From: an uncultured Thermoplasmata archaeon
Lineage (GTDB): Archaea; Thermoplasmatota; DTKX01; GCA-020343715
Length of the DNA stretch: 64,000 bases
Assembly (NCBI GenBank): GCA_965369625.1
Contig: CBDUQW010000003.1
Span: 9,883-73,882 of the forward strand
Direction of reading: 5' to 3'
The notes under the pieces were generated by a model. That model was not told where the DNA came from. It did not search any database and worked only from the letters and a program-made list of their open reading frames with translations. Numbering within the stretch: position 1 is the stretch's first letter; each line of letters starts with the position of its first letter. Shown one piece after another: positions 1 to 64,000 of the stretch. Made by a program: the position numbers and the translations under genes.

Positions 1-1
1 G

Positions 2-553
2 ACCGTAGCCGGTGTGGAGGTCAATATCGGAGAGGACGGCTCATTCCTCTACGAAGTGGACCTGCCGACCGAGACCACCCCCATCACCGTCATGGCCACC
101 GACAGGGCCGGCAACACCGCCAGCTACTACATCTCCTTCGTGTTCGACAACGTCAAACCGAACCTGCAGCTGACGGATGTACCTCCGGCGAAGACCACCA
201 GGCTGGTGATGTACGTCAACGGGACGGTCACCGACAACGTGGCCACCATATTGTTCGTCGAGATCCGGGGCGGGATGTATCCCGTCGTCGATGGCAAGTT
301 CAACGTGCTGCTCACCACGGACACCGCCGGGGATGGATGGAACAACTTCACCGTTATCGCGACCGACGATGCCGGGAACGTCGCCCTGCAGAGGGTGGAC
401 ACCCAGTACATCCGCGAGGACATCACTGATGATGACGGTCCGGAGGAAGAGACTTCCGATCTCCTGTGGTACATCGGCCTGCTGCTGATCCTAGCGGCGG
501 TGGTTATGTTCCTGACCGTCTTCGTATTCCACAAGAGGGGGGAGAGAGCATGA
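2..553 (+). CDS. C-terminal fragment of a large cell-surface protein (Ig-like modules, C-terminal TM anchor); 5' end lies outside the window
   Basis: The frame is open from the window edge. It carries the recurrent x-D-x-AGN module signature (ATDRAGNTA, ATDDAGNVA) also seen in the next two genes. This is followed by a hydrophobic stretch (LLWYIGLLLILAAVVMFLTVFVF) and basic residues. The stop overlaps the next start (ATGA at 550-553). Confidence 0.7.
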   Translation, partial: TVAGVEVNIGEDGSFLYEVDLPTETTPITVMATDRAGNTASYYISFVFDNVKPNLQLTDVPPAKTTRLVMYVNGTVTDNVATILFVEIRGGMYPVVDGKFNVLLTTDTAGDGWNNFTVIATDDAGNVALQRVDTQYIREDITDDDGPEEETSDLLWYIGLLLILAAVVMFLTVFVFHKRGERA

Positions 554-3500
554 ACGGACGCAGGATGATCCATCTGGCATTATTCATCATTGGAGCGGTG
601 GCCGTGATGGTGGCCGGCTCGGCCCTGGCGGACCCGGGGGACATCAGCAACCCACCCACCGAAGACTGGTTCTTCGATAGTGGCAACAGTATCGTGATCG
701 CCTACCGGACCTGGGACATCAACTACAACATAACGGTGGCCAACGACACCCTCCTGGTGTTCGACGAATGCACCTTCACCTTCAGCGACCCGGCGGACAT
801 CTACACCCGTTGGATCGAGGTCTGGTGGAACGGCTCCATGATCATCAACAACTGCACGTTCAAGAGCACTGGCAACGCCAAGTACTATATCATGGTGGAG
901 AACTCGACGAGAGTCATGGGCTCCGCCATCAGCGGGATGAAGGCACCGTACTCGTCCTCCGGAGGCTTTACCGCCTACGATAGCGACCTCACCTTCAGGA
1001 ACGTGGACATCAAGGACAACGAAGGCGTCGCCGTCTGGGCCGAGAACTGCAACCTGAACGGGGACAACCTGAAGGTCACGAACTCAGGCGTCGAAGGCAC
1101 CGACGGGGCCGGGTTCATGGCACTTTACACCTACACCGACCACATGGACTCCTACGCCCTTTACTTCCAGAATTGCGAATTCAGTGACAACGTGGGTAGA
1201 GGTTTCGGCCTCAGGGCCTACTCGAACTGGGCCGACATCATGGCCGAGTTCAACGGCTGCAACGTGGAGCGGAACGGCCAACGGGGCTTGGATATCTACT
1301 GGGGCAGGGACGGCTACTATGAGAGCACGAACGCATCCCTGGACCTGATCGTGTCCGACTGCTACTTCGCCGAGAACTACTGGGACGGGTTCCGATACCA
1401 ACAGTACAGAGCGATGTATGACGGGACCGCCTTCGTGAACATAACTCTGGAAGACAGCACCTTCGACGAGGTGAGGGGCAGCGGTGCGTTCATCAACGTG
1501 CAGTACGGTGACCAGACCTTCAACATCGTGGTGAACAACTGCGACTTCATGGACAACTCCGAGGGTGGCAGGGCTGGACTGGCTCTCAGCAACCAGTATA
1601 TCACCTCCGCCTGGAACGCCGAGATCACCAAATGCACGTTCACCGACAATGACGAGATCGGCCTGCACATCGAGCACAGGAGCTCCAATATTATCGGGAG
1701 CACTTACCTCATCAAGGACTGCGACTTCTCGGGACACAGGGATGCCATCTACTTCTACAACTACCGCTACGGCGACTATTACAACGACATCCTGATAGAG
1801 GACTGCGACTTCTCGGGCAACGAGGGCGCGGGTTTCCACCATCACATCGGATGGTCCGAACTCCCGCTCGATGTCACCATCCGGAACTGTGAGTTCATGA
1901 ACGGCGACGGGGGAGGCATCATGGCCACCGCCTCGTACGATGCGTCCGACGGTGTCATATGGGACATCGATGATTGCACCTTCGATCATCTTGGTGGCTA
2001 CGCCATCGACATCATGCTCGACGAGGTGATGAGCGGTGCGACCCTGGACATCGCCAACTGCATGATCAGCGATACCATGGGCATCCGATTCTACGTGATG
2101 GACAGTATGAGCGGCAGGATCGCTGAACATATCCTGATCATCGAGGGTGTGTCAATCACCGATTCGAAAGGGGCCGCCATCGATGCCTATGTCCTTGGTT
2201 ACTACGGGGTCGGGTTCACGGTGGATATAAAGGACGTTATCGTCGATACGGCGCTGTACAACGGCATCCGTGCCATGAGCGGCTCCAACTTCATCAGCAC
2301 CAGCCACTCGATCGATATCGACGTCACCATCCTGAACGTGACGATCTCTTCGGTGAATGGCAACGGTCTGAACCTGGGATCCGAACGCCTCGAGTACCGG
2401 GGCTCCCGGTTGCTCGATATCGACGACCTCGAGGTCACGACGACGAGGAAGGCCGTGGTGGTGTCCTCGATCAAGGGCAGGTTCGACCAGACCACCATAT
2501 CCAATTCCCTCAAGGAGGACTTCACCATCATCGTGGCCGACATCGAGGTCTTCGAGCCCGTCCTTGACTCCCTCGACGATAGGACGGCCATCGTCATCGA
2601 CAGCGGGTCGGTCAAGTTCTGGTACAAGCTCAAGGTGTACGTCGAGTGGGATACCGGAGAGGCAGTGGTGGGCGCTGTGGTGAGGATCATGGACAATGAG
2701 CACTCCCTCATCGGGGTCTACACCAACGAGGGCGCACAGGGTCTTCCCGAGCTGCTCCTCAACTCATTCCAGTTCCGCGAGACGGGCATGTTCACCAGGT
2801 CACCCTACATCATCGAGGTGACATTCAAGGCCATCACCGAGGGGGCCACGGTGAGCCTGGACCAGAACCGGGTCGCGACCGTCGTCCTCGTGGACCACGC
2901 ACCGCCCGAGATCTTCATCAACGACCCCATGGATGGCCATATCCAGGCCGCCAAGACCATCGATGTGCGGGGCTCGTCATACGACAGCGAGTCCTCGGTC
3001 AAGATGGTAGAGGTATCCATAGACGGCGTCACCTGGATCGACACCATGGGCACCACCAGCTGGCAGCACACCTTCGTGGTATCGGAGGATGATGTCATCG
3101 ACAACGGTGGGATGTTCACCATCCGCGCCCGTGCGTGGGACTTCGCGAACAACTCCGCCTTCGACCTGATCACGGTAGAGGTGGACCCGTTCCCGCCGTA
3201 CCTTCGCGTGGACTTCCCCTGGCCAGACCACCAGACCAACGATGCATCCCTGGAGGTGCTGGGCGTGACCGAGGAGGGAGCTTCCGTCCTCGTCAACGGC
3301 ATGGAGGTCTCCCTGATCGGGACATTGTTCCGCATGACCCTGGACCTGGTCGAGGGGCCCAATACGATAACCGTACAGGCCGCCGATGCCCTTGGGAACG
3401 TCATCGAGGAGAAGATGGAGGTGGTCCTCGATACCAAACCACCCTACGTCGTGCTGCTCACGCCCGAGGAGGAGGAGATGTTCACCGAACCCACGTGCGT

Positions 3501-4902
3501 GGTGAGCGGCCAGGCCGAGGACGGTCTGACCATCTGGGTCAACGACGCGAAGCTCTCCGACGAGCAGTACAACAACGGGACATTCGAGTACGTGCTCACC
3601 CTCAGGAGGGGGGACAACCTCATCATCGTCAAGGCCATGGACCAAGCGGGAAACGAGTTCATGGAGACCAGGACGGTGATACTGGACGATGTCCCGCCGA
3701 TGCTGGCAATCCAATCACCCCTGGATGGCTCTCACCATGCAATGGTCGAGGTCGCGGTGATAGGGACCACTGACCCCGACGCCATAGTCCTCGTCAATGA
3801 CATCGTGGTCGAACTCGACCACGGCCTGTTCACCGAAACCATCGTGGGCATCGAGGGCGCGAACACCATCGTCGTCGTCGCCATGGACATTGCAGGCAAC
3901 AAGGTCACAACGGAGCTCACGGTCCACGTGGACCTGGTCCCGCCGACGGGAAATATCACCCAGCCGGAGACGGACATGGAGATCGTCACGGACCCCGTCT
4001 TCACCATCACGGGAACCACCGTTGGTGCCAGCAACGTCACGATCAACGGGATGGACTATCCCGTCGAGGACAACGCGTTCTCCGTCGACGTGGAGTTGTA
4101 CGAGGGAGTGAACCGCTTCATCATCACCATCAAGGACCTTGCAGGGAACTCCGTGACCACCGAGCGGCGGATCATCCTTGATACCATCCCGCCGGTACTG
4201 GTCGTCCAGATCATGAACCTCGTCGAAGATGATAATGGGGACAGCGTTTTCAAGACCGAGAAGGGCCAACCAACGGTCATGCCCATCCTCGGGTTCACCG
4301 ACGATGCCATACAGGTGAGGATAAACGGTGAGCTGGTACCCGTCAGCTCCGAAGGGTACTTCGCCCTTGAGTACGCCATCAACGTCAACGAGGTGAACTC
4401 GATCACCATCGTCGCGACCGACGCGGCAGGGAACGAGGTCACCTGGGAGGATGACATCAGGCACCAGTACCTGAAGGCCAAGGAAGATGAGGGCTTCAAC
4501 TGGGGCTGGCTCATCCTGATACTCGGTCTCATCCTGCTCGTCTTCGCCATCGTAGCCGGCTGGTATCGCCTGGGCAAGGCAGAACCGGAGATGGAGATGC
4601 GCGAGGTGGAGGACGAGGAGGTCATGGCCCCCGCCGCGATGCCCGAGGTCGAGGAGGAGGACCTCGAGGAGGAAGAGGAGGACGAAGAGGACCTCGAGGG
4701 AGAAGAGGAGGAAGAGGTCATCGTCGAGGAGGAGGAGGTGCACGAGCTCACCCCGCCTCCCGAGCGACCGAGGACCGAGACCTCCAGGCCCACAGCCGCA
4801 CCCACCGACGAAGTGACCATCGAAGTCGAGGAGAAGGACCTCGAGGAGAAGGACGCGGACGCGGAGATTGGTGCAGACGATACCGATCAGGAGGGGATCT
4901 AA
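550..4902 (+). CDS. Giant surface protein: signal peptide, right-handed parallel beta-helix (PbH1-like) repeats, array of Ig-like modules, TM anchor, poly-acidic cytoplasmic tail
   Basis: ATG at 550 is preceded by a purine-rich RBS-like stretch and gives MNGRRMIHLALFIIGAVAVMVAGSALA (signal-like). At least 10 repeats of the type NCxF/DCDFxxN..G (e.g. IKDCDFSGH, IEDCDFSGNEGAG, IRNCEFMNGDGGG) are typical of beta-helix proteins. Repeated modules of about 90 aa each contain D-x-AGN. The TM segment is WGWLILILGLILLVFAIVAGWY, followed by an E/D-rich tail. The track ORF start at 466 is likely too far upstream. Confidence 0.85.
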   Translation: MNGRRMIHLALFIIGAVAVMVAGSALADPGDISNPPTEDWFFDSGNSIVIAYRTWDINYNITVANDTLLVFDECTFTFSDPADIYTRWIEVWWNGSMIINNCTFKSTGNAKYYIMVENSTRVMGSAISGMKAPYSSSGGFTAYDSDLTFRNVDIKDNEGVAVWAENCNLNGDNLKVTNSGVEGTDGAGFMALYTYTDHMDSYALYFQNCEFSDNVGRGFGLRAYSNWADIMAEFNGCNVERNGQRGLDIYWGRDGYYESTNASLDLIVSDCYFAENYWDGFRYQQYRAMYDGTAFVNITLEDSTFDEVRGSGAFINVQYGDQTFNIVVNNCDFMDNSEGGRAGLALSNQYITSAWNAEITKCTFTDNDEIGLHIEHRSSNIIGSTYLIKDCDFSGHRDAIYFYNYRYGDYYNDILIEDCDFSGNEGAGFHHHIGWSELPLDVTIRNCEFMNGDGGGIMATASYDASDGVIWDIDDCTFDHLGGYAIDIMLDEVMSGATLDIANCMISDTMGIRFYVMDSMSGRIAEHILIIEGVSITDSKGAAIDAYVLGYYGVGFTVDIKDVIVDTALYNGIRAMSGSNFISTSHSIDIDVTILNVTISSVNGNGLNLGSERLEYRGSRLLDIDDLEVTTTRKAVVVSSIKGRFDQTTISNSLKEDFTIIVADIEVFEPVLDSLDDRTAIVIDSGSVKFWYKLKVYVEWDTGEAVVGAVVRIMDNEHSLIGVYTNEGAQGLPELLLNSFQFRETGMFTRSPYIIEVTFKAITEGATVSLDQNRVATVVLVDHAPPEIFINDPMDGHIQAAKTIDVRGSSYDSESSVKMVEVSIDGVTWIDTMGTTSWQHTFVVSEDDVIDNGGMFTIRARAWDFANNSAFDLITVEVDPFPPYLRVDFPWPDHQTNDASLEVLGVTEEGASVLVNGMEVSLIGTLFRMTLDLVEGPNTITVQAADALGNVIEEKMEVVLDTKPPYVVLLTPEEEEMFTEPTCVVSGQAEDGLTIWVNDAKLSDEQYNNGTFEYVLTLRRGDNLIIVKAMDQAGNEFMETRTVILDDVPPMLAIQSPLDGSHHAMVEVAVIGTTDPDAIVLVNDIVVELDHGLFTETIVGIEGANTIVVVAMDIAGNKVTTELTVHVDLVPPTGNITQPETDMEIVTDPVFTITGTTVGASNVTINGMDYPVEDNAFSVDVELYEGVNRFIITIKDLAGNSVTTERRIILDTIPPVLVVQIMNLVEDDNGDSVFKTEKGQPTVMPILGFTDDAIQVRINGELVPVSSEGYFALEYAINVNEVNSITIVATDAAGNEVTWEDDIRHQYLKAKEDEGFNWGWLILILGLILLVFAIVAGWYRLGKAEPEMEMREVEDEEVMAPAAMPEVEEEDLEEEEEDEEDLEGEEEEEVIVEEEEVHELTPPPERPRTETSRPTAAPTDEVTIEVEEKDLEEKDADAEIGADDTDQEGI

Positions 4903-7900
4903 ATGAATGGGAACAGAAAAGCAATCCGTATCACCGTCATCGGAGGCCTGGCAACGCTGTTGCTGGCCTTGGTGGTCGTCCTTATGGCCAATCCTGCCGC
5001 AGCCTCTGGCTCAGGCGACTGGCCTCCACCGTTTATGGGTGACTGGGTCATCAACCAGCCCACGACCGTCATCGATGAGACCATCTACGTCTTCGACGGC
5101 AACATCACCGTGAACAGCAAGCTCTCCATCCAGAACTGCAACGTGTACACCATTGTGTGGTCCCAGATGGATTACTATGATGTCAAGGTCAACGCTGCCG
5201 GTTCCCTTCAGTCCAACGACAGTTACTGGAGCTCTTGGAACGCTATGTTCGGGTTCTACTGGGACTTCTACATGGACGGCACTTGTGACATCGACAACTG
5301 CGTATTTTACTACAATAACGATGTGGACATCAACGGCACCGCCACGTTCAATAACACCGTGTTCGACCACGTCTACGACGGGTTCAACTTAACTGGTTCG
5401 ATGGACTTCACCCACTCAGACCTGATCTACACCTACGGGGGTATCAACCTCGGTGGGACCTCGACTTTCGACGATGCCTACATCAGCAACGTCTATGATG
5501 GGTTCAAGATCTCCGGGTCGGCGGACTTCAACGGCAGCACCATCAGGTACGTGTACGATGCCTTCAACGTGACGGGCACCGCCAGCTTCGACTACCAGTA
5601 CATGTACCGGATATACGACGGCTTCAACATGATGGGGACCGTGGACATCTGGATGGGAAACCTGCAGTACCTCTACGAGGCCAACTTCACCGGGAACGTG
5701 GACATCGCTGAGACCTACTTCTACAGGATGTACGACGGGGTGAAGATGACGGGTAACATCCGCATAGCCAACTGCGACTTCGTGTACACCTACAAAGGGG
5801 TGTACATCAGCAGCAACGTCGCCATAGTCAACAGCACCTTCAACATGTACTACAAGGGCATCTTCATCGACAACTGCGACCCCACGTTCAACAACGTCAC
5901 GGTGTACGTCAGGAGCAGCTACAGCTACGACTACCACATTTCCACGGACATGTCCTGGTCCGAAGAGGACCGGCTCCCTATGGCCGTTGGCACGGGCATC
6001 TGGGTGGACAACGGCGTACCCAGCTTCACCGATGTGACCGTGGAGGCCGATGTGACGGCGAACTTCTACGTCGAGTACACCGGGACCGAGGAGGACGTCA
6101 CCCTCTACCTTATGGGGATGGTCTGCCCGGTGCTCATCGACTCGCCAGCCATGGACGTGGTGTCGGGCCTGACCGTCATGAACTCCTACTTCCACATGCG
6201 GTCCTACGCGGCGGCCACCGACCCCGGGATCAATCCGAAGTACTTTTATGTGGACTTCATGGGGGTCTCGGCCGGTATCGGGATAATCAACTACACCGAC
6301 ACCACCATCACCGACGTGGTCTCGTACAACAACTACTACGGCAGCATATACGGACCCTACGTATCCGGCTACTCCTATGGAGGGGGCGGATGGAGGGACT
6401 ACGGACCCGCGGTGCAAGTGGGCGCTGCCGCGTACGGCAGCTCCAGCACCGCACCCGACACGACGGTGACCGTATCGGACCTGACCATCGACGACGGGAC
6501 GAACTGGTTCGGCCACTTGTACTACTCTGGATTCAGCGGGGTCGGCGTACCGACCCTGAGCGATACCATCGTGATCCAGAACGTGATCGTGAATAGCGCG
6601 TCGGGAGTCGTGTTCGGGTTCGATATACAGCCCTCCTTTGCGGGGATACGCACGATAGACATCGACCTGAGGATCACCGACTGCACCTTCATGGACGTCG
6701 ATGGCGCCATCCTGATGTACTCCAGCAACGCGGGTCCCGGTATCGACCCCGATATGAAGATGGTCGACGTGACCGAGAACATCCTCATCGACAACAACAC
6801 GATAGACGAGTGCTTCTCCACGTGGACGTACTTCATCGTCGACTCCGTTGGGACGGACCACAAGTCCGACAGGTGGGACCGGACGCTCACCTTCGCGGAC
6901 AACGATTTCATCAACTCGTATGGCACACTGTTCGAGGTGGGTGGTCTCGACTACTACGACACGGGCACGTGCACGCTCAATGTCGTCAACAACAACATGG
7001 TCAACGTCACCGACGGCCCTTCGTCGAACAGCGGACCATACTACGCAGACGACTTCGAAGTCATCAGGTTCACTGGCAACACCATGACGGACATGCATTA
7101 CAGCCAGACGGGTGACTTCTACGACGTGGGCGGTGATGACAATGGGGTCAAGCCCGTCGACTGGCTGTTCAAGAACAACGTGATCACCAACTGCACCAAC
7201 GAGCGCTGGAGCGAGATAATCTTCCTGGAGTTCGGCGGTGCCGTCGTGGTCGAGGGGAACGAGATGTCCATGGGCAATGGCTTCCTGAGCATGTGGCACG
7301 AGACTATGTACACTGGCGTTGCCACCCTCGACATCGTGGACAACGAGTTCTATCAGATGTCCGCCTACATGGCGGAGTTCGGGAACACCGACGAGGGCAA
7401 CGTGAACTTCGTGGTGACGGTCAAGGACAACACCGTCTACGAGTGCGAGGACTTCTTCCTCAACTTCTGGGGGAGCGCCTCGAACATCAACCCGTACGAC
7501 CGGGACGCCACGTACGTCATCGAGGACAACCTCGTCCACAACAACACCGGTGGGTTCATCAACGTATGGGGCAAGGTGACCGTCCAGGACAACATGTTCT
7601 TCGACAACGCCGGTCCCCTCCTTTACATCGAGTACATCAACCTCAATCCGCCCGTGGTGTTGGGCAACCAGATGGCCAACAACATGGACCTGTTCATGTT
7701 CGTCGCCAAGGACAAGGGCTTCGAGCTGGTCCCATACGGGATGTCCAACGAGATGCTCTCCTGCACCGGGACGGCCTTCAGCTTCACCAACATGGAGGTC
7801 ACCCTCACTAGGGTCGACATCAGCGGCGCCGACCAACACATCTGGGCCTTCAACAGTGTCGTCAACGCCTACTCCAGCAGCATCGACGGGACCAAGTGCA

Positions 7901-9921
7901 CGGTGGTCGCCGACGGCAAGATAACCACCTGGTGGCCCATCGAGGTGAAGGTGACCTGGGGAGACGACATGGGGGTCGATAGCACCACTCCCGTGTCCGA
8001 GGCCTTGGTCGTGTTCTACGACGCCCAGGACGTCTACTACACCTCAGTGTACGCTGGTACGGATGGCATCCTTCCGGAGCACCTGTACATGGAATGGACC
8101 GTTGATACGGGTGGGATCTACGAGTTCTCCCCCCTCGAGGTCAAGGCCGCCTCGTCCGGCGCCACCAACGACACCGTAGTGACGCTGAACATGGACCTGG
8201 TGGGCCCCGACGCAGTGCACATCGTGCTGTGGGATGCCTTCGCGCCCACGGTGGCCATCACCGAACCCTACGATGGTTCCATCTTCAACAAGGACTCCAT
8301 CGAGGCCTACGGGTTCGTAACGGAGGTGGGCTCCGGTCTGGACATCATCGAGTACAGCCTGACCGGGAGCACCTGGTTGCCCCTTGAGATCTCCGACAGC
8401 GGAGATTGGTCGCTGCCACTAACTGAACTCGGGGAGGGTGACGTCACCCTGTGGGTGAGGGCGTCCGACATCGCCAGCAACCTGGCGACGACCAGCATCA
8501 CCATCACCATCGACACCATGCCACCGGACCTGACCATCAGCAGTGTGCCCGAACGGACAAACAACCCAGATCTGTTCATCACCGGGACCATCGAGGTGGG
8601 GGCGGACCTTTACGTCAACGGAATCTTCGTGGAGACCGCAGAGAGCAGCTCCCTCATGATAGCCCACACGCTCCATGAGGGGAGCAACATCATCCTCATC
8701 GAGGCGATGGACTCGGCGCACAACGTGGCGTTCGAGACCATAGAGACCGTTCTGGACACCCAGCTTCCAACGTTGGTACTGACCGGACCTGCCTACGGCA
8801 CGGTGACCAACCAGGAGACCGTCATGGTGACGGGCATTGTGGAGGGGGGAACCACCCTCACGGTGGGAGGCACCCCGGTCATTCCCGATACGGACGGCTC
8901 CTTCAGCCACGCATACACCCTCAGCTCCGGGGATAACATGATCGAGGTGAAGGCCACCGACCTCGCGAGCAACGTGGCCACCGTGACCGTGCTCGTCGAG
9001 CTGGACCTGCTGCCGCCCTCCGTGGAGATAGTGGAACCCTCCGAGGACTTCATCACGTCCGAGACCTTCATCGAGGTCAACATCCGCGCCGACGAGGACG
9101 CCACACTCTGGCTGAACGGCCGACCTACCGTCAACGATGGGGACTTCTGGAGGACCGTCCTGCTCCTTGAGGGGGACAACACCATAGTCGTCAAGGGCAT
9201 GGACCCCGCCGGGAACGTCGCAGAGGACAGCGTCATGGTCAAGCGCGATACCATGCCACCCGACCTTATGGTGCTGGTACCTGCCGACCTGGTCACGTGG
9301 AGCAACCAGATGATGCTGACCGTCTCCGGTCTCGCCCTCAACGCGACCGAGGGTGTCTTCGTCAACGGCGAGGCAGTGGACTCGTACAATCCGTCCACGG
9401 GCGCCTTCAGCCATTCGGTGACCATCACCAGTGGCGAGAACAACATCACCGTCGAGGCCAAGGACGAAGTGCACGTCGTGACCCACATGCTCAAGGCGAT
9501 GGTGAGCACCTCCACCCCCAAGCTGGTGATCAACACCGTCGAGTCGCCCGTGACGACCTCATCGGTCACCATCTCCGGCGAGACCGACTTGGGGATCGAG
9601 ACCGTCATGGTCGAGGTCGGGACGAAGACTATGGAGTTTGGTGTCATGTACGATGGGACCTTCTCCTTCACCTTGAACCTAGAGGACGGTAACTATATCG
9701 TGAAGGTCTCGGTGGATGACAGGTACGGTAACACGGCGACCGAGCAGACCAACAGCTTCGACGTAAAAGAGAAGGACTACTTCCCTGACGATGGAGGCGA
9801 AGTGGGCGAATCCGTCAGCATCGAACCGATTCACATCGGCCTGCTCCTGGCCGTGATCGGCATCACGCTGATCGTCGCGGCCCTTTGGGCCACGTGGAAG
9901 ATCTCCCGGCGAGGTGAGTAG
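4903..9921 (+). CDS. Giant surface protein (1672 aa): N-terminal signal/anchor, 20-aa YDGF solenoid repeats plus beta-helix region, Ig-like modules, C-terminal TM anchor
   Basis: ATG lies directly after the TAA of the previous gene with GGAGG upstream. The N-terminal hydrophobic segment ends in AAA-S. There are many N-x-S/T sequons. Ig-like modules carry the D-x-A-x-N signature (ASDIASNLA, AMDSAHNVA, ATDLASNVA, GMDPAGNVA). The C-terminus is IHIGLLLAVIGITLIVAALWATW plus basic residues. Confidence 0.85.
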   Translation: MNGNRKAIRITVIGGLATLLLALVVVLMANPAAASGSGDWPPPFMGDWVINQPTTVIDETIYVFDGNITVNSKLSIQNCNVYTIVWSQMDYYDVKVNAAGSLQSNDSYWSSWNAMFGFYWDFYMDGTCDIDNCVFYYNNDVDINGTATFNNTVFDHVYDGFNLTGSMDFTHSDLIYTYGGINLGGTSTFDDAYISNVYDGFKISGSADFNGSTIRYVYDAFNVTGTASFDYQYMYRIYDGFNMMGTVDIWMGNLQYLYEANFTGNVDIAETYFYRMYDGVKMTGNIRIANCDFVYTYKGVYISSNVAIVNSTFNMYYKGIFIDNCDPTFNNVTVYVRSSYSYDYHISTDMSWSEEDRLPMAVGTGIWVDNGVPSFTDVTVEADVTANFYVEYTGTEEDVTLYLMGMVCPVLIDSPAMDVVSGLTVMNSYFHMRSYAAATDPGINPKYFYVDFMGVSAGIGIINYTDTTITDVVSYNNYYGSIYGPYVSGYSYGGGGWRDYGPAVQVGAAAYGSSSTAPDTTVTVSDLTIDDGTNWFGHLYYSGFSGVGVPTLSDTIVIQNVIVNSASGVVFGFDIQPSFAGIRTIDIDLRITDCTFMDVDGAILMYSSNAGPGIDPDMKMVDVTENILIDNNTIDECFSTWTYFIVDSVGTDHKSDRWDRTLTFADNDFINSYGTLFEVGGLDYYDTGTCTLNVVNNNMVNVTDGPSSNSGPYYADDFEVIRFTGNTMTDMHYSQTGDFYDVGGDDNGVKPVDWLFKNNVITNCTNERWSEIIFLEFGGAVVVEGNEMSMGNGFLSMWHETMYTGVATLDIVDNEFYQMSAYMAEFGNTDEGNVNFVVTVKDNTVYECEDFFLNFWGSASNINPYDRDATYVIEDNLVHNNTGGFINVWGKVTVQDNMFFDNAGPLLYIEYINLNPPVVLGNQMANNMDLFMFVAKDKGFELVPYGMSNEMLSCTGTAFSFTNMEVTLTRVDISGADQHIWAFNSVVNAYSSSIDGTKCTVVADGKITTWWPIEVKVTWGDDMGVDSTTPVSEALVVFYDAQDVYYTSVYAGTDGILPEHLYMEWTVDTGGIYEFSPLEVKAASSGATNDTVVTLNMDLVGPDAVHIVLWDAFAPTVAITEPYDGSIFNKDSIEAYGFVTEVGSGLDIIEYSLTGSTWLPLEISDSGDWSLPLTELGEGDVTLWVRASDIASNLATTSITITIDTMPPDLTISSVPERTNNPDLFITGTIEVGADLYVNGIFVETAESSSLMIAHTLHEGSNIILIEAMDSAHNVAFETIETVLDTQLPTLVLTGPAYGTVTNQETVMVTGIVEGGTTLTVGGTPVIPDTDGSFSHAYTLSSGDNMIEVKATDLASNVATVTVLVELDLLPPSVEIVEPSEDFITSETFIEVNIRADEDATLWLNGRPTVNDGDFWRTVLLLEGDNTIVVKGMDPAGNVAEDSVMVKRDTMPPDLMVLVPADLVTWSNQMMLTVSGLALNATEGVFVNGEAVDSYNPSTGAFSHSVTITSGENNITVEAKDEVHVVTHMLKAMVSTSTPKLVINTVESPVTTSSVTISGETDLGIETVMVEVGTKTMEFGVMYDGTFSFTLNLEDGNYIVKVSVDDRYGNTATEQTNSFDVKEKDYFPDDGGEVGESVSIEPIHIGLLLAVIGITLIVAALWATWKISRRGE

Positions 9922-9996
9922 GGAACCACGCCGGGACCCTAAACAGGGGAGGTGGGCAACACCCAGGGTGGGGCCATAAGCCCCCGCCCGCACAAC

Positions 9997-10004
9997 TTAT
10001 TTAA
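9997..10004 (+). promoter_or_regulatory. Candidate archaeal TATA box upstream of trxB
   Basis: TTATTTAA lies about 40-48 nt upstream of the candidate trxB starts, in an otherwise GC-rich spacer. Confidence 0.35.
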
Positions 10005-10042
10005 CCGAAGGTCCCTTTTCTGGATTCTGCGTTCGCCCGGAG

Positions 10043-10975
10043 GTGCATAGAGTGGATGTCGATTATGACCTGGCAGTGATCGGTGCCGGCTGTGCTGGCC
10101 TGGCCGCAGGCGTCTATGGTGGAAGGGCCGGAATGAAGGTGTGCATCTTCGACAAGGGAAAGGCCGGTGGCCAGCTACTGATCACCCACAAGATCGAGAA
10201 CTACATCGGCTTCACCGACATCTCCGGCCCGGACCTGGCAGCGAAGATGCTCGAGCACGCCCGGCAGTACTCCGAGGTGAAGGAGTTCATCGAGGTCGAG
10301 GAGGTCAGGGACGAGGGCGACCACATCTGGATCAAGACCACCGAGGGGGAGTACACCGCGGCCGCCCTTCTCCTGTCCACCGGGGCGGACCACAAGCACC
10401 TGGGCGTTCCCGGCGAGGAGAAGCTGGCAGGCAAGGGGGTCTCCTACTGCGCCACCTGCGATGGGTTCTTCTTCCGGAACCGGAAGGTCATCATGGTCGG
10501 TGGTGGTTCCACCGCCGCAATAGAGTCGCTCTACCTCAAGGGCATCGATGTGGACGTGGCATTGGTCCATCGCCGGGACCGCCTGCGGGCCGAGTCAGCC
10601 CTCATCGAGGACGTGGAGAAGGCGGGGATACCCACCCACTTCAACAAGCGGGTCGTCGAGATACATGGGGAAAAGCGGGTCGAGAAGGTCACCCTTGAAT
10701 GCACCGATTCGGGGGAACACACCGAGATGGAGACCAGCGGCGTGTTCATCGCCATAGGTCTCATGCCCAACGACCAGCTGGCCAAACAGCTGGGTCTCGA
10801 GATGGACGATGAGGGGCTGGTGAAGGTGGATGCCGTCTACCGCACATCGAACCCCCGTGTCTTCGCCGCAGGAGACCTCATCGGAGGAGTCCGGCAGGCC
10901 ATCACCGCAGCGGGTGAGGGGACGGTCGCAAGCCTCAACGTCCTGCCCCTCGTCGGCAAGCAGTATCCGTGGTGA
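10043..10975 (+). CDS. trxB: Thioredoxin-disulfide reductase (NADPH type)
   Basis: It has the FAD GxGxxG motif (VIGAGCAGLAAG), the redox-active CATC motif (YCATCDGFFF), and the second dinucleotide site GGGSTA plus HRRDRLRA (NADPH-type HRRxxxR). The start is ambiguous: GTG 10043, or GTG 10052 which has GGAGG 8 nt upstream. Confidence 0.9.
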   Translation: MHRVDVDYDLAVIGAGCAGLAAGVYGGRAGMKVCIFDKGKAGGQLLITHKIENYIGFTDISGPDLAAKMLEHARQYSEVKEFIEVEEVRDEGDHIWIKTTEGEYTAAALLLSTGADHKHLGVPGEEKLAGKGVSYCATCDGFFFRNRKVIMVGGGSTAAIESLYLKGIDVDVALVHRRDRLRAESALIEDVEKAGIPTHFNKRVVEIHGEKRVEKVTLECTDSGEHTEMETSGVFIAIGLMPNDQLAKQLGLEMDDEGLVKVDAVYRTSNPRVFAAGDLIGGVRQAITAAGEGTVASLNVLPLVGKQYPW

Positions 10976-11053
10976 CCGGAGAGGCCTTCCGAGACCCCCT
11001 CTTTGGGGGGGTGCCAGTAGGTGTCTGAGAAGTAAAGCACCGAACGCCAAAGG

Positions 11054-11061
11054 TTATATAG
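11054..11061 (+). promoter_or_regulatory. Candidate TATA box for the aglB operon
   Basis: TTATATAG is preceded by an A-rich BRE-like CCAAAGG, about 44 nt upstream of the aglB start. Confidence 0.4.
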
Positions 11062-11104
11062 AGAAAGTGGTATAGCGAGTCCAATTCAGCCCTGTGGCTG
11101 ATGG

Positions 11105-14100
11105 GTGAAACAGATGACTGGACCCCACGGTGTAAGGGATAGGAAGGGACGGCCCAGCAAGACTGGCCGGTCCAGCCGCGGTCGCCAGGATGCCGCGGAG
11201 ACGTCCCGATCCAGCACCAGGGAGGGGTTGAAGCAGGTCAAGAGGTACCTATGGCAACGCAAGTACACCATCATCTACCTGCTCATCCTGATAATCCTCT
11301 CCTTCGCCGTAAGAGCGGTCTGGTACTACCCTGCGGCGTACACCGGCGGACCGACCCCACTTCTCTCGGGTAACGACCCCGACTATCACAAGCGCACCGT
11401 GGATGTCTTCCTCACGCAAAAGGAATTCCTCCAATGGGACCCTCTCCTGAACTACCCGGCTGGCGGCCCCAACCCCAACCCGCCGGCGTACTCCACATCG
11501 GTGGCATTGATAGGCCTGGCCATAACACCGTTCTACGATTCTGTGGACGCTGCCGTCTGGTTCTCGATGCAGATAGGGGCCTGTCTGTGGGCGGCCCTCA
11601 CGGTCATCCCGGTGTACCTGTTCACCAAGGAGATGTTCGGACGCAAGAGCGCCTACATGGCCGCGCTGTTCATCGCCTTCATGGCGGGCAACGTGGAGAG
11701 GACCCCCCTGGGGTTCTCTGACCACGACGCATTCTTCATGTTCTTCATCGTGGTGGGCTTCTTCTTCATGCTCAAGTCCCTGCGCCTGGTCAAGACGCGG
11801 GTGTACGTCAAGAGCTGGCGGGAGCCTGTCGACATCACGATAGGGCTCACAGAGTTCGTGCGTACAAACCGTATTGCACTTCTGTACTCGGTCATGGCCG
11901 GCTTCTCGCTGGCGGCGGTGGCGCTATCGTGGAAGGGTTTCCCATACGCCCTCGCGATCATCTTCGTGTACCTGCTGTTCCACATGTTGGTCAACAAGTT
12001 CAGGCGCATCGACAACACGGCCATAGGGCTGACCGTCCTCATCACCGTCTCGATCCTCATGCTGGTCTCGCTACCCTACTACATGGAGATGAACTTCATG
12101 AACTGGTACGAGGCCCCCTCGATCCTCTTCGCGGGCATCTGTCTGATCGTCGCCGTCTTCCTCTTCACAAGGGACCTGCCCTGGCTGCTGATACTGCCCA
12201 TCTTCCTGTTGATACTCGTGGTCGCCATGACCGCCATCTGGTTCCTTCTTCCAGATGTGTGGGCCAACGTCTTCAGCGGCGCGGGCTACTTCATCAGGAC
12301 CAAGCTGTATGGGACCATCGCTGAGGCGCAGCCACCCGACTTCAACCGTCTGGTGTTCGCCTACGGCATGACCACCTTCTTCCTGGCCCTCATCGGCGTC
12401 GTCATCATGATGAAGGACCTGCCCAAGGGCTGGAAGAACGACCACATCTTCACTACCATCTGGGCCCTTGTCTCCATCTACATGGCCGTCGCGGCCATAC
12501 GCTTCATGTACAACGCCACCCCCGTCTTCGCCATCCTGTCCGGCTGGATCACCTGGTCGGTCATAGAACGGCTTGACTACCGACGGATGGCACGGGTGTT
12601 CAGGAGCATGAGGGGGGACTTCTTCAAGGCCATCAAGGTCTCCATCAAGCTTCGTCACGTAGGAGGCGCCCTGTTCCTCGTCTTCCTGATACTGGCACCC
12701 AACATCTGGTACAGCGTGGACGCCGGGATCCCGTACGAGGACAAGAAGGAGAAGGACCTCCAGATCTACAACTGGATCCCGGAATTCATGCGACCGGACA
12801 AGGACCTTTTCGACCCCGACAGCAACAACCTGTGGTACCTGGGCTCCTTCGGGACCAGCTTCATGTCCCACTACTGGGCGGAAGGCATGTGGTGGCTGTC
12901 CGACCAGGACACATGGGTGCCCGAGGAGGAGAGGCCCGGCTTCATATCGTGGTGGGACTACGGTCACTGGTGCGTCAACGTGGGAGATCATCCCACGGCG
13001 GCGGACAACTTCCAGAACGGTGTGGAGTTCGCGGGGAACTTCATAGGGATAGACGGCGAGGAATCGGCCAACGCGCTGATGCTCGTGCGGTTGTTCGAGA
13101 CCAACGTCCGGAACGAGACCGTCGTGCAGTACATGAGGGACCAGATAGGCGATGAGGCGACCAACGAGCTCCTTGACCTTTACAGGAACCCCGCCAAGTA
13201 CACCGACGACATCCACAAGTACCCCGAGCGCTACGGCCTCAAGGACGACGACGTCTCGCCCAGGAACACCGTGTACATCCACGGCACCTGGGTCATCAAG
13301 CAGAGCGCCGACGATGTCCAGCGGATCGAGATGCTCCTTTGGTACGGAAGGGCGGTGGGGGACGAGTTCAGGTACTTCGCCGTGGACTCTCGGCTGATGC
13401 CGACCAGTTACCAGAACACGGGCATCTTCTACGCGCCCATCACCCTCTCCGACAGCCGGGTCGAGGACTACATCGAGATCGTCGCCATCTACAACGGCAA
13501 CCAGATCACCCTCGAACAGGCCTCGGAACTTCCTGCGGCGGAGCGCCAGAACCTCCAGTACCAGCTGGTCTGGAAGCGCCCCTTCTTCGAGTCCATGTTC
13601 TACCGGTGCTTCATCGGCTACAGCGGCTACGACCAGGGTCCTGAGTTCACCGACAAGGGCATCCCATACGTCACCGGGGACCTGGCCCAGTACCCGCCGC
13701 AGTACGCGTGGAACCAGAGCAACTGGGCGGCCGTCTCCCACACCGTCCACTGGAACCCCTACGACGCCGAGAACCTCAGCAAGCACCAGCGCGACTGGGA
13801 GGTCATCTCCTGGGAGGAGGGCGTCAGGGTCAAGCGGGAGGACACAGGGGTCGTCGATGACGCCATCCGGAACATCCAGCAGGGTGTCATCTACATCAAG
13901 TGGTACGCAGGGGCCTACATCAACGGCACCGTCACCACCGAGGCAGGAGATCCGATCCCCGGGGCCACCATAACCGTTCACGACGGCTTCAGGTACCTTG
14001 GCGGGTACATGGGACCCGAATACGTCGGTGTGCCCCATGGCACCACGACAACGGACGAGAACGGCAGGTACTCGATCCTAGCACCCTTCGGTAACGTCAC

Positions 14101-17100
14101 CGTCGTGGCCTCGAACGGAGGCAGCCTCGACTACCTGACCCTCCACGAGCGCAACACCCTCAACCAGACCAACCTGTTCATCTCCGACGACGCCGCGATG
14201 CGGAGGGGGGAGTACAACTTCACCGCGGACATGACGGTCCCGACGGCCTACCAGAACGGCATCCTCTTCATCGACACCAACGCCAACGGCAGGTACGACG
14301 AGGACGAGGACGAGCCCATGGCCAACGCGACGATGATGCTCGAGGGCGTCAAGGGGCTGAACGTCACCGAGAACCTGACCACCTACGCCAACGGATTCTA
14401 CGAGTTCAAGGACGCCCTGCCAGGCGAGTACAGTATCGACGTCCTGTACGATGACCACGAGATAGAGGACGTGGCGCTCATCGTCCTGTCCCCGGGCCAG
14501 ATCAAGAGCGAGGACATTCCCGTGATGCAGTCGGAGATCACCGGCACCATCTACCGTTTCGACGGCGAGGATGTCGAGGGCACCGAGGTGACCGTCAGGT
14601 ACCTACTGAAGAACACGACCACCGTGCAAGAGGCCGACGCCACCGGAGTGTACAGGTTCGATGACCTCCTGCCAGGCAATTACAGCATAGAGCTCTACGT
14701 TCCCGGCACCCAGCCCATCAACGAATCCGTGACCCTGGGCCTGGCCGAGGTGAGCTCCCACAACTTCACCCTGGTACCCATCGCCTTCGTCGAGGGCACT
14801 GTGTACCGGGACGACAACGGCAACGACATGCCTGACCCCGGTGAGGGCCTGGCGAACGTCACCATCACCTACCAGAGGCTCGACGCTGAACGCGGCATCC
14901 TCTCGACGGTCTCCAACGAGACGGGCCACTACAACGCCTCCGTCTCCGCGGGATACTGGTCCACTTACATCAACGAGTTCCGTGACGGTCTCGAGGGACA
15001 GACCGACAGCGAGCGCTTCGGTCACCTGTCGACCATGGTGGTGGACCCCGACAACTGGTCCTACTCCGTCAACCTGAGCGTCGTCGATTCTCACAGGGTC
15101 AACGGGACCGTGATGCGCGCCGCCTCCGACACCAACGATACCCTCATCCCGGCCGGACGCACGGTCATGGAGATCTGGAACCAGGACAGCCGCATGCAAG
15201 TGATGGCCAACTCGTCCGGCGTCTTCGACATCGCCCTGCCGACGGGCAACTACTCGCTGTTCGTCCAGAAGACCATCGGCGAGCGACCCCGCGTGAACCT
15301 CACCACCCTTGAGGTGACCGAGGACCTCGATCTGGACCAGGTGGTGCTCGAGAACGGCACCCGGCTGGAGGGGCACGTCTACTTCGACAAGAACGGCAAC
15401 AACGCCGTCAACCCTGGAGAGGGTATCAACAAGGCGGAGATGCTGTTCGAGTCGGAGGGCTATATCTTCAACCTGACGACATCGGACAACGGGAGCTACG
15501 CCCTGGTCGCGGCTCCACTGAACTTCACGGTCCACATCGAGGACCCCGCCTTCGAACCCTACGTTAGCCACATCAACGCGACGGGCAACGTCCCGCTCAC
15601 GAAGAAGAACTTCCCGCTGCAGCCGTACAACGTCTCGTACTCCGGCCTTGCCGGATACGACTGGGAGGGCGACAACAACCTGACGGGCAACGGCTTCCCC
15701 AACCTCAACATCTCCTTCATCGCCAAGGACCCGGACAACAATCCCAACGCCGTCTCCATCAACGTGACGACCGACGCCAAGGGCAACTACGAGGTCGAGC
15801 TGGCTCCGGGCCTGTACCGCGTGAAGGTGCTCCAGGACGAGGAGGAGGACCTGGGTCTGTTCAGGTACTCCTACAATGAGGAATGGGACATCGACCCCAG
15901 CACCGAGGACTCAACGCGGAACATCTGGCTCGACAGGAGTGTCAGGTTCAACGGCACCGTGGTGCTGTACGGCAACAACACCACCGTCAACACCAACATC
16001 AGGGTGGACGAGGGTGACCATAGGACATCCATATCCGTCATCCACGGCGAGTTCGACGACTACCTGATCGTCGGCGAGCACCTGCTCACCGCCACCTACT
16101 TCACGTCGCCGCCCGAGGGCGACCCGGTCCGGTACGAGCTGGAGATGATATACGACTTCGACCATCCGACCACCCTCGAGCTGGTCATGTATCCCACCAT
16201 CGAGTTCTCGGGCTACCTCTATTACGACTGGAACGAGAACGGCAAGTACGACCCGCCTGAGGACCCGAACGACCCGAACGACGTCGGCGAGGGCATCCAC
16301 GTGCCCAGCTTCACCCTGCAGGGGATCAGGGACCACGCGGTGCATCCCTTCGTCAACGGTTCGTTCAAATCCAAGGTCTTCCCTCACGACAACTACACCC
16401 TGTTCCTGGAGTACAGGCACTTCAACTCAACGGCCAGGGTCAATTACCAGTGGTTCAAGAACATGACCATCGACCTGTCCAATGACACCTACATCGAGAT
16501 ACCCCTTGACAGGCTTATGGAGCTCCGAGGGCAGGTGTTCTGGGACATCAACGAGGACGACCAGCCCTCCTTTGACGAGAGCATCGCCAACTCCACCGTC
16601 AACATCGTGGGCATGAACACCACCCACGAGTACGAGGCCATCACCGACGAAACTGGTCATTACAACGAGTGGGTCAATGTGAGGGTGAACGGCACCGCGA
16701 CCTACAACGTCACGGTGAACAGGTCCGGTTTCGAGCCCCTCGAGCCCTTCTGGATCCATACCATGGAGCCCACCGACATCCCCCTCAACCTTGAGATGAT
16801 GGCCAACAACGTGACCTTCAACGGCACCACCTTCCTGGACCAGAACTGGAACGGGAAGATGAACAGCTACGAGTTCCCTGTCCCGGTCGAGAACATCGAG
16901 CTCTGGAGCGCCCAGAACACCAGCGTCCACTACGTGACGTCGTCGGACGAGAACGGCAGCTTCATGATATCCGTGGAGCCAGGTGAGTACGACATCTATG
17001 CCTGGACCGACCTCAACGGGAGCTTCCTTGTCCACCTCGGTGCCCACGAGGTGGAGCCAGAGGGCGAGGTCCAGGACGTATTCCTTCCCATGGTCCCCGG

Positions 17101-18220
17101 GCGACGTGCCTCAGGCATCATGTTCTTCTACAACTACACCGAGCACAACGACACCGTTCAGGAGGTCAACCTCACCTTCGAGCAGATCGACGGCAACGGG
17201 AAGGTCCCCATCCTACCGGCCAGCGGAGGGGTGTTCTCGGCGGTCCTGCCCGAGGGACGCTACGATGTGAACGGTTCCTTCGAGAACTCAGAGTTCGGTG
17301 TGAACATGACCTACGAGCTAGAGGACGATTTCAGGATGGTCCTCAGCGACCTCGACGACGCCGAGCTCAACTTCACCAGGGTCAGCGAGTACAAGCTGGA
17401 CCTCTGGTGGGACGACCTGCCCATCAACATCGATGTCAACTCGTCTTACAACCTGACCGTCTACGCCAAGAACACCGGCTCTGAGAACGGCACCTTCGAC
17501 ATCGACCTGAAGACCCCGCCGGATTGGACCTACGAGACCGAGGTCGACAACGTGACCCTCAACCTCTCCCAGACCACCTCGTTCTGGCTCCAGATCAACT
17601 CCTCGGACCGCGCGGGGGCCGGACCCAACGACGTGACCGTTCGTGCCATCCCGAGGGACAGCAACGACGACCCCAGCGAGCTGGTCATCAACGTCAACAT
17701 CAACCAGTTCTACGGTTTCGAGATCAGTGAACCAGACCAACAGACGGGATTCTACCGGTGGGAGGCGGAGACCGACGGCGGGACCAGGCGCATGGTATCG
17801 TACTTCTTCTCGGCGGAGAACACGGGCAACGGCGAGGAGATGCTCAAGCTCACCCACTCATCCATTCCCAACTGGACCATAGATTTCCCTGAGGACACCA
17901 TCCTTCTCCTGCCCTTCGAGAAGAAGTCTGTTCCCTTCGAGGTCATACTCCCCGACAAGGATGAACTGAAGCCTCAGGTCCTCACCATCACGGCGGTGTC
18001 GCTGAACGATCCCAGCCAGGGGCCAGACGTCCTGGAACTGGAGCTCTCCTTCGCCCAGCTCACCATCTATCCTGAGGACATGAAGGGCGAGACGGAGGAT
18101 GGCGAGGAGATCGGTTCCCCTCCGAACGAGGCTCCGGGCTTCGGACTGCTGGGTGCCCTGGCGGTCCTCGGTGCGGCAGGGATGGCGGCCAGGCGTCGCA
18201 AGAGGGAGGTGGTGGAGTGA
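11105..18220 (+). CDS. aglB: Oligosaccharyltransferase AglB/STT3 fused to a roughly 1400-aa extracellular array of CarboxypepD_reg/SdrD-B-like beta-sandwich repeats, ending in a PGF-CTERM sorting signal
   Basis: The first ~600 aa form a multi-pass hydrophobic N-terminal half. The first-loop acidic motif is GNDPDYH. The catalytic WWDYG motif (ISWWDYGHW) lies at nt 12950-12964. From about nt 13927 there are a dozen or more repeats of the type ..G.V..D.NGN...D.GE.....V.......T.T...G.Y.F..L.PG.Y.. . The last 29 aa are PGFGLLGALAVLGAAGMAARRRKREVVE. The start could also be ATG 11114. Confidence 0.9.
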   Translation: MKQMTGPHGVRDRKGRPSKTGRSSRGRQDAAETSRSSTREGLKQVKRYLWQRKYTIIYLLILIILSFAVRAVWYYPAAYTGGPTPLLSGNDPDYHKRTVDVFLTQKEFLQWDPLLNYPAGGPNPNPPAYSTSVALIGLAITPFYDSVDAAVWFSMQIGACLWAALTVIPVYLFTKEMFGRKSAYMAALFIAFMAGNVERTPLGFSDHDAFFMFFIVVGFFFMLKSLRLVKTRVYVKSWREPVDITIGLTEFVRTNRIALLYSVMAGFSLAAVALSWKGFPYALAIIFVYLLFHMLVNKFRRIDNTAIGLTVLITVSILMLVSLPYYMEMNFMNWYEAPSILFAGICLIVAVFLFTRDLPWLLILPIFLLILVVAMTAIWFLLPDVWANVFSGAGYFIRTKLYGTIAEAQPPDFNRLVFAYGMTTFFLALIGVVIMMKDLPKGWKNDHIFTTIWALVSIYMAVAAIRFMYNATPVFAILSGWITWSVIERLDYRRMARVFRSMRGDFFKAIKVSIKLRHVGGALFLVFLILAPNIWYSVDAGIPYEDKKEKDLQIYNWIPEFMRPDKDLFDPDSNNLWYLGSFGTSFMSHYWAEGMWWLSDQDTWVPEEERPGFISWWDYGHWCVNVGDHPTAADNFQNGVEFAGNFIGIDGEESANALMLVRLFETNVRNETVVQYMRDQIGDEATNELLDLYRNPAKYTDDIHKYPERYGLKDDDVSPRNTVYIHGTWVIKQSADDVQRIEMLLWYGRAVGDEFRYFAVDSRLMPTSYQNTGIFYAPITLSDSRVEDYIEIVAIYNGNQITLEQASELPAAERQNLQYQLVWKRPFFESMFYRCFIGYSGYDQGPEFTDKGIPYVTGDLAQYPPQYAWNQSNWAAVSHTVHWNPYDAENLSKHQRDWEVISWEEGVRVKREDTGVVDDAIRNIQQGVIYIKWYAGAYINGTVTTEAGDPIPGATITVHDGFRYLGGYMGPEYVGVPHGTTTTDENGRYSILAPFGNVTVVASNGGSLDYLTLHERNTLNQTNLFISDDAAMRRGEYNFTADMTVPTAYQNGILFIDTNANGRYDEDEDEPMANATMMLEGVKGLNVTENLTTYANGFYEFKDALPGEYSIDVLYDDHEIEDVALIVLSPGQIKSEDIPVMQSEITGTIYRFDGEDVEGTEVTVRYLLKNTTTVQEADATGVYRFDDLLPGNYSIELYVPGTQPINESVTLGLAEVSSHNFTLVPIAFVEGTVYRDDNGNDMPDPGEGLANVTITYQRLDAERGILSTVSNETGHYNASVSAGYWSTYINEFRDGLEGQTDSERFGHLSTMVVDPDNWSYSVNLSVVDSHRVNGTVMRAASDTNDTLIPAGRTVMEIWNQDSRMQVMANSSGVFDIALPTGNYSLFVQKTIGERPRVNLTTLEVTEDLDLDQVVLENGTRLEGHVYFDKNGNNAVNPGEGINKAEMLFESEGYIFNLTTSDNGSYALVAAPLNFTVHIEDPAFEPYVSHINATGNVPLTKKNFPLQPYNVSYSGLAGYDWEGDNNLTGNGFPNLNISFIAKDPDNNPNAVSINVTTDAKGNYEVELAPGLYRVKVLQDEEEDLGLFRYSYNEEWDIDPSTEDSTRNIWLDRSVRFNGTVVLYGNNTTVNTNIRVDEGDHRTSISVIHGEFDDYLIVGEHLLTATYFTSPPEGDPVRYELEMIYDFDHPTTLELVMYPTIEFSGYLYYDWNENGKYDPPEDPNDPNDVGEGIHVPSFTLQGIRDHAVHPFVNGSFKSKVFPHDNYTLFLEYRHFNSTARVNYQWFKNMTIDLSNDTYIEIPLDRLMELRGQVFWDINEDDQPSFDESIANSTVNIVGMNTTHEYEAITDETGHYNEWVNVRVNGTATYNVTVNRSGFEPLEPFWIHTMEPTDIPLNLEMMANNVTFNGTTFLDQNWNGKMNSYEFPVPVENIELWSAQNTSVHYVTSSDENGSFMISVEPGEYDIYAWTDLNGSFLVHLGAHEVEPEGEVQDVFLPMVPGRRASGIMFFYNYTEHNDTVQEVNLTFEQIDGNGKVPILPASGGVFSAVLPEGRYDVNGSFENSEFGVNMTYELEDDFRMVLSDLDDAELNFTRVSEYKLDLWWDDLPINIDVNSSYNLTVYAKNTGSENGTFDIDLKTPPDWTYETEVDNVTLNLSQTTSFWLQINSSDRAGAGPNDVTVRAIPRDSNDDPSELVINVNINQFYGFEISEPDQQTGFYRWEAETDGGTRRMVSYFFSAENTGNGEEMLKLTHSSIPNWTIDFPEDTILLLPFEKKSVPFEVILPDKDELKPQVLTITAVSLNDPSQGPDVLELELSFAQLTIYPEDMKGETEDGEEIGSPPNEAPGFGLLGALAVLGAAGMAARRRKREVVE
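18134..18217 (+). other. PGF-CTERM-type archaeosortase recognition signal at the C-terminus of AglB
   Basis: A PGF tripeptide (18134-18142) is followed by a Gly/Ala/Leu-rich hydrophobic helix and an RRRKR cluster. Confidence 0.7.
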
Positions 18221-19176
18221 AGGGAGTCAGAACCCGGGTGAGGGGTGCGAACGCGCGACTCACCATCCTGCTCCTCATCGCCATGCTGGTCACCGTACCC
18301 ATGGCAAGCGCCTACCTCAATCCGCAGATCGACATGACGGAGTACGCCAGGGACGAGACGTGCTACTGCCACGGTGTGGAGGTCTCTCCGAACGTCACCA
18401 TCGTCATCGAAGTTGCGGACAAGGTCTTCTTCAACGACAACAACGACACCATCCCCGTCCAGGTTGGCATCCTTGGCGACCCCCAGAACATCACGGGGTT
18501 CGCGCTCTACCTCAACGGGACGGAGAGCAATGACAACCTGCGGTGGGAATACAGCTTCGGCCTCAGCGACGGTCAGGTGGAGAGGCCGCGCGAGTGGATC
18601 AAGATCAACGGGTCGGCCGTCTGGCCCATCGTCCCCGTCACTGAGAAGTACTTCAACCTCAGCTTCTTCCCAGGTAGCGTCGACCAGGGCGTGGTCATCA
18701 GCGTGACCGGGATGAGGGCGAACGGGAACGTCAACGAGACGGGGGACCTCTGGAACGTGGCCAGGACCACCGTGAAGGTCAGGGAGCAGCGCATGGCGAC
18801 CCTCAACGTGACGGTCACCAACTCCGAGCCCATCGCCGTGTCTGACGTGCTCGTCGACTTCTACGTCGACGACGGGTACATCGGCAACTACACCATACCC
18901 CACATCGGCGAGAACGGTCGCGAGAACGCCACCGTGCAGTGGGACATCACCTACGAGAAGGATGGCAAGCACGAGCTCCGGGCGGTCATCGATCCCGATG
19001 GGAGGATCACCGTCCTCGACCGTGACGAAATTGAGATAACCACGGAGATATGGCTCGGGGAGCGTCCTGAGGAGCCCGACTACGCCCTCTACTACGGTCT
19101 CGGGAGCGTGCTGGTGGGTGTCCTCATCATCGTGGCCATCTTCTGGTACTGGCGCAGGCGGCAGTACCGGTTCTGA
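18217..19176 (+). CDS. Membrane-anchored extracellular protein with a CARDB-like domain
   Basis: A GTG start overlaps the aglB stop (GTGA). The signal peptide ends in VPMASA. The segment VTVTNSEPIAVSDVLVDFYVDDGYIGNYTIPHIGENGRENATVQW..GKHELRAVIDPDG resembles CARDB. The C-terminal TM is LGSVLVGVLIIVAIFWYW plus RRRQ. Confidence 0.7.
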   Translation: MKGVRTRVRGANARLTILLLIAMLVTVPMASAYLNPQIDMTEYARDETCYCHGVEVSPNVTIVIEVADKVFFNDNNDTIPVQVGILGDPQNITGFALYLNGTESNDNLRWEYSFGLSDGQVERPREWIKINGSAVWPIVPVTEKYFNLSFFPGSVDQGVVISVTGMRANGNVNETGDLWNVARTTVKVREQRMATLNVTVTNSEPIAVSDVLVDFYVDDGYIGNYTIPHIGENGRENATVQWDITYEKDGKHELRAVIDPDGRITVLDRDEIEITTEIWLGERPEEPDYALYYGLGSVLVGVLIIVAIFWYWRRRQYRF

Positions 19177-19206
19177 TGGACCATGCCAGCGACACCTCGC
19201 GGGTTG

Positions 19207-19869
19207 TCAAACGCTGTGATTGTCCAGGATGAACGGTAGCACGAGCCTCAGGTCCCTACCCTCGACCACGTGAGCGGCGGCGCGTCTAGTGAGCTCGTCC
19301 ATCGGGTTGAAAGCGATCGACACCCTGGCCATGTCGAACATGGTCACGTCGACGGGCGTGTCCCCCACCACGGCGGTCTCCTCGACGGAGACACCGATAT
19401 CGTCCTGCATGGCCGAGACGACGCCTCCCTTCTCCCTCAGAGGTACATGGACGATGCCCCCGCCGGTCAGGTATCCGTCCCCGTCCACCTCCACGTCGTT
19501 GGCGAGGACGAGGTCCACCTCACCCATCGCCCCGACGCGTTCCGCCAGGTACAGTAGCCCTCCCGAGACAATTGCGGTGACCACCCCATGTCGCCTCAGC
19601 TCCTTCAGGGTCTCAATGGCCCCCGGGAAGATGGGAGCGGTGTCGAGGATGCCATGGACCTCCTCCTGGGACACCCTCCCCCTGACCCCGGTCCAGCGTT
19701 CCACATCCCTCCGGATGAACTCCATGTCGTCGATCTCTCCCCTCAGGAAGGCCTGGAGGCTGTCCTCGTTGTCGGTCCCGAATTGACGATGGACCAGGAC
19801 CCAGCTGCTGTAAGAATCGATCAGCACCCCGTCCATGTCGAACACCGTCAGTCTCACCCTGGGGCCCAC
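19207..19869 (-). CDS. HAD-superfamily hydrolase (phosphatase)
   Basis: HAD motif I is VFDMDGVLID, motif II is VSGG, and motif IV is VVGDTPVDVTM. Confidence 0.8.
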   Translation of the reverse strand: MGPRVRLTVFDMDGVLIDSYSSWVLVHRQFGTDNEDSLQAFLRGEIDDMEFIRRDVERWTGVRGRVSQEEVHGILDTAPIFPGAIETLKELRRHGVVTAIVSGGLLYLAERVGAMGEVDLVLANDVEVDGDGYLTGGGIVHVPLREKGGVVSAMQDDIGVSVEETAVVGDTPVDVTMFDMARVSIAFNPMDELTRRAAAHVVEGRDLRLVLPFILDNHSV

Positions 19870-19996
19870 AGGAAACTCCTCCTTCTGGGCCAGCGAGGAA
19901 CTGGATGGCCCGGACGCAAAACGTTATTACGGCTCCCGTATATTACCTCTTTCCACCTCAGTGAGCGTGGCCTAGGTTATATGCTGGAGGGCATGA

Positions 19997-21283
19997 TTGG
20001 CCGATGAGGAAGGGTGGGACGACGGGTCCAAGGACCCTGACGAAGAGGGCCAGGAGCAAGAGCCACGCAGGGTCAGGCCCCTATTCCGGTTCCGACGCAA
20101 CAAGAACAAGGGGGAGGAGGCAGAACCCCGACCCGAGGAACCGACCGAGGAGGTCGAGGAGGAGGCCCCCGACGACGAGACCTACCCTGCCAGGGTCCGA
20201 CCGGTCCGTGTCGTGAAGTTCGTGCCCGACTCGGACCAACCAATGTCATCAGAGGATGGGGAGGAGGCCCCACACGAGGAGGCCGAGGTCATCGAGGAGG
20301 AGGAGGCCCCGTTCGCATTCACCGAGGAGTTCGGCGCGGAGCAGGCTCCCTTCGAGGAGGCCGAGGATATTGGTGATGAGGCCACTCCCTTCGCCGAGGT
20401 TGATATTATCAAAGAGGAGGAAGCTCCATTCGCGGAGGCTGACGCCGGCGGAGAAGAGGAGACCCCTTTCTCAGATGCCGAGGTCATCGACGAGGGGGAG
20501 CAGGAGCCTCCGTTCGCGGAGGCCGAGGTCGTTGACGAGGAGAAGAAGGAGCCTCCGTTCGCGGAGGCCGAGGTCGTTGACGAGGAGGAGGAGCCTCCAT
20601 TCGTGGAGGCCGAGGTCGTTGACGATGGGGAGGCCCCCTTCACGGTCGAGGAAGCCACAGGGACAGGGATGGCCTTCACAGAGGTCGTCGAGGAGGAACA
20701 GCCCTTCGTTGTCGCCGAGGAGGGGGACGATGTCCCCGAGGTCCCCTTCGCGGTGATCGAGGAGGTGGAACGGGAGGAGGTCGTGGATGATGGCGTCAGT
20801 GCCGAGGAGGAGGCTGAGATGAGCGAGGACCTGGATTTCCGTCAGGAGGAGACCCCCGTCAAGTTCGAACGCAAGGAACCTACGTTCGATGAGGGACCAG
20901 GGAGCTCACCCGATCCTGGCCATGGAGGAGGGATCCCTGCCGTCCCCCTAACCACGACCGAACCAGGCCATGAGGAGATGCCCCACTATCACAAGTACCT
21001 CAAACCCGACGAGGATCTGGTGTCCCGACCCCAGGCCAGGGGTAGGCCCACGGGTTTCGACCAGGACCTGGAGAGCGAGGCCGGTGAGATTGACTTCGGC
21101 ATAGACCTCATCGACCCCCACGAGCGCAAGAAGAAGAAAGCGCCCAAGAAGAGCGGGGACCAATCCACACAACTAAAGAAGGGGACCATCGGAAGCCACG
21201 ATAGCGATGGCGAGGTGGGGACCCGAGAGCTGGGTGTGGACATTGGCGTTGACTATTCCAAGCGGAGGAAGAGGAGGCTCTGA
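19997..21283 (+). CDS. Highly acidic, low-complexity protein with about 11 PF-centred short repeats and a basic C-terminal tail; function unknown
   Basis: The ORF has high GC3. It contains repeats such as EEAPFAEADA, QEPPFAEAEVVDE, KEPPFAEAEVVDE and EEPPFVEAEVVDD. The C-terminus is KKKKAPKK...KRRKRRL. The track start is TTG, so the true start is uncertain. Confidence 0.6.
   Translation: MADEEGWDDGSKDPDEEGQEQEPRRVRPLFRFRRNKNKGEEAEPRPEEPTEEVEEEAPDDETYPARVRPVRVVKFVPDSDQPMSSEDGEEAPHEEAEVIEEEEAPFAFTEEFGAEQAPFEEAEDIGDEATPFAEVDIIKEEEAPFAEADAGGEEETPFSDAEVIDEGEQEPPFAEAEVVDEEKKEPPFAEAEVVDEEEEPPFVEAEVVDDGEAPFTVEEATGTGMAFTEVVEEEQPFVVAEEGDDVPEVPFAVIEEVEREEVVDDGVSAEEEAEMSEDLDFRQEETPVKFERKEPTFDEGPGSSPDPGHGGGIPAVPLTTTEPGHEEMPHYHKYLKPDEDLVSRPQARGRPTGFDQDLESEAGEIDFGIDLIDPHERKKKKAPKKSGDQSTQLKKGTIGSHDSDGEVGTRELGVDIGVDYSKRRKRRL
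20504..20630 (+). repeat. Tandem direct repeat (units of 45, 42 and about 40 bp) inside the acidic protein gene
   Basis: GAGCCTCCGTTCGCGGAGGCCGAGGTCGTTGACGAGGAG... starts at 20504, 20549 and 20591 with near-perfect nucleotide identity. Confidence 0.85.
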
Positions 21284-21332
21284 CACCACTTGAACGTTCA
21301 TTTGGAGACCACGAGGGAAGGTGGCTGGTAGG

Positions 21333-22490
21333 ATGATACCACAATCAGAGATCGCGTCGATACTCGAGGGATACGATTTCTCGAAGGCGAAGATAGGCAT
21401 GATAGCCTCGCACTCAGCGTTGGATGTTTGCGACGGGGGGAAGGACGAGGATTTCGAGACCATCGCGTTCTGCCAGAAGGGCAGGGAGCGGACCTACTCC
21501 GAGTACTTCAAGTCCCACTACGACGACGGTGGGAACCTGGTCCGGGGAATGGTGGACCGCACCGTGGTCTACGACAGGTTCAAGGAGATAATGGCCCCCG
21601 AGGAGCAGCGGAAGATCATCGATGACAACATCCTGTTCATCCCGAACAGGTCGTTCACCTCCTACGTTGACATGGGTGAGATAGAGGAGAACTTCAGGGT
21701 GCCCATGTTCGGCAACCGCTCGATGCTCAGGACCGAGGAGAGGGAGGAGGAGAAGAGCTACTACTGGCTCCTGGAGAAGGCTGGCCTGCCCTTCCCTGAG
21801 AGGATCGAGGACCCGGCGGACATCGATTCCCTGGTCATGGTCAAGTTGCACCACGCCGTGAAGAAGCTGGAGCGTGGTTTCTTCACCGCTGCATCCACCG
21901 CCGAGTACCACGAGAAGGCCCGGATTCTTATCAAGCAGGGCGTGATAACCGAGGAGGACCTGGCCATCGGTCGTATCGAGAGGTACATCATCGGACCGGT
22001 CTTCAATTTCGACATGTTCTACTCCCCCATCGAGACCCATGGCAGCAAGCTGGAGCTCCTCGGGATCGACTGGAGGTTCGAGACCTCCCTTGACGGGCAT
22101 GTCAGGTTGCCCGCTCCCCAGCAGATGTCGCTGCTCGAGTCGCAGACCTACCCTGAGTACACCGTCTGCGGGCACAACTCGTGCACCCTTCGCGAATCAC
22201 TGCTGGAGAAGGCCTTCAAGCTGGGCGAGATATTCGTGGAGGCCGCGAAGGAGCATTACCATCCGGGTGTGATCGGCCCGTTCTGTCTCCAGACCTGTGT
22301 GGACAAGGACCTGAACTTCTACATATACGATGTCGCTCCCAGGGTCGGAGGGGGTACCAACGTGCATATGAGCGTGGGCCACCCGTACGGGAACGCACTA
22401 TGGAGGGTGCCTGTGAGCACTGGACGGAGGATCGCCATGGAGGTCCGTCGCGCCATCGAGGCCGACAAGGTCTCCGAGGTGTTCTGGTAA
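21333..22490 (+). CDS. purP: 5-formaminoimidazole-4-carboxamide ribonucleotide (FAICAR) synthetase, archaeal ATP-grasp PurP
   Basis: The N-terminus ...KIGMIASHSALDVCDGGKDEDF... and the overall length match the PurP family. ATG 21333 has GAAGGTGG upstream. The track start at 21321 is a GTG 12 nt further up. Confidence 0.85.
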   Translation: MIPQSEIASILEGYDFSKAKIGMIASHSALDVCDGGKDEDFETIAFCQKGRERTYSEYFKSHYDDGGNLVRGMVDRTVVYDRFKEIMAPEEQRKIIDDNILFIPNRSFTSYVDMGEIEENFRVPMFGNRSMLRTEEREEEKSYYWLLEKAGLPFPERIEDPADIDSLVMVKLHHAVKKLERGFFTAASTAEYHEKARILIKQGVITEEDLAIGRIERYIIGPVFNFDMFYSPIETHGSKLELLGIDWRFETSLDGHVRLPAPQQMSLLESQTYPEYTVCGHNSCTLRESLLEKAFKLGEIFVEAAKEHYHPGVIGPFCLQTCVDKDLNFYIYDVAPRVGGGTNVHMSVGHPYGNALWRVPVSTGRRIAMEVRRAIEADKVSEVFW

Positions 22491-22504
22491 AGGAAAAGGA
22501 GGAT

Positions 22505-23242
22505 GTGCACACGAAGGACGAGGAACCCAAGGGACCGGTCGACCCCGAAGCCGAGGATGGACCGGAAGGTGAACCCGACATCGTGGAGGGAGAGACCGAG
22601 GATACCGAGGCCGAGTCAGAGGAGGAGGAGGGACCCACCTCTGAGCACGCCGGCATGATCCAAGACCTGGACCGCCTCTTGTGCGTCTACTACAGCGAGC
22701 AGGTGGCGAACGACCTCATGGAGCTGGTGGAGGGCATCGACGTGCTCCTGGTGGGGTGCGAGGACGGGTACGCCCTCAGCTCCCTCGCCCTGGCTGGCCA
22801 CAACGTCACCGCCCTGGACTTCGACCCAGGACACCTGCGCAGGTGCCAGAAGGTGCTCCGCGGGTGGCACCAGATCCGCTTCGTCAGGCTGGAGGGCAAC
22901 GCCTTCCCCTTCGCGGCTGGTTCCTTTGACACCGTGCTCGTCAGCCTCTTCGTCCACCACGCGACCAATCCTGCCCGGGTGTTCGTCGAGTGCGCCCGGG
23001 TACTCAGGCCAGGAGGGAAGGTCGTCATCGCCGACCTGGTAAAGCACGAGGAGACATGGATGATGGACACCCTCCGCGACGTCTGGCTCGGCTTCACCTC
23101 GGATGAGGTCAGGGGTTGGATGGAGGACGCGGACCTTAGCGACATCGTGGTCCACGACATCGACTCCAAGTGCACCGGTCCCGACTTCGATGAGCACGAG
23201 GCCTCGGTGGACATCCTCGTGATAACGGCGAAGAAGAAGTAG
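22505..23242 (+). CDS. Class I SAM-dependent methyltransferase with an acidic N-terminal extension
   Basis: Motif I-like VLLVGCEDGYAL, post-I VTALDFD, and ARVLRPGGKVVIADL are typical of the Methyltransf_11/25 type. The track ORF (from 22181) overlaps purP and is a run-on. GTG 22505 follows GGAGG. ATG 22655 is an alternative start. Confidence 0.75.
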   Translation: MHTKDEEPKGPVDPEAEDGPEGEPDIVEGETEDTEAESEEEEGPTSEHAGMIQDLDRLLCVYYSEQVANDLMELVEGIDVLLVGCEDGYALSSLALAGHNVTALDFDPGHLRRCQKVLRGWHQIRFVRLEGNAFPFAAGSFDTVLVSLFVHHATNPARVFVECARVLRPGGKVVIADLVKHEETWMMDTLRDVWLGFTSDEVRGWMEDADLSDIVVHDIDSKCTGPDFDEHEASVDILVITAKKK

Positions 23243-23262
23243 CGGTCCGGTCCCGACCCGAC

Positions 23263-24114
23263 CTAAGGTGCCTTCGTGGTGCTGTCCACCTGGTACTCCA
23301 CAGACCATTCGAAGGTGTAGTGGTTCCCACCATCCCCGAGGTTGGGTCTCGGGTCGTCCGTTGTCCAGGGGCCGCAGTCCTCGGTCGACACGATGAAGTC
23401 GATCCGGATCATCTGGTAGTACGGTTCAGGAAGGTACTTGGCCCCCTGGGGAGAGGCCACCGCGATGGGTGCGCCCAGCTCCTCCACCAGGTCGATGTCG
23501 ATGGTGATCTCGGCCTGCTGACCGATGGTGTTGAAAACGAGTTCGGTCTCCCACTCGCCCAGCCCATCCTGGATGATGATGCGGAGCTTGAACCCGTCGG
23601 GCTGGTTGGTGTAGCCGATGGCGGGCGCGGAGGTCGGTGGCGAGGTCTCATCCGCCCAGGTGACGTGACCAACGAGACGGGTGACGAAGATGACCTCGGA
23701 GGCATTGGCCTGGATACGGACCAGGTATGGAGAGTTCTGGCCGACCAGGTTGGTGTTATCCGAAGTGTCGCTGTCGACCTCCGTTGCCAGCCCTGACCGG
23801 TCCCACTCGGAGACGGGGATGTGGACGACGTTATCGCCGCCGTTCCCGATGCCTCCGGAACCAGTGATCCAGATCGATAACATGACCACGAACAGGACGA
23901 TGGCCAGGAAGCCCACCAGGACGACCATCTTGTCCCGCTTGTCCAGGCCCCCGTACCAATCCTTTCCCTTCTGGTAGGTCCGGCCAGGCATGGCGGTGAC
24001 CTTGGCCGCCGACCCCTTGGCACCAGACGCGTCAGCGACGGCGCTGGGGGCGGCCTCCTCGCGAGGCGCGACCTGGATGTCAGCTTCTCCAACATCAACT
24101 TCGTCGTCAGCCAT
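23263..24114 (-). CDS. Single-pass membrane protein with a beta-rich extracellular domain; function unknown
   Basis: The protein has an acidic N-terminus, one TM (MVVLVGFLAIVLFVVMLSIWITG) and a roughly 200-aa C-terminal domain. GC3 is high. ATG is at 24114, with GTG 24120 as an alternative. Confidence 0.6.
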   Translation of the reverse strand: MADDEVDVGEADIQVAPREEAAPSAVADASGAKGSAAKVTAMPGRTYQKGKDWYGGLDKRDKMVVLVGFLAIVLFVVMLSIWITGSGGIGNGGDNVVHIPVSEWDRSGLATEVDSDTSDNTNLVGQNSPYLVRIQANASEVIFVTRLVGHVTWADETSPPTSAPAIGYTNQPDGFKLRIIIQDGLGEWETELVFNTIGQQAEITIDIDLVEELGAPIAVASPQGAKYLPEPYYQMIRIDFIVSTEDCGPWTTDDPRPNLGDGGNHYTFEWSVEYQVDSTTKAP

Positions 24115-24197
24115 GGGCACACCTGGCTCGATGGTGAAGGTGATTTACCCAGATAAGGGTTTTGCGTTTACTGCCGGCGGGGGGTGTCGTGGAGCCA

Positions 24198-24527
24198 TCA
24201 TTCACCCAGGGCTTCCTTGTACAATGCCTTTGTCTCCAGCTCGGTAGTTATCCGCTGGCGATCGGGTTGGGAGATCACGACGTTGTAGGGCACTAACTCC
24301 TCGTCGAAGTCATCCATCGTCTTGCCCGCGTCCAGGAAGACGACGAAATGAGAACTGGTGCCATGGACGTTGAATATCGCGACAGCGTCCTGGGGGTCGA
24401 CCTCGCGTTTCTCGATGGTCGCCCTGAACAAAACGAACGGTTTGAGGTCCTCGACGACCTGCCTTACCTTCGTGATGGTCAGGAGGACGGCTCGGAACTT
24501 GCCGGGTTTCCTGCCCTCTTCACCCAA
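24198..24527 (-). CDS. Small hypothetical protein (109 aa) immediately downstream of hdrB, probably cotranscribed
   Basis: The start lies 11 nt downstream of the hdrB stop on the same strand. GC3 is high. I recognised no motif. The start is TTG in the track. Confidence 0.5.
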   Translation of the reverse strand: MGEEGRKPGKFRAVLLTITKVRQVVEDLKPFVLFRATIEKREVDPQDAVAIFNVHGTSSHFVVFLDAGKTMDDFDEELVPYNVVISQPDRQRITTELETKALYKEALGE

Positions 24528-24538
24528 TCGATCACGAC

Positions 24539-25399
24539 CTAGATATCCACGGGAGTGTCGTGCAGACCGAAGCCCATCAGCTTCCTGTCCATCCCGAAGG
24601 CCAAGCCGTACAGCTGCGACAGGTGGAGCACGGGGTACTGCTTCTCCCTTCCAAGGTCCTTCTGTCCCCTGTCATACTGCAGATGACAGAAGGGGCACAC
24701 GTCGAGGATGAGGTCGACCTCCACCTCGTCAAGGTACTTCAGCTTCTCCTCCGTCATCTTCAGGGCGACGTCGGGGGTGTTCGCCCGAACACCTCCACCG
24801 GCCCCACAGCACATCTGCTTGTGGCGATATTCAACCGACTTCGCACCCGTGGCCTCCACCAGGTCCTCCAGGAGGTGGGGGGTCTCCGGGTTGTCCAGGT
24901 TCCTGACCGCACTGGGCTTGAGGAAGTGGCAGCCGTAATGGATGGCGATGTTGAGATGGTCCAGCGAGTGCGTGACCTTCTTCGCTATGGCGTCGGGTCC
25001 AAGGTCCTTATGCAAGACCTCGGCGAAGTGGCGGACCTGGGTCTTGCCCTTGTACTCCTTGCTGCCGGCCTTCTTCAAGATCTTGTTGACCTCATCGCGC
25101 TTCGCATCGTCGTGGTTGAGGACGTGGGCGGCCTCGTCGAGGGAGCCATAGCAGCCGTTGCACACCGTCAGGATGTCCAGCTTGGCCTCTTGCGCGGCCA
25201 CCAGATTATGGGCGGCCAGCGACAGCCAAGTGGGGGAATGGAGGGAACGGGTGACGCCAGGCGCCGGGCAACAGGAGAACTCCTCCACGTCCACAAGTTC
25301 GAAGCCCAGCTCCTTCATGATCTCCCGGGTCGAACTCTCGATGCCGGGATAGCGCATCGGCATGATACAGCCAAGGAAGAACGCGTACTTGGACATCAC
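24539..25399 (-). CDS. hdrB: Heterodisulfide reductase subunit B (two CCG domains)
   Basis: It has FFLGCIMPMRYPGIE, SCCPAPG, VCNGC, MCCGAGGG and VCPFCHLQY, which is the canonical HdrB cysteine pattern. It overlaps hdrC by 4 nt. Confidence 0.92.
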   Translation of the reverse strand: MMSKYAFFLGCIMPMRYPGIESSTREIMKELGFELVDVEEFSCCPAPGVTRSLHSPTWLSLAAHNLVAAQEAKLDILTVCNGCYGSLDEAAHVLNHDDAKRDEVNKILKKAGSKEYKGKTQVRHFAEVLHKDLGPDAIAKKVTHSLDHLNIAIHYGCHFLKPSAVRNLDNPETPHLLEDLVEATGAKSVEYRHKQMCCGAGGGVRANTPDVALKMTEEKLKYLDEVEVDLILDVCPFCHLQYDRGQKDLGREKQYPVLHLSQLYGLAFGMDRKLMGFGLHDTPVDI

Positions 25400-25914
25400 T
25401 TACCCCCCTTCTTAACCAAGTCGAAGAAACCGGTTTCCTTCATTATCTTCAGGACGACCTCCTGGTTCTTCTTGTTGGAAAGTACCGTGGGCGGGGTCTC
25501 GGCCAACCCCAGGGCCTTGCGGGCCTTCATCATGGGCTCCTTGAGCGGGACCATGTGACCCGTCTTTGCCAGCGCCCTTCCGACGCGGATGTGTTGTTCT
25601 TGCATGTATCCCGCCTCCACGGCCATGTTCCGCATGACCATGACTATGTCCGTCACCTCGACCCCTCGCGGGCACCGCTCCTGGCACGTGTAGCACGTGG
25701 TGCACATCCAAAGGTCCTCGGATGCGAGGACCTTGTCAGCGATGCCCAGCTGGGCCCATCGGATGAGCTTCCGGATCCTGAAGGCCGTCTGACGCCCCGA
25801 GGGACAGCTCCCGGTGCAGGTCCCGCACTGGAAGCATCGTAAAAGAGTCGTTCCACCCCGCTCTATGATCTGCTGGGGGAACTTGTTATCAGGTTTGAAT
25901 ACTGCTTCACCCAT
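25396..25914 (-). CDS. hdrC: Heterodisulfide reductase subunit C (2x[4Fe-4S] ferredoxin-like)
   Basis: It has CFQCGTCTGSCPSG and CTTCYTCQERCPRGV. Confidence 0.92.
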   Translation of the reverse strand: MGEAVFKPDNKFPQQIIERGGTTLLRCFQCGTCTGSCPSGRQTAFRIRKLIRWAQLGIADKVLASEDLWMCTTCYTCQERCPRGVEVTDIVMVMRNMAVEAGYMQEQHIRVGRALAKTGHMVPLKEPMMKARKALGLAETPPTVLSNKKNQEVVLKIMKETGFFDLVKKGGK

Positions 25915-26148
25915 GGTAAGTCCCGAGGCTGAACCGGTAAATCCATATTTATAATTATGCTGCTGGCCCGTTTTGGTTTACCATTAGGGGTAAATCAATA
26001 TCATAAAGATTGCCAGTAAGGATGCGTACCATGAAAAGCGATGTGAATTATTCATCGGTCTGACCTTGATCCTTCAAACTGTGTAAACAAAAGACATTGA
26101 GACGATAGACAAGCATAAAATAGTAAGTGCGAACATGATGCCAGTGAG

Positions 26149-26601
26149 ATGTCGGGTGATTTCTTGGACATAAGAGGGATAATCAAAACGAAGGACATCG
26201 AGATGGTCGATGGGACCTCCACCGTAGCTGATGTCGTCGGGAAGATGATGGACCGTAGGATTGGAAGTGTGATCGTCAAACGGAACACTACTAACGAGCC
26301 GTACGGTATCATCACGCGCCGGGACGTGCTGTTCCGGGTGATCGCCGAGGGCCTCGACCCGCGGGAGGTCAAGGCGACGGAGATCATGTCCTCCCCGGTG
26401 GTCATCCTCAACAACGTGGACCTGGACGTGAGGTACGCCGCGAAGGCGATGGCCAACGCGGGGGTGTCCAACCTGGTCATCTTCGATGGTGGAGACGTTT
26501 ACGGGTTCCTCTCCTCGACGGACATCATCGATGCCATCAGAATGAACCTGACCGTCAAGGCCCTCGCCTCCAATACCGAGGACATATCCGGCGGTTGCTG
26601 A
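26149..26601 (+). CDS. CBS-domain pair protein
   Basis: Two CBS-like units are present (..VADVVGKMMDRRIGSVIVK.. and ..VRYAAKAMANAGVSNLVIFD..), in a protein of 150 aa. Confidence 0.75.
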   Translation: MSGDFLDIRGIIKTKDIEMVDGTSTVADVVGKMMDRRIGSVIVKRNTTNEPYGIITRRDVLFRVIAEGLDPREVKATEIMSSPVVILNNVDLDVRYAAKAMANAGVSNLVIFDGGDVYGFLSSTDIIDAIRMNLTVKALASNTEDISGGC

Positions 26602-26627
26602 GCCGGGGTCGACCCCACCATGGACCG

Positions 26628-27443
26628 TCATCGGCCACGGGTTAGCTCCATGAGCACGCCTTGGACCTTGGTCTCCGAATCCTCGTGGACAACACCGAGT
26701 ATCGTGTAGTCCGTGATCACCTTGGTACTGATGCTACGCCTCGTGAGGCCCTTGCGCAATGATATGCTCTCGTTGATGAAGAATGAGAGGTGTGAGTCGA
26801 GGAGGCTGTCCGACTCAGAGACGAACCTCACCACCTTGTGTGGTATGCCTTGCTCCTTCAGGTATTCGAACCCGATGCGCTGGGGGCCGTACCTGAACAG
26901 GGCGAACTCCTCCCCCCGGTCCACCCAGAGGAGCGAGTCGTGACCCACCTCCTTGATAGTGTGGTCCCTGAAGGTCTCGTAGGCGAATATCGGGTCATCC
27001 AGGATCATAAGGTCAACCTGACCCGCTATGAACAGGCGCATGTTGGTCTCATCGTCGCTCACCATCACCGATACCCGCCGTCGCTCCCGCTCGATGCGCG
27101 AGAGGGCCTGGTGGACACGGGGGCGCGTGATCGGGGTGCACGCCACCACAGGATTCGTGGCTGGTCGCGTCCGCCTCGAGAATTCATCGTAGGCCATGAT
27201 AAGGTCGCGGCCCACCTCCGTCAGGCGGGTGCCCCTGTTGTCGGTCACCACCAGGGCCTCTCCTACCTTCCTCTCCGCCCGGGAGAGGCGACGGTGCAGC
27301 ACGGGCAGCGATATCCTAAGTTCCTCGGCGGCGTCCTTCTGGGAGCCCTTCTTCGCTACCGCTATAAGGGCGTTCAGCTCACGCTCGGTGACCTGACCGT
27401 TCTCGAAGGAGAAGGTGATGCAGGGTCGGGCCTTGAGGCGCAC
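26628..27443 (-). CDS. LysR/ModE-type HTH transcriptional regulator with a periplasmic-binding-protein-like effector domain
   Basis: The HTH region is LNALIAVAKKGSQKDAAEELRISLPVLHRRLSRAERKVGEALVV..RGTRLTEVG. A C-terminal alpha/beta domain of about 190 aa follows. The gene is divergent from hdrA. Confidence 0.7.
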   Translation of the reverse strand: MRLKARPCITFSFENGQVTERELNALIAVAKKGSQKDAAEELRISLPVLHRRLSRAERKVGEALVVTDNRGTRLTEVGRDLIMAYDEFSRRTRPATNPVVACTPITRPRVHQALSRIERERRRVSVMVSDDETNMRLFIAGQVDLMILDDPIFAYETFRDHTIKEVGHDSLLWVDRGEEFALFRYGPQRIGFEYLKEQGIPHKVVRFVSESDSLLDSHLSFFINESISLRKGLTRRSISTKVITDYTILGVVHEDSETKVQGVLMELTRGR

Positions 27444-27641
27444 GACCGTGAATCGCTTCCAAGATATCTTAGCTTTGCCCCATTGTATTTGTATAGCATG
27501 ATATATCTCATACCCCCAAGTTTGGTTCGAGACTCCGTCAATCTAAAAATATATGCCCCATTTCTTAGAGTGCATGAGCAGTGTAAAATAATCGATTGGG
27601 TTTGGTACTGGGGGTAAACCCAACGCGGATTCTCTCAAGGG

Positions 27642-27650
27642 TTTAAATAA
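27642..27650 (+). promoter_or_regulatory. Candidate TATA box for the 19.4-kb hdr/mvh operon
   Basis: TTTAAATAA lies 68 nt upstream of the hdrA start. It is flanked by a GGGTTT...AAACCC inverted repeat (27599-27622). Confidence 0.45.
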
Positions 27651-27717
27651 GATACTGGAGCCCTCGTCACGGAGTGTCACGGTAGCGTTATAACCCCATT
27701 GGGTCTACATCCCAGCG

Positions 27718-29727
27718 GTGGTCAGCGCTAGGGTGGTGCAGAGCTTGACGAAGTTAAGGATCGGAGTATACGTTTGCCATTGCGGTCACAACATCGGCGG
27801 TGTCGTCGATTCCCACGGGGTGGCGGAGTACGCGAAAGGCCTGGAAGGGGTTGTCGTTGCAAGGGACAACAAGTACACTTGCTCCGACCGTGGACAGGAC
27901 GAGATCAAGGTCGACATAAAGAAGCACAAGCTGAACAGGGTGGTCGTCGCCTCCTGCTCACCGAACCTCCACGAGAGGACATTCAGGAGGACGGTGGCGG
28001 ATGCCGGGCTCAACCCGTACCTTTTCCAAATGGTCAACATCCGTGAACAGGTCTCGTGGGTCCACGCTGACGATCACGACGCGGCGACCCGGAAGGCCAA
28101 GGACCTTGTCCGTATGGGTGTGGCGAGAGTGAGGTTGCTGGAGCCCCTCAAGGACCGGCGGGTGGAAATGGAGAGGTCGGTGATGGTCGTCGGCGGGGGT
28201 ATCTCGGGTATTGAGGCATCGCTACAGCTGGCGGCGCTGGGCATCAAGAGCTACCTGGTCGAGAAGACCCCAAGCATCGGCGGCCGGATGGCCCAGCTGG
28301 ACAAGACCTTCCCCACGACGGACTGCTCGATATGCATCCTTGCCCCCAAGATGGTGGAGGTGGCCTCCGAACCCAACATCGAACTGCTCACCTACACCGA
28401 GGTCGAGAACATCGAGGGTTACATCGGCAACTTCACCGTCACCCTCAGGAAGAAGGCCCGACACGTCGACCTGGACAAGTGCATCGGGTGCGGATCGTGC
28501 TCGGATGTGTGCCCGGTCGAGGTCCCCTCCGAGTTCGACATGGAGGTCGGCAACCGCAAGGCCGCCTACATACCGTTCCCCCAGGCCGTGCCGATAAAGT
28601 ACACCATAGACGAGGCCAACTGCCTCTACTTCAAGACCGGCAAGTGCCAGTTGTGCGTCGAGGCATGTCCCACCGATGCCATCGAGCACGACACCACCGA
28701 CGAGCTGGTGGACATCAAGGTGGGGTCCATCGTGCTGGCCACCGGTTTCGACCCGTACAAGCCCATGATCTCCGATTACCTGGGCTACGGAGAGTATCCC
28801 AACGTGATCACCGCGATGGAGTTCGAGCGGATCATCAACGCGTCGGGACCCACCAAGGGGCATGTCCTCAGGCCCTCGGACGGGAAGGTCCCCAAGACCT
28901 TCGCCTTCATCCAGTGTGTGGGGTCCCGGAACAGGAAGATCGGAAACGAGTACTGCTCGAACGTGTGCTGTATGTACACGATGAAGAACGCCCAGCTGAT
29001 CAAGGAGCACTACCCCGACGCAGTGGTGACGGTGTACTACATCGACATCCGTGCCCATGGCAAGGGCTTCGAGGAGTACTACCACCGACTCCGTGAGAAC
29101 TACCAGATCGAATACATCCGTGGCAGGCCGGCGAAGGTCTGGCAGAACGAGAGGACCAAGAACATCACCATCCGGGCCGAGGAGACCCTCCTCAACCTGA
29201 TCACCCAGAGGGAGTTCGACCTGGTCATCCTGTCCGTGGGCCTCGTTCCCGCAGAAGGCACCGACCAGCTCGTTAAAATGCTCAACCTGTCCAAGAGCAC
29301 CGACGGGTTCCTCCAGGAGGCACATCCCAAGCTCCGACCGGTGGAGACCACCACGGCAGGCGTCTTCCTAGCGGGGTGCGTCCAGGGACCCAAGGACATC
29401 CCCTCCTGCGTCGCCCAGGCCAGGGCGGCCGCCGCGGCTGCCGCTGGACCCATCCTGAAGGGCGAGTACGCCATCGAACCCCTGGTCGCCCAGGTCGACC
29501 AGGACAAGTGCATGGGCTGCGGCCTGTGCGTCGAAGTGTGCCCCTACGGGGCTCCCAGGCTCGTGGACCAGGAGGTTGGCCAGAAGGCGGAGATCCTTGA
29601 GGTGCTCTGCAGAGGTTGTGGCACGTGCGTGGCGGCATGCCCCTACCACGCCATCACCGCGGAGCAGTTCTCCGACGAACAGCTGGAACATGAGCTGATG
29701 GCCGCGCTCGAAGTGGAGGTGAAGTAG
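27718..29727 (+). CDS. hdrA: Heterodisulfide reductase subunit A, canonical architecture
   Basis: The N-terminal cluster domain is IGVYVCHCGHNIGGVVD ... VVASCSP. The FAD site is VVGGGISGIEASL. The HdrA signature is GGRMAQLDKTFPTTDCSIC. The inserted ferredoxin has CIGCGSCSDVCP and CQLCVEACP. It also has FIQCVGSRN..YCSNVCCMY and a C-terminal ferredoxin (CMGCGLCVEVCP, CRGCGTCVAACP). The exact start is uncertain. Confidence 0.92.
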   Translation: MVSARVVQSLTKLRIGVYVCHCGHNIGGVVDSHGVAEYAKGLEGVVVARDNKYTCSDRGQDEIKVDIKKHKLNRVVVASCSPNLHERTFRRTVADAGLNPYLFQMVNIREQVSWVHADDHDAATRKAKDLVRMGVARVRLLEPLKDRRVEMERSVMVVGGGISGIEASLQLAALGIKSYLVEKTPSIGGRMAQLDKTFPTTDCSICILAPKMVEVASEPNIELLTYTEVENIEGYIGNFTVTLRKKARHVDLDKCIGCGSCSDVCPVEVPSEFDMEVGNRKAAYIPFPQAVPIKYTIDEANCLYFKTGKCQLCVEACPTDAIEHDTTDELVDIKVGSIVLATGFDPYKPMISDYLGYGEYPNVITAMEFERIINASGPTKGHVLRPSDGKVPKTFAFIQCVGSRNRKIGNEYCSNVCCMYTMKNAQLIKEHYPDAVVTVYYIDIRAHGKGFEEYYHRLRENYQIEYIRGRPAKVWQNERTKNITIRAEETLLNLITQREFDLVILSVGLVPAEGTDQLVKMLNLSKSTDGFLQEAHPKLRPVETTTAGVFLAGCVQGPKDIPSCVAQARAAAAAAAGPILKGEYAIEPLVAQVDQDKCMGCGLCVEVCPYGAPRLVDQEVGQKAEILEVLCRGCGTCVAACPYHAITAEQFSDEQLEHELMAALEVEVK

Positions 29728-29728
29728 C

Positions 29729-30316
29729 ATGACCGGTGAGACCGAGCAGACCTTCATCGGAGCCTCCAAGACGACCATCGTCGAGGAGAAGGTCATCCTC
29801 GACGAGGAGTACGACCCGAATTTCGCCGCCGAGATCGTCAAGTACGGTGGGCGCGACGTCAAGACCTGTCACCAGTGCGGGAACTGCACCGGTGTCTGCC
29901 CTTACAGCCTCAAGACCGCCTACAAGACGCGCAACATCATCAAGATGTGCCAGCTGGGCCTCAAGAGCCTGGTGCTCCATACACCCTGGCTTTGTGCCAC
30001 ATGCTACCGTTGCTACGAGCACTGCCCCGAGGACATCAACGCCGCGGAGGTCATGATCGCACTGCGCCACATAGCCATCCGAGACGGGAACATCCCCGAT
30101 TTCATCGTCCGGGTGAGCAAGAACGTCGTCAAGTACGGTCAGAGCATCGCACCATCGCGAGAGGTGGAGGTGCTACGCGAGCAGCTAGAGCTGGGACCCC
30201 TGCCGTACGCCCGACCGAAGCACGCAAAGAACATCACCGAGATCCAGCACATCATAAGGGCTACGGGCTACGACGAGCTGATACACATCAGTGCCAGACC
30301 TGAGGAGGATGAGTGA
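29729..30316 (+). CDS. hdrC: Heterodisulfide reductase subunit C (divergent, 195 aa)
   Basis: It has CHQCGNCTGVCP and CATCYRCYEHCPEDI. It starts 1 nt after the hdrA stop. Confidence 0.88.
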   Translation: MTGETEQTFIGASKTTIVEEKVILDEEYDPNFAAEIVKYGGRDVKTCHQCGNCTGVCPYSLKTAYKTRNIIKMCQLGLKSLVLHTPWLCATCYRCYEHCPEDINAAEVMIALRHIAIRDGNIPDFIVRVSKNVVKYGQSIAPSREVEVLREQLELGPLPYARPKHAKNITEIQHIIRATGYDELIHISARPEEDE

Positions 30317-31241
30317 CATGACCTACGGACTCTTCATGGGATGCCTCATCCCCAACCGTTACCCCGGCATCGAGTGGGCGACCGAGTTCCTCCTCAATAA
30401 AAAGCAGCTCAACGTGCATGCTGACAGGATCGATGACTTCACCTGTTGTCCGGTCCCGGGCATCTTCTACTCCGCGGACAAGGAGACCTGGCTGGCGCTG
30501 GCGGCACGCAACCTCGTGTTGGCCCAGGAGAACGAGAAGGAGATCCTCACCCTGTGCAACGGATGCTACATGTCGCTGCACAAGGCTTCCGAGAAGCTAC
30601 AGGACCCGAAGCAGCGGTCGAGGACGAACAAGGTGCTGAAGGGAGTGGGCAAGCGCTACGTCGGTGAGGAGATCCCCACGGAAGGGCGTGTCAAGCAGTA
30701 CCGGCCCATCCAGGTCAAGCACCTGGTCGAGATCCTCATCCACGACGTGGGCCTCGAGAAGCTGGAGGAGAAGTTGGTCCATCCCCTCACGGGCCTCCGG
30801 GTGGCCGTGCACTACGGTTGCCATTACCTACGCCCCTCCGAGAACCACCAGATCGAGAACCCCAACCGACCCAGGTACATCGACGACATCGTCAAGGCGT
30901 GCGGCGCCACGTCGGTGGATTACGACGAGAAGCTCTCCTGCTGTGGTGCCGGCGGGGGCGTCCGCTCCCATGTCAAGGAGCTGGCCGACGCCCTCACCGA
31001 CGACAAGATAAAGAGCATCACCAAGGCAAGGGCCGACGTCATCGTGACCCCATGTCCCTTCTGCCTGCTGCAGTTCGATACGGCCCAGTCATCGCTTCCA
31101 GGGGTCAACATCCCCGCCATCCACCTCTCGAGCTTCGTGGCCCTCGCCTTGGGAGCCGACCCGCTGTTCCTGGGCTTCGACCTGCACAACATCTCGGTCA
31201 ATCCGCTGCTTCGGAAGCTGCGAAGGGGGGCGATAGCGTGA
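30309..31241 (+). CDS. hdrB: Heterodisulfide reductase subunit B (divergent, with an insertion)
   Basis: ATG 30309 follows GGAGG and overlaps the hdrC stop. It has FMGCLIPNRYPGIE, TCCPVPG, LCNGC, SCCGAGGG and PCPFCLLQF. Confidence 0.88.
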   Translation: MSDMTYGLFMGCLIPNRYPGIEWATEFLLNKKQLNVHADRIDDFTCCPVPGIFYSADKETWLALAARNLVLAQENEKEILTLCNGCYMSLHKASEKLQDPKQRSRTNKVLKGVGKRYVGEEIPTEGRVKQYRPIQVKHLVEILIHDVGLEKLEEKLVHPLTGLRVAVHYGCHYLRPSENHQIENPNRPRYIDDIVKACGATSVDYDEKLSCCGAGGGVRSHVKELADALTDDKIKSITKARADVIVTPCPFCLLQFDTAQSSLPGVNIPAIHLSSFVALALGADPLFLGFDLHNISVNPLLRKLRRGAIA

Positions 31242-31714
31242 CCGGGAAGGCGAAGGAGTCTGGGAAGAAGGAGGCCGCCGCCGTCGAGGGATTCGACCCG
31301 AGGGTGATAATCTTCGCATGCAACTGGTGCTCGTACTCGGGCGCCGACCTTGCAGGCACCTCCCGATACCAGTATGCGCCGAACGTGCGCATCATCCGTG
31401 TCATGTGCTCTGGCCGTGTGGACCCCAGCCTCATCCTGAAGGCGCTGCGGAACGGCGCCGACGGAGTGCTGGTATCGGGCTGCCATCCTGCAGACTGCCA
31501 CTACATCAACGGGAACCAGAAGGCCGAGGTCCGGGTATCCTTCCTCAAGCGCTTCCTTCCCCACGTGGGCATCGACCCCCGGAGGCTCCGCCTGGAGTGG
31601 ATATCCGGGTCGGAGGGCGAGCTGTTCGCCCGGATCGCCACCACCTTCACAGAGGAGATCCGGGAACTCGGACCCAACCCCCTGACCGGGGACGACGTGC
31701 CGGAGGTGAGGTAG
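31238..31714 (+). CDS. mvhD: MvhD-type [2Fe-2S] electron-transfer protein (D0, plain)
   Basis: A GTGA overlap joins it to hdrB. It has ACNWCSYSGADLAG, VMCSGRVDP and GCHPADCHY. The track ORF (from 30818) is a run-on in an alternative frame of hdrB. Confidence 0.88.
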   Translation: MTGKAKESGKKEAAAVEGFDPRVIIFACNWCSYSGADLAGTSRYQYAPNVRIIRVMCSGRVDPSLILKALRNGADGVLVSGCHPADCHYINGNQKAEVRVSFLKRFLPHVGIDPRRLRLEWISGSEGELFARIATTFTEEIRELGPNPLTGDDVPEVR

Positions 31715-34700
31715 ATGGCGGACAAGGCGATCGGGGCTGTGATGGTGGTCGGCGGAGGCATCGCTGGCACGCAAGCGGCCCTCGACCTGGCCGACGGCGG
31801 CTTCAAGGTCTATGTCATCGAGCGCAGCCCCTCCATCGGAGGCGTGATGGCGCAATTGGACAAGACCTTCCCGACCAACGACTGCTCGATGTGCATCCTG
31901 GCCCCGAAACTGGTGGACGCGGGAAGGCACCCCAACATCGAGCTCAAGATCCTCTCCGAGGTGACGGGGTTCAAGGGCAAGCCAGGTAACTTCAAGGTGG
32001 AGCTCACCCGGAAGACCCTCTCCGTCGACGAGGACAAGTGCACGGGCTGCGGCGAGTGCGCCGACATATGCCCTGTGGAGGGGACGAACCCCTTCGACGA
32101 GAACATCGGCGTCCGGAAGGCCATCTACGTGCCCTTCCCCCAGGCTGTGCCCCTGGTCTACACCATCGACAGGAGCATGTGCATAGGCTGCGGCGAGTGC
32201 GAGAAGTTCTGCGGGGCCAACGCCATCGTGTACGAGATGGAGGAGACGGTCACGGAGTCCATCAAGGTGGGCGCTGTCATCCTGGCCCCCGGCTTCGAGG
32301 AGTTCGACCCTTCGAAGCTCACCGCCTACGGATACAAGGACTTCCCCAACGTGGTCACCTCCATCGAGTTCGAGCGGATGATGAGCGCCTCGGGTCCCAC
32401 GGGCGGGCACATCCTCAGGCCCTCCGACGGCAGGACCCCCGATAACGTCGCCTTCCTACACTGCATCGGTTCGCGCGACGTCAGCCTGGGGATCACCTAC
32501 TGCTCTTCCGTCTGCTGCATGTACTCCCTCAAGGAGGCCATCATCGCCCAGGAGCACACACCGGGCCTCAAGACCCACCTGTTCGCGATGGACTTCCGCG
32601 CGGTGGGCAAGCAGTTCGAGGAATACAGGATCCGCGCCGAGAACGATCTGGGCATCAAGATCACAAGGAACAACCGCGTCGGTTCACTCGAGGAGGACCC
32701 CGTGACCCGGAAGCTCACGGTCAGGTACATCGAGGGGGACCATATATTGGACGAGGAGTTCGACATGGTCGTGCTCAGCGTCGGGCTGCGTCCCCCCATA
32801 AACGGTGACTACCTGGCACGCACCTTCGGGGTGGAGCTCAACGAGCACGGGTTCACCGCCCACTCCACGTTCAAGCCCCTCGAGACCAACGTCCCCGGGG
32901 TCTTCGTGGCCGGGGCCTTCAGATCGCCCAAGGACATCCCGGATACGGTGGCCGAGGCCTCCGGCGCCGCAGCCCTGGCCGCTGCGGTCGTGGTGGAGGG
33001 TCGAGGCGACCTCGTCACCGAGGTCGAGTACCCCGAGGAACGGGATGTCGAGGGCCAGGAGGCGCGTGTCGGGGTCTTCGTGTGCCACTGCGGCACCAAC
33101 ATCGGTGGTGTGGTCGACGTGCCCGGTGTCACGGAGTACGCCCGGGGCCTTCCTGGAGTGGTCTTCGCCGATGACAACCTATACACCTGCTCCCAGGACA
33201 CCAACAAGTACATCGCGAACATGATCAGGGAGCACGACCTCAACCGGGTCGTCGTGGCATCGTGCACACCCCGCACCCACGAGCCCCTGTTCCGGCAGAC
33301 GCTGAAGGAGGCCGGGCTCAACCCCTACCTTTTCGAGATGGCCAACATCCGGGACCACTGCTCGTGGATCCACATGCACGAGCCGAACGAGGCCACCGAG
33401 AAGTCCAAGGACCTGGTGCGTATGACCGTAGCGAAGGCCCGACTGCTGGAACCTCTCCAGAAGCACCGCATCCCCATCACGCCAAGGGCGCTGGTGATCG
33501 GCGGGGGACTTTCAGGCATGACAGCGGCCCTGGAGATCGCGGAGCAGGGTTTCGAGGTGGACCTCGTCGAGAAGACCAACGCCCTTGGTGGCAACCTTCG
33601 GAGGGTGACCCACAGCATCACTGGCGAGAAACCCCAGGACATCCTCAAGGAGACCATCGCTGCCATCAACGAACAGAGGCTCATAACCCTCCACACGGGT
33701 ACCGAGATCGAGATACTGAGCGGGTACATGGGCAACTTCGACGTGGTCCTCAAGGACGGAACCGCAATGAAGGTGGGGGCCATCATCGTCGCCAGCGGCG
33801 CCATCGAGTACAAGCCGACGGAGTACTACTACGGCAAGAACCCGAATGTCATCACCCAGCTGGAGCTGGAGGAGGAGATGACCAAGGGCGCCTTCGCCCC
33901 CAAGAACGTGGTCATCATCCAATGCGTAGGAGCCCGCGATGAGAACCATCCGAACTGCAGCCGCATCTGCTGCACCACGTCGGTGAAGAACGCCATCGCG
34001 CTCAAGAGGGCCAACATGAACACCAATGTCTACATCATCTACAAGGACATCCGGACCTACGGTTTCAACGAGGACGCGTACCTGGAGGCGGCCCGGCTCG
34101 GGGTCGTCTTCGCCCGCTACAGTGACGAGTCGAAACCCAAGCTCTCCTACACCAAGAAGGGTCTGGTCTTCCGCGTCCTTGACCGGTTCACCAACACCGA
34201 GATCACCATCGTCCCGGACCTGGTGGTCCTCAACGCTGCAACCCATCCCGACCCCAAGAACAAGGTGCTGGCCGGGTTGCTCAAGGTGCCCCTCACCCAT
34301 GAGGGGTACTTCCTGGAGGCCCACATGAAGCTGCGCCCAGTGGAGTTCGCCACCGACGGTATCTTCGCATGCGGCCTGGCACTGGGTCCGAAGTTCATCA
34401 GCGAGTCCATCAACCAGGCGACGGCGGCGGCGGGGAAGGTGGCGGCGGTGCTCTCCAAGGAGTTCGCCGAGGCCGAGGCCAACACCGCCGAGGTTGACGC
34501 CGAGATCTGCACCGGCTGCGGTACCTGCATCCAGGTGTGCCCGTACAGTGCCATCGAGCGGGGCGAGGACCGCAAGGCGGTGGTGAACGCCGTCCTGTGC
34601 AAGGGCTGCGGCACATGCGTGGCGACCTGCCCCGAGAAGGCCATCGACATCCATCACTTCACCAACGAGCAGCTGTACCAACAGGCCATCGCCCTCATCC

Positions 34701-34720
34701 AGAACGGAGGTGGTGCATGA
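31715..34720 (+). CDS. Long two-module HdrA-like flavoprotein L1 (1001 aa)
   Basis: The domain order is FAD module A with inserted ferredoxin, an internal HdrA N-domain-like cluster domain, FAD module B, then a C-terminal 2x[4Fe-4S] ferredoxin. Module A has VVGGGIAGTQAAL, GGVMAQLDKTFPTNDCSMC, CTGCGECADICP, CIGCGECEKFC and CIGSRD..YCSSVCCMY. The internal domain is VGVFVCHCGTNIGGVVD..VVASCTPRTHEPLF..NIRDHCSW. Module B has VIGGGLSGMTAAL and IIQCVGARD..CSRICC. The C-terminal ferredoxin has CTGCGTCIQVCP and CKGCGTCVATCP. Confidence 0.88.
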   Translation: MADKAIGAVMVVGGGIAGTQAALDLADGGFKVYVIERSPSIGGVMAQLDKTFPTNDCSMCILAPKLVDAGRHPNIELKILSEVTGFKGKPGNFKVELTRKTLSVDEDKCTGCGECADICPVEGTNPFDENIGVRKAIYVPFPQAVPLVYTIDRSMCIGCGECEKFCGANAIVYEMEETVTESIKVGAVILAPGFEEFDPSKLTAYGYKDFPNVVTSIEFERMMSASGPTGGHILRPSDGRTPDNVAFLHCIGSRDVSLGITYCSSVCCMYSLKEAIIAQEHTPGLKTHLFAMDFRAVGKQFEEYRIRAENDLGIKITRNNRVGSLEEDPVTRKLTVRYIEGDHILDEEFDMVVLSVGLRPPINGDYLARTFGVELNEHGFTAHSTFKPLETNVPGVFVAGAFRSPKDIPDTVAEASGAAALAAAVVVEGRGDLVTEVEYPEERDVEGQEARVGVFVCHCGTNIGGVVDVPGVTEYARGLPGVVFADDNLYTCSQDTNKYIANMIREHDLNRVVVASCTPRTHEPLFRQTLKEAGLNPYLFEMANIRDHCSWIHMHEPNEATEKSKDLVRMTVAKARLLEPLQKHRIPITPRALVIGGGLSGMTAALEIAEQGFEVDLVEKTNALGGNLRRVTHSITGEKPQDILKETIAAINEQRLITLHTGTEIEILSGYMGNFDVVLKDGTAMKVGAIIVASGAIEYKPTEYYYGKNPNVITQLELEEEMTKGAFAPKNVVIIQCVGARDENHPNCSRICCTTSVKNAIALKRANMNTNVYIIYKDIRTYGFNEDAYLEAARLGVVFARYSDESKPKLSYTKKGLVFRVLDRFTNTEITIVPDLVVLNAATHPDPKNKVLAGLLKVPLTHEGYFLEAHMKLRPVEFATDGIFACGLALGPKFISESINQATAAAGKVAAVLSKEFAEAEANTAEVDAEICTGCGTCIQVCPYSAIERGEDRKAVVNAVLCKGCGTCVATCPEKAIDIHHFTNEQLYQQAIALIQNGGGA

Positions 34721-35532
34721 TGACCCCACCCGCAAAGGCAAAGGGGAAGGCCGCGGATGCGGCATCGTGGGAACCTCGGATAGTCGCGTTCTGCTGCAAC
34801 TGGTGCTCCTACGCCGGGGCAGACCTGGCGGGCGTCTCAAGGGTCCAGATGCCCACGAGCTTCCGCATGATCCGGATCATGTGCTCCGGCAGGATCGACC
34901 CCGAGCTCTGCGTAAGGCTCCTGCGGGAGGGTCTGGACGGTGTGCTGGTCCTGGGTTGCCATCCCGGGGACTGCCACTACATCGAGGGCAACTACTTCGC
35001 CGAGATCAAGATGGAGTGGGCCCGGCACTTGCTGGACAAGACGGCGTTCGGTAGCGGGAGGGTCCTCCTGGACTGGGTATCGGCCTCAGAGGACCAGCTC
35101 TTCGCCTCCATAGTCACGGATTTCATCGACTCCGTCAAGGAGATGGGCCCGAACCCGATAGACGATGCAGGGAGCCAGGAAATGCGGGACGAGCTGGATG
35201 CGGTCCTCATGACCCTGTCCGACTTCCGCCTCCGTGCCCTCATGGGCAAGGTCAGGACCATCCGGGACAACGGGAACGTGTACGGCGAGAACGTCCGTCG
35301 CAGCGAGCTGGACGCCCTGGTCGGGGACGCTGTGGAATCAGAGTTCCTGCGGAACGCCATCCTCGTCCTCGCAAGGGAGAAGGACATGTCCGTCCCGCAG
35401 CTCGCCCAGCGGTTGGACCGCGACCCCCAGGTGATCATGAAGCAGGTGGTACGCCTCAGGCAGCGGAACGCCCTCGAGTTCACGACTATCAAAGGGAACG
35501 ATCCCTACTACAAGACCATGGGAGGTTTCTAA
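34717..35532 (+). CDS. MvhD domain fused to a roughly 120-aa C-terminal helical plus winged-helix-like extension (D1-X)
   Basis: An ATGA overlap joins it to L1. The core has CCNWCSYAGADLAG, IMCSGRIDP and GCHPGDCHY. The extension (nt 35167-35532) has ..LSDFRLRALMGKVRTIRDNGNVYGE.. followed by DMSVPQLAQRLDRDPQVIMKQVVRLRQRNALEFTTIKGNDPYYK. Confidence 0.85.
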   Translation: MMTPPAKAKGKAADAASWEPRIVAFCCNWCSYAGADLAGVSRVQMPTSFRMIRIMCSGRIDPELCVRLLREGLDGVLVLGCHPGDCHYIEGNYFAEIKMEWARHLLDKTAFGSGRVLLDWVSASEDQLFASIVTDFIDSVKEMGPNPIDDAGSQEMRDELDAVLMTLSDFRLRALMGKVRTIRDNGNVYGENVRRSELDALVGDAVESEFLRNAILVLAREKDMSVPQLAQRLDRDPQVIMKQVVRLRQRNALEFTTIKGNDPYYKTMGGF

Positions 35533-35533
35533 C

Positions 35534-38500
35534 ATGACGGCCAAGGACAAGGTCGGCGCGGTGATGGTCGTCGGGGGCGGCATCTCCGGGATGCAGTCCT
35601 CCCTCGACCTTGCAGAATCGGGTTTCAAGGTGTACCTGTTGGACAACAAGCCCACCATCGGAGGCGCCATGGCCCAGCTGGACAAGACCTTCCCGACCAA
35701 CGACTGCTCGATGTGCATCATGGCACCGAAGCTGGTGGAGGTCGGACGGCACGAGAACATCGAGATCGTCACCAACGCAAACGTGTCCTCGGTGGACGGC
35801 GATGTGGGGGCCTTCACCGTCACGCTGACGAAGACCCCGAGGCGCGTGGACGAGGAACTTTGCACCGGGTGCGGCATATGCTCCCAGAAGTGCCCCGTCG
35901 AGGCCATCGACATGTACAACGAGGGCCTCATGGCCCGCGCCGCCATCTACGTCGACTACCCGCAAGCGGTGCCCCTCAAGTTCCACATCGACAAGGAGCG
36001 CTGCATAGGATGCGGCATATGCGAGGGCGAGTGCCCCGCCGGTGCCATCCTCTACGACCAGGCCGAGGAGATCATGAAGCTCAAGGTGGGTTCCATCATC
36101 CTGTCCCCGGGTTTCGACGAGTTCGACCCCACCCCCCTCAGGGAGTACGGCTACGGGCGGTACCCGAACGTCGTGTCCTCCATCGAGTTCGAGCGCATGC
36201 TGTCGGCGTCCGGACCCTTCCGCGGCCTTGTCATGAGACCCTCCGATGGGAAGGTCCCCGAGAAGGTGGCCTTCATCCAGTGCGTGGGGTCGCGGGACGA
36301 GCACATCGGCCACAACTACTGCTCGTCGGTGTGCTGCATGCACGCCATCAAGGAGGCGATGATCGCCCAGGAACACACCGAGGGCCTGTCCTCCCACATA
36401 TTCTTCATGGACATCAGGGCCTTCGGCAAGGAGTTCGACGACTACGTCACCCGGGCCCGCGACGAGTTCGGAATCGGCATCACCCGGGGCAACCGTGTGG
36501 CCGACATCACCCAGAATCCCAAGACCAAGGACCTGCGGGTGCGTTACATCGAGGGTGGCGACATCAAGTACGAGAGGTTCAACCTCGTCGTGCTGTCCGT
36601 GGGCCTCCACGCCCCCAGGACGGCGAAGGACCTGTCGACTGCCTTCGGTATCGAGCTCAACCAGTACAACTTCGTGGACACCAAGACCTTCTCCCCCCTG
36701 GAGACCAACGTCCCGGGCATCTACGCTTCGGGCGCCTTCTCGGGCCCCAAGGACATCCCCACCACGGTGGCGGAGGCCTCCGGGGTGGCAGCGAAGGCCG
36801 CCGCGGACATCCATGAGGCCCGCAACACCCTCCTCACCGACGTCCAGCTCCCTCCCGAGCGTGACGTCACAGGAGAGGAACCACGCATCGGCGTGTTCGT
36901 CTGTCACTGCGGCATCAACATCGGGGGAGTCGTCGACGTACCCAGCGTGATGGAATACGCGTTGACGCTCCCCAACGTGGTGTTCTCGGACGCCAACCTC
37001 TACACCTGCTCCCAGGACACCCAGGAGCGCATACGGGAGATGGTGGAGGAGCATGACCTCAACCGCGTCATCGTCGCCTCGTGCACGCCCCGCACCCACG
37101 AGCCGCTGTTCAGGAACACCGTCAGGGAGGCAGGGCTCAACCCGTACCTCTTCGAGATGGCGAACATCCGGGACCAGTGCTCGTGGGTCCACATGCACGA
37201 GCCCGAGGCAGCCACCCTGAAGTCCAAGGAGCTGGTGAGGATGGCCGTTGCCAAGGCCCGGTTGCTCGAACCCCTGGAGAAGGCCTCCATCCCCGTGACC
37301 AACAGGGCCCTTGTCATCGGGGGCGGCGTGTCCGGCATGACCGCGGCCCTCGACATCGCGGACCAGGGTTTCACCACGTACCTGGTGGAACGCGAGAAGA
37401 AGCTCGGTGGCATTGCGAGGCGCCTCTATACCACGATAAGGGGCGACAACGTGAAGGCCGAGCTGGAGGAGATGGTGACCAGGGTCAAGGAGCACCCGAA
37501 CATCGAGCTGTTCCTCGACGCTGACGTGGACCACATCGACGGGACCGTGGGGAACTTCCTGACCATGCTGAAGGGCCATGAGGAGGCCCTCGAGCACGGC
37601 GTCGTTGTCATCGCCACCGGTGGCGTGGAGTACGAGCCCGAGGAGTACCTGTACGGGAAGGACGAACGTGTCGTCACCCAGCTCCAGTTCGAGGAGGAGC
37701 TGGCGAAGACCAAGGCCAAGAACCTCCCCTCGACGGCCGTCTTCATCCAGTGCGTGGGTTGCAGGAACGAGGAACGGCCCTACTGCAGCCGCGTGTGCTG
37801 CGGTTCCAGCGTGAAGCAGGCGCTCCTGCTCAAGGGGAAGTGCCCCGACGCCCAGGTGTTCGTGCTGTACCGCGACCTACGGACCTATGCCTTCAAGGAG
37901 GACGCCTACAGGGAGGCCGCGGAGGCGGGTGTGATCTTCATCCGCTTCGACGAGGACAGGGAGCCCAAGGTATCGAAGGGCAAGTCGAAGGACGCCCCCC
38001 TCGTGGTGACGGTCTACGAGGAGCTGCTGGAGGAGAACATCAGGATCGATGCGGACCGCATCATCCTGGCGGCTGCCATACTCCCGCCCGAGGGGAACGA
38101 GCGGATGGCCCAGCTGCTCAAGCTCCCCCTCTCCAAGGACGGGTTCTTCCTGGAGGCCCACATGAAGCTTCGCCCCCTGGACTTCGCCACCGACGGGGTC
38201 TTCCTCGCCGGCCTCGCCCACTCACCGAAGTACATCGAGGAGAGCATGGCACAGGCATCCGGCGCGGCGGCGAGGGCCGTCACCATTCTTTCGAAGGACA
38301 CGCTGCTCGCCGAGGGCGTGATCTCCTCCATCGATGCCGAGAAGTGCACCGGCTGCGGCACTTGCATCGAACTATGCCCCTACAGCGCCATCGAGCGGAC
38401 GGAGGATGACAAGGCCCATGTGATCGAGGTGCTCTGCAAGGGCTGCGGGATATGTGCGGCCAGCTGTCCCGAGCGGGCCATCGACATCCGGGGCTTCACC

Positions 38501-38554
38501 CTTGAACAGATAATCGCACAGATGTCGTCCGTGATGAACGGGGGAGGGATGTGA
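35534..38554 (+). CDS. Long two-module HdrA-like flavoprotein L2 (1006 aa)
   Basis: It has the same domain order and motifs as L1 (VVGGGISGMQSSL, DKTFPTNDCSMC, IGVFVCHCGINIGGVVD, VIGGGVSGMTAAL, CTGCGTCIELCP, CKGCGICAASCP). Confidence 0.88.
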   Translation: MTAKDKVGAVMVVGGGISGMQSSLDLAESGFKVYLLDNKPTIGGAMAQLDKTFPTNDCSMCIMAPKLVEVGRHENIEIVTNANVSSVDGDVGAFTVTLTKTPRRVDEELCTGCGICSQKCPVEAIDMYNEGLMARAAIYVDYPQAVPLKFHIDKERCIGCGICEGECPAGAILYDQAEEIMKLKVGSIILSPGFDEFDPTPLREYGYGRYPNVVSSIEFERMLSASGPFRGLVMRPSDGKVPEKVAFIQCVGSRDEHIGHNYCSSVCCMHAIKEAMIAQEHTEGLSSHIFFMDIRAFGKEFDDYVTRARDEFGIGITRGNRVADITQNPKTKDLRVRYIEGGDIKYERFNLVVLSVGLHAPRTAKDLSTAFGIELNQYNFVDTKTFSPLETNVPGIYASGAFSGPKDIPTTVAEASGVAAKAAADIHEARNTLLTDVQLPPERDVTGEEPRIGVFVCHCGINIGGVVDVPSVMEYALTLPNVVFSDANLYTCSQDTQERIREMVEEHDLNRVIVASCTPRTHEPLFRNTVREAGLNPYLFEMANIRDQCSWVHMHEPEAATLKSKELVRMAVAKARLLEPLEKASIPVTNRALVIGGGVSGMTAALDIADQGFTTYLVEREKKLGGIARRLYTTIRGDNVKAELEEMVTRVKEHPNIELFLDADVDHIDGTVGNFLTMLKGHEEALEHGVVVIATGGVEYEPEEYLYGKDERVVTQLQFEEELAKTKAKNLPSTAVFIQCVGCRNEERPYCSRVCCGSSVKQALLLKGKCPDAQVFVLYRDLRTYAFKEDAYREAAEAGVIFIRFDEDREPKVSKGKSKDAPLVVTVYEELLEENIRIDADRIILAAAILPPEGNERMAQLLKLPLSKDGFFLEAHMKLRPLDFATDGVFLAGLAHSPKYIEESMAQASGAAARAVTILSKDTLLAEGVISSIDAEKCTGCGTCIELCPYSAIERTEDDKAHVIEVLCKGCGICAASCPERAIDIRGFTLEQIIAQMSSVMNGGGM
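36248..36609 (+). repeat. 362-bp block 100% identical to 50153-50514 (L2 versus L4)
   Basis: I compared the two stretches base by base and found no mismatch. The flanks are similar but clearly diverged. Confidence 0.9.
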
Positions 38555-38555
38555 G

Positions 38556-39341
38556 ATGACGAAGGACAAGTTCGAACCGAGGATCATCGGATACCTGTGC
38601 AACTGGTGCAGCTACGCGGGGGCGGACCTGGCGGGCGTGAGCCGGTTCCAGTATCCCACGAACATCCGAGCGATAAGGGTGATGTGCTCCGGTCGGCTGG
38701 ACCCGGTAGTCATCCTGGAGACCTTCATCCGGGGGGCCGATGGCGTCATGATCGGGGGCTGCCACCTCGGCGACTGCCACTACATGGACGGGAACCACCA
38801 GGCCCAGCGGAAGATCTGGCTCACCCATGCCATTATGGAGCGTGCTGGGTTCGATCCCGCGAGGCTGAGGCTCGAGTGGATCTCCGCGTCCGAGGGCGAC
38901 CGTTTCGCCGAGGTCGTGAGCGACTTTACTGACCAGCTGACCAAGATGGGTCCCTCGCCCATCAAGGGCGAGAGGACGGACCCGGAGGTCCTTGAACGCA
39001 TCAGGGCCGCCCAGCGGGTGGTGGAGGACTTCCGCATCCGGGCGCTGATATCCAAGGAGTACAAGCTTACCACCGAGGGCAACGTCTATGGGGAGGTCCT
39101 CGAGGAGGACTACGTCAAGGACACCATCCTCGAGGCGATGGACGCCGAGTACGTCCGCAACCAGATCCTCATCCAGACCACGGACAAGGCCATGTCGGTC
39201 AAGGAGATCGCCAGCGCCATCGACGTTCCCTCCCCGAACGTGCTCAACCACGTGGTGCGGCTACGGCAGAAGAACCTCTTGACCCTTGCATCCATCGATG
39301 AGACAACCCCCAGGTACAAGGCAATGGGAGGAGGGATGTGA
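38556..39341 (+). CDS. MvhD domain fused to the C-terminal helical plus winged-helix-like extension (D2-X)
   Basis: It has LCNWCSYAGADLAG, VMCSGRLDP and GCHLGDCHY. The extension is ..FRIRALISKEYKLTTEGNVYGE.. AMSVKEIASAIDVPSPNVLNHVVRLRQKNLLTLASIDETTPRYK. Confidence 0.85.
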   Translation: MTKDKFEPRIIGYLCNWCSYAGADLAGVSRFQYPTNIRAIRVMCSGRLDPVVILETFIRGADGVMIGGCHLGDCHYMDGNHQAQRKIWLTHAIMERAGFDPARLRLEWISASEGDRFAEVVSDFTDQLTKMGPSPIKGERTDPEVLERIRAAQRVVEDFRIRALISKEYKLTTEGNVYGEVLEEDYVKDTILEAMDAEYVRNQILIQTTDKAMSVKEIASAIDVPSPNVLNHVVRLRQKNLLTLASIDETTPRYKAMGGGM

Positions 39342-42300
39342 AGATGACTGATGACAAGAAGGCCGGGAGCGGGAAGGGCCCCATCGGCTCCGTGATGGTC
39401 GTCGGGGGCGGCATCTCCGGGATGCAGTCGTCCCTGGACCTGGCGGATTCGGACATCCTCGTCTACCTGGTGGACAACAAGCCGACCATCGGCGGCGTGA
39501 TGGCACAGCTGGACAAGACCTTCCCGACCAACGACTGCGCCATGTGCATCATGGCCCCGAAACTGGTGGCCACGGGTCGACACCACAACATCCAGCTGAT
39601 AACCAACACGGACATCAGGTCCTGCGAGGGCGAGCCTGGCAACTTCAAGGTGACGCTGACCCAGAATCCCAGGAGGGTCGACCCGGAAAAGTGCACCGGT
39701 TGTGGCGTTTGCGCCCTGAAGTGCACCGTGGAGGCCATCGACGCCTTCCAGGAGAACACCATGCAGCGGGGAGCGATATACGTGGACTACCCGCAGGCCG
39801 TTCCCCTCGTCTACAAGATCGACCGGGACCGCTGCATAGGTTGCGGCGTCTGCGAGGGCGAGTGCAAGGCCAAGGCGATAGTCTACGACGAGGAGGAGAA
39901 GGAGATCGTCCTCAACGTGGGGTCCATCATCCTGTCCCCGGGTTTCGACGAGTTCGAACCGGGCAGGCTGACCGAGTACGGCTACGGTCGCTACCTCAAC
40001 GTGCTCAGCAGCATAGAGTTCGAGCGTCTCCTCTCCGCCACCGGACCCCACCGCGGCCTCGTGCTGCGCCCGTCGGACGGTGACATACCGAAGAAGGTGG
40101 CGTTCCTTCAGTGCGTGGGCTCCCGCGACGACCGCATCGATGCGGGCTTCTGCTCGTCGGTGTGCTGCATGTACTCCCTCAAGGAGGCCGTCATCGCCCA
40201 GGAGCACACCCCTGGGCTCTCCGCCCACATCTTCTTCATGGACGTTCGCGCCTTCGGCAAGGAGTTCGACGATTACGTCACCCGTGCCCAGAACGAGTTC
40301 CACATCGGTATCACCCGCCACACGCGCGTCCCGCAGGTGACGGAGGTCCCCGGGTCCCGAAACCTCATGCTCAGCTACATAGAGAAGGGAGAGCTCAGGG
40401 AGGAGGAGTTCGACATGGTGGTGCTGGCCGTGGGACTCCACGCCCCCAAGTCCGCCGGGATGATATCGGATGCCTTCGGCATCGACCTGAACAAGTACAA
40501 CTTCGCCGCAACGGGCACCTTCTCGCCCCTCGAGACCTCCCGCCCCGGTGTCTTCGTCAGCGGTGCCTTCTCGGGCCCCAAGGACATCCCCACCACGGTG
40601 GCAGAGGCCTCCGGGGCCGCCGGCAAGGCCCAGGAGATCATTTCATCGGCCAGGGGGACCCTGGTGACCGAGAAGGAGTTCCCACCCGAGATCGATGTGA
40701 TCGACCAGGAACCACGCATCGGCGTGTTCGTATGTCACTGTGGCATAAACATCGGCGGCGTGGTGGACGTGCCGGGTGTCGTGGAGTACGCCAAGACCCT
40801 CCCGGGGGTGGTGTACTCGGAGCACAACCTCTACACCTGCTCACAGGACACACAGGAGCGCATCCAGGAGCTCATCGGGGAGCATGACCTCAACAGGGTC
40901 ATCGTCGCCTCGTGCACGCCCCGGACCCACGAGCCCCTGTTCCAGAACACCATCCGCGAGGGGGGCCTCAACCGCTACCTGTTCGAGATGGCCAACATCC
41001 GGGACCAGTGCTCCTGGATCCACATGCACATGCCCGCAGAGGCCACTAGGAAGTCCAAGAGCCTCGTGCGGATGGCGGTGGCGAAGGCCACGTACCTCGA
41101 ACCCCTGGAGACCGCTGAGATCCCCGTCACCAGGGCCGCCCTGGTCCTCGGGGGCGGGCTCACCGGCCTGACCGCCGCCCTGAGCCTCGGGGAGCAGGGT
41201 TTCACGACCTACCTGGTGGAACGGGAGAAGGAGCTGGGCGGGAACCTGCGCAGGATCCGGACCACGGTGACCGGGGAGGACCCGCAGGCCAAGCTGAAGG
41301 AGCTGGTGGCCGCCGTCAAGAAGGAGCCCAACATCGAGCTCATAACGGGGGCGGAGATCGAGAACATGGGCGGATACGTCGGCAACTTCGAGACCCAGAT
41401 AAAGGGCCGCGAGGAGACCATCGAGACCGGTGCCATAATCATCGCCACTGGCGCCACCGAGATGAAGCCCGACGGGCTCTTCCTCTACGGCAAGGACAAG
41501 CGCGTGCTCACCCAGCTGGAGTTCGAGGGAGAGTTGGCCGACACCGGCAAGGCACCCAGTTCCGTGGTGATGATACAGTGCGTCGGCTCCCGGGAGGAGG
41601 ATAGGCCCTGGTGCAGTCGCGTCTGCTGCACCAACGCGGTGAAGAACGCCATCCGTGTGAAGGAGATGAGCCCCGACACCCCTGTCTACATACTGTACCG
41701 CGACCTCAGGACCTACGGCTTCAAGGAGGACTTCTACCGTGACGCCTCCGAACTGGGGGTCATCTTCATCCGCTTCGACGAGGACAAGCCCCCCAAGGTG
41801 AAGGCCACGTCGAAGGGCATCGCCGTGATGGTGGAGGACATGACCATGGGCAAGACCATAGGTCTTTCAGCAGACCGATTGGTCCTCAGCTCGGCCATCC
41901 TCCCCCAGGATGACAACGAGCTCATCGCCCAGTTCCTGAAGGTGCCTTTAAGCAAGGACGGCTTCTTCCTCGAGGCCCACATGAAGCTGCGCCCGGTGGA
42001 CTTCGCCACCGAGGGTGTCTACCTAGCAGGGCTCTGCCATTCCCCCAAGTTCATCGATGAGAGCATCGCCCAGGCCGTCGGCGCGGTGGCCAGGGCGGTG
42101 ACCATCATTTCGAAGGAGACACTGACCAGCGAGGGCATCATCGCCATGGTCAACGAGGACATCTGCGACGGGTGCGGCATCTGCCGGCCCATCTGCGAGT
42201 ACAACGCCATCGAGATAGACGACGAGAAGAAGCTCGCCATCATCAACGAGGGGCTGTGCAAGGGTTGTGGCGCCTGCGTGGGCGCGTGCCCGTCAGGCGC

Positions 42301-42385
42301 CATGGAGCAGAAGGGGTACAAGGACAACCAGCTGGTGGCGATGATCGAAGCTGCCCTAGAGGACATCGAAGAGGAGGTGATCTGA
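39338..42385 (+). CDS. Long two-module HdrA-like flavoprotein L3 (1015 aa)
   Basis: A GTG start overlaps the D2-X stop (ATG 39344 is an alternative). The motif set matches L1 and L2. The C-terminal ferredoxin has CDGCGICRPICE and CKGCGACVGACP. Confidence 0.88.
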   Translation: MKMTDDKKAGSGKGPIGSVMVVGGGISGMQSSLDLADSDILVYLVDNKPTIGGVMAQLDKTFPTNDCAMCIMAPKLVATGRHHNIQLITNTDIRSCEGEPGNFKVTLTQNPRRVDPEKCTGCGVCALKCTVEAIDAFQENTMQRGAIYVDYPQAVPLVYKIDRDRCIGCGVCEGECKAKAIVYDEEEKEIVLNVGSIILSPGFDEFEPGRLTEYGYGRYLNVLSSIEFERLLSATGPHRGLVLRPSDGDIPKKVAFLQCVGSRDDRIDAGFCSSVCCMYSLKEAVIAQEHTPGLSAHIFFMDVRAFGKEFDDYVTRAQNEFHIGITRHTRVPQVTEVPGSRNLMLSYIEKGELREEEFDMVVLAVGLHAPKSAGMISDAFGIDLNKYNFAATGTFSPLETSRPGVFVSGAFSGPKDIPTTVAEASGAAGKAQEIISSARGTLVTEKEFPPEIDVIDQEPRIGVFVCHCGINIGGVVDVPGVVEYAKTLPGVVYSEHNLYTCSQDTQERIQELIGEHDLNRVIVASCTPRTHEPLFQNTIREGGLNRYLFEMANIRDQCSWIHMHMPAEATRKSKSLVRMAVAKATYLEPLETAEIPVTRAALVLGGGLTGLTAALSLGEQGFTTYLVEREKELGGNLRRIRTTVTGEDPQAKLKELVAAVKKEPNIELITGAEIENMGGYVGNFETQIKGREETIETGAIIIATGATEMKPDGLFLYGKDKRVLTQLEFEGELADTGKAPSSVVMIQCVGSREEDRPWCSRVCCTNAVKNAIRVKEMSPDTPVYILYRDLRTYGFKEDFYRDASELGVIFIRFDEDKPPKVKATSKGIAVMVEDMTMGKTIGLSADRLVLSSAILPQDDNELIAQFLKVPLSKDGFFLEAHMKLRPVDFATEGVYLAGLCHSPKFIDESIAQAVGAVARAVTIISKETLTSEGIIAMVNEDICDGCGICRPICEYNAIEIDDEKKLAIINEGLCKGCGACVGACPSGAMEQKGYKDNQLVAMIEAALEDIEEEVI

Positions 42386-42828
42386 TGGCCGCTGCCACGG
42401 ACAAGAAGGCGGATGACAACACCTTCCGCCCGAGGATCATCGTCTTTTGCTGCAACTGGTGCTCCTACGCGGGCGCGGACCTGGCTGGCGTGAGCCGGCT
42501 CCAGATGCCCTCGGACTTCAGGGTCATCAGGGTGATGTGCTCGGGTCGTGTCGACCCCGAGCACATCCTCAAGGCCTTCTCCCTGGGCGCCGACGGGATC
42601 CTCGTGGCGGGCTGCCACCCGGCGGACTGCCACTACATCGGCGGCAACTACAGGACCCGTCGTCGCATCCCGTTGCTCCAGATCATGATCGAGCAGTTCG
42701 GGATGGACAGGTCCAGGCTGCAGCTGGAGTGGATCTCGGCCTCGGAGGGAGAACGCTTCCAGCAGGTCATCACCAACTTCATCCAGCACATCAAGGGGCT
42801 GGGCCCAAGCCCTGTAGGGGGTGGATAG
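42385..42828 (+). CDS. mvhD: MvhD-type [2Fe-2S] protein (D3, plain)
   Basis: A TGATG overlap joins it to L3. It has CCNWCSYAGADLAG, VMCSGRVDP and GCHPADCHY. It directly precedes the stand-alone X ORF and mvhGA. Confidence 0.88.
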   Translation: MAAATDKKADDNTFRPRIIVFCCNWCSYAGADLAGVSRLQMPSDFRVIRVMCSGRVDPEHILKAFSLGADGILVAGCHPADCHYIGGNYRTRRRIPLLQIMIEQFGMDRSRLQLEWISASEGERFQQVITNFIQHIKGLGPSPVGGG

Positions 42829-43216
42829 ATTGAAGAAACTCAGCGATAGGATGGACGCGGCGATGGAGGTCATGGACGACGAGCGGGTCCGCTGGCTATT
42901 GGGGAAGAAGCTCACCATCACCCGGGAGGAGAACGTCTTCGGCAAGCAGATCGCAGAGGCCAGGTACGACCTGATCCTCCACAACGCTGCCCAGGCCGAG
43001 CTTTACAGGAAGCTCATCGCAGACGAGATCCGCGACACACCGAGGTCGACCGTGGACATCGCAGAGGCGCTGGACATGGAACCCTCCGAGGTGCTCCGTC
43101 ACCTCATCGCCATGAGGAAGTGGCGATTGATCGAGGAGGCCGGGAGGAAGGACGGGTACGTCCTGTTCCGAACGATAGAACCCGCGGAAGAGACCGATAA
43201 GGGCTCAGGAGTGTGA
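42821..43216 (+). CDS. Stand-alone homologue of the X extension (helical plus winged-helix-like, 131 aa)
   Basis: ..ERVRWLLGKKLTITREENVFGKQIAE.. and PRSTVDIAEALDMEPSEVLRHLIAMRKWRLIEEAGRKDGYVLFR align by eye with the C-terminal halves of D1-X, D2-X and D4-X. The start overlaps the D3 stop. The start codon is uncertain (GTG 42821, TTG 42830 or ATG 42851). Confidence 0.7.
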   Translation: MDRLKKLSDRMDAAMEVMDDERVRWLLGKKLTITREENVFGKQIAEARYDLILHNAAQAELYRKLIADEIRDTPRSTVDIAEALDMEPSEVLRHLIAMRKWRLIEEAGRKDGYVLFRTIEPAEETDKGSGV

Positions 43217-43220
43217 ACCC

Positions 43221-44228
43221 ATGGTAGACAAGATCAAACTGGCACTATACTGGGGCGGCACCTGCGGCGGTTGCGACGTCGCGGTACTGGACATCGACGA
43301 GAACATCTTGGACGTGGCCGCCATCGCGGACATCGTCTTCTGGCCCATCGCCATGGACTTCAAGGTAAGCGACGTGGAGGCGATGGCGGATGGGGAGATA
43401 ACCTGCACCATCTACAACGGCGTCATCAGGAACACCGAGAACCTGCACATGGCCAAGCTCCTGCGGAAGAAGTCCGTCCTGATGGTGGCCTTCGGCTCGT
43501 GCGCCTGCTTCGGCGGCATCGCAGGGCTGGCCAACGTGACCAACAGGGAGCAGATCCTCCGGAAGGTCTACAAGGACACCATTTCCACGGACAACCCCGA
43601 CTTCGTCACCCCCCAGCCCGTGCTGGAGGTGCCCGAGGGTACCCTCACGCTGCCGGAACTGTTCGACACCGTGGTCTGCGTCGACGATGTGGTGGACGTG
43701 GACTACTACGTCCCCGGTTGCCCGCCCACCACCAACCTGATCATGGACTTCCTCGGGGCCGTCAAGGCCTTCGTCCTCGAGGGCACGCCCCTTCCCCCGA
43801 AGGGGACCGTCATCGCCTCGGACAAGACGCTCTGCGACGAGTGCCCGAGGGAGAAGAAGGACAAGATGCTCACCCGCATCTACAGGCCCCACGAGATCCA
43901 GATCGACCCCGAGACGTGCATCCTGGACCAGGGGGTCATCTGCCTGGGTCCGGCCACCAGGGCCGGTTGCGGGGCCAAATGTATTAATGCGAACATGCCT
44001 TGCCGCGGCTGTATGGGGCCGACAGCGGCAGTCATGGACCATGGTGGTAGCATGCTTGCCGCACTGACATCCATCCTCAACATCACCGACCGCGAGCACG
44101 AGATGTCGGAGGAGGACATCTACGAGATAGTCTCGCAGGTCAAGGACCCGTTGGGGACGTTCTACCGGTTCTCCATGCCGAAGTCGCTGCTAAAGCGCAC
44201 GGTCAAAGAGAAGAGCGGAGGGAAGTAA
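43221..44228 (+). CDS. mvhG: F420-non-reducing (group 3c) [NiFe] hydrogenase small subunit
   Basis: The N-terminus is LALYWGGTCGGCDVAVLD. Cysteine clusters are GSCACFGG, PGCPP, CDECP, CLGPATRAGCGAKC and MPCRGC. It is adjacent to mvhA. Confidence 0.9.
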   Translation: MVDKIKLALYWGGTCGGCDVAVLDIDENILDVAAIADIVFWPIAMDFKVSDVEAMADGEITCTIYNGVIRNTENLHMAKLLRKKSVLMVAFGSCACFGGIAGLANVTNREQILRKVYKDTISTDNPDFVTPQPVLEVPEGTLTLPELFDTVVCVDDVVDVDYYVPGCPPTTNLIMDFLGAVKAFVLEGTPLPPKGTVIASDKTLCDECPREKKDKMLTRIYRPHEIQIDPETCILDQGVICLGPATRAGCGAKCINANMPCRGCMGPTAAVMDHGGSMLAALTSILNITDREHEMSEEDIYEIVSQVKDPLGTFYRFSMPKSLLKRTVKEKSGGK

Positions 44229-45740
44229 ATGACTGGACCGATAATGCCAGGTGAGACCCACAAGGTGGAGGGCAAGCGGATCACGATAGATCCCATCACC
44301 CGCCTCGAGGGACACGGGAAGATAGAGATCTTCCTCGACGACGACGGGAACGTGGCCAACACGTACTTCCAGATACCCGAACTGCGGGGCTTCGAGCAGT
44401 TCTGCATAGGCAGGCCCATCGAGGAGCTGCCGCGCATCACCCCGCGCCTGTGCGGCGTGTGCCCGGGCGCCCACCACGTGGCCTCGACGAAGGCCCTGGA
44501 CCGCGTGTACAAGACCCACCCGACCCCTGCGGCCGAGCACCTCAGGCGCCTGTTCTACGAGGCGCACTTCATCCACAGCCACATCGCCCACTTCTTCGCC
44601 CTCGCGGCCCCCGACTTCGTCCTGGGTCCCGGCGCTCCCAAGGCGTCGCGCAACGTGCTGGGCGTGATCGACGCCGTCGGCCTCGAGATCGGCGGCGCCG
44701 TCCTGAAGGCCCGCTCCGACGCCCAGTGGATACAGGAGATGCTGGGAGGCAAGGCCACCCATCCCGTCAACGGCCTCCCCGGAGGCGTGAGCAAGGGCAT
44801 GAACGAGGAGGAGTGGGAGAAGGTCAAGACCATCGCCGGCGAGCTGCTGGAGTTCTCCAAGTTCACCCTCGGGAGCGTCCTGACCCCCATCGTCCTCGAG
44901 AACCAGGACTACCTCAACATCATCCTGAACAAGGACCTCTATTACCAGGAGTCCTATTACATGGGGTTGGTGGACGAGAACGACAAGGTGAACTTCTACG
45001 ACGGCACCGTCAAGGTCGTGGACCCCAGCGGCAAGGAGTTCGCCAACTTCCATCCCGACGACTACCTGGAGCACGTCTCCGAGCACGTGGAGCCCTGGTC
45101 CTACCTCAAGTTCCCCTTCCTGAAGAAGATCGGATGGAAGGGCTTCAAGGAGGGACCCGACAGCGGGATCTTCCGCGCCGCGCCCCTGGCCCGCCTCAAC
45201 GTGGCCGAGGGGATGGCCACCCCCCTGGCCCAGAAGGCCTACGAGGCGTACATCAATACCCTCGGAAAGCCCGTGCACCACACCCTGGCGATGCACTGGG
45301 CCAGGATCATCGAGCTGCTCTACTCCGCGGAGCACCTGGTGGAACTGGCCAACGACGACATCTGCCTCTCGGACGACCTGCGTGCCGAGCTGGGAGAGCC
45401 TGGCGAGGGCATCGGCATCCTCGAGGCCCCGCGCGGCACCCTCATCCATCATTACTGGGCAGACTCGGAGGGCATGACCACGGACCTCAACCTCATCGTC
45501 TCGACGGCCCACAACAACGCGGCCATCTGCATGGGGACCAAGAAGGTGGCCACCGCCCTCATCAAGGACTTCCAGGTCTCTGACGGCCTGCTGAACATGG
45601 TGGAGATGTGCTTCAGGGCGTACGACCCGTGCTTCGCCTGCGCGACACACAGCGTGCCAGGGGAGCTTCCCCTCATGATCAGCATCCGTAACGCGGACGG
45701 GACAGTGCGTGAGACCATCTCTCACAGCGGGGGCAAGTGA
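44229..45740 (+). CDS. mvhA: F420-non-reducing [NiFe] hydrogenase large subunit
   Basis: The N-terminal Ni-Fe ligand motif is RLCGVCPGAHH. The C-terminal motif is DPCFACATH, followed by a 29-aa extension expected to be removed by the maturation protease. Confidence 0.93.
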   Translation: MTGPIMPGETHKVEGKRITIDPITRLEGHGKIEIFLDDDGNVANTYFQIPELRGFEQFCIGRPIEELPRITPRLCGVCPGAHHVASTKALDRVYKTHPTPAAEHLRRLFYEAHFIHSHIAHFFALAAPDFVLGPGAPKASRNVLGVIDAVGLEIGGAVLKARSDAQWIQEMLGGKATHPVNGLPGGVSKGMNEEEWEKVKTIAGELLEFSKFTLGSVLTPIVLENQDYLNIILNKDLYYQESYYMGLVDENDKVNFYDGTVKVVDPSGKEFANFHPDDYLEHVSEHVEPWSYLKFPFLKKIGWKGFKEGPDSGIFRAAPLARLNVAEGMATPLAQKAYEAYINTLGKPVHHTLAMHWARIIELLYSAEHLVELANDDICLSDDLRAELGEPGEGIGILEAPRGTLIHHYWADSEGMTTDLNLIVSTAHNNAAICMGTKKVATALIKDFQVSDGLLNMVEMCFRAYDPCFACATHSVPGELPLMISIRNADGTVRETISHSGGK

Positions 45741-45768
45741 GGGGTGACGGTTGGTTGGGGTGGTGAAG

Positions 45769-46278
45769 ATGACTGCTGATAATGTCCCGGACACCGCGTG
45801 GAAGGCCACGCTACTCGACGATGTGGGCGAGACGCTCAACCTGTGCTTCCAGTGTGGAACATGCACGAGCAGTTGTCCCTCGGGGAGGATGACGGCCTTC
45901 AGGACCCGTCAGATACTCCGCAAGGCCCAGTTCGGCCTCCCGGAGCTTATCCTTCCCTCGGACGACCTCTGGTACTGCACAACGTGCTACACGTGCTACG
46001 AACGTTGCCCGCGGGGCGTCGAGATCGTGGATATAATCACCGCTCTCCGGAACATGGCCGTTAGGGCCGGGTTCATGTCGGAGAACCACAAGGACCTGGT
46101 CAAGACCCTCTACGAGACGGGTCACCTCATCCCGACCTCCGACAAGATCATGGCCCTCAGGAAGGGCCTGGGCCTGGACGAGGTGCCCAACACCGTGCTC
46201 AAGGACGAGGAGGCCCTCAAGCAGGTCCAGTACATCATGGAGCAGACACGGCTCCTCATGATAATCAAGGGGGACTGA
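45769..46278 (+). CDS. hdrC: Heterodisulfide reductase subunit C
   Basis: It has CFQCGTCTSSCPSG and CTTCYTCYERCPRGV. I prefer ATG 45769 over the track start at 45751. Confidence 0.9.
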   Translation: MTADNVPDTAWKATLLDDVGETLNLCFQCGTCTSSCPSGRMTAFRTRQILRKAQFGLPELILPSDDLWYCTTCYTCYERCPRGVEIVDIITALRNMAVRAGFMSENHKDLVKTLYETGHLIPTSDKIMALRKGLGLDEVPNTVLKDEEALKQVQYIMEQTRLLMIIKGD

Positions 46279-46282
46279 TAAC

Positions 46283-47140
46283 ATGGACATCGCCTTCTTC
46301 TTAGGATGTATCGCACCCCTTCGGTACCCTGGCATCGAGTCAGCGACCCGGGAGGTCCTCGACAGGCTGGGGGTCTCCATACGTGACCTGGACGGGGCAT
46401 CCTGCTGCCCGGCCCCCGGTGTGACGCGCAGTTTCGATGTCAAGACCTGGGTCACCATGGCAGCCCGCAACATCGCCCTCGCCGAGCGCCAGGGCTTGAA
46501 TATCCTGACCGTCTGCAACGGCTGCTTCGGTTCCCTGTTCGAGGCGGCATACCGGCTGGGGGAGGAACCCGATCTCCTCAGGGAGGTCAACGGCATACTG
46601 GAGGGGCTCAACATGACGGTGACGCCCCACGGCGTCGAGGTCAGGCACTTCGCGGAGTTCCTGGCAAAGGACGTGAACGAGAACACGATCAAGAAGTCGT
46701 TCAAGCGCAAGCTCGACCTGGATGTGGCCGTGCACTACGGCTGCCACTTCCTGAAACCCTCCAAGATAAAGCAGCTCGACGACCCCGAGAGGCCGACCAT
46801 GGTGGACAAGCTGGTGAGGCTCACCGGCGCCCGCAGCCTGGAGTACAGGGAGAAGCAGATGTGCTGCGGGGCCGGCGGCGGCGTGCGCGCGCGCCACCCG
46901 GACACCGCACTGGCCATGACCAAGGACAAGGTGGATATAATCAAGGAGGCGGGAGCCGACTGCATCGTCGACGTGTGCCCCTTCTGCCACCTCCAGTACG
47001 ACAAGGGCCAGAAGGCCCTGGGCAAGGAGTACGACATCCCCGTCCTCCACCTGGCGCAGCTGTACGGCCTGGCGATGGACATCGACCCGAAGCTCCTGGG
47101 CTTCGAGGCCCACGCGGTGCCGGTGAACCTGGAAATCTGA
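46283..47140 (+). CDS. hdrB: Heterodisulfide reductase subunit B
   Basis: It has FFLGCIAPLRYPGIE, SCCPAPG, VCNGC, MCCGAGGG and VCPFCHLQY. Confidence 0.92.
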   Translation: MDIAFFLGCIAPLRYPGIESATREVLDRLGVSIRDLDGASCCPAPGVTRSFDVKTWVTMAARNIALAERQGLNILTVCNGCFGSLFEAAYRLGEEPDLLREVNGILEGLNMTVTPHGVEVRHFAEFLAKDVNENTIKKSFKRKLDLDVAVHYGCHFLKPSKIKQLDDPERPTMVDKLVRLTGARSLEYREKQMCCGAGGGVRARHPDTALAMTKDKVDIIKEAGADCIVDVCPFCHLQYDKGQKALGKEYDIPVLHLAQLYGLAMDIDPKLLGFEAHAVPVNLEI

Positions 47141-47276
47141 GCAGAGCCATGGCGCCACCGACCCGACCCCTCGCATCGGTCCGGATAAGCTCACCGTGGC
47201 CGGAGTAGACCAGCAGCTTCATGGGAGGAAGGTCCTGACCCCCCCGAAGGCCCTCCCCACGAAAGGCCTCGTCCAT

Positions 47277-48353
47277 CTAGAGATATGATGGATCGGTGGC
47301 GGATTCTGATGGGATCCTTCCGTAGAGGACCTCCTTTCGATCCCTTATGATGCTCATGGGTATCTTCGTGAAATCGATGGGGGTGCTCATCTTGGGGGAG
47401 AGGTAGATCTTCTTCATCCCGCCCAGGGCGCCCGGGAACCGCTCATCGTATATCTCCTCCCATTTGAAGTGCTCTTCCACACTGAAGAAGACACCGAAGA
47501 GCAGTACATTGTACCGCTTGACGCTCGCCTCAAGGGCGAGGGGGATGTGGGGGTCAGCTCTTATCGCCCGGATCAGATCCTTGTACCCCTTCTTGATCTC
47601 GAGAAGATAGTAGACAAGGATCTGACCAGGTGCCACGAACAGGTTGGGGAACCTGCACATGGGTTTCCCGATGATACCCGCCACGAGCATGGCGGAGATG
47701 CGGCGTTCAATGGTCTTCCTGTGAACATTGAGATCCTTCGCGAGCGTGGTCTCATTTGTCCTTATCCCCTCCCCCTGCACGAGCTTTTTCAGGATCTCGA
47801 AGCAGACATCGCACATCTTGTACCCGTTGATCTGGATCTCCTCGCCCTTCTTGTACTTGTCTTCGATGACCCGGATCGCGGCATTGGGCTTGTACTTGAT
47901 GAAGTGCCTCACATCGAAGAAAAGTGAGTCCGGGGGGATCCTGTTCTCCCGCGAGGGTATCTTCTTATCGTCCACGATCTTCTTCCTCCACACCCCGTAT
48001 GAATGCAGGTCCTTGTGGTACTCTATCAACAGCGTGTTGAATTCCTCGTCCCTGACGAAGTAGGCCGACATGATGTGCTCGTCCTCCATGAGGAAACGGT
48101 TGATCTCCTCGTTCTTCGGCAGATCGGCCCTGGATACTACGAGCAGCGGGTACTCTTGGTACATCCACGGGAAGGGGTATATGGGCTCGTTCAACACGCC
48201 GCCCTCTAAGAGATTGTTGACATGGGACTTTATGGTGTTCCTGTGCTTCTTGAGGGAGGTTGCGAGGGCGCTTATGTTCAACTCGACCCCGGTCCCATGG
48301 CATATTCGCTCGAGGATTTCCAGGTTGAGGAGATTTTTCAGCAATTCTGTCAT
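47277..48353 (-). CDS. Transcriptional regulator made of two tandem wHTH plus Lrp/AsnC-RAM-like units
   Basis: Two HTH segments are present (ISALATSLKKHRNTIKSHVNNLLEGGVL and ETTLAKDLNVHRKTIERRISAMLVAGII). Each is followed by an alpha/beta segment of about 100 aa. GC is visibly lower (about 50% in spot counts) than in the neighbours. Confidence 0.65.
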   Translation of the reverse strand: MTELLKNLLNLEILERICHGTGVELNISALATSLKKHRNTIKSHVNNLLEGGVLNEPIYPFPWMYQEYPLLVVSRADLPKNEEINRFLMEDEHIMSAYFVRDEEFNTLLIEYHKDLHSYGVWRKKIVDDKKIPSRENRIPPDSLFFDVRHFIKYKPNAAIRVIEDKYKKGEEIQINGYKMCDVCFEILKKLVQGEGIRTNETTLAKDLNVHRKTIERRISAMLVAGIIGKPMCRFPNLFVAPGQILVYYLLEIKKGYKDLIRAIRADPHIPLALEASVKRYNVLLFGVFFSVEEHFKWEEIYDERFPGALGGMKKIYLSPKMSTPIDFTKIPMSIIRDRKEVLYGRIPSESATDPSYL

Positions 48354-48621
48354 ATCATGACCATTGAATTAGCAATTGAAATATTTTTTCATGTGAATAT
48401 TGGATGAAATGCTATTTTTCCCCCTTTCTTATTCAATAGTGATTGCATTAAGATTTCGAGTGTTGTATTGAAGTGATATTTTTTTAATAGCATATTGGAC
48501 ATAAATGATATAATATGTCCATCAGAATATACATTCATTTGAAATATCATCGTGTTGCTATGATGTCGTGCTCAATCTCTGCGGAAGAATACCACCGATG
48601 TAAGAATGGACCACCTCTCGG
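48354..48621. promoter_or_regulatory. AT-rich divergent control region between the regulator and the D4-X/L4 operon
   Basis: One 60-nt spot count gave about 27% GC. There are several TATA-like runs (AAATATTTTTT, TTTTTTTAATAG, TTTGAAATAT). Confidence 0.5.
48496..48521. promoter_or_regulatory. Perfect 7-bp inverted repeat TGGACAT-N12-ATGTCCA (candidate operator)
   Basis: Read directly from the sequence: TGGACATAAATGATATAATATGTCCA. The spacer is itself TATA-like. Confidence 0.4.
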
Positions 48622-49449
48622 GTGATGACTGTGATGAAAACAGAAACGAAGACCTCTGTCGCGGGGAGGCCGTGGGAACCCAGCATCCTGATGCTCTGCT
48701 GTAAGAGGGCCGCTGCCGCGGATGCTCGTCTGGCAAGGATCTCCCGTATCCAGATGATCATGGACCCCAGGATCCTGCACCTCCCTTGCTCCGGTAATAT
48801 GGACCCAGCGTTGTGTGTACAGTTGCTCAGGGAAGGAATGGACGGTGTACTGGTGCTCGGGTGCCATCCCGGTGACTGCTGCAATTCCAACGGAAACCAC
48901 TTCGCTGAGATGAAGATGTCCTGGACCCGGCTGATCCTCAAGAAGACCGAGCTGGATGATGAGCGGCTCCGCATCGATTGGATGTCGGCCTCCGAGGACC
49001 AGCTCTTCACAGGTATCGTCTCGGACTTCATGGATAGGTTGCGGGCGTTTGGCCCCAACCCCGTCAATGACCCCGACAGGGTACAGATGCGCGAGCAGCT
49101 GGAAGCGGCGATCCTAACGTTGAACGACCTCCGCATCCGTGCCCTCATGGACAAGGTCCGCACGTTAGAGGACCAGGGGAACGTCTACGGTGAGGCCGTT
49201 GACCGGGAAGAGCTCAACGCGGCGGTGGTGTCTGCTTTGGAGTCCGAGTACCTGAGAAAGTCCGTCCTGGTCATGCTCAAGGGCAACGACATGACCGTCC
49301 CGCAGCTTGCGCGGAGGCTGAGCCTCAGCCCCGAGACCATCATGACACAGGTGGTCCGACTGAGGCAGAGGAACCTACTGGACATCTCGAGGATCGATGG
49401 TCTTGATCCATCCTACAAGATATCTGGAGGTGTAATCGATGACCGCTAA
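48622..49449 (+). CDS. MvhD-like domain with a degenerate cysteine motif, fused to the X extension (D4-X)
   Basis: It is a clear paralogue of D1-X (CVQLLREGMDGVLVLGCHPGDC; VPQLARRLSLSPETIMTQVVRLRQRNLL). However, CNWCSYAGADLAG is replaced by CKRAAAADARLAR and DCHY by DCCN. Confidence 0.8.
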   Translation: MMTVMKTETKTSVAGRPWEPSILMLCCKRAAAADARLARISRIQMIMDPRILHLPCSGNMDPALCVQLLREGMDGVLVLGCHPGDCCNSNGNHFAEMKMSWTRLILKKTELDDERLRIDWMSASEDQLFTGIVSDFMDRLRAFGPNPVNDPDRVQMREQLEAAILTLNDLRIRALMDKVRTLEDQGNVYGEAVDREELNAAVVSALESEYLRKSVLVMLKGNDMTVPQLARRLSLSPETIMTQVVRLRQRNLLDISRIDGLDPSYKISGGVIDDR

Positions 49450-52400
49450 GGGGAAAACCGGTGCCGTCCTCGTCGTGGGGGGAGGCATATCAGGGATGCA
49501 ATCGGCCCTCGACCTAGGTGATGCAGGCTTCAGGGTCTACTTGGTGGAGCGGAAGCCGACGATAGGCGGCGCCATGGCCCAACTTGACAAGACCTTCCCG
49601 ACCAACGACTGCTCGATGTGCATCATGGCACCCAAGCTGGTCGCGGTCGACAAGCACCCGAACATCGAGATAATCTCGAACGCAGAGGTCGAGAAGGTGA
49701 CTGGAAGGCCCGGTCGATTCCTGGTCTCGCTGATCAAACACCCCCGTTACGTGGACGAGGATAAGTGCACAGGCTGTGGGCAATGCAGCATGAAGTGCCC
49801 AGTCGAGGCCATCGACATGTACAACGAGGGCCTCATGACCCGCGCCGCCATCTACGTCGACTACCCGCAAGCAGTGCCCCTCAAGTTCCGCATCGACAAG
49901 GAGCGCTGCATAGGATGCGGCATATGCGAGGGCGAGTGCCTGGCGAATGCCATCGACTTCAACCAGAAAGAGGAGCTGATGAAGGTCAGGGTGGGCTCCA
50001 TCATCCTGTCCCCGGGTTTCGACGAGTTCGACCCCACCGCCCTGAGGGAGTACGGCTACGGGCAGTACCCGAACGTCGTTTCCTCCATCGAGTTCGAGCG
50101 CATGCTGTCGGCATCCGGACCCTTCCGCGGCGTTGTCATGAGACCCTCCGACGGGAAGGTCCCCGAGAAGGTGGCCTTCATCCAGTGCGTGGGGTCGCGG
50201 GACGAGCACATCGGCCACAACTACTGCTCGTCGGTGTGCTGCATGCACGCCATCAAGGAGGCGATGATCGCCCAGGAACACACCGAGGGCCTGTCCTCCC
50301 ACATATTCTTCATGGACATCAGGGCCTTCGGCAAGGAGTTCGACGACTACGTCACCCGGGCCCGCGACGAGTTCGGAATCGGCATCACCCGGGGCAACCG
50401 TGTGGCCGACATCACCCAGAATCCCAAGACCAAGGACCTGCGGGTGCGTTACATCGAGGGTGGCGACATCAAGTACGAGAGGTTCAACCTCGTCGTGCTG
50501 TCCGTGGGCCTCCATGCCCCCAGGACGGCGAAGGACCTGTCGGCAGCCTTCGGTATCGATCTCAACCGGTACAACTTCGCGGAAACCAGGACCTTCTCTC
50601 CCCTGGAGACCAACGTCCCGGGCATCTTCGTCTCGGGCGCCTTCTCGGGTCCCAAGGACATCCCCACCACGGTGGCCGAGGCCTCCGGGGCGGCCGCGAA
50701 GGCCGCCGCGGACATCCACGAGGCCCGCAACACCCTCCTCACCGAGGTCCAGCTCCCTCCCGAGCGTGACGTCATGGGGGAGGAGCCGAGGATCGGCGTG
50801 TTCGTCTGTCACTGCGGCATCAACATCGGGGGCGTGGTGGATGTGCCGGATGTGGTGGAGTACGCGAAGAGCCTCCCGGGGGTGGTGTACGCGGAGCACA
50901 ACCTCTACACCTGTTCCGCGGACACCCAGGAGCGCATCAAGGAGAGGATAGTGAAGCTCGACCTCAACCGGGTGGTGGTGGCATCGTGCACGCCCCGTAC
51001 CCACGAGCCGCTGTTCAGGAGCACCGTCCGGGAGGCGGGGCTCAATCCCTACCTCTTCGAGATGGCCAACATCCGGGACCAGTGCTCCTGGGTCCACATG
51101 CACGAGCACGAGGCCGCCTCGTTGAAGGCCAAGGACCTGGTGAGGATGGCGGTATCCAGGGCTTGCTTGCTCGAGCCGCTCCAAAGGGCTGTCATCCCCG
51201 TCACCCAGAGGGCCCTTGTCATCGGGGGCGGCGTGTCTGGCATGACCGCGGCCCTCGACATCGCGGACCAGGGCTTCACCACGTACCTCGTTGAACGTGA
51301 GAAGAAACTTGGAGGCATTGCGAGGCACCTTCATACGACCCTCCAGGGCGACGATGTCCAGACCGAGCTGGAGCGTATGATCTCCAAGGTCTGGGCACAC
51401 CCGAACATTCAGGTCATCATCGGTTCAGAGATCGAAGACGTCAAGGGGAGCGTCGGCAACTTCAGTACCAAGCTGAGAGGGAATGAGGAGACGCTGGAGC
51501 ATGGCGTCATCCTGGTCACCACTGGCGGCATGGAGTACAAGCCTGAAGAGCACCTCTACGGGAAGGACGACCGCGTCGTCACCCAGCTGGAGTTCGAGGA
51601 GGAGCTGGTCAATGCCGATCCCGAAGACCTCCCCTCGACCGCCGTCTTCATCCAGTGCGTGGGGTGCAGGAACGAGGAACGGTCCTACTGCAGCCGCGTA
51701 TGCTGCGGCACCTCGGTGAAGCAGGCGCTGTTGCTCAAGAAGGAACGCCCGGACGCCCAGGTGTTCGTGCTGTACCGCGACCTCCGGACCTATGCATTCA
51801 AGGAGGACGCCTACAAGGAGGCCGCGGAGGCGGGCGTGGTCTTCATCCGCTTCGACGAAGACAGGGAACCCAAGGTCTCGAAGGACAAATCGAAGGATGG
51901 CCCCCTCGAGGTCATGGTCTACGAGGAGCTGCTGGAGGAGAATCTCCGTATCGAGGCGGACCGCCTGATCCTCGCAGCCGCCATCCTCCCGCCGGAGGAT
52001 AACGAGCGGTTGGCCCAGCTGCTCAAGCTCCCCCTCTCCAAGGACGGGTTCTTCCTCGAGGCCCACATGAAGCTGCGCCCCCTGGACTTCGCCACCGACG
52101 GGGTCTTCCTCGCCGGCCTCGCCCACTCGCCGAAGTACCTGGACGAGTGCATCGCCCAGGCCTCCGGTGCTGCGGCCAGAGCGCTGTGCATCCTCTCAAG
52201 GCCAACCTTCGAGGCAGAGGGGATCGTGGCCTCGGTGGAGACCGCTCTGTGCAGGGGCTGTGGTCGCTGTCGCGAGGCCTGCGTGTACGGCGCCATCGAC
52301 ATCGAGGAGGTGGAGCCGGAGGTGTTCATATCGCGGGTCAACGAGGCGCTGTGCAAGGGCTGCGGGACCTGTGCGGTCACATGTCCGAGCAAGGCGATCA

Positions 52401-52468
52401 GGATGAGCCACTTCACAGAGGACCAGATCCTGGCGACGATGAGATCATTACTGCTGGAGGCCATCTGA
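49439..52468 (+). CDS. Long two-module HdrA-like flavoprotein L4 (1009 aa), the closest paralogue of L2
   Basis: It has the same motif set as the other long copies. Long stretches are near-identical to L2, including the perfect 362-bp block. The C-terminal ferredoxin is divergent (CRGCGRCREACV, CKGCGTCAVTCP). Confidence 0.88.
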   Translation: MTAKGKTGAVLVVGGGISGMQSALDLGDAGFRVYLVERKPTIGGAMAQLDKTFPTNDCSMCIMAPKLVAVDKHPNIEIISNAEVEKVTGRPGRFLVSLIKHPRYVDEDKCTGCGQCSMKCPVEAIDMYNEGLMTRAAIYVDYPQAVPLKFRIDKERCIGCGICEGECLANAIDFNQKEELMKVRVGSIILSPGFDEFDPTALREYGYGQYPNVVSSIEFERMLSASGPFRGVVMRPSDGKVPEKVAFIQCVGSRDEHIGHNYCSSVCCMHAIKEAMIAQEHTEGLSSHIFFMDIRAFGKEFDDYVTRARDEFGIGITRGNRVADITQNPKTKDLRVRYIEGGDIKYERFNLVVLSVGLHAPRTAKDLSAAFGIDLNRYNFAETRTFSPLETNVPGIFVSGAFSGPKDIPTTVAEASGAAAKAAADIHEARNTLLTEVQLPPERDVMGEEPRIGVFVCHCGINIGGVVDVPDVVEYAKSLPGVVYAEHNLYTCSADTQERIKERIVKLDLNRVVVASCTPRTHEPLFRSTVREAGLNPYLFEMANIRDQCSWVHMHEHEAASLKAKDLVRMAVSRACLLEPLQRAVIPVTQRALVIGGGVSGMTAALDIADQGFTTYLVEREKKLGGIARHLHTTLQGDDVQTELERMISKVWAHPNIQVIIGSEIEDVKGSVGNFSTKLRGNEETLEHGVILVTTGGMEYKPEEHLYGKDDRVVTQLEFEEELVNADPEDLPSTAVFIQCVGCRNEERSYCSRVCCGTSVKQALLLKKERPDAQVFVLYRDLRTYAFKEDAYKEAAEAGVVFIRFDEDREPKVSKDKSKDGPLEVMVYEELLEENLRIEADRLILAAAILPPEDNERLAQLLKLPLSKDGFFLEAHMKLRPLDFATDGVFLAGLAHSPKYLDECIAQASGAAARALCILSRPTFEAEGIVASVETALCRGCGRCREACVYGAIDIEEVEPEVFISRVNEALCKGCGTCAVTCPSKAIRMSHFTEDQILATMRSLLLEAI
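50153..50514 (+). repeat. 362-bp block 100% identical to 36248-36609
   Basis: Base-by-base comparison; see the partner feature at 36248-36609. Confidence 0.9.
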
Positions 52469-54108
52469 TGTCCGCGTTTGAACCTGAGAGCCTGGCCCTG
52501 TGCTGCAACTGGTGCGGCTATGCGGGGGCGGACCTCGCCGGGGTCAGCAGGATCCAATACCCGCCCAACATCAGGATCATGAGGATCATGTGCTCGGGAA
52601 GGGTGGAGATCAACCACCTGTTGACAGCGCTCATGTTCGGGGCGGACGGCGTCATGGTGGTGTGCTGCCACCCCGGGGACTGCCACTACGTCTCTGGCAA
52701 CGAGAGGGCGGAGAAGAACTTCGAAACGACCAAGGAGCTGCTCCGATACCTTGACATGGAGGACCGGGTCCGAATGGAGCCCATCTCGGCTGCCGAGGGG
52801 ACCAAGTTCGGCAAGGTGGTCTCCGAGTTCACCGAGGACCTGAGGAAGCTGGGCCCCAACCCCATGAAGAAGGTCCGACACCGCTTCTCTCCGGACCGAA
52901 AAGGCATCACCCAAGAGGAGTTCCAAGGGAACATGGCAGATATTGTGGAAATCACGGGGGTGTACGACTGCCTTGAATGCGGCAAGTGCGCCGCAAGCTG
53001 CCCCAACACCAGGATGGACCACAATTACTCCCCGATGCTCACGGTCGAAAGGGTCCATAGGGGGCTGATCGACGAGATAGCTGAGGACCCGGGCATCTGG
53101 ACCTGCATGACATGCGGGACCTGCAGTTACCGCTGTCCCTCCGGTGTTGACTACACGGGTTTCATAAGACGCGTGAGGGCGCTCAAGGTGGGGACCGGGG
53201 GAAGGTGCTCCCACGGGGGCGTCTTCACCACGCTGGCGAAACTGATGTCGAACCCCGAGGTCATCCAGAAGGACCGGCTCCGATGGGTGTCGGACGACCT
53301 CTCGGTCTCGAAGAAGGGCGACCTGGTGTACTTCACAGGCTGCCTGCCCTACTTCGACCCCATCTTCAGGGACATCAACGTCCATTGCACCGAGATCGCG
53401 AGGAGCACGGTGCGAATACTGAACAAGGCGGGCATCACGCCCGCTGTCATGGAGGACGAGCGGTGCTGCGGCCATGACCTCCTCTGGAGCGGGGAGGACG
53501 AGGGCATGGTCCAGGACCTGGCACGGATCAATCTCGGGGCCCTGAAGGAAGCCGGTGCCAAGAGGGTGGTCATGAGCTGTCCAGAATGCTACAGGACCTT
53601 CGTGAAGGACTATCCCGAGTACGCAAGCGGGAGCGCCATGGACTTCGAGGTGCTGCACACCTCCGAGCTATTCGCGGAGCTGATCGAGGAGGGGAAGCTG
53701 GAGTTCGACGGCAAGGCCGGGGACATCGTGCCTATCACCTACCAGGACCCGTGCAGGCTGGGGCGCCATCTGGGTGTGTTCGACCAGCCACGGACCGTCC
53801 TGGAGAGCCTCCCCGGCGTTGAGCTCCGTGAGATGGAGGAAAGCCGCGGAAACGCGATCTGCTGCGGGACCTCGGCATGGATGAACTGCGGCACCTTCTC
53901 GAAGCGCGTACAGATGGATCGGTTACGGGAGGCGGCCGCGACGGACGCAGGGACCCTTGTCACCGCATGTCCCAAGTGCATGATCCACTTCAACTGCACA
54001 CTCTACGAGCCCGCCGACCCGGACCTGCCGACCAAGCCGGACATCACGGTCAGGGACCTCTCAACGTTCATGGCCGAGGCGATGGGCCTCAAGGGGGAAT
54101 CCGGATGA
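52468..54108 (+). CDS. Triple fusion of MvhD domain, HdrC-like 2x[4Fe-4S] domain and HdrB-like double CCG domain (MvhD-HdrD-like, D5)
   Basis: A TGATG overlap joins it to L4. The MvhD part has CCNWCGYAGADLAG, IMCSGRVE and CCHPGDCHY. The ferredoxin part has CLECGKCAASCP and CMTCGTCSYRCP. CCG domain 1 has FTGCLPYF..ERCCGHD..MSCPECY and CCG domain 2 has QDPCRLG..AICCGTS..TACPKCM. The track ORF start at 52147 is a run-on. Confidence 0.85.
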   Translation: MSAFEPESLALCCNWCGYAGADLAGVSRIQYPPNIRIMRIMCSGRVEINHLLTALMFGADGVMVVCCHPGDCHYVSGNERAEKNFETTKELLRYLDMEDRVRMEPISAAEGTKFGKVVSEFTEDLRKLGPNPMKKVRHRFSPDRKGITQEEFQGNMADIVEITGVYDCLECGKCAASCPNTRMDHNYSPMLTVERVHRGLIDEIAEDPGIWTCMTCGTCSYRCPSGVDYTGFIRRVRALKVGTGGRCSHGGVFTTLAKLMSNPEVIQKDRLRWVSDDLSVSKKGDLVYFTGCLPYFDPIFRDINVHCTEIARSTVRILNKAGITPAVMEDERCCGHDLLWSGEDEGMVQDLARINLGALKEAGAKRVVMSCPECYRTFVKDYPEYASGSAMDFEVLHTSELFAELIEEGKLEFDGKAGDIVPITYQDPCRLGRHLGVFDQPRTVLESLPGVELREMEESRGNAICCGTSAWMNCGTFSKRVQMDRLREAAATDAGTLVTACPKCMIHFNCTLYEPADPDLPTKPDITVRDLSTFMAEAMGLKGESG

Positions 54109-55436
54109 ACAACGTTGACGATGACGTGCTGATAATCGGCGCTGGGATCGCCGGCATCCAGGCCTCGTTGGACCTGGCCACGGCTGGGATCCAGGTCAGA
54201 TTGGTGGAGAAGGAGCCCAGCATCGGAGGCCGCATGGCTCAACTCGACAAGACGTTCCCCACCAACGACTGTTCCATCTGCATCCTGGCGCCCAAGATGC
54301 TCGAGTGCTTCGACCACGAGAACATCGACGTGATGACCTACTCCGAGGTGAAATCAGTGAGGGGCGAGGTCGGGAACTTCACCGTGGAGGTGCTGAAGAA
54401 GCCCAGATACGTGGACGCCGAGAGGTGCACAGGCTGCGGTGCGTGCATGGAGAAGTGTCCAACGAAGGTGCCGGACGAGTTCGACATGAACCTGCGCATG
54501 CGGAAGGCCATATACTTTCCCTTCGCCCAGGCAGTGCCCCGGATAGCTACCATCGACGAGGAGAACTGCCTCTACTTCAAGACGGGCAAGTGCAAGATAT
54601 GCGAGAAGGTCTGCCAGGCCAAGGCCATCGACCACGATATGAAGCCCGAGGTGGTGACCCTCAAGGTGGGCGTCATCATCGTTGCCTCGGGGTTCGAGAC
54701 CTACATGCCTCACGAGCTGGAGGAGTACGGGTACGACCGGTTCGCCAACGTGGTCACGGCGATGGAGTTCGAGCGGATCATCAATGCGGCAGGTCCCACG
54801 GGCGGGCACCTGCAGCGGCTCTCGGAGGACCACGAAAGGCCCAGGAGGCTAGCGTTCATCCAGTGCGTCGGCTCACGCGATACCCGTGTCAAGAGGCCCT
54901 ACTGCTGCGCTGTGTGCTGCATGTACTCCACCAAGGAGGCGATGCTTGCGAGGGAGCATTACTCTGATATAGAGTCCACCATTTTCTACACGGACATCAG
55001 GGCATTCGGGAAGGGGTTCACGGAGTACATCGAACGCGCCAAGAGGGAGTACGGGGTCAAGTACATCCGTGCCAAGCCTGGCGAGATCAGGGAGGAAAGG
55101 GACACCAAGAACCTGGCCATCTACTACCGGGACCCGGACACGCAGCACATCGAGGCCTTCGAGGCGGATTTCGTGGTGCTCGCCACCGCCCTAATACCCC
55201 GTAAGGGCGTGGAGGACCTCGCCAAGGTCCTGGGCGTGGAGCTGGACGAGTTCAACTTCTTCAGATCGCCGGACCCGGACGTCTTTCCGATGGAGACCAC
55301 GGTGAGAGGGATCTTCTCGGCGGGGTACTGTCAGAAACCGATGGACATACCCGAGGCGGTGGCCGAGGGCAGCGCGGCGGCCGCAAGGGCGATCGAGACG
55401 ATGAGCATGCAGGTGAACGGGGGTGAGACCGCATGA
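54105..55436 (+). CDS. Split long HdrA, part a: FAD module A with inserted ferredoxin (L5a, 443 aa)
   Basis: An ATGA overlap joins it to D5. It has IIGAGIAGIQASL, GGRMAQLDKTFPTNDCSIC, CTGCGACMEKCP, CKICEKVCQ and FIQCVGSRD..YCCAVCCMY. It ends where module A ends in L1-L4. Confidence 0.88.
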   Translation: MNNVDDDVLIIGAGIAGIQASLDLATAGIQVRLVEKEPSIGGRMAQLDKTFPTNDCSICILAPKMLECFDHENIDVMTYSEVKSVRGEVGNFTVEVLKKPRYVDAERCTGCGACMEKCPTKVPDEFDMNLRMRKAIYFPFAQAVPRIATIDEENCLYFKTGKCKICEKVCQAKAIDHDMKPEVVTLKVGVIIVASGFETYMPHELEEYGYDRFANVVTAMEFERIINAAGPTGGHLQRLSEDHERPRRLAFIQCVGSRDTRVKRPYCCAVCCMYSTKEAMLAREHYSDIESTIFYTDIRAFGKGFTEYIERAKREYGVKYIRAKPGEIREERDTKNLAIYYRDPDTQHIEAFEADFVVLATALIPRKGVEDLAKVLGVELDEFNFFRSPDPDVFPMETTVRGIFSAGYCQKPMDIPEAVAEGSAAAARAIETMSMQVNGGETA

Positions 55437-57169
55437 GCGATGCGGGGTCGGCCGATCCAGGGTCCGAACCGAGGATAGGCGTGTTCGTCTGCCATTGCGG
55501 GACGAACATCGGGGGCGTCGTCGACGTCCCAGCGGTGGTGGAGTACACAAAAGGCCTACAACACGTCGTACACGCGGAGGGTAACCTCTATACCTGTGCT
55601 TCGGACGGCATCGCCGCCATCCAACATGCGATCAAGGAGCACGACCTCAACAGGGTCGTCGTGGCGTCGTGCACGCCACGGACCCACTCGACGCTGTTCA
55701 TGAGGGCGTGCGCCGATGCGGGCCTCAACCCCTACCTCTTCGAGTTCGTCAACATCCGGGACCAGTGCTCCTGGGTCCACATGCGCGAACCGGAGAAGGC
55801 CACCGAGAAGGCCAAGGACCTGGTGAGGATGGGGGTGGCCAAGGCGGCTCTGCTGGAGCCCCTGGAGAAGATAGAGATCTCCATGGAGCCGGTGACGTTG
55901 GTGATCGGCGGGGGCGTGGCAGGGCTCAAGGCAGCAAGCGTCATCGGGAACAGCGGGTTCGAGGTCTACCTGGTGGAGAAGGAGGCCGAGCTCGGTGGGA
56001 TGGTCAGGAGCTTCTATCGCGTCTACCCGTCCAACAGGTTGGCCTCGGAATTCCTCGAACCCATCATCAGGTCCGTGGAGGAGAACGACAACGTCCATGT
56101 CCTCACCTCCACCATGGTCAAGGATGTCAAGGGTTACGTGGGCAACTTCGAGGTGACGGTCGCTACATCGGGCAATCGAGGTGAAACGACGTTCAAGGTC
56201 GGCACGATCATCGTCGCCACGGGCGCTGAGGTGCTCAGACCCGACGGCCTATACGGTTACGGGGAGTACACCAAGGTGATGAACCAGATGGAGCTCGACC
56301 ATTACATCAGCAAGGGCGACATCCAGGACCTGCAAAGCGTTGTGATGATCCAGTGCTGTGGTACCAGGGACGAGAATAGGCTGACCTATTGCTCCAGGGT
56401 CTGCTGTATGGCCGCGCTCAAGAACGCGTTGGCGATCAAGGAGATGGACCCGACCTCGGACGTGACCATACTTTACAGGGATGTCCAGACCCAAGGGATC
56501 CGTTACGAGGCGCTCTACAGGGCAGCGAGGCAGGCCAGGGTACGGTTCATCAGATACAGTCCGGCAAGGGAACCCAAGGTGGAGGCAGTGACATCCCCCG
56601 ACGGCATGTTGAGGGTCGATTTCTTCGATGAGCTGATAGGTCGCCAGTCCAGCATCGAGTGCGATCGCGTCGTGCTGTCCTCTCCCCTCGTCCCGCACCA
56701 CGACAGTCTGGACCTGTCGAAGATCCTGCGGGTGCCGAGGGGCAAGGACAAGTTCTTCTTCGAGGCGCACGTGAAGCTGAGGCCTGTAGACTTCGCCACG
56801 GACGGTATATTCCTCTGCGGCACCGCGCATGGGCCAAAGGACATCACCGACTCCATCATCCAGGCACTGGGTGCGGCGGGGCGTGCCCTTGCTCTCCTCA
56901 GGAACGAACGGATAGAGGGCGAACCCATCGTGTCCATCGTAGACGAGAGCCTCTGCACCGGTTGTGGCACGTGCATCGAACTATGCCCCTATGGAGCGAT
57001 AGAGCGGACAGAGGATGACAAGGCGAGGGTGGTCGAGGCGCTCTGCAAGGGGTGCGGCGTCTGCACCTCCAGCTGCCCAGAGTTCGCGATCAACCTCCAG
57101 GGCTTCACCAACGAACAGATCCTTGCCCAGATGCGTTCCGCGCTGCAGGATGTCCCAGAAGCGAATTAG
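55433..57169 (+). CDS. Split long HdrA, part b: cluster domain, FAD module B and C-terminal ferredoxin (L5b, 578 aa)
   Basis: An ATGA overlap joins it to L5a. It has IGVFVCHCGTNIGGVVD..VVASCTPRTHSTLF..NIRDQCSW, VIGGGVAGLKAAS, MIQCCGTRD..YCSRVCCM, CTGCGTCIELCP and CKGCGVCTSSCP. Confidence 0.88.
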   Translation: MSDAGSADPGSEPRIGVFVCHCGTNIGGVVDVPAVVEYTKGLQHVVHAEGNLYTCASDGIAAIQHAIKEHDLNRVVVASCTPRTHSTLFMRACADAGLNPYLFEFVNIRDQCSWVHMREPEKATEKAKDLVRMGVAKAALLEPLEKIEISMEPVTLVIGGGVAGLKAASVIGNSGFEVYLVEKEAELGGMVRSFYRVYPSNRLASEFLEPIIRSVEENDNVHVLTSTMVKDVKGYVGNFEVTVATSGNRGETTFKVGTIIVATGAEVLRPDGLYGYGEYTKVMNQMELDHYISKGDIQDLQSVVMIQCCGTRDENRLTYCSRVCCMAALKNALAIKEMDPTSDVTILYRDVQTQGIRYEALYRAARQARVRFIRYSPAREPKVEAVTSPDGMLRVDFFDELIGRQSSIECDRVVLSSPLVPHHDSLDLSKILRVPRGKDKFFFEAHVKLRPVDFATDGIFLCGTAHGPKDITDSIIQALGAAGRALALLRNERIEGEPIVSIVDESLCTGCGTCIELCPYGAIERTEDDKARVVEALCKGCGVCTSSCPEFAINLQGFTNEQILAQMRSALQDVPEAN

Positions 57170-57332
57170 GACGACACACCCGGCAGCAAGGCCTGTTGTT
57201 ATGTTGTCATCGCCACGGCTCGTGAAACGGTCGTTCCCATCGCAGGCGATCGGTCGCTGCATATCCTCGAGGGATGGAGGTAGCGAACCTCCCAACCCTG
57301 TAAGCACCCTAGCATCGAGCGCCATCACCCCC

Positions 57333-58088
57333 TCATATGAGGAAGGTCTTGACCAGAACGAAGGCGCCCAACGCGATGGTCAGCAGACCCACGAACCGGA
57401 GGGCGAGCCTGGGGTCCATCGATCTCGTTCCCAGGGGACCCAATGGGGTCGCGGCCACCGCACCCAACGTCAGCACTATGGGCAGCCAGGGGTCTATCCC
57501 CTCTCCCCATGCGAGGTACAGGATGAAGCTGGTGATGCAGATGGGTCCCTCAGCCAGGGTGGTTATGCCGATGGACCGTTTGACATCGACACCCGATATT
57601 ATCTGACCGCACGTGACGACCGGTCCGAACCCACCGCCCGACATCGACTTGTTGAACGCGCTCAGAGCTCCTATTCCGACCAGCCTTCGCCACGAGAAGG
57701 CGAAGGTCCTGCAAGTGAGGATTATCACCCCCATGGTCATGACGAGCACGCCGATGTACGTCTTGAGGGCCCACGTCGGGAGGTTGAGGGCCACGGTGAC
57801 CCCCAAGAACACGGCGACGAGACCCACCCCAATGATGAGCAGGGCGATACGTCGGTCCCTGCCGTCGCTCTTGATGTCCATGTTCTTGAACCGCTGGTGG
57901 AACATGGCGGCAGAGAGACCTGCGATCGCCTGGGACAACAGGATGGACGGGACGACCTGGAGAGGGTCCATGCCCATTATGATGAGCAAAGGTGCCAGTA
58001 TCGTACCGTAGCCCATACCCAGGGAGCTGTCCATGTACTCACAGCCGAAGGCCAGGAGGAGGAGGATTAAGGCAGCGATGATTTCCAA
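57333..58088 (-). CDS. TauE/SafE (TSUP) family anion exporter/permease
   Basis: It is a 251-aa polytopic protein with the internal duplication and glycine-rich motif (SGGGFGPVV) typical of the family. Confidence 0.8.
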   Translation of the reverse strand: MEIIAALILLLLAFGCEYMDSSLGMGYGTILAPLLIIMGMDPLQVVPSILLSQAIAGLSAAMFHQRFKNMDIKSDGRDRRIALLIIGVGLVAVFLGVTVALNLPTWALKTYIGVLVMTMGVIILTCRTFAFSWRRLVGIGALSAFNKSMSGGGFGPVVTCGQIISGVDVKRSIGITTLAEGPICITSFILYLAWGEGIDPWLPIVLTLGAVAATPLGPLGTRSMDPRLALRFVGLLTIALGAFVLVKTFLI

Positions 58089-58089
58089 G

Positions 58090-58287
58090 CTATCGCCTGT
58101 TCCCTACGTGGTTGATGATGATCCTGCCATCCTTGAACAGGACCCACCTCAACCGATCCCCGTCCTTCATGCCCAGTGCCTCCACGATGCTCTTGGGCAC
58201 CGTGGTCCGTCTCCTAGAACCTCGGACCGTGAGGGACGTTTCGGAGACATATGCTATATCATCGAGGTCGACTTGCATGGGGGGCAC
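58090..58287 (-). CDS. AbrB/SpoVT (MazE-like) swapped-hairpin DNA-binding protein
   Basis: RRRTTVPKSIVEALGMKDGDRLRWVLFKDGRIII matches the SpoVT-AbrB pattern. There is a 1-nt gap to the tauE-like gene. Confidence 0.7.
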   Translation of the reverse strand: MPPMQVDLDDIAYVSETSLTVRGSRRRTTVPKSIVEALGMKDGDRLRWVLFKDGRIIINHVGNRR

Positions 58288-58306
58288 CCTCTCCTATTAG
58301 TGCACT

Positions 58307-58320
58307 AATTATATATAATT
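58307..58320. promoter_or_regulatory. Palindromic TATA element AATTATATATAATT (candidate bidirectional promoter)
   Basis: It is a perfect 14-bp palindrome. Its centre lies about 26 nt from the abrB-like start codon, which implies a leaderless transcript on the minus strand. Confidence 0.45.
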
Positions 58321-58456
58321 ATTTGGTGTGAATCCAATGTATTATGGTGTACATATGGTGCCACGGCCGGGGGTGGCGGGGCTGGGGGTCAACATCGTCG
58401 CCGTGCCATCACCTGGAGGATGGCCATCTTGGGAAAGTTTCAATACCGGGGGTGGC

Positions 58457-58963
58457 ATGTCGAGACCGAACATCATGCGAGTGCTGCTGCTGGTCCTGGG
58501 CAACCCCATCCTCTGCGACGACGGCGTCGCCTTCCACGTGCTCGAGCACATGCGCCACCGGTTGCCCGGGTCGGAGGACCTGGCCATCGAGGAGGCCTGC
58601 ACGGGGGGCATGGACCTCCTCGTCTACATGCTCGACTTCGACCGCGTCCTCATCATCGACGCCGTCAAGACCAGACGTGAGCCCCCGGGCCACGTGGCCG
58701 TCTTCCGCGTGGAGGACCTGGAGGACTCCATCCACGTCGACTCCCCCCACCACACCAACTTCGCCACCGCCATCGAGCTGGGCAGGATGGTGCACCCGAC
58801 CAGGATGCCCGAGGAGATCGCCATCGTGGGCATCGAGGTGGACAACATCATGGACTTCACCGAGGAGATGACGCCCCCCGTCGAGGCGGCGGTGCCAGGA
58901 GCCGCTGAGATGGCGATGGGCATCCTCAGGGAGTGGGGCGTCCCCCTGTCCACCGATGACTGA
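58457..58963 (+). CDS. [NiFe] hydrogenase maturation endopeptidase (HycI/FrhD/HyaD family)
   Basis: It has VLGNPILCDDGVAFHV (the GNxLxxDDG motif), LIIDAV and SPHH. ATG 58457 or ATG 58475 is the likely start. The track ORF start at 58328 adds an atypical 43-aa extension. Confidence 0.85.
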   Translation: MSRPNIMRVLLLVLGNPILCDDGVAFHVLEHMRHRLPGSEDLAIEEACTGGMDLLVYMLDFDRVLIIDAVKTRREPPGHVAVFRVEDLEDSIHVDSPHHTNFATAIELGRMVHPTRMPEEIAIVGIEVDNIMDFTEEMTPPVEAAVPGAAEMAMGILREWGVPLSTDD

Positions 58964-58965
58964 CC

Positions 58966-59376
58966 TCACCCTACCGAAGCATCGTTGGGACGTGTCAACC
59001 ATGACAACACCACAAGGGCGAGCCCTGCGTATCCTATACCAGCTATCGCGAAGGTCCTCCAGGGCTGACCCAGCCCGTGGAATACCCACAGGATCGTCAC
59101 GAAGGCGACCGCAACGAGGGCCAACACCCACCACTTCCTCTCTCGATCGAGAATTACCATTGCGAACGCGAGATTGGCAAAGAAATTGAGGGCGATGAAG
59201 AAGATAGCTCCGAAGATGTAGCTGGGGGTGTACAGGTCGACATTTATACCCAGGTCTATCAGGATGTAGATCATGACCAAGGTGATGGTCAAGGAGAAGG
59301 TCACCCCTCCGAAGAAGAGCATGTTGTCAAGACCCTCTTCTGGACCAGTATCCTCTCCCTCACCCTGGGCAGACAT
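58966..59376 (-). CDS. Small polytopic membrane protein (136 aa, 3-4 TM); function unknown
   Basis: Only the distal part of track ORF 58966-60048 is plausible. ATG is at 59376. The hydrophobic segments are FFGGVTFSLTITLVMIYILI, IFGAIFFIALNFFANLAFAMVIL, WWVLALVAVAFVTILWVF and FAIAGIGYAGLALVVLSWL. The rest of the ORF is antisense to hypE. Confidence 0.55.
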   Translation of the reverse strand: MSAQGEGEDTGPEEGLDNMLFFGGVTFSLTITLVMIYILIDLGINVDLYTPSYIFGAIFFIALNFFANLAFAMVILDRERKWWVLALVAVAFVTILWVFHGLGQPWRTFAIAGIGYAGLALVVLSWLTRPNDASVG

Positions 59377-59463
59377 CGTCCTCGACTGTGATAACCAACG
59401 GTCAGATATCCTTTTTCCGCCTTGGCACAACAGTTTTATCGCATCGGGGCGGTTCACGGGTCT

Positions 59464-60525
59464 GTGACGGAAGAAAAGCTGGTCAGCATGGCCGACGGGG
59501 CAGGCGGCGAGAGGATGCAGGCCCTCATCTCCAAGGTGATACTGGAGAACCTGCCCTTCTCCCGTGGTGCGGGGGAGGTCCCGCTGGAGAGCCTGGACGA
59601 CGGAGCCGTCGTCGGCGACGTGGTAATCTCCACCGACATGCACACGGTGAAGCCGATATTCTTCCCCGGGGGTGACATCGGTGTCCTCTCGGTGGCGGGT
59701 ACCGTCAACGACGTCGCATCCATGGGCGCCAAGCCCATTGCGCTGTCCATCGCCTTCGTGGTCGAGGAGGGCTTCCCCGTCGAGGACCTGGCCAGGCTCA
59801 CCGCCAGCGCGGACGCCACGGCCAGGGAGGCCGGCGTGCCCATTGTCACAGGCGATACCAAGGTGGTCGAGAGGGGCGCTGCGGAGGGGCTGTTCGCCTG
59901 CACCACTGGCATGGGTTTCCGGACCCACGCCATCGACCACAACAATCGCGTCGTCGAGGACCATGTAGGCAAGCCCCAACGCTGGCTGCTGGACAGCCAG
60001 GTCACGCCTGGCGCCGCCATCATCCTCTCGGGGTACGTGGGCGACCACGGCCTCGCCGTACTGGCCCTACGGGAGGGCTACGGCTTCGACACCGAGGTGG
60101 TGTCCGACGTGGGGCCCATCAACCACCTGGTCGACGCCGCCATGAACGTGGGCGGTGTCCTGGCTGCCAAGGACCCCACCCGGGGCGGCATCGCTAACGC
60201 CCTGAACGAGTGGGCCGACAAGAGCGGTGTGGGCATCCTCGTGAGCGAGGACGACATCCCCATCCGACCCGCCGTCCTCCACGGCTGCGAGCTCCTGGGC
60301 ATCGACCCCTACGAGATAGGCAACGAGGGCAAGATACTCCTGGCCGTCGTCCCGGACCGGGCCCAGTCCATCGTCGACGCGCTTCACGGCCTTCCCAGGG
60401 GTGGCGAGGCAACGATCATCGGTCATGCCACAGAGGAGGTGGATGGGGTCGTCCTCGAGACCTCTGTTGGCGGCAGACGCATCGTCGAGCCCCCTGTATC
60501 CGATCCTATTCCCAGGATCTGCTGA
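59464..60525 (+). CDS. hypE: Hydrogenase maturation protein HypE (carbamoyl dehydratase)
   Basis: It has the AIR-synthase-like fold motifs and ends in the family-specific PRIC. I chose GTG 59464 so the N-terminus aligns with the usual short leader before the glycine-rich motif (here ADGAGGE). The track start is 59422. Confidence 0.88.
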   Translation: MTEEKLVSMADGAGGERMQALISKVILENLPFSRGAGEVPLESLDDGAVVGDVVISTDMHTVKPIFFPGGDIGVLSVAGTVNDVASMGAKPIALSIAFVVEEGFPVEDLARLTASADATAREAGVPIVTGDTKVVERGAAEGLFACTTGMGFRTHAIDHNNRVVEDHVGKPQRWLLDSQVTPGAAIILSGYVGDHGLAVLALREGYGFDTEVVSDVGPINHLVDAAMNVGGVLAAKDPTRGGIANALNEWADKSGVGILVSEDDIPIRPAVLHGCELLGIDPYEIGNEGKILLAVVPDRAQSIVDALHGLPRGGEATIIGHATEEVDGVVLETSVGGRRIVEPPVSDPIPRIC

Positions 60526-60543
60526 ACGGACCTGTCGGAACCA

Positions 60544-61665
60544 TCAGTGCATCTTACCGTACTTCAGCGCGATGGTGCAACCACCCTCTCGGGACACCAT
60601 GCAGGGCCCCACCGGTGTCGCGGGCTTGCAGGCGTTCCCGAAAAGGGGGCACTCGTTGGGCTCCAGCACGCCCCGTAGGACCTCGCCACACCTGCATCCC
60701 GGTGGCTCCTTGAAGTCCTGGTTCCACACGATCTCCAGCAGGTCCTCGTTCGACTTCCTTGCGTCATGAGTGACGTATTCCTCTCGTATCCCCATGGCGC
60801 TGTCGGGGATGAGGCCGAAGCCCCGCCACTTCTCCGACCGGGGCTCGAAGACCATGTCCATGGCGTCCTGGGCTGGGACGTTGCCCTCCTCGCGAACGAC
60901 CCGGGAGTACTCGTTCTCCACCTCCGTCCTGCCCTCGGCCCGCTGCCGGGTCAACATGTAGACCCCCATCAGCAGGTCCAGCGGTTCGAAGCCCGCCACC
61001 ACCTGGGGGATGCCCCACTGCTCGGCGATGGGTTCGTAGGGGCGGGTCCCGATGATGGTGCTCACGTGCCCGGGCTCTATGAGGCCGTCCAGCCTCACCT
61101 CGCCGAGGGACAGGACCGCCTCGAGGGCGGGGGGCAGCAGCCTGTGCATGGACAGGACGGTGAAGTTGTCCACCTGGTCCCGGTCGGCCATCTGGATGGC
61201 CACCGCGGTGGAGGGAGCGGTGGTCTCGAAACCGATGCCGATGTACACCACCTCCTTGTTCACGTGCTCCTTGGCGTACGAGAGCGCATCCTCCACCGAG
61301 TATACTATCCTCAGGTCCACCTCGCCCCTGGCCTTGAGGTCCATGAGGGTACCCGAGGGTCCCGGGATGCGCATGAAGTCGCCGAAGACGGCGATGGTCC
61401 TCCCTCCACGGGCCAGGGCGAAGACCTCCTCGGTCTCACCGGGTGATGTGACGCAGACGGGGCAGCCGGGCCCCTGACGTATCTCGACCCCCACCTCGGC
61501 CAGGCTCTGCTCCAGACCGAACCTGACCAGGGTGTCCTGGTGGGTCCCGCAGACGTGCATGTACCTTCCAGGCCGGTCGAGGTCCTTGATCCCCTTGAGT
61601 ATCCTGTCCGCCATCTCCCGGTCACGGAACCGGAAGAGACCGCTCTCGATGCTCTGCTCCCCCAT
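60544..61665 (-). CDS. hypD: Hydrogenase maturation protein HypD
   Basis: It has GPGCPVCVT, GFETTAP, and C-terminal PGCRCGEVL and CPLFG motifs. Confidence 0.9.
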   Translation of the reverse strand: MGEQSIESGLFRFRDREMADRILKGIKDLDRPGRYMHVCGTHQDTLVRFGLEQSLAEVGVEIRQGPGCPVCVTSPGETEEVFALARGGRTIAVFGDFMRIPGPSGTLMDLKARGEVDLRIVYSVEDALSYAKEHVNKEVVYIGIGFETTAPSTAVAIQMADRDQVDNFTVLSMHRLLPPALEAVLSLGEVRLDGLIEPGHVSTIIGTRPYEPIAEQWGIPQVVAGFEPLDLLMGVYMLTRQRAEGRTEVENEYSRVVREEGNVPAQDAMDMVFEPRSEKWRGFGLIPDSAMGIREEYVTHDARKSNEDLLEIVWNQDFKEPPGCRCGEVLRGVLEPNECPLFGNACKPATPVGPCMVSREGGCTIALKYGKMH

Positions 61666-61668
61666 GGC

Positions 61669-62082
61669 CTATTCCCCCTGTGCTCCTGCCACTTCAACAT
61701 CCTCGGGGACCTGCAGACGGATGTCCCGGATGATAAGGTCCCGTCCCTCGGTCACCTCGACTAGCTCGCCGCATTGGGGACAGTCGAGGACGGGAGTCGT
61801 GAAATGGCTGTCGGGAAAGTCCACGATCTTGAGAGGGCCGGTGTACCCGCACGCGGCACAGTTGCCCCTGCCGTGCAACCTCTCGAGGGTCAGCTCCGCA
61901 CCCTCCAGGGGCGGCCCGATGTTCCTCTGGTATATCTCCCACGCGAACTCCAGCTGGTCGAACTCGAGGAACGTGAGCTCTCCCACCTGGAGCAGGACGG
62001 ACTCCACCTGGAGCGCCTCCTTCTCCCTCGCCAGGTCTACTATCGACTCCGCGACCTGGCTCATCACCGAGAGCTCGTGCAA
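61669..62082 (-). CDS. hypA: Hydrogenase nickel-insertion protein HypA
   Basis: Zn-site CxxC pairs are present (CAACG ... CPQCG). A TTG start at 62082 yields the conserved N-terminal M-H-E-L Ni-binding motif. The upstream ATG at 62109 would bury that motif. The track ORF (to 62523) is a run-on. Confidence 0.8.
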   Translation of the reverse strand: MHELSVMSQVAESIVDLAREKEALQVESVLLQVGELTFLEFDQLEFAWEIYQRNIGPPLEGAELTLERLHGRGNCAACGYTGPLKIVDFPDSHFTTPVLDCPQCGELVEVTEGRDLIIRDIRLQVPEDVEVAGAQGE

Positions 62083-62089
62083 GGGCGCC

Positions 62090-62332
62090 TCACGCTCCTT
62101 CCTCGGCATCCAGCTTGTCCTGGAACTCGAGGAACTCCCGCCAGGTCTCGAGGGATTCCATCGCCTCCTTCTCATCCATAACGGAGATGGCGAAGCCCGC
62201 GTGGACGATGACGTACTGCCCTGGCTCGACCCTGACCAGTGCGACATTGACGGCGCGGCTGGCGCCCCCGAAGTCCACCTGGGCCGTGTTGCCATCCACG
62301 GAGATGACCTTTGCTGGCACCGCGAGGCACAT
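62090..62332 (-). CDS. hypC: Hydrogenase maturation chaperone HypC
   Basis: It has the N-terminal MCLAVPAKV (essential Cys2) and is 80 aa long. Confidence 0.9.
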   Translation of the reverse strand: MCLAVPAKVISVDGNTAQVDFGGASRAVNVALVRVEPGQYVIVHAGFAISVMDEKEAMESLETWREFLEFQDKLDAEEGA

Positions 62333-62371
62333 GTGCCAGGCATACCCGACGCCTCATAAATAGGTTGTCCC

Positions 62372-64000
62372 CTAGTGGTCCAGGCCACGGCCCACGATGA
62401 CCGCCTGGCCGGCCGAGATGCCGCCGTCCCCAGGAGGGATCCGGTCGTGGAGCAAGAGATCCAGGCCCCTGGCCTCCACCCTTGCCGCGATGAGGTCGAG
62501 GATGGGCAGGGAATAGGCCACACCGCCGGTCACCCCCACGGGAAGCCCACGTCGCTCCGCCTCGTCGCCTGCGGCGTCGGCAAGACCAACGACGACGGCC
62601 TCCACAGCCGACCGGGCAGCGTCGCATCGGTCCTGGTGGGTCGGGAGGTCGAGGGAGAACAGGGTGTCCAGCACCGAAAGCACGCCGATCTGGCCCGAGG
62701 TGGTGCGCTCCACCTTGAATTCCCATTCAGGCCGTTGTCCACCAGCCTCCAGCAGAGGCTCGAGACGCATGGCGGGCTCTCCGTCGTAGGTCATCCTCTC
62801 CGCCGCGCCGAGGTGGACCGCAACAGTGTCCAGGAAGCGGCCCATCCCGGAGGTGCGAGGGGACCTTGGCAACACCTGCTCCCAGACCCGGGCCTCCTCA
62901 TCCGAGGCGATCCCCTCACGCCAGTCGTCCCGTCCCAGGAGGTGATGGGCCACCCAGACGAGACGTCTCGGGTCCAGAACCGCCGCCTCGCCCCCGGGCA
63001 TGGGTAACTCCTCGAGATGGGCGACCCGGTCGTACCTGTCCAGGTCGGCCGCGAGCACCTCACCGCCCCAAAGCGTCCCGTCGGGGCCGTAGCCCAGGCC
63101 GTCGATGGCGATGACCACCCCCTCCTCGCGACCGGCGTCGAGTAGCAGTGATGCGGCGTGGGCATGATGGTGCTGGACCTGCTCGAGAGGCAACCCCTCC
63201 TCGTCGGCCCACCGCCGGGCGATGCGCAGGGTGGAGTATCGGGGATGGAGGTCTGCTGCCACCGCCTCCAGCTCGTTGATGCCGAACATGTTGCGGAAGT
63301 GTCCGACTGCGCTCTCCAGGAAGCGCTGGGTAGGTTGCTTGGAGCTCTCACCGATGTACTGGGTGAGGAACATCTTGCCGTCCTTGGTGAGGGCCGCCAC
63401 CACGTTCATCTGGGCGCCCACGGCCAGCACGGACCGGTCGTGACCGGCGGGCACGGGCGTGGGAACCACGCCTCGGGACCTCCTGATGAACAGCCTTTGG
63501 TCGCCCCTGACCTTCACAACGCTGTCATCGGCCCTCTCGATTATCTCCCGGTCGTGGAGCAGGTACACGTCCAGGTCAAGCCCCAGGGCCTGCTCGCGGG
63601 TGACGGCGATGGGTTCCCCCGGATGGTTGGCCGAGGTGAAGACGAGGACGTCCGTCTCCAGGTGGTCGAAGAGCAGCATCTGGGAGGGGGTATAGGGGAG
63701 CATCACCCCCACGTTGCCCAGCCCGGGGGCGACGCCCTGGAGGTCCTCGACGTTCCGCTTGTGGACCAGCACTATGGGTCGGACGTGACCTGTGAGCATC
63801 TCCTCCTCCCCAGGCGTCATCGAGGTGATGCGCCGGGCGGTCTCGATGTCCCGGACGAGGATGGCGAATGGCTTCGCCGGTCGGTGGTACCGTTCCCTGA
63901 GGACGTCGGCCACCTGGGGGAGGCATACTATATGCATGCCGCCCCAGCCCTTCATCACCCCAAGGCCGCCGTCCATCACACGGTCGGCGAAACCCGTGAA
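62372..64000 (-). CDS. hypF: Carbamoyltransferase HypF, C-terminal roughly 540 aa (N-terminus outside the window)
   Basis: The frame stays open to the window edge (..FTGFADRVMDGG..). It has the YrdC-like KGWGGMHIVC motif and a Kae1-like domain with QHHHAH. Confidence 0.88.
   Translation of the reverse strand, partial: FTGFADRVMDGGLGVMKGWGGMHIVCLPQVADVLRERYHRPAKPFAILVRDIETARRITSMTPGEEEMLTGHVRPIVLVHKRNVEDLQGVAPGLGNVGVMLPYTPSQMLLFDHLETDVLVFTSANHPGEPIAVTREQALGLDLDVYLLHDREIIERADDSVVKVRGDQRLFIRRSRGVVPTPVPAGHDRSVLAVGAQMNVVAALTKDGKMFLTQYIGESSKQPTQRFLESAVGHFRNMFGINELEAVAADLHPRYSTLRIARRWADEEGLPLEQVQHHHAHAASLLLDAGREEGVVIAIDGLGYGPDGTLWGGEVLAADLDRYDRVAHLEELPMPGGEAAVLDPRRLVWVAHHLLGRDDWREGIASDEEARVWEQVLPRSPRTSGMGRFLDTVAVHLGAAERMTYDGEPAMRLEPLLEAGGQRPEWEFKVERTTSGQIGVLSVLDTLFSLDLPTHQDRCDAARSAVEAVVVGLADAAGDEAERRGLPVGVTGGVAYSLPILDLIAARVEARGLDLLLHDRIPPGDGGISAGQAVIVGRGLDH

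Follow-up and report, generated by a model that had tools for sequence, protein, structure and literature searches.

A winged-helix domain attached to MvhD proteins in double-HdrA gene clusters, a probable docking module of a specialised electron-relay lineage

The DNA analysed here, called the window, is a stretch of 64,000 nucleotides from an uncultured Thermoplasmata archaeon. It contains a cluster of hdr and mvh genes, in which long HdrA proteins (HdrL) are encoded next to proteins of the FlpD/MvhD family. The following features were assigned, with the evidence in brackets.

27718-31241, plus strand: canonical-length HdrA (27718-29727), HdrC (29729-30316) and HdrB (30291-31241), the head of the operon (Pfam)
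31238-31714, plus strand: D0, a further plain MvhD, encoded between HdrB and HdrL1 (translation; start GTG at 31238)
31715-34720, plus strand: HdrL1, a fused double HdrA of about 1000 aa directly upstream of D1 (two Pyr_redox_2/FAD cores and Fer4)
34717-35148, plus strand: MvhD/FlpD core of D1, aa 1-144 (PF02662, 157 bits, aa 22-144)
35149-35532, plus strand: X domain of D1, predicted as helical hairpin, GNVYGE loop and winged helix (AF2, Foldseek)
35534-38554, plus strand: HdrL2, a fused double HdrA between D1-X and D2-X (Pfam)
38556-39341, plus strand: D2, an MvhD-X protein with X at about 38952-39341 (PF02662, 170 bits; sub-threshold HTH_20)
39338-42385, plus strand: HdrL3, a fused double HdrA between D2-X and D3 (Pfam)
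42382-42828, plus strand: D3, a plain MvhD with no extension (PF02662, 181 bits)
42821-43216, plus strand: stand-alone X gene between D3 and mvhG (full-length alignment with the fused X domains)
43221-45740, plus strand: MvhG (43221-44228) and MvhA (44229-45740), small and large subunits of a [NiFe]-hydrogenase (PF01058, PF00374)
45751-47140, plus strand: second HdrC (45751-46278) and HdrB (46283-47140), after mvhGA (Fer4_8 and CCG domains)
48622-49449, plus strand: D4, an MvhD-X protein with X at about 49054-49449, first gene of the second operon (PF02662, 109 bits; sub-threshold MarR_2)
49439-52468, plus strand: HdrL4, a fused double HdrA downstream of D4-X (Pfam)
52468-54108, plus strand: MvhD::HdrC::HdrB fusion after HdrL4 (PF02662, Fer4_8 and CCG in one ORF)

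The FlpD/MvhD domain of D1, D2 and D4 spans about aa 10-145, and these three proteins and D3 all passed the PF02662 cut-off of 22.3 bits. The best PDB matches of the D1 core were two MvhD chains, 9sw2_D and 5odc_D, and both stop at about aa 149 of the query. MvhD chains in the PDB matched the MvhDs of the window with E values from 1e-27 to 1e-45. Beyond this core, D1, D2 and D4 each carry a C-terminal tail of 120-130 aa, which we call domain X. The first-pass annotation had described the three proteins as MvhD with a tail of about 120 aa, and both the PF02662 scores and the translations agree with this; the segment that it singled out, 35167-35532, is aa 151-271 of D1, in the X part. Each of the three genes abuts a gene for a long HdrA, and the operon of D1 and D2 also holds mvhGA and hdrCB. 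HdrL1 and D1, as well as HdrL2 and D2, are encoded by overlapping or adjacent genes. HdrL1 was matched by HdrA (5odc_A) in three stretches with E=4e-218. A LysR-type regulator gene lies separately upstream of the operon in divergent orientation.

Two plain MvhD domains had been missed in the earlier annotation, namely D0 and the MvhD domain of the MvhD::HdrC::HdrB fusion. The translation of D0 shows CNWCSYSGADLAG...GCHPADCHY, and the start codon of the fusion, ATG at 52468, overlaps the stop codon of HdrL4.

The four X copies of the cluster, one per HdrL, could be aligned without internal gaps. Identity to D1-X was 35% for D2-X, 56% for D4-X and 25% for the stand-alone ORF. R-x-R, N-V-x-G and E..R were invariant in all four copies, and NVYGE was common to the three fused copies, with NVFGK in the stand-alone ORF.

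The stand-alone X probably starts at TTG 42830, 2 nt past the stop codon of D3, and its ortholog P0008 begins with MKKLS. The split between D3 and X is also found in two relatives (L077 and L093), with stop and start codons overlapping or abutting. We therefore rejected a frameshift artefact as its source. The full-length alignment and this recurrence confirm the earlier description of a separate X ORF after a plain MvhD.

The cysteines of the cluster motifs (CCNWC, MCSG and GCHxGDC) are all kept in D1, D2 and D3. The MvhD core of D4 lacks only the NWC cysteine, and its sequence reads CCKRAAAADARLAR. Among 36 MvhD-X proteins, C27, C56, C81 and C86 (D1 numbering) were invariant or nearly so. 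From the cysteine motifs, binding of a [2Fe-2S] cluster is predicted for D1-D3.

Domain X was modelled by AF2 with a pLDDT of 91.9 and a pTM of 0.83 (0.85 for full-length D1). The model contained helices at residues 6-23, 26-41, 51-77, 82-89 and 93-105, and a beta-hairpin at 109-123. Thus X is predicted with high confidence to consist of a helical hairpin, the conserved GNVYGE loop and a winged helix. The best Foldseek matches were SmtB, AntR, NolR, HlyU and CzrA (probability 1.0, E=5e-3 to 5e-2), and a profile of X matched HlyU in the PDB with E=3e-4. These ArsR/SmtB matches were weak (TM 0.43-0.55) and covered the C-terminal 75 aa or so of X. No Pfam or NCBIfam model covering X was found: all fused copies stayed below the cut-offs of the Pfam HTH models HTH_5 and HTH_20 (best 23.5 vs 27 bits), and NCBIfam HTH_metalloreg gave 17-23 bits vs its cut-off of 55. 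The proposal that X has a fold like a winged helix-turn-helix (wHTH), read at first from the letters only, is upheld by the AF2 model and by the best matches in both structure and HMM searches. Unlike ArsR/SmtB repressors, however, X carries an additional helical hairpin at its N terminus, as well as the GNVYGE loop, and it is tied covalently or genetically to a redox enzyme. Compared with these repressors, there is no cysteine in D1-X or in the stand-alone X.

We searched 1.84 billion proteins with a profile of the four X copies and obtained 153 cluster representatives at E<=1e-10, therefore X is a real family and not a chance similarity. The profile search gave 291 clusters at 50% identity, and the idea that X is a rare domain was rejected. 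A search with a 67-sequence profile contributed little, as it gave only 16 matches, apparently through candidate swamping. To collect loci in genomes, a degenerate DNA pattern (R-x-R-12-GNVYGE-17-E) was built by hand. The 94 loci found were from Asgard archaea, Bathyarchaeia, Thermoplasmata, Chloroflexi, Bacillota and Desulfobacterota; as the pattern was estimated to detect about 25-30% of the X family, this taxonomic list is a lower bound.

In these 94 loci, 89 of 103 X-bearing ORFs were MvhD followed by X. The gene downstream of the X-bearing ORF was HdrA-like in 86 of 97 cases not at a contig edge, and the upstream gene in 75 of 87. Of the X proteins looked up singly, P0189 and P0193 were on contigs too short for their gene surroundings to be read. 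The flanking HdrA-like genes usually coded for fused double HdrAs of about 1000 aa. Fusions also extended to the neighbours: L046 and P0011 are HdrA-MvhD-X proteins, and in P0096 (1737 aa, HdrA-MvhD-X-Fer4_20/Pyr_redox_2) and the similar P0119, X lies in the middle of the polypeptide. Desulfobacterota have MvhD-X proteins containing Sec, at G-U-H. A stand-alone X was found at the head of translationally coupled hdrACB operons in three other Thermoplasmatota loci (L103-L105), and one stand-alone X (L003) did not adjoin hdr genes. The partnership of MvhD and X, which had been proposed from the fused and split forms in one operon, is thus conserved in both forms across loci. Judged by sequence, the X-bearing MvhDs are a separate evolutionary lineage; when each MvhD core was paired with its nearest neighbor in another genome, the two agreed in type for 77 of the 78 X-bearing cores and 40 of the 42 plain ones.

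The window MvhDs were compared with canonical MvhD/VhuD proteins of the MvhAGD-HdrABC and Fdh-Hdr complexes of methanogens (5odc, 7bkb and 9sw2). The N-terminal 140 aa are clearly homologous to these (E=1e-42 to 1e-45), and by homology the window MvhDs would likewise relay electrons beside HdrA through a [2Fe-2S] cluster. Two MvhDs of the window, D0 and D3, are plain ones of the canonical type. The solved canonical chains, however, are all 129-141 aa long and lack X, unlike D1, D2 and D4. HdrA2, HdrA-MvhD fusions and tandem HdrA homologs of more than 1000 aa have been described in ANME and Moorella (Chadwick et al. 2022, PMC9012536). The long HdrAs of the window resemble the tandem HdrAs in being fused double proteins with MvhD genes alongside, but the descriptions of these HdrA forms mention no C-terminal winged helix of MvhD.

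Such an extension was described in BamF, the MvhD adaptor of the class II benzoyl-CoA reductase BamBCDEFGHI of Geobacter metallireducens. In a cryo-EM study (preprint 10.64898/2026.04.10.717634), the extension of more than 100 aa in BamF is reported to contain a wHTH interfacing with the input subunit BamI, and BamE to be a fused HdrA dimer; the models have the codes 29QY, 29RC and 29RN. Among our loci, L107 has the gene order AOR, small Fe-S protein, 973-aa double HdrA, MvhD-X (P0177), GltD-like, HdrC and HdrB. The best PDB match of its AOR was BamB (4z3w_A, E=1e-115) and that of the small Fe-S protein was BamC (4z3w_E, E=7e-51). The C-terminal domain of P0177 aligned end to end with D1-X (E=1e-13). 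By these alignments, P0177 is an X-family protein in the BamF slot of a BamB/BamC/BamE-like cluster. No Geobacter entry was among the best 120 matches of the P0177 homolog search. The link between X and BamF is drawn from the BamF-slot homolog of another bacterium, the length and the described fold.

Like BamF, which is known here by its description, D1, D2 and D4 consist of an MvhD core and a winged-helix tail of more than 100 aa, and D1 and D2 are encoded right after a fused double HdrA of about 1000 aa, as BamF is after BamE. The redox-active residue near the cluster is Sec19 in BamF but a Cys, within CNWC, in D1, D2 and D3; D4 lost that Cys. The gene contents also differ. The window has neither BamB/BamC (AOR) genes nor the BamGHI input module; its partners are further double HdrAs, MvhAG and HdrBC. 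It has three tandem HdrL/MvhD(-X) units and a fourth elsewhere, with one X split off. We rejected a benzoyl-CoA reductase as the product of the window cluster because no AFOR or NuoE/F/G-type domains were found in the 36 window ORFs scanned against Pfam. The first-pass annotation had not recognised the architecture from characterised Mvh/Hdr systems, and by its own terms a match of X to a known element of HdrA/MvhD complexes counts against its claim. Since X is likened to the wHTH extension of BamF, described in 2026, the claim of novelty is weakened.

We consider that X is probably a protein-protein docking (adaptor) domain of a specialised MvhD electron-relay lineage. The MvhD core with its [2Fe-2S] cluster would sit on the fused double-HdrA flavoprotein (HdrL, BamE type), as MvhD sits on HdrA. 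The helical hairpin and winged helix of X would clamp a second redox module, and electrons would pass between the two. For class II benzoyl-CoA reductase this second module would be BamI, part of the NADH/ferredoxin input arm, and other bacterial clusters probably have an NAD(P)H flavoprotein like GltD/NfnB in its place. For the window and most archaeal clusters, the candidate is the next HdrL encoded directly downstream, and for the split D3 and X pair it is MvhGA. We infer such contact with the downstream-encoded module in the window; as no BamGHI or GltD-like partner adjoins X there, the choice of partner is a guess. The presence of four X copies, one per HdrL, is the stoichiometry of a subunit and not of a regulator.

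X could instead mediate homo-oligomerisation, acting as a scaffold whose X-X contacts join several HdrL complexes and touch no other redox module. Its closest folds, the ArsR/SmtB family, are obligate dimers, several X copies occur in the window cluster, and the canonical Mvh-Hdr and BCRII assemblies are dimeric. However, the dimer helices of ArsR (alpha1/alpha5) have no clear counterpart in X, which ends right after the wing. Besides, the wHTH of BamF was reported to contact BamI and not another BamF, and the occurrence of one X within a polypeptide, ahead of a GltD-like module, suits a hetero-contact. We regard this reading as rather unlikely.

X could also be a DNA-binding domain, dedicated or moonlighting, which was the second option of the first-pass annotation. 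MvhD-X or free X would then act on hdr/mvh operators, and transcription would follow the redox state of the [2Fe-2S] cluster or the assembly of the complex. The ArsR/SmtB-like wHTH fold is in line with this, and the stand-alone X just reaches the HTH_5 cut-off (22.1 vs 22 bits), a borderline score. Where a stand-alone X opens an hdrACB operon, as in some Thermoplasmatota, its place is typical of an ArsR-type autoregulator, and one X homolog was labelled 'biotin operon repressor' by JGI annotators. Basic residues are semi-conserved where the recognition helix ends, VL[RK]HxxxL[RK][RQK][RK]G, and the wHTH part has a modest positive charge, +2.1 on average. The strongest conservation, however, lies outside the recognition helix (RLRxLxGK, GNVYGE, E65 and R68), and the mean net charge of whole X is about neutral (-0.9). 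X occurs in four copies per cluster and within enzymes of 700-1700 aa, a separate LysR regulator is present, and the only characterised relative, BamF, uses its wHTH as a protein interface. A repeat search found no repeat family or inverted-repeat motif common to the intergenic regions 27444-27717 and 48354-48621, which showed AT-rich local repeats only. DNA binding by X is quite unlikely, and X presumably does not bind DNA. The first-pass annotation had left the function between docking or oligomerisation and DNA binding: the former is favoured, and a link from redox state to transcription gained no positive evidence beyond the fold.

A relic that keeps only the fold and does nothing for the enzyme, such as a regulator gene captured and fused by accident, is a very improbable reading of X. 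Both the family and its place among neighbouring genes have been kept in archaeal as well as bacterial phyla, MvhDs with X form a stable lineage of their own, and the motifs stay strongly conserved while overall identity is about 25%.

Within the docking interpretation, we tentatively suggest a daisy chain, a reading that is possible but doubtful. The X tails might connect flavin-based electron-bifurcating modules into a multi-bifurcation megacomplex, with D1-X joining HdrL1 and HdrL2, D2-X joining HdrL2 and HdrL3, and D3 with the free X joining HdrL3 and MvhAG.

Clusters with double HdrA (HdrL/BamE type) are among the commonest unexplained redox systems of uncultured anaerobes, and their hosts include Asgard archaea, Bathyarchaeia, Thermoplasmata, Chloroflexi and sulfate reducers. 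Of the two MvhD paralogs in such clusters, X distinguishes one, and it shares homology with the tail of the BamF-slot protein. Since the label of MvhD-X proteins is at present just 'hydrogenase iron-sulfur subunit', X provides an annotation handle; the weak HTH matches are no ground for calling these proteins transcription factors. X also gives a concrete, testable hypothesis for the wiring between redox modules. The X family suggests that the BamF relay of benzoyl-CoA reductase, though called 'unique', follows a design that is widespread. If the daisy chain is true, X would serve as the general means of coupling in a very large group of double-HdrA enzymes, as yet uncharacterised, which would span Asgard archaea, Bathyarchaeia, Thermoplasmata and anaerobic bacteria, and in which the BamF-BamI contact would be one special case.

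One long plus-strand operon occupied 27.7-47.1 kb of the window, in the order hdrA, hdrC, hdrB, D0, HdrL1, D1, HdrL2, D2, HdrL3, D3, a small ORF, mvhG, mvhA, hdrC and hdrB. A second operon started at 48622 and contained D4, HdrL4, an MvhD::HdrC::HdrB fusion and two more HdrA-like ORFs. D0 to D4 are MvhD proteins, HdrL1 to HdrL4 are fused double HdrAs of about 1000 aa, and X is the C-terminal domain that extends some of the MvhDs.

27718-29727, + strand: hdrA, head of the first operon, followed by hdrC and hdrB
31238-31714, + strand: D0, additional plain MvhD between hdrB and HdrL1; GTG start overlaps the hdrB stop
31715-34720, + strand: HdrL1, HdrA-like, 1001 aa, upstream of D1
34717-35532, + strand: D1, MvhD-X, PF02662 plus an extension of ~120 residues
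35534-38554, + strand: HdrL2, between D1 and D2
38556-39341, + strand: D2, MvhD-X, PF02662 plus ~120 residues
39338-42385, + strand: HdrL3, between D2 and D3
42382-42828, + strand: D3, plain MvhD just before the stand-alone X ORF
42821/42830-43216, + strand: stand-alone X ORF between D3 and mvhG
48622-49449, + strand: D4, MvhD-X, first gene of the second operon, PF02662 plus ~120 residues
52468-54108, + strand: MvhD::HdrC::HdrB fusion, directly after HdrL4
53877-55436 and 55433-57169: two further HdrA-like ORFs after the fusion

The first-pass annotation had listed D1 to D4, which were all present, but overlooked D0 and the fusion protein; with the latter included, the window encodes seven MvhD domains. 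D1, D2 and D4 each contained a full FlpD/MvhD domain (PF02662, 109-170 bits) and are bona fide MvhD family members extended past the core, as had been proposed. All solved MvhD chains have 129-141 residues and end where X starts. No Pfam or NCBIfam model matched the three extensions above threshold, and just weak matches to many HTH families were obtained. The small ORF after D3 aligned over its whole length to the extensions of D1, D2 and D4, confirming that the same domain also occurs as a separate ORF. A sequencing artefact was ruled out as the cause of this split, which recurred in two relatives (L077 and L093) with overlapping stop and start.

The core of D4 reads CCKRAAAADARLAR at aa 22-40, versus CCNWCSYAGADLAG in the other copies, and is without the NWC cysteine. 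A similar loss was found in P0010, a family member 46% identical to D1 over the full length. The missing cysteine may correspond to the position of Sec19 in BamF, the MvhD-like adaptor of class II benzoyl-CoA reductase (BCRII) of Geobacter metallireducens, and a D4-type core may be redox-inactive or form an altered relay.

The structure of D1-X was predicted from an alignment of 67 X sequences (pLDDT 91.9, pTM 0.83). The model began with a predicted two-helix hairpin (segment residues 6-41) and a loop bearing the almost invariant GNVYGE, and continued through a long helix and a helix-turn-helix to a beta-hairpin wing. Its best PDB matches in Foldseek were the ArsR/SmtB-type winged-helix repressors SmtB, AntR, NolR, HlyU and CzrA (E from 5e-3, probability 1.0), and a profile search of PDB sequences returned the same family (HlyU, E=3e-4). 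The winged-helix-like fold suspected from the sequence was thus borne out. Full-length D1 was modelled with a pTM of 0.85, which suggests that the orientation of X is fixed relative to the MvhD core. The most strongly conserved features were RLRxLxGK of the hairpin, the GNVYGE loop and E65/R68, not the recognition helix. Mean net charge was -0.9 for X and +2.1 for the winged-helix part alone, and basic residues persist where the recognition helix ends.

When the four window copies were combined in a profile and searched against 1.84 billion cluster representatives, 291 proteins matched at E<=1e-3, of which 153 reached E<=1e-10; stand-alone forms (~110-130 aa), fused forms (~250-270 aa) and a small number of long proteins were among them. 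Among the best 120 of 5672 matches to one full-length member, all were 216-286 aa with at least 81% query coverage (at least 94% in 117); source names, where given, were nearly always hydrogenase iron-sulfur/delta subunit, and some had precomputed weak Pfam HTH_5, HTH_24 or HTH_11 matches. A degenerate DNA pattern (R-x-R-12-GNVYGE-17-E), which recovers about a quarter of the family, matched 99 stretches of GTDB contigs with one genome per species, and 94 of them encoded a true X. The carriers were Bathyarchaeia, Asgard archaea (Promethearchaeota/Loki, Heimdall, Thor, Odin, Jord, Freya), Thermoplasmata/Methanomassiliicoccales, Methanocellales, Hadarchaeota and Thermococci, and among bacteria Chloroflexi, Bacillota, WOR-3 and Desulfobacterota. 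DNA from two MAGs labelled Methanobacteriota archaeon (L049, L052) was 92-93% identical to window positions 33383-41458, and that from one Thermoplasmata MAG was 75% identical.

These 94 loci contained 103 X-bearing ORFs: 89 MvhD+X, one HdrA+MvhD+X and 13 X alone, some of the last cut by locus ends. Excluding edge cases, an HdrA-like neighbour was found downstream in 86/97 and upstream in 75/87. The usual archaeal unit was HdrA-like (~1000 aa, or split 435+560), MvhD-X, HdrA-like (~1000-1170 aa), plain MvhD, HdrC, HdrB, MvhG and MvhA. In the window, L077, L093, L011 and L063, stand-alone X came after either a plain MvhD or HdrA fused to MvhD; in L018, L034 and L069 it lay between hdrCB pairs, and in some Thermoplasmatota (L103-L105) it stood first and overlapped hdrA. 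A clear departure from the Hdr association was seen once, in a Syntrophobacteraceae MAG (L003, 1460-1861), where stand-alone X lay beside integrase and ABC transporter genes with no hdr gene near. The nearest neighbour in another genome was of the same type for 77 of 78 X-bearing and 40 of 42 plain MvhD cores, and the two are distinct lineages. In six Desulfobacterota loci (L030, L033, L041, L057, L088, L089), MvhD-X had an in-frame TGA in the motif G-U-H-x-G-[DE]-C-H-Y that probably encodes selenocysteine in place of the first Cys of GCHxGDC; the adjoining long HdrA genes were also interrupted by in-frame stops.

Foldseek against a PDB set without the BCRII entries found no Hdr/Mvh complex chain matching X. 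The architecture had not been recognised at first pass among characterised Mvh/Hdr systems, but BamF shares it. An April 2026 preprint on BCRII cryo-EM (10.64898/2026.04.10.717634; PDB 29QY, 29RC, 29RN) describes BamE as a fused HdrA dimer and BamF as an adaptor homologous to MvhD that exceeds other MvhDs by more than 100 residues and whose winged helix-turn-helix interfaces with BamI and so joins the BamGHI input arm to BamED; the extension was termed a unique relay. Like BamF, the window proteins combine MvhD with a winged-helix extension, and their genes follow one for a fused double HdrA. The correspondence of X with the Geobacter extension appears strong but indirect, BamF being known here from the preprint's description. 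Unlike BCRII, the window lacks AOR-type BamB/BamC, BamGHI and selenocysteine, and therefore its cluster is not a benzoyl-CoA reductase. The literature found on HdrA diversity describes double HdrAs of >1000 aa and does not mention the MvhD extension seen here.

P0177, an MvhD-X of 263 aa, was encoded on a contig in the order two AOR-family genes, a 174-aa Fe-S protein, a 973-aa double HdrA, P0177, a GltD-like flavoprotein, HdrC and HdrB. The best solved relatives were G. metallireducens BamB (4z3w_A, E=1e-115) for the AOR-family genes and BamC (4z3w_E, E=7e-51) for the Fe-S protein. From this gene order, P0177 is in the BamF position of a class-II-benzoyl-CoA-reductase-like cluster, and its C-terminal domain aligned end to end with D1-X (E=1e-13). 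On a JGI contig (L106, Ga0309839_1000007, 10001-19566), MvhD-X preceded a double HdrA within a cluster of the MetV/MetF (methylene-tetrahydrofolate reductase)-Hdr kind; after these came a Sec-split MvhD, DUF5981 (MetV-like), MTHFR (MetF), HdrC, HdrB and GcvH, then a 131-aa weak-HTH_20 gene directly upstream of a 1483-aa HdrA/GltD fusion. With this MetFV-Hdr-type cluster, the enzyme contexts in which X is found alongside double HdrAs number at least three. X also occurred within large proteins: P0096 (1737 aa) consisted of HdrA, MvhD, X and Fer4_20/Pyr_redox_2, a GltD/NfnB-like NAD(P)H module, P0119 was similar, and L046 and P0011 were HdrA-MvhD-X. Since it is placed mid-polypeptide, X is here a structural part of the enzyme.

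A LysR-type regulator (HTH_1; 26628-27443, minus strand) was divergent from the hdrA operon, with an extra HdrC/HdrB pair behind it (24539-25914, minus strand). The intergenic regions 27444-27717 and 48354-48621 were AT-rich against the ~60% GC of the window, and a repeat search found no repeat family or inverted-repeat motif shared between them. The former contained an archaeal TATA-like TTTAAATA near 27643, upstream of hdrA, an archaeal marker of the window along with AglB/STT3 and PurP; the latter contained two occurrences of a 24-nt direct repeat, ATATTTTTT...ATATTGGA. Elsewhere, three giant ORFs were found, two encoding beta-helix/Glucodextran_B/Ig-like surface proteins (466-4902, 1478 aa; 4903-9921, 1672 aa) and one an AglB/STT3 oligosaccharyltransferase fused to CarboxypepD_reg and SdrD_B repeats (11105-18220, 2371 aa). 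Two ORFs within or beside the hdr clusters (47277-48353, minus strand, 357-358 aa; 57015-58070, plus strand, 351 aa) had no Pfam match at E<=1e-6, and the [NiFe]-hydrogenase maturation genes hypD and hypF lay near the supercluster (60544-61665 and 62372-63979, both minus strand).

X had been suggested to be either a docking or oligomerisation module or a DNA-binding domain coupling redox state to transcription. The reading with the best support makes X the docking module of a specialised MvhD adaptor, in which the MvhD core would relay electrons at the double HdrA and X would hold the adjoining redox module in place. That module is BamI in BCRII and probably the GltD-like flavoprotein in some bacteria; in the window and most archaea the most plausible candidates are the next double HdrA and, for the split D3/X pair, MvhGA, as gene order suggests for the window. 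Homo-oligomerisation through X would be a closely related version of this reading. DNA binding is disfavoured by the copy number, the mid-protein fusions in large enzymes, the conservation being strongest outside the recognition helix, and the precedent of BamF, whose winged helix contacts BamI.

Three fused copies of X and one split copy are present in a single hydrogenase/heterodisulfide-reductase supercluster. What is newly seen is that the BamF-type extension represents a large domain family of wide phylogenetic spread that is linked to double-HdrA systems.

Follow-up and report, generated by a model that had tools for sequence, protein, structure and literature searches.

What does it mean for an electron transfer chain when its adaptor and its output module are made as one polypeptide? 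The question is raised by a single gene in the 64,000-nucleotide stretch of DNA that was analysed here (the window), which comes from an uncultured Thermoplasmata archaeon present in marine-sediment and cold-seep samples. The initial annotation described this gene as an MvhD-HdrC-HdrB triple fusion, a soluble heterodisulfide reductase module in which the covalent link would short-circuit or reroute the known electron path. We examined the gene itself, its domains, its operon, and its homologues, and compared them with the characterized HdrA-type complexes. The features on which the analysis rests are listed in Table 1.

Table 1. Coordinates of the fusion gene, its domains, and the neighboring operon genes in the window
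Feature	Position	Strand	Basis
MvhD with C-terminal helical/winged-helix tail, 275 aa, operon gene 1	48622..49449	+	Pfam FlpD
Tandem ("type II") HdrA, 1009 aa	49439..52468	+	Two FAD/Pyr_redox modules and Fer4 (Pfam), motif map
MvhD-HdrD-like fusion gene, 546 aa	52468..54108	+	Stop-free translation, Pfam, full-length homologues, junction contigs
MvhD/FlpD domain, residues 1-136, [2Fe-2S] adaptor	52468..52875	+	PF02662, PDB matches, Foldseek
Short variable linker, approximately residues 137-146	52876..52905	+	Homology edges, alignments, pLDDT dip
HdrC-like ferredoxin part, two CxxCxxCxxxCP motifs	52906..53202	+	Pfam Fer4_8/17/10, HdrC chains
First CCG domain: C292, C333, C334, C371, C374	53320..53622	+	PF02754, hhalign to the window's HdrB
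Second CCG domain: C429, C465, C466, C501, C504	53728..54003	+	PF02754 (best stretch 423-508), hhalign
N-terminal half of split second tandem HdrA, 443 aa	54105..55436	+	Pyr_redox_2 and Fer4 (Pfam)
C-terminal half of split tandem HdrA, 578 aa	55433..57169	+	Pfam, motifs

The fusion gene is an intact single reading frame

The translation, the Pfam matches, and the alignment of cysteines confirmed the proposed composition of the 546-residue frame, namely, an MvhD domain, two CxxCxxCxxxCP motifs, and two CCG domains. The start codon (ATG at 52468) and the stop codon of the preceding gene share bases (TGATG), and this start position is common to the homologues. The junction of the MvhD and HdrD parts (about 52858 to 52960) is crossed with the frame kept by contigs from three independent metagenome studies; run X3 yielded a single gapless contig of 1,433 nt (52630 to 54062), and the contigs of runs X4 (52464 to 52995) and X8 (52464 to 53014) cross it as well. 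The sole indel pair among these contigs, a compensating +1/-1 pair at 52924/52930 in strain X8, lies immediately beyond the linker, where the sequence leading up to the first ferredoxin motif is variable. A full-length fusion homologue with 92% identity lies on a different contig, the same genome carries two more full-length fusion paralogues elsewhere (three fused copies in total), relatives within the genus and the family have the fused form as well, and the homologues fused over their full length number more than 100 distinct sequences. Many related genomes encode the two parts as separate neighboring genes, but because the junction is spanned in three independent studies and the fused form recurs in this way, an error of assembly or gene calling can practically be dismissed. 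The protein is also soluble, as had been proposed, with a Kyte-Doolittle 19-mer maximum of 1.55 and no transmembrane segment.

An MvhD domain is joined to a predicted HdrD-like module

The N-terminal domain clearly belongs to the Pfam FlpD/MvhD family (PF02662; residues 9 to 129, E = 4.9e-49, 165.9 bits against a cut-off of 22.3). Its cysteines are C12, C13, C16, C42, C67, and C72, and its motifs (CCNWC...MCSGR...CHPGDCHY) align with those of the solved chains 7bkb_F, 5odc_D, and 8rvu_F, the first of which matched residues 4 to 136 (E = 4.8e-43). In a Foldseek search the AlphaFold model superposed on MvhD (5odc_D) with a TM score of 0.92 and an RMSD of 1.3 Å. Homology to MvhD stops near residue 136 and homology to HdrC begins near residue 144; the linker columns are variable in two homologue alignments, pLDDT falls to 68 in block 141 to 150, and the gene boundary of split operons falls at fusion residues 133 to 148. 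The complete protein is modelled as one compact body, with a pLDDT of 89.5 and a pTM of 0.91.

The Pfam 4Fe-4S dicluster families (Fer4_8/17/10) matched residues 165 to 228. The two ferredoxin motifs (C168/171/174/178-P179 and C213/216/219/223-P224), whose cysteines are invariant in 118 homologues, are predicted to form two cubane [4Fe-4S] sites. The HdrC chains 8rvu_c and 5odc_C aligned with E values of about 1e-11, the match being confined to both motifs and the N-terminal half of HdrC. Downstream, PF02754 was found twice (E = 3.4e-24, 85.2 bits across the two stretches), and both domains fit the five-cysteine motif Cx(31-40)CCx(34-36)CxxC, with the patterns C292-x40-C333C334-x36-C371xxC374 (CCG1) and C429-x35-C465C466-x34-C501xxC504 (CCG2). 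By hhalign profile alignment each of the ten cysteines pairs with one of the ten in the HdrB that the window itself encodes, which bears out the view that both CCG domains carry the full cysteine complement. The CCG2 cysteines are invariant in the 118 homologues, and C374 is replaced by glycine (CPEG or CAEG) in many family members, including both paralogues of the same genome. Further Foldseek matches were HdrB (TM scores of 0.64 to 0.70), EtfD, and LutA.

The label HdrC-HdrB, originally given to this part, holds at the superfamily level and fails at the equivalog level, where the cut-offs were missed widely: 53.2 bits against 160 (TIGR03290) and 45.7 against 350 (NF041779) for HdrC, and 23.7 against 345.15 (TIGR03288) for HdrB. 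The best NCBIfam match, TfrB (NF004898), reached 144.3 bits against a cut-off of 385, and no TfrA-like gene is found in the operon. The membrane anchor and ETF linkage that define EtfD/EMO are likewise missing, as the protein has no hydrophobic segment and the etfAB genes are on another contig. PF02665, the HdrE-like cytochrome b family that marks HdrD of the HdrDE type, has no match anywhere in the genome, so that the lack of a membrane HdrE-like partner, first remarked upon for the neighborhood, extends genome-wide. Judged by its sequence, the C-terminal part is a generic HdrD/GlpC/TfrB/EtfD-like module.

The operon encodes two tandem HdrA proteins

The fusion gene is translationally coupled in a five-gene operon with the order mvhD-wHTH, tandem hdrA, fusion, and split tandem hdrA. 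The first gene product contains an FlpD domain (residues 22 to 144, E = 1.9e-31) and a weak MarR-type HTH match (215 to 255), and its gene overlaps the next by 11 nt. The tandem HdrA is arranged as TrxR1 with an inserted ferredoxin, an N-domain, TrxR2, and a C-terminal ferredoxin, with the motifs GxGxxG at 14 and 596, CSSVCC..K at 263, CSRVCC..K at 751, CHCG at 456, and ferredoxin motifs at 110, 157, 938, and 972. The stop codon of the fusion gene overlaps the start of the following gene (ATGA), and the two halves of the split HdrA overlap by 4 nt; the second half contains the N-domain, TrxR2, and the C-terminal ferredoxin. Three paralogous cassettes with this core order in common are present in the genome, each comprising two HdrA units, two MvhD domains, and one HdrD. 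In cassette 2 the second tandem HdrA is split likewise, and MvhD and a molybdopterin oxidoreductase come after the cassette.

No gene linked to the operon suggests a candidate substrate. Among membrane genes, a convergent one of the TauE family lies closest, and a functional link to it was rejected because it is missing from every related locus. In-frame TGA codons in two MvhD copies of the genome, on contigs C31 and C55, probably lie at the match ends, the one in the C55 copy being an ordinary stop codon, and no use of selenocysteine is claimed for this archaeon.

The fused form is widespread and has arisen repeatedly

The survey of public genomes that had been recommended was carried out, and it revealed a widespread architecture, with most homologues found in bacteria. 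An open-frame test assigned the fused or split state at the best 80 related loci: 16 of the 80 are fused, 42 have adjacent but separate mvhD and hdrD genes, and 22 have HdrD alone. On the tree, the fusion state requires six changes, at least five of which are forced by well-supported branches; mvhD and hdrD were, on this tree, fused at least five times across bacteria and archaea. Directly upstream of the mvhD-hdrD pair, 45 of 52 loci have an HdrA gene; the corresponding count downstream is 48 of 57, and a second MvhD follows further downstream in 43 of 47. The gene order hdrA - mvhD - hdrD - hdrA - mvhD is conserved across many phyla. The MvhD domain might have implied a hydrogenase partner, an idea that we rejected, as MvhAG genes are near only 1 of the best 80 related loci.

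These patterns do not support the idea of a short circuit: conserved adjacency or fusion, flanked by HdrA, is what would be expected of two neighboring subunits of one complex. Since the same join arose repeatedly, it is also a widespread variant rather than the special rewiring it was first taken for. HdrA-MvhD fusions, tandem HdrA, and HdrD-like neighbors have been reported (PMC2702500, PMC12054007, PMC9012536, PMC5296606, 10.1101/2025.09.16.676500), with the MvhD-HdrD fusion absent from these papers, and our literature search found no paper describing either this fusion or the operon type hdrA - mvhD - hdrD - hdrA - mvhD.

Comparison with characterized complexes

BamDEF of Geobacter metallireducens (class II benzoyl-CoA reductase, BCRII) likewise combines a tandem HdrA (BamE, about 1,000 aa), HdrD-like BamD, and MvhD-like BamF, all of them soluble, and the same core is encoded together in the operon described here, whose first gene product resembles BamF in also having a winged-helix tail. 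In BCRII, electrons pass the BamF cluster last before they reach the bifurcating FAD of BamE, and the neighboring E4 cluster supplies BamD with the high-potential electron (bioRxiv 10.64898/2026.04.10.717634). [quoted passage not shown] Neither BamB/BamC (tungsten AOR-type) nor BamGHI (NuoEFG-like) is encoded in the operon or among the annotated open reading frames (27718 to 64000), so the locus does not encode a benzoyl-CoA reductase.

The HdrABC-MvhAGD complex of hydrogenotrophic methanogens (PDB codes 5ODC, 7BKB, and 8RVU) is built from the same domain families, with 48 to 51% identity in MvhD and an HdrB-like double CCG unit with ten cysteines, and its HdrA partner has a counterpart encoded adjacent to the fusion gene. 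However, MvhD, HdrC, and HdrB are three separate proteins in that complex, its HdrA is single-module and homodimeric, and its hydrogenase is not a conserved neighbor of the fusion family, for which CoM-S-S-CoB is an unlikely substrate here. HdrA2 of Methanosarcina acetivorans (HdrA2B2C2) belongs to another soluble bifurcating Hdr in which MvhD is fused to an Hdr subunit, there at the C terminus of HdrA (PMC5296606) and here at the N terminus of the HdrCB-like subunit.

HdrD (HdrDE), EtfD/EMO, TfrB, GlpC, and LutA also consist of an HdrC-like dicluster ferredoxin and two CCG domains, and EtfD (9ojn) is the best PDB match, in sequence and fold, for the C-terminal 400 residues of the fusion protein. 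In contrast to this superfamily, under all of whose equivalog cut-offs it scores, the fusion protein has an N-terminal MvhD domain, no cytochrome b, membrane partner, or transmembrane helices, and HdrA as its encoded partner in place of ETF, a fumarate reductase flavoprotein, or GlpAB. The type II HdrA clusters of ANME and methanogens also contain tandem HdrA, MvhD, and an occasional HdrD-like protein, in addition to FdhB and a molybdopterin protein (PMC12054007; PMC9012536); those reports do not mention an MvhD-HdrD fusion, and the host here is not a methane metabolizer.

Proposed electron path and alternatives

On balance, the fusion protein probably unites, in an HdrA-type bifurcating complex, the adaptor with the subunit for high-potential output, and in this it resembles BamD plus BamF. 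It would be a soluble Fe-S subunit with an MvhD-type [2Fe-2S] adaptor (residues 1 to 136) and an HdrD-like module (about 147 to 546), the latter with a pair of cubane [4Fe-4S] sites and, in its CCG domains, two sites of five cysteines each that would bind non-cubane clusters. Gene order and translational coupling suggest that it is part of a flavin-based electron-bifurcating (or confurcating) complex, in which the HdrD-like part would dock on a thioredoxin-reductase module of HdrA, at its [4Fe-4S] cluster. The high-potential electron would pass through the two cubanes to the non-cubane pair, which has all ten ligand cysteines intact and may reduce a disulfide other than CoM-S-S-CoB. The MvhD part would keep its usual role as a relay beside the bifurcating flavin, in which case the fusion only ties together subunits that are already side by side, as BamF and BamD are on BamE.

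A different path, with electrons moving straight between the [2Fe-2S] cluster of MvhD and the HdrC-like cubanes within one chain, is conceivable though unlikely. The protein would in that case either bypass the bifurcating flavin (donor, MvhD, HdrD, acceptor) or feed the high-potential output of one HdrA module into the input of the second (serial bifurcation). The compact predicted body and the linker of about 10 to 20 residues would make direct transfer possible, and the order of domains, from the C-terminal ferredoxin of HdrA to MvhD, HdrC-like, and HdrB-like parts, resembles a wire. So does a larger naturally occurring chain (P0209) in which GltD-like, ferredoxin, MvhD, and HdrD parts are fused and from which HdrA is missing. 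Serial coupling is also in keeping with the makeup of each cassette, with BamF as an established coupler of two bifurcation modules (bioRxiv 10.64898/2026.04.10.717634), and with the double bifurcation proposed for type II HdrA clusters including HdrD (PMC12054007). Nevertheless, simply bypassing the flavin would squander the very energy for whose conservation the flanking HdrA genes exist, and these genes are kept in about 85% of the loci; moreover, many orthologous operons have two separate genes, which implies that covalent linkage is not needed for function.

The probable output path through the non-cubane pair could also end differently, with the high-potential electron passed, as in BamD, to a protein acceptor such as an electron transfer flavoprotein in place of a small disulfide, an alternative to which we give limited credence. 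Cryo-ET of BCRII placed ETF at the non-cubane clusters of BamD (bioRxiv 10.64898/2026.04.10.717634), the C-terminal part has its best structural match in EtfD, an ETF-oxidizing CCG protein, and the genome has one EtfAB pair. One CCG1 cysteine is missing from the two paralogues in this genome and from many relatives, and in most BamD homologues a cluster is disrupted as well. However, the copy studied here retains all ten, the etf genes lie away from the operon on contig C107, and an Etf-like family is not prominent among the recurring neighbors at 58 loci, where most families are unannotated.

A bolder proposal, and a rather doubtful one, has the fusion protein bridge two HdrA bifurcation modules both physically and electronically: the HdrD part would take the high-potential electron of one tandem HdrA, and the MvhD part, rigidly fixed next to it, would feed the flavin of the other. 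If this were so, the three cassettes would have a core for two-stage (serial) bifurcation in common and differ in the donor attached to it, namely, hydrogenase, a formate-dehydrogenase-like protein, or an FrhB/glutamate-synthase-like set, and the bacterial donor would be a 2-oxoacid:ferredoxin oxidoreductase.

A further conceivable role, reduction of CoM-S-S-CoB by a soluble HdrD working with a nearby MvhAG hydrogenase as in methanogens, is very improbable, despite the complete HdrB-type cysteine set and the mvhGA hydrogenase and hdrCB genes 5 to 9 kb upstream of the fusion gene in the window, where MvhAG is encoded at 43221 to 45740. McrA is absent from the source genome (91% complete) and from six Thermoplasmatota relatives that carry the fusion gene or an HdrD-like relative, and DsrC, like HdrE, is absent from the source genome; CoM-S-S-CoB is thus an unlikely substrate. 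The mostly bacterial homologues, the wide margins by which the HdrB and HdrC equivalog models were missed, and the near absence of MvhAG from related loci also argue against it.

Implications

The repeated, independent fusion of MvhD and HdrD serves as a natural "Rosetta stone," and it indicates that the [2Fe-2S] adaptor and the high-potential output module adjoin in tandem-HdrA complexes. It also bears on a question raised by the BCRII and Hdr structures, namely, the way in which electrons of MvhD reach the bifurcating flavin. Many anaerobic bacterial and archaeal species have the operon type hdrA - mvhD - hdrD - hdrA - mvhD, and a single-chain MvhD-HdrD protein could serve as a handle by which such a complex is purified or imaged. 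In the archaeon itself, the three cassettes and an Hdr/Mvh island of about 30 kb point to an energy metabolism that is dominated by soluble bifurcation and operates without methanogenesis.

Domain architecture and fold of the fusion protein

The fusion gene consists of 546 codons, open throughout on translation, and its product comprises an MvhD/FlpD domain, a 4Fe-4S dicluster ferredoxin domain, and two CCG domains (see the table). Residues 1 to 136 align end to end with the solved MvhD chains 7bkb_F (E = 4.8e-43), 5odc_D, and 8rvu_F, and the cysteine motifs CCNWC, MCSGR, and CHPGDCHY of those chains are kept. The MvhD/HdrC join is short, as MvhD homology stops at about residue 136 and HdrC homology begins at about residue 144. 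With 118 homologues as input, AlphaFold gave a confident model (pLDDT 89.5, pTM 0.91) whose confidence drops only at residues 141-150; parts of it match MvhD (TM 0.92), HdrB (TM 0.64-0.70), EtfD, and LutA in the PDB. No hydrophobic segment was found in the protein.

The initial annotation had described an MvhD-HdrC-HdrB triple fusion with two complete CCG domains. Completeness is borne out: when a profile of the 118 homologues is aligned with the HdrB encoded in the window, all ten CCG cysteines fall on the ten HdrB cysteines. The C-terminal module was rejected as HdrC or HdrB proper, as it scores far short of their equivalog models. TfrB is the named family it matches best, again far under the cut-off.

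Features of the fusion protein, its operon, the surrounding window, and related stretches
Feature	Position	Strand	Remark
MvhD/FlpD domain	residues 9-129		Pfam, E = 4.9e-49
4Fe-4S dicluster ferredoxin domain	residues 165-228		Pfam
CCG domains (two)			Pfam, E = 3.4e-24
Ferredoxin motifs	C168/171/174/178-P; C213/216/219/223-P
CCG motif 1	C292-x40-CC-x36-CxxC374
CCG motif 2	C429-x35-CC-x34-CxxC504
Gene 1, MvhD with winged-helix-like tail	48622-49449
Gene 2, tandem HdrA	49439-52468		1009 aa; stop overlaps fusion ATG as TGATG
Gene 3, fusion gene	52468-54108	+
Gene 4, N-terminal half of second tandem HdrA	54105-55436		start overlaps fusion stop as ATGA
Gene 5, C-terminal half of second tandem HdrA	55433-57169
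Contig of metagenome run X3	52630-54062		1433 nt; crosses junction
Contig of metagenome run X4	52464-52995		crosses junction
Contig of metagenome run X8	52464-53014		crosses junction
Hdr/Mvh island	27718-47140
HdrB used for profile alignment	46283-47140
TauE/SafE-family transporter	57333-58088	-	convergent with operon end
[NiFe]-hydrogenase maturation genes	58328-63979		ORF translation
Endopeptidase-like ORF	within 58328-63979		ORF translation
HypE-like	59422-60525		ORF translation
HypD-like	60544-61665	-	ORF translation
HypA-like zinc-finger ORF	within 58328-63979		ORF translation
HypF-like	62372-63979	-	ORF translation
Paralogous cassette 2	L089:9521-19998 (G000:C3:83403-93880)
Paralogous cassette 3	L091:2604-14195 (G000:C55)
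CODH/acetyl-CoA synthase-type genes	L090:5953-12347 (G000:C3:99835-106229)

The fusion is not an assembly artefact

Joining of separate genes during assembly is contradicted by several lines of evidence. Near-identical sequences are present in many marine-sediment and cold-seep metagenomes, and contigs of three different studies cross the MvhD/HdrD junction. A full-length homologue on another contig is 92% identical to the fusion protein, the same genome carries two further full-length paralogues (59% and 49% identical), and the fused form recurs in other members of the genus and the family. The best 120 database matches are full-length with the same Pfam content, except for four shorter entries (85-93% coverage), one of which lacks the MvhD domain. 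The sole indels in the junction contigs are a compensating +1/-1 pair in a variable stretch just beyond the linker and before the first ferredoxin motif: the X8 strain gains one nucleotide at 52924 and loses one at 52930, regaining the frame within six bases, which suggests relaxed constraint there.

Distribution and origin of the architecture

The architecture is also less singular than had been supposed. In a survey of one genome per prokaryotic species, at least 596 of the 600 candidate stretches listed encode relatives, and the matches listed come from Thermodesulfobacteriota, Chloroflexota, Thermoplasmatota, Planctomycetota, Zixibacteria, Gemmatimonadota, Cloacimonadota, and others. By an open-frame test on the best 80 loci, the gene is fused in 16; mvhD and hdrD are separate but directly adjoining in the same order in 42, and HdrD stands alone in 22, mostly in Asgard archaea. 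The fused state takes six changes on a maximum-likelihood tree built from the HdrD parts; well-supported branches force at least five of them, and the copies of this genome, three in all, group in a single clade. When 50%-identity representatives were searched exhaustively, about 20 of the best 150 matches were full-length fused clusters, most of the others being stand-alone proteins of about 380 aa. The fused proteins are named "hydrogenase iron-sulfur subunit," [quoted passage not shown] or "heterodisulfide reductase subunit D," so the architecture stands in databases under generic names.

Larger natural fusions also occur (database proteins P0209, P0169, P0197, and P0202). P0209 is a single 1146-aa chain made up of a GltD-like NAD(P)H flavoprotein, a ferredoxin, MvhD, and HdrD. 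Others, 860-950 aa long, have HdrD attached straight to a GltD-like domain. These proteins suggest that HdrD-like modules are connected to NAD(P)H modules as well, in chains that contain no HdrA.

Operon organization and conserved synteny

Five translationally coupled genes make up the operon, with the fusion gene in third place. The tandem HdrA of gene 2 contains two FAD modules, each with a CSxVCC....K motif; module 1 has an inserted ferredoxin, and module 2 has an N-domain and a C-terminal ferredoxin. In the Hdr/Mvh island 5' of the operon, canonical hdrA-hdrC-hdrB comes first. Next are three hdrA genes of the tandem type, which encode 1001, 1006, and 1015 aa; every one has an mvhD behind it, and one of these mvhD genes encodes a tailed protein of 261 aa. 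After them comes mvhG-mvhA-hdrC-hdrB. The TauE/SafE-family membrane transporter gene adjoins 0 of 80 related loci and is probably unrelated to the operon.

Both paralogous cassettes of the genome keep the core order of tandem HdrA, MvhD-HdrD, and split tandem HdrA, with different neighbors. Behind its core, cassette 2 has MvhD and a molybdopterin (FdhA-like) oxidoreductase. In cassette 3, a 717-aa fusion of an HdrA C-terminal half to MvhD comes next, then an FrhB-like protein and domains of the GXGXG and glutamate-synthase FMN types. In both paralogues, glycine replaces the fifth CCG1 cysteine, C374 (CPEG, CAEG), which is lost in many relatives too. The contig of cassette 2 also bears CODH/acetyl-CoA synthase-type genes, called from N-terminal sequence with a corrinoid Fe-S protein-like KTNCGECG motif, which suggest that this non-methanogenic archaeon may have a Wood-Ljungdahl pathway.

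Fused or adjacent mvhD-hdrD occurs at 58 of the related loci. HdrA genes flank it directly upstream at 45 of the 52 assessable loci and directly downstream at 48/57, and a second mvhD follows at 43/47. MvhAG hydrogenase genes are near only 1 of 80 related loci. At about 22 of the 58, a four-subunit 2-oxoacid:ferredoxin oxidoreductase (delta ferredoxin, alpha POR_N, beta TPP, gamma POR) directly precedes the hdrA-mvhD-hdrD-hdrA-mvhD(-hdrCB) set on the same strand (e.g., L086:1927-4830, L047:410-3146, L035:1897-4200); the window's own cassette has none. In-frame TGA codons at conserved MvhD cysteine positions in bacterial locus L009 (~8200, VAG*HIGDCHY) and Promethearchaeota locus L078 (CMW*FY) probably encode selenocysteine, which has been reported for Desulfobacterium autotrophicum MvhD; none is confirmed in the window's archaeon.

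Proposed role of the fusion protein

[quoted passage not shown] Cryo-EM of that core shows BamE to be a fused HdrA dimer. The final relay ahead of the bifurcating FAD is the [2Fe-2S] cluster of MvhD-like BamF, and the cluster adjacent to this FAD gives the high-potential electron to HdrD-like BamD, which passes it to an ETF (bioRxiv 10.64898/2026.04.10.717634). Both small subunits thus sit around the same flavin module, and a comparable arrangement would fit the conserved mvhD-hdrD adjacency, the repeated fusion, and the short join. By this analogy, we consider it fairly probable that the fusion protein serves an HdrA-type complex, bifurcating or confurcating, as its fused adaptor and high-potential output subunit. 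The initial annotation proposed a short-circuited or re-routed electron path; conserved adjacency, repeated fusion, and the short join instead favor a fusion that would tie two existing neighbor subunits without rewiring the path.

The acceptor of the high-potential electron would be a disulfide, favored by the retention of every one of the ten CCG cysteines in this copy. The same feature speaks against the main alternative, a protein acceptor such as ETF at the output end, which agrees with the single EtfAB pair in the genome and with the loss of C374 elsewhere, a loss that resembles the cluster disruption of most BamD homologues. Direct electron exchange between MvhD and HdrD, as a bypass or as a coupler of the cassette's two HdrA units, is consistent with the compact predicted model, the short linker, and the natural HdrA-free chain of GltD-like, ferredoxin, MvhD, and HdrD modules; however, the bypass is hard to square with the conserved flanking HdrA genes, and we regard the coupler as improbable. 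A CoM-S-S-CoB, DsrC trisulfide, or membrane quinone or phenazine route is unlikely in this archaeon, because this genome, 91% complete, lacks McrA, DsrC, and HdrE/NarI-type cytochrome b; McrA is also missing from six Thermoplasmatota relatives that have the fusion gene or an HdrD-like relative.

The MvhD-HdrD fusion is named in no paper found in our literature search, and HdrA-MvhD fusions, HdrD as an HdrCB fusion, tandem HdrA, and HdrD-like neighbors of HdrA have already been described. It is therefore a new, widespread, uncharacterized variant of a known system, useful mainly as a structural constraint and a purification handle.
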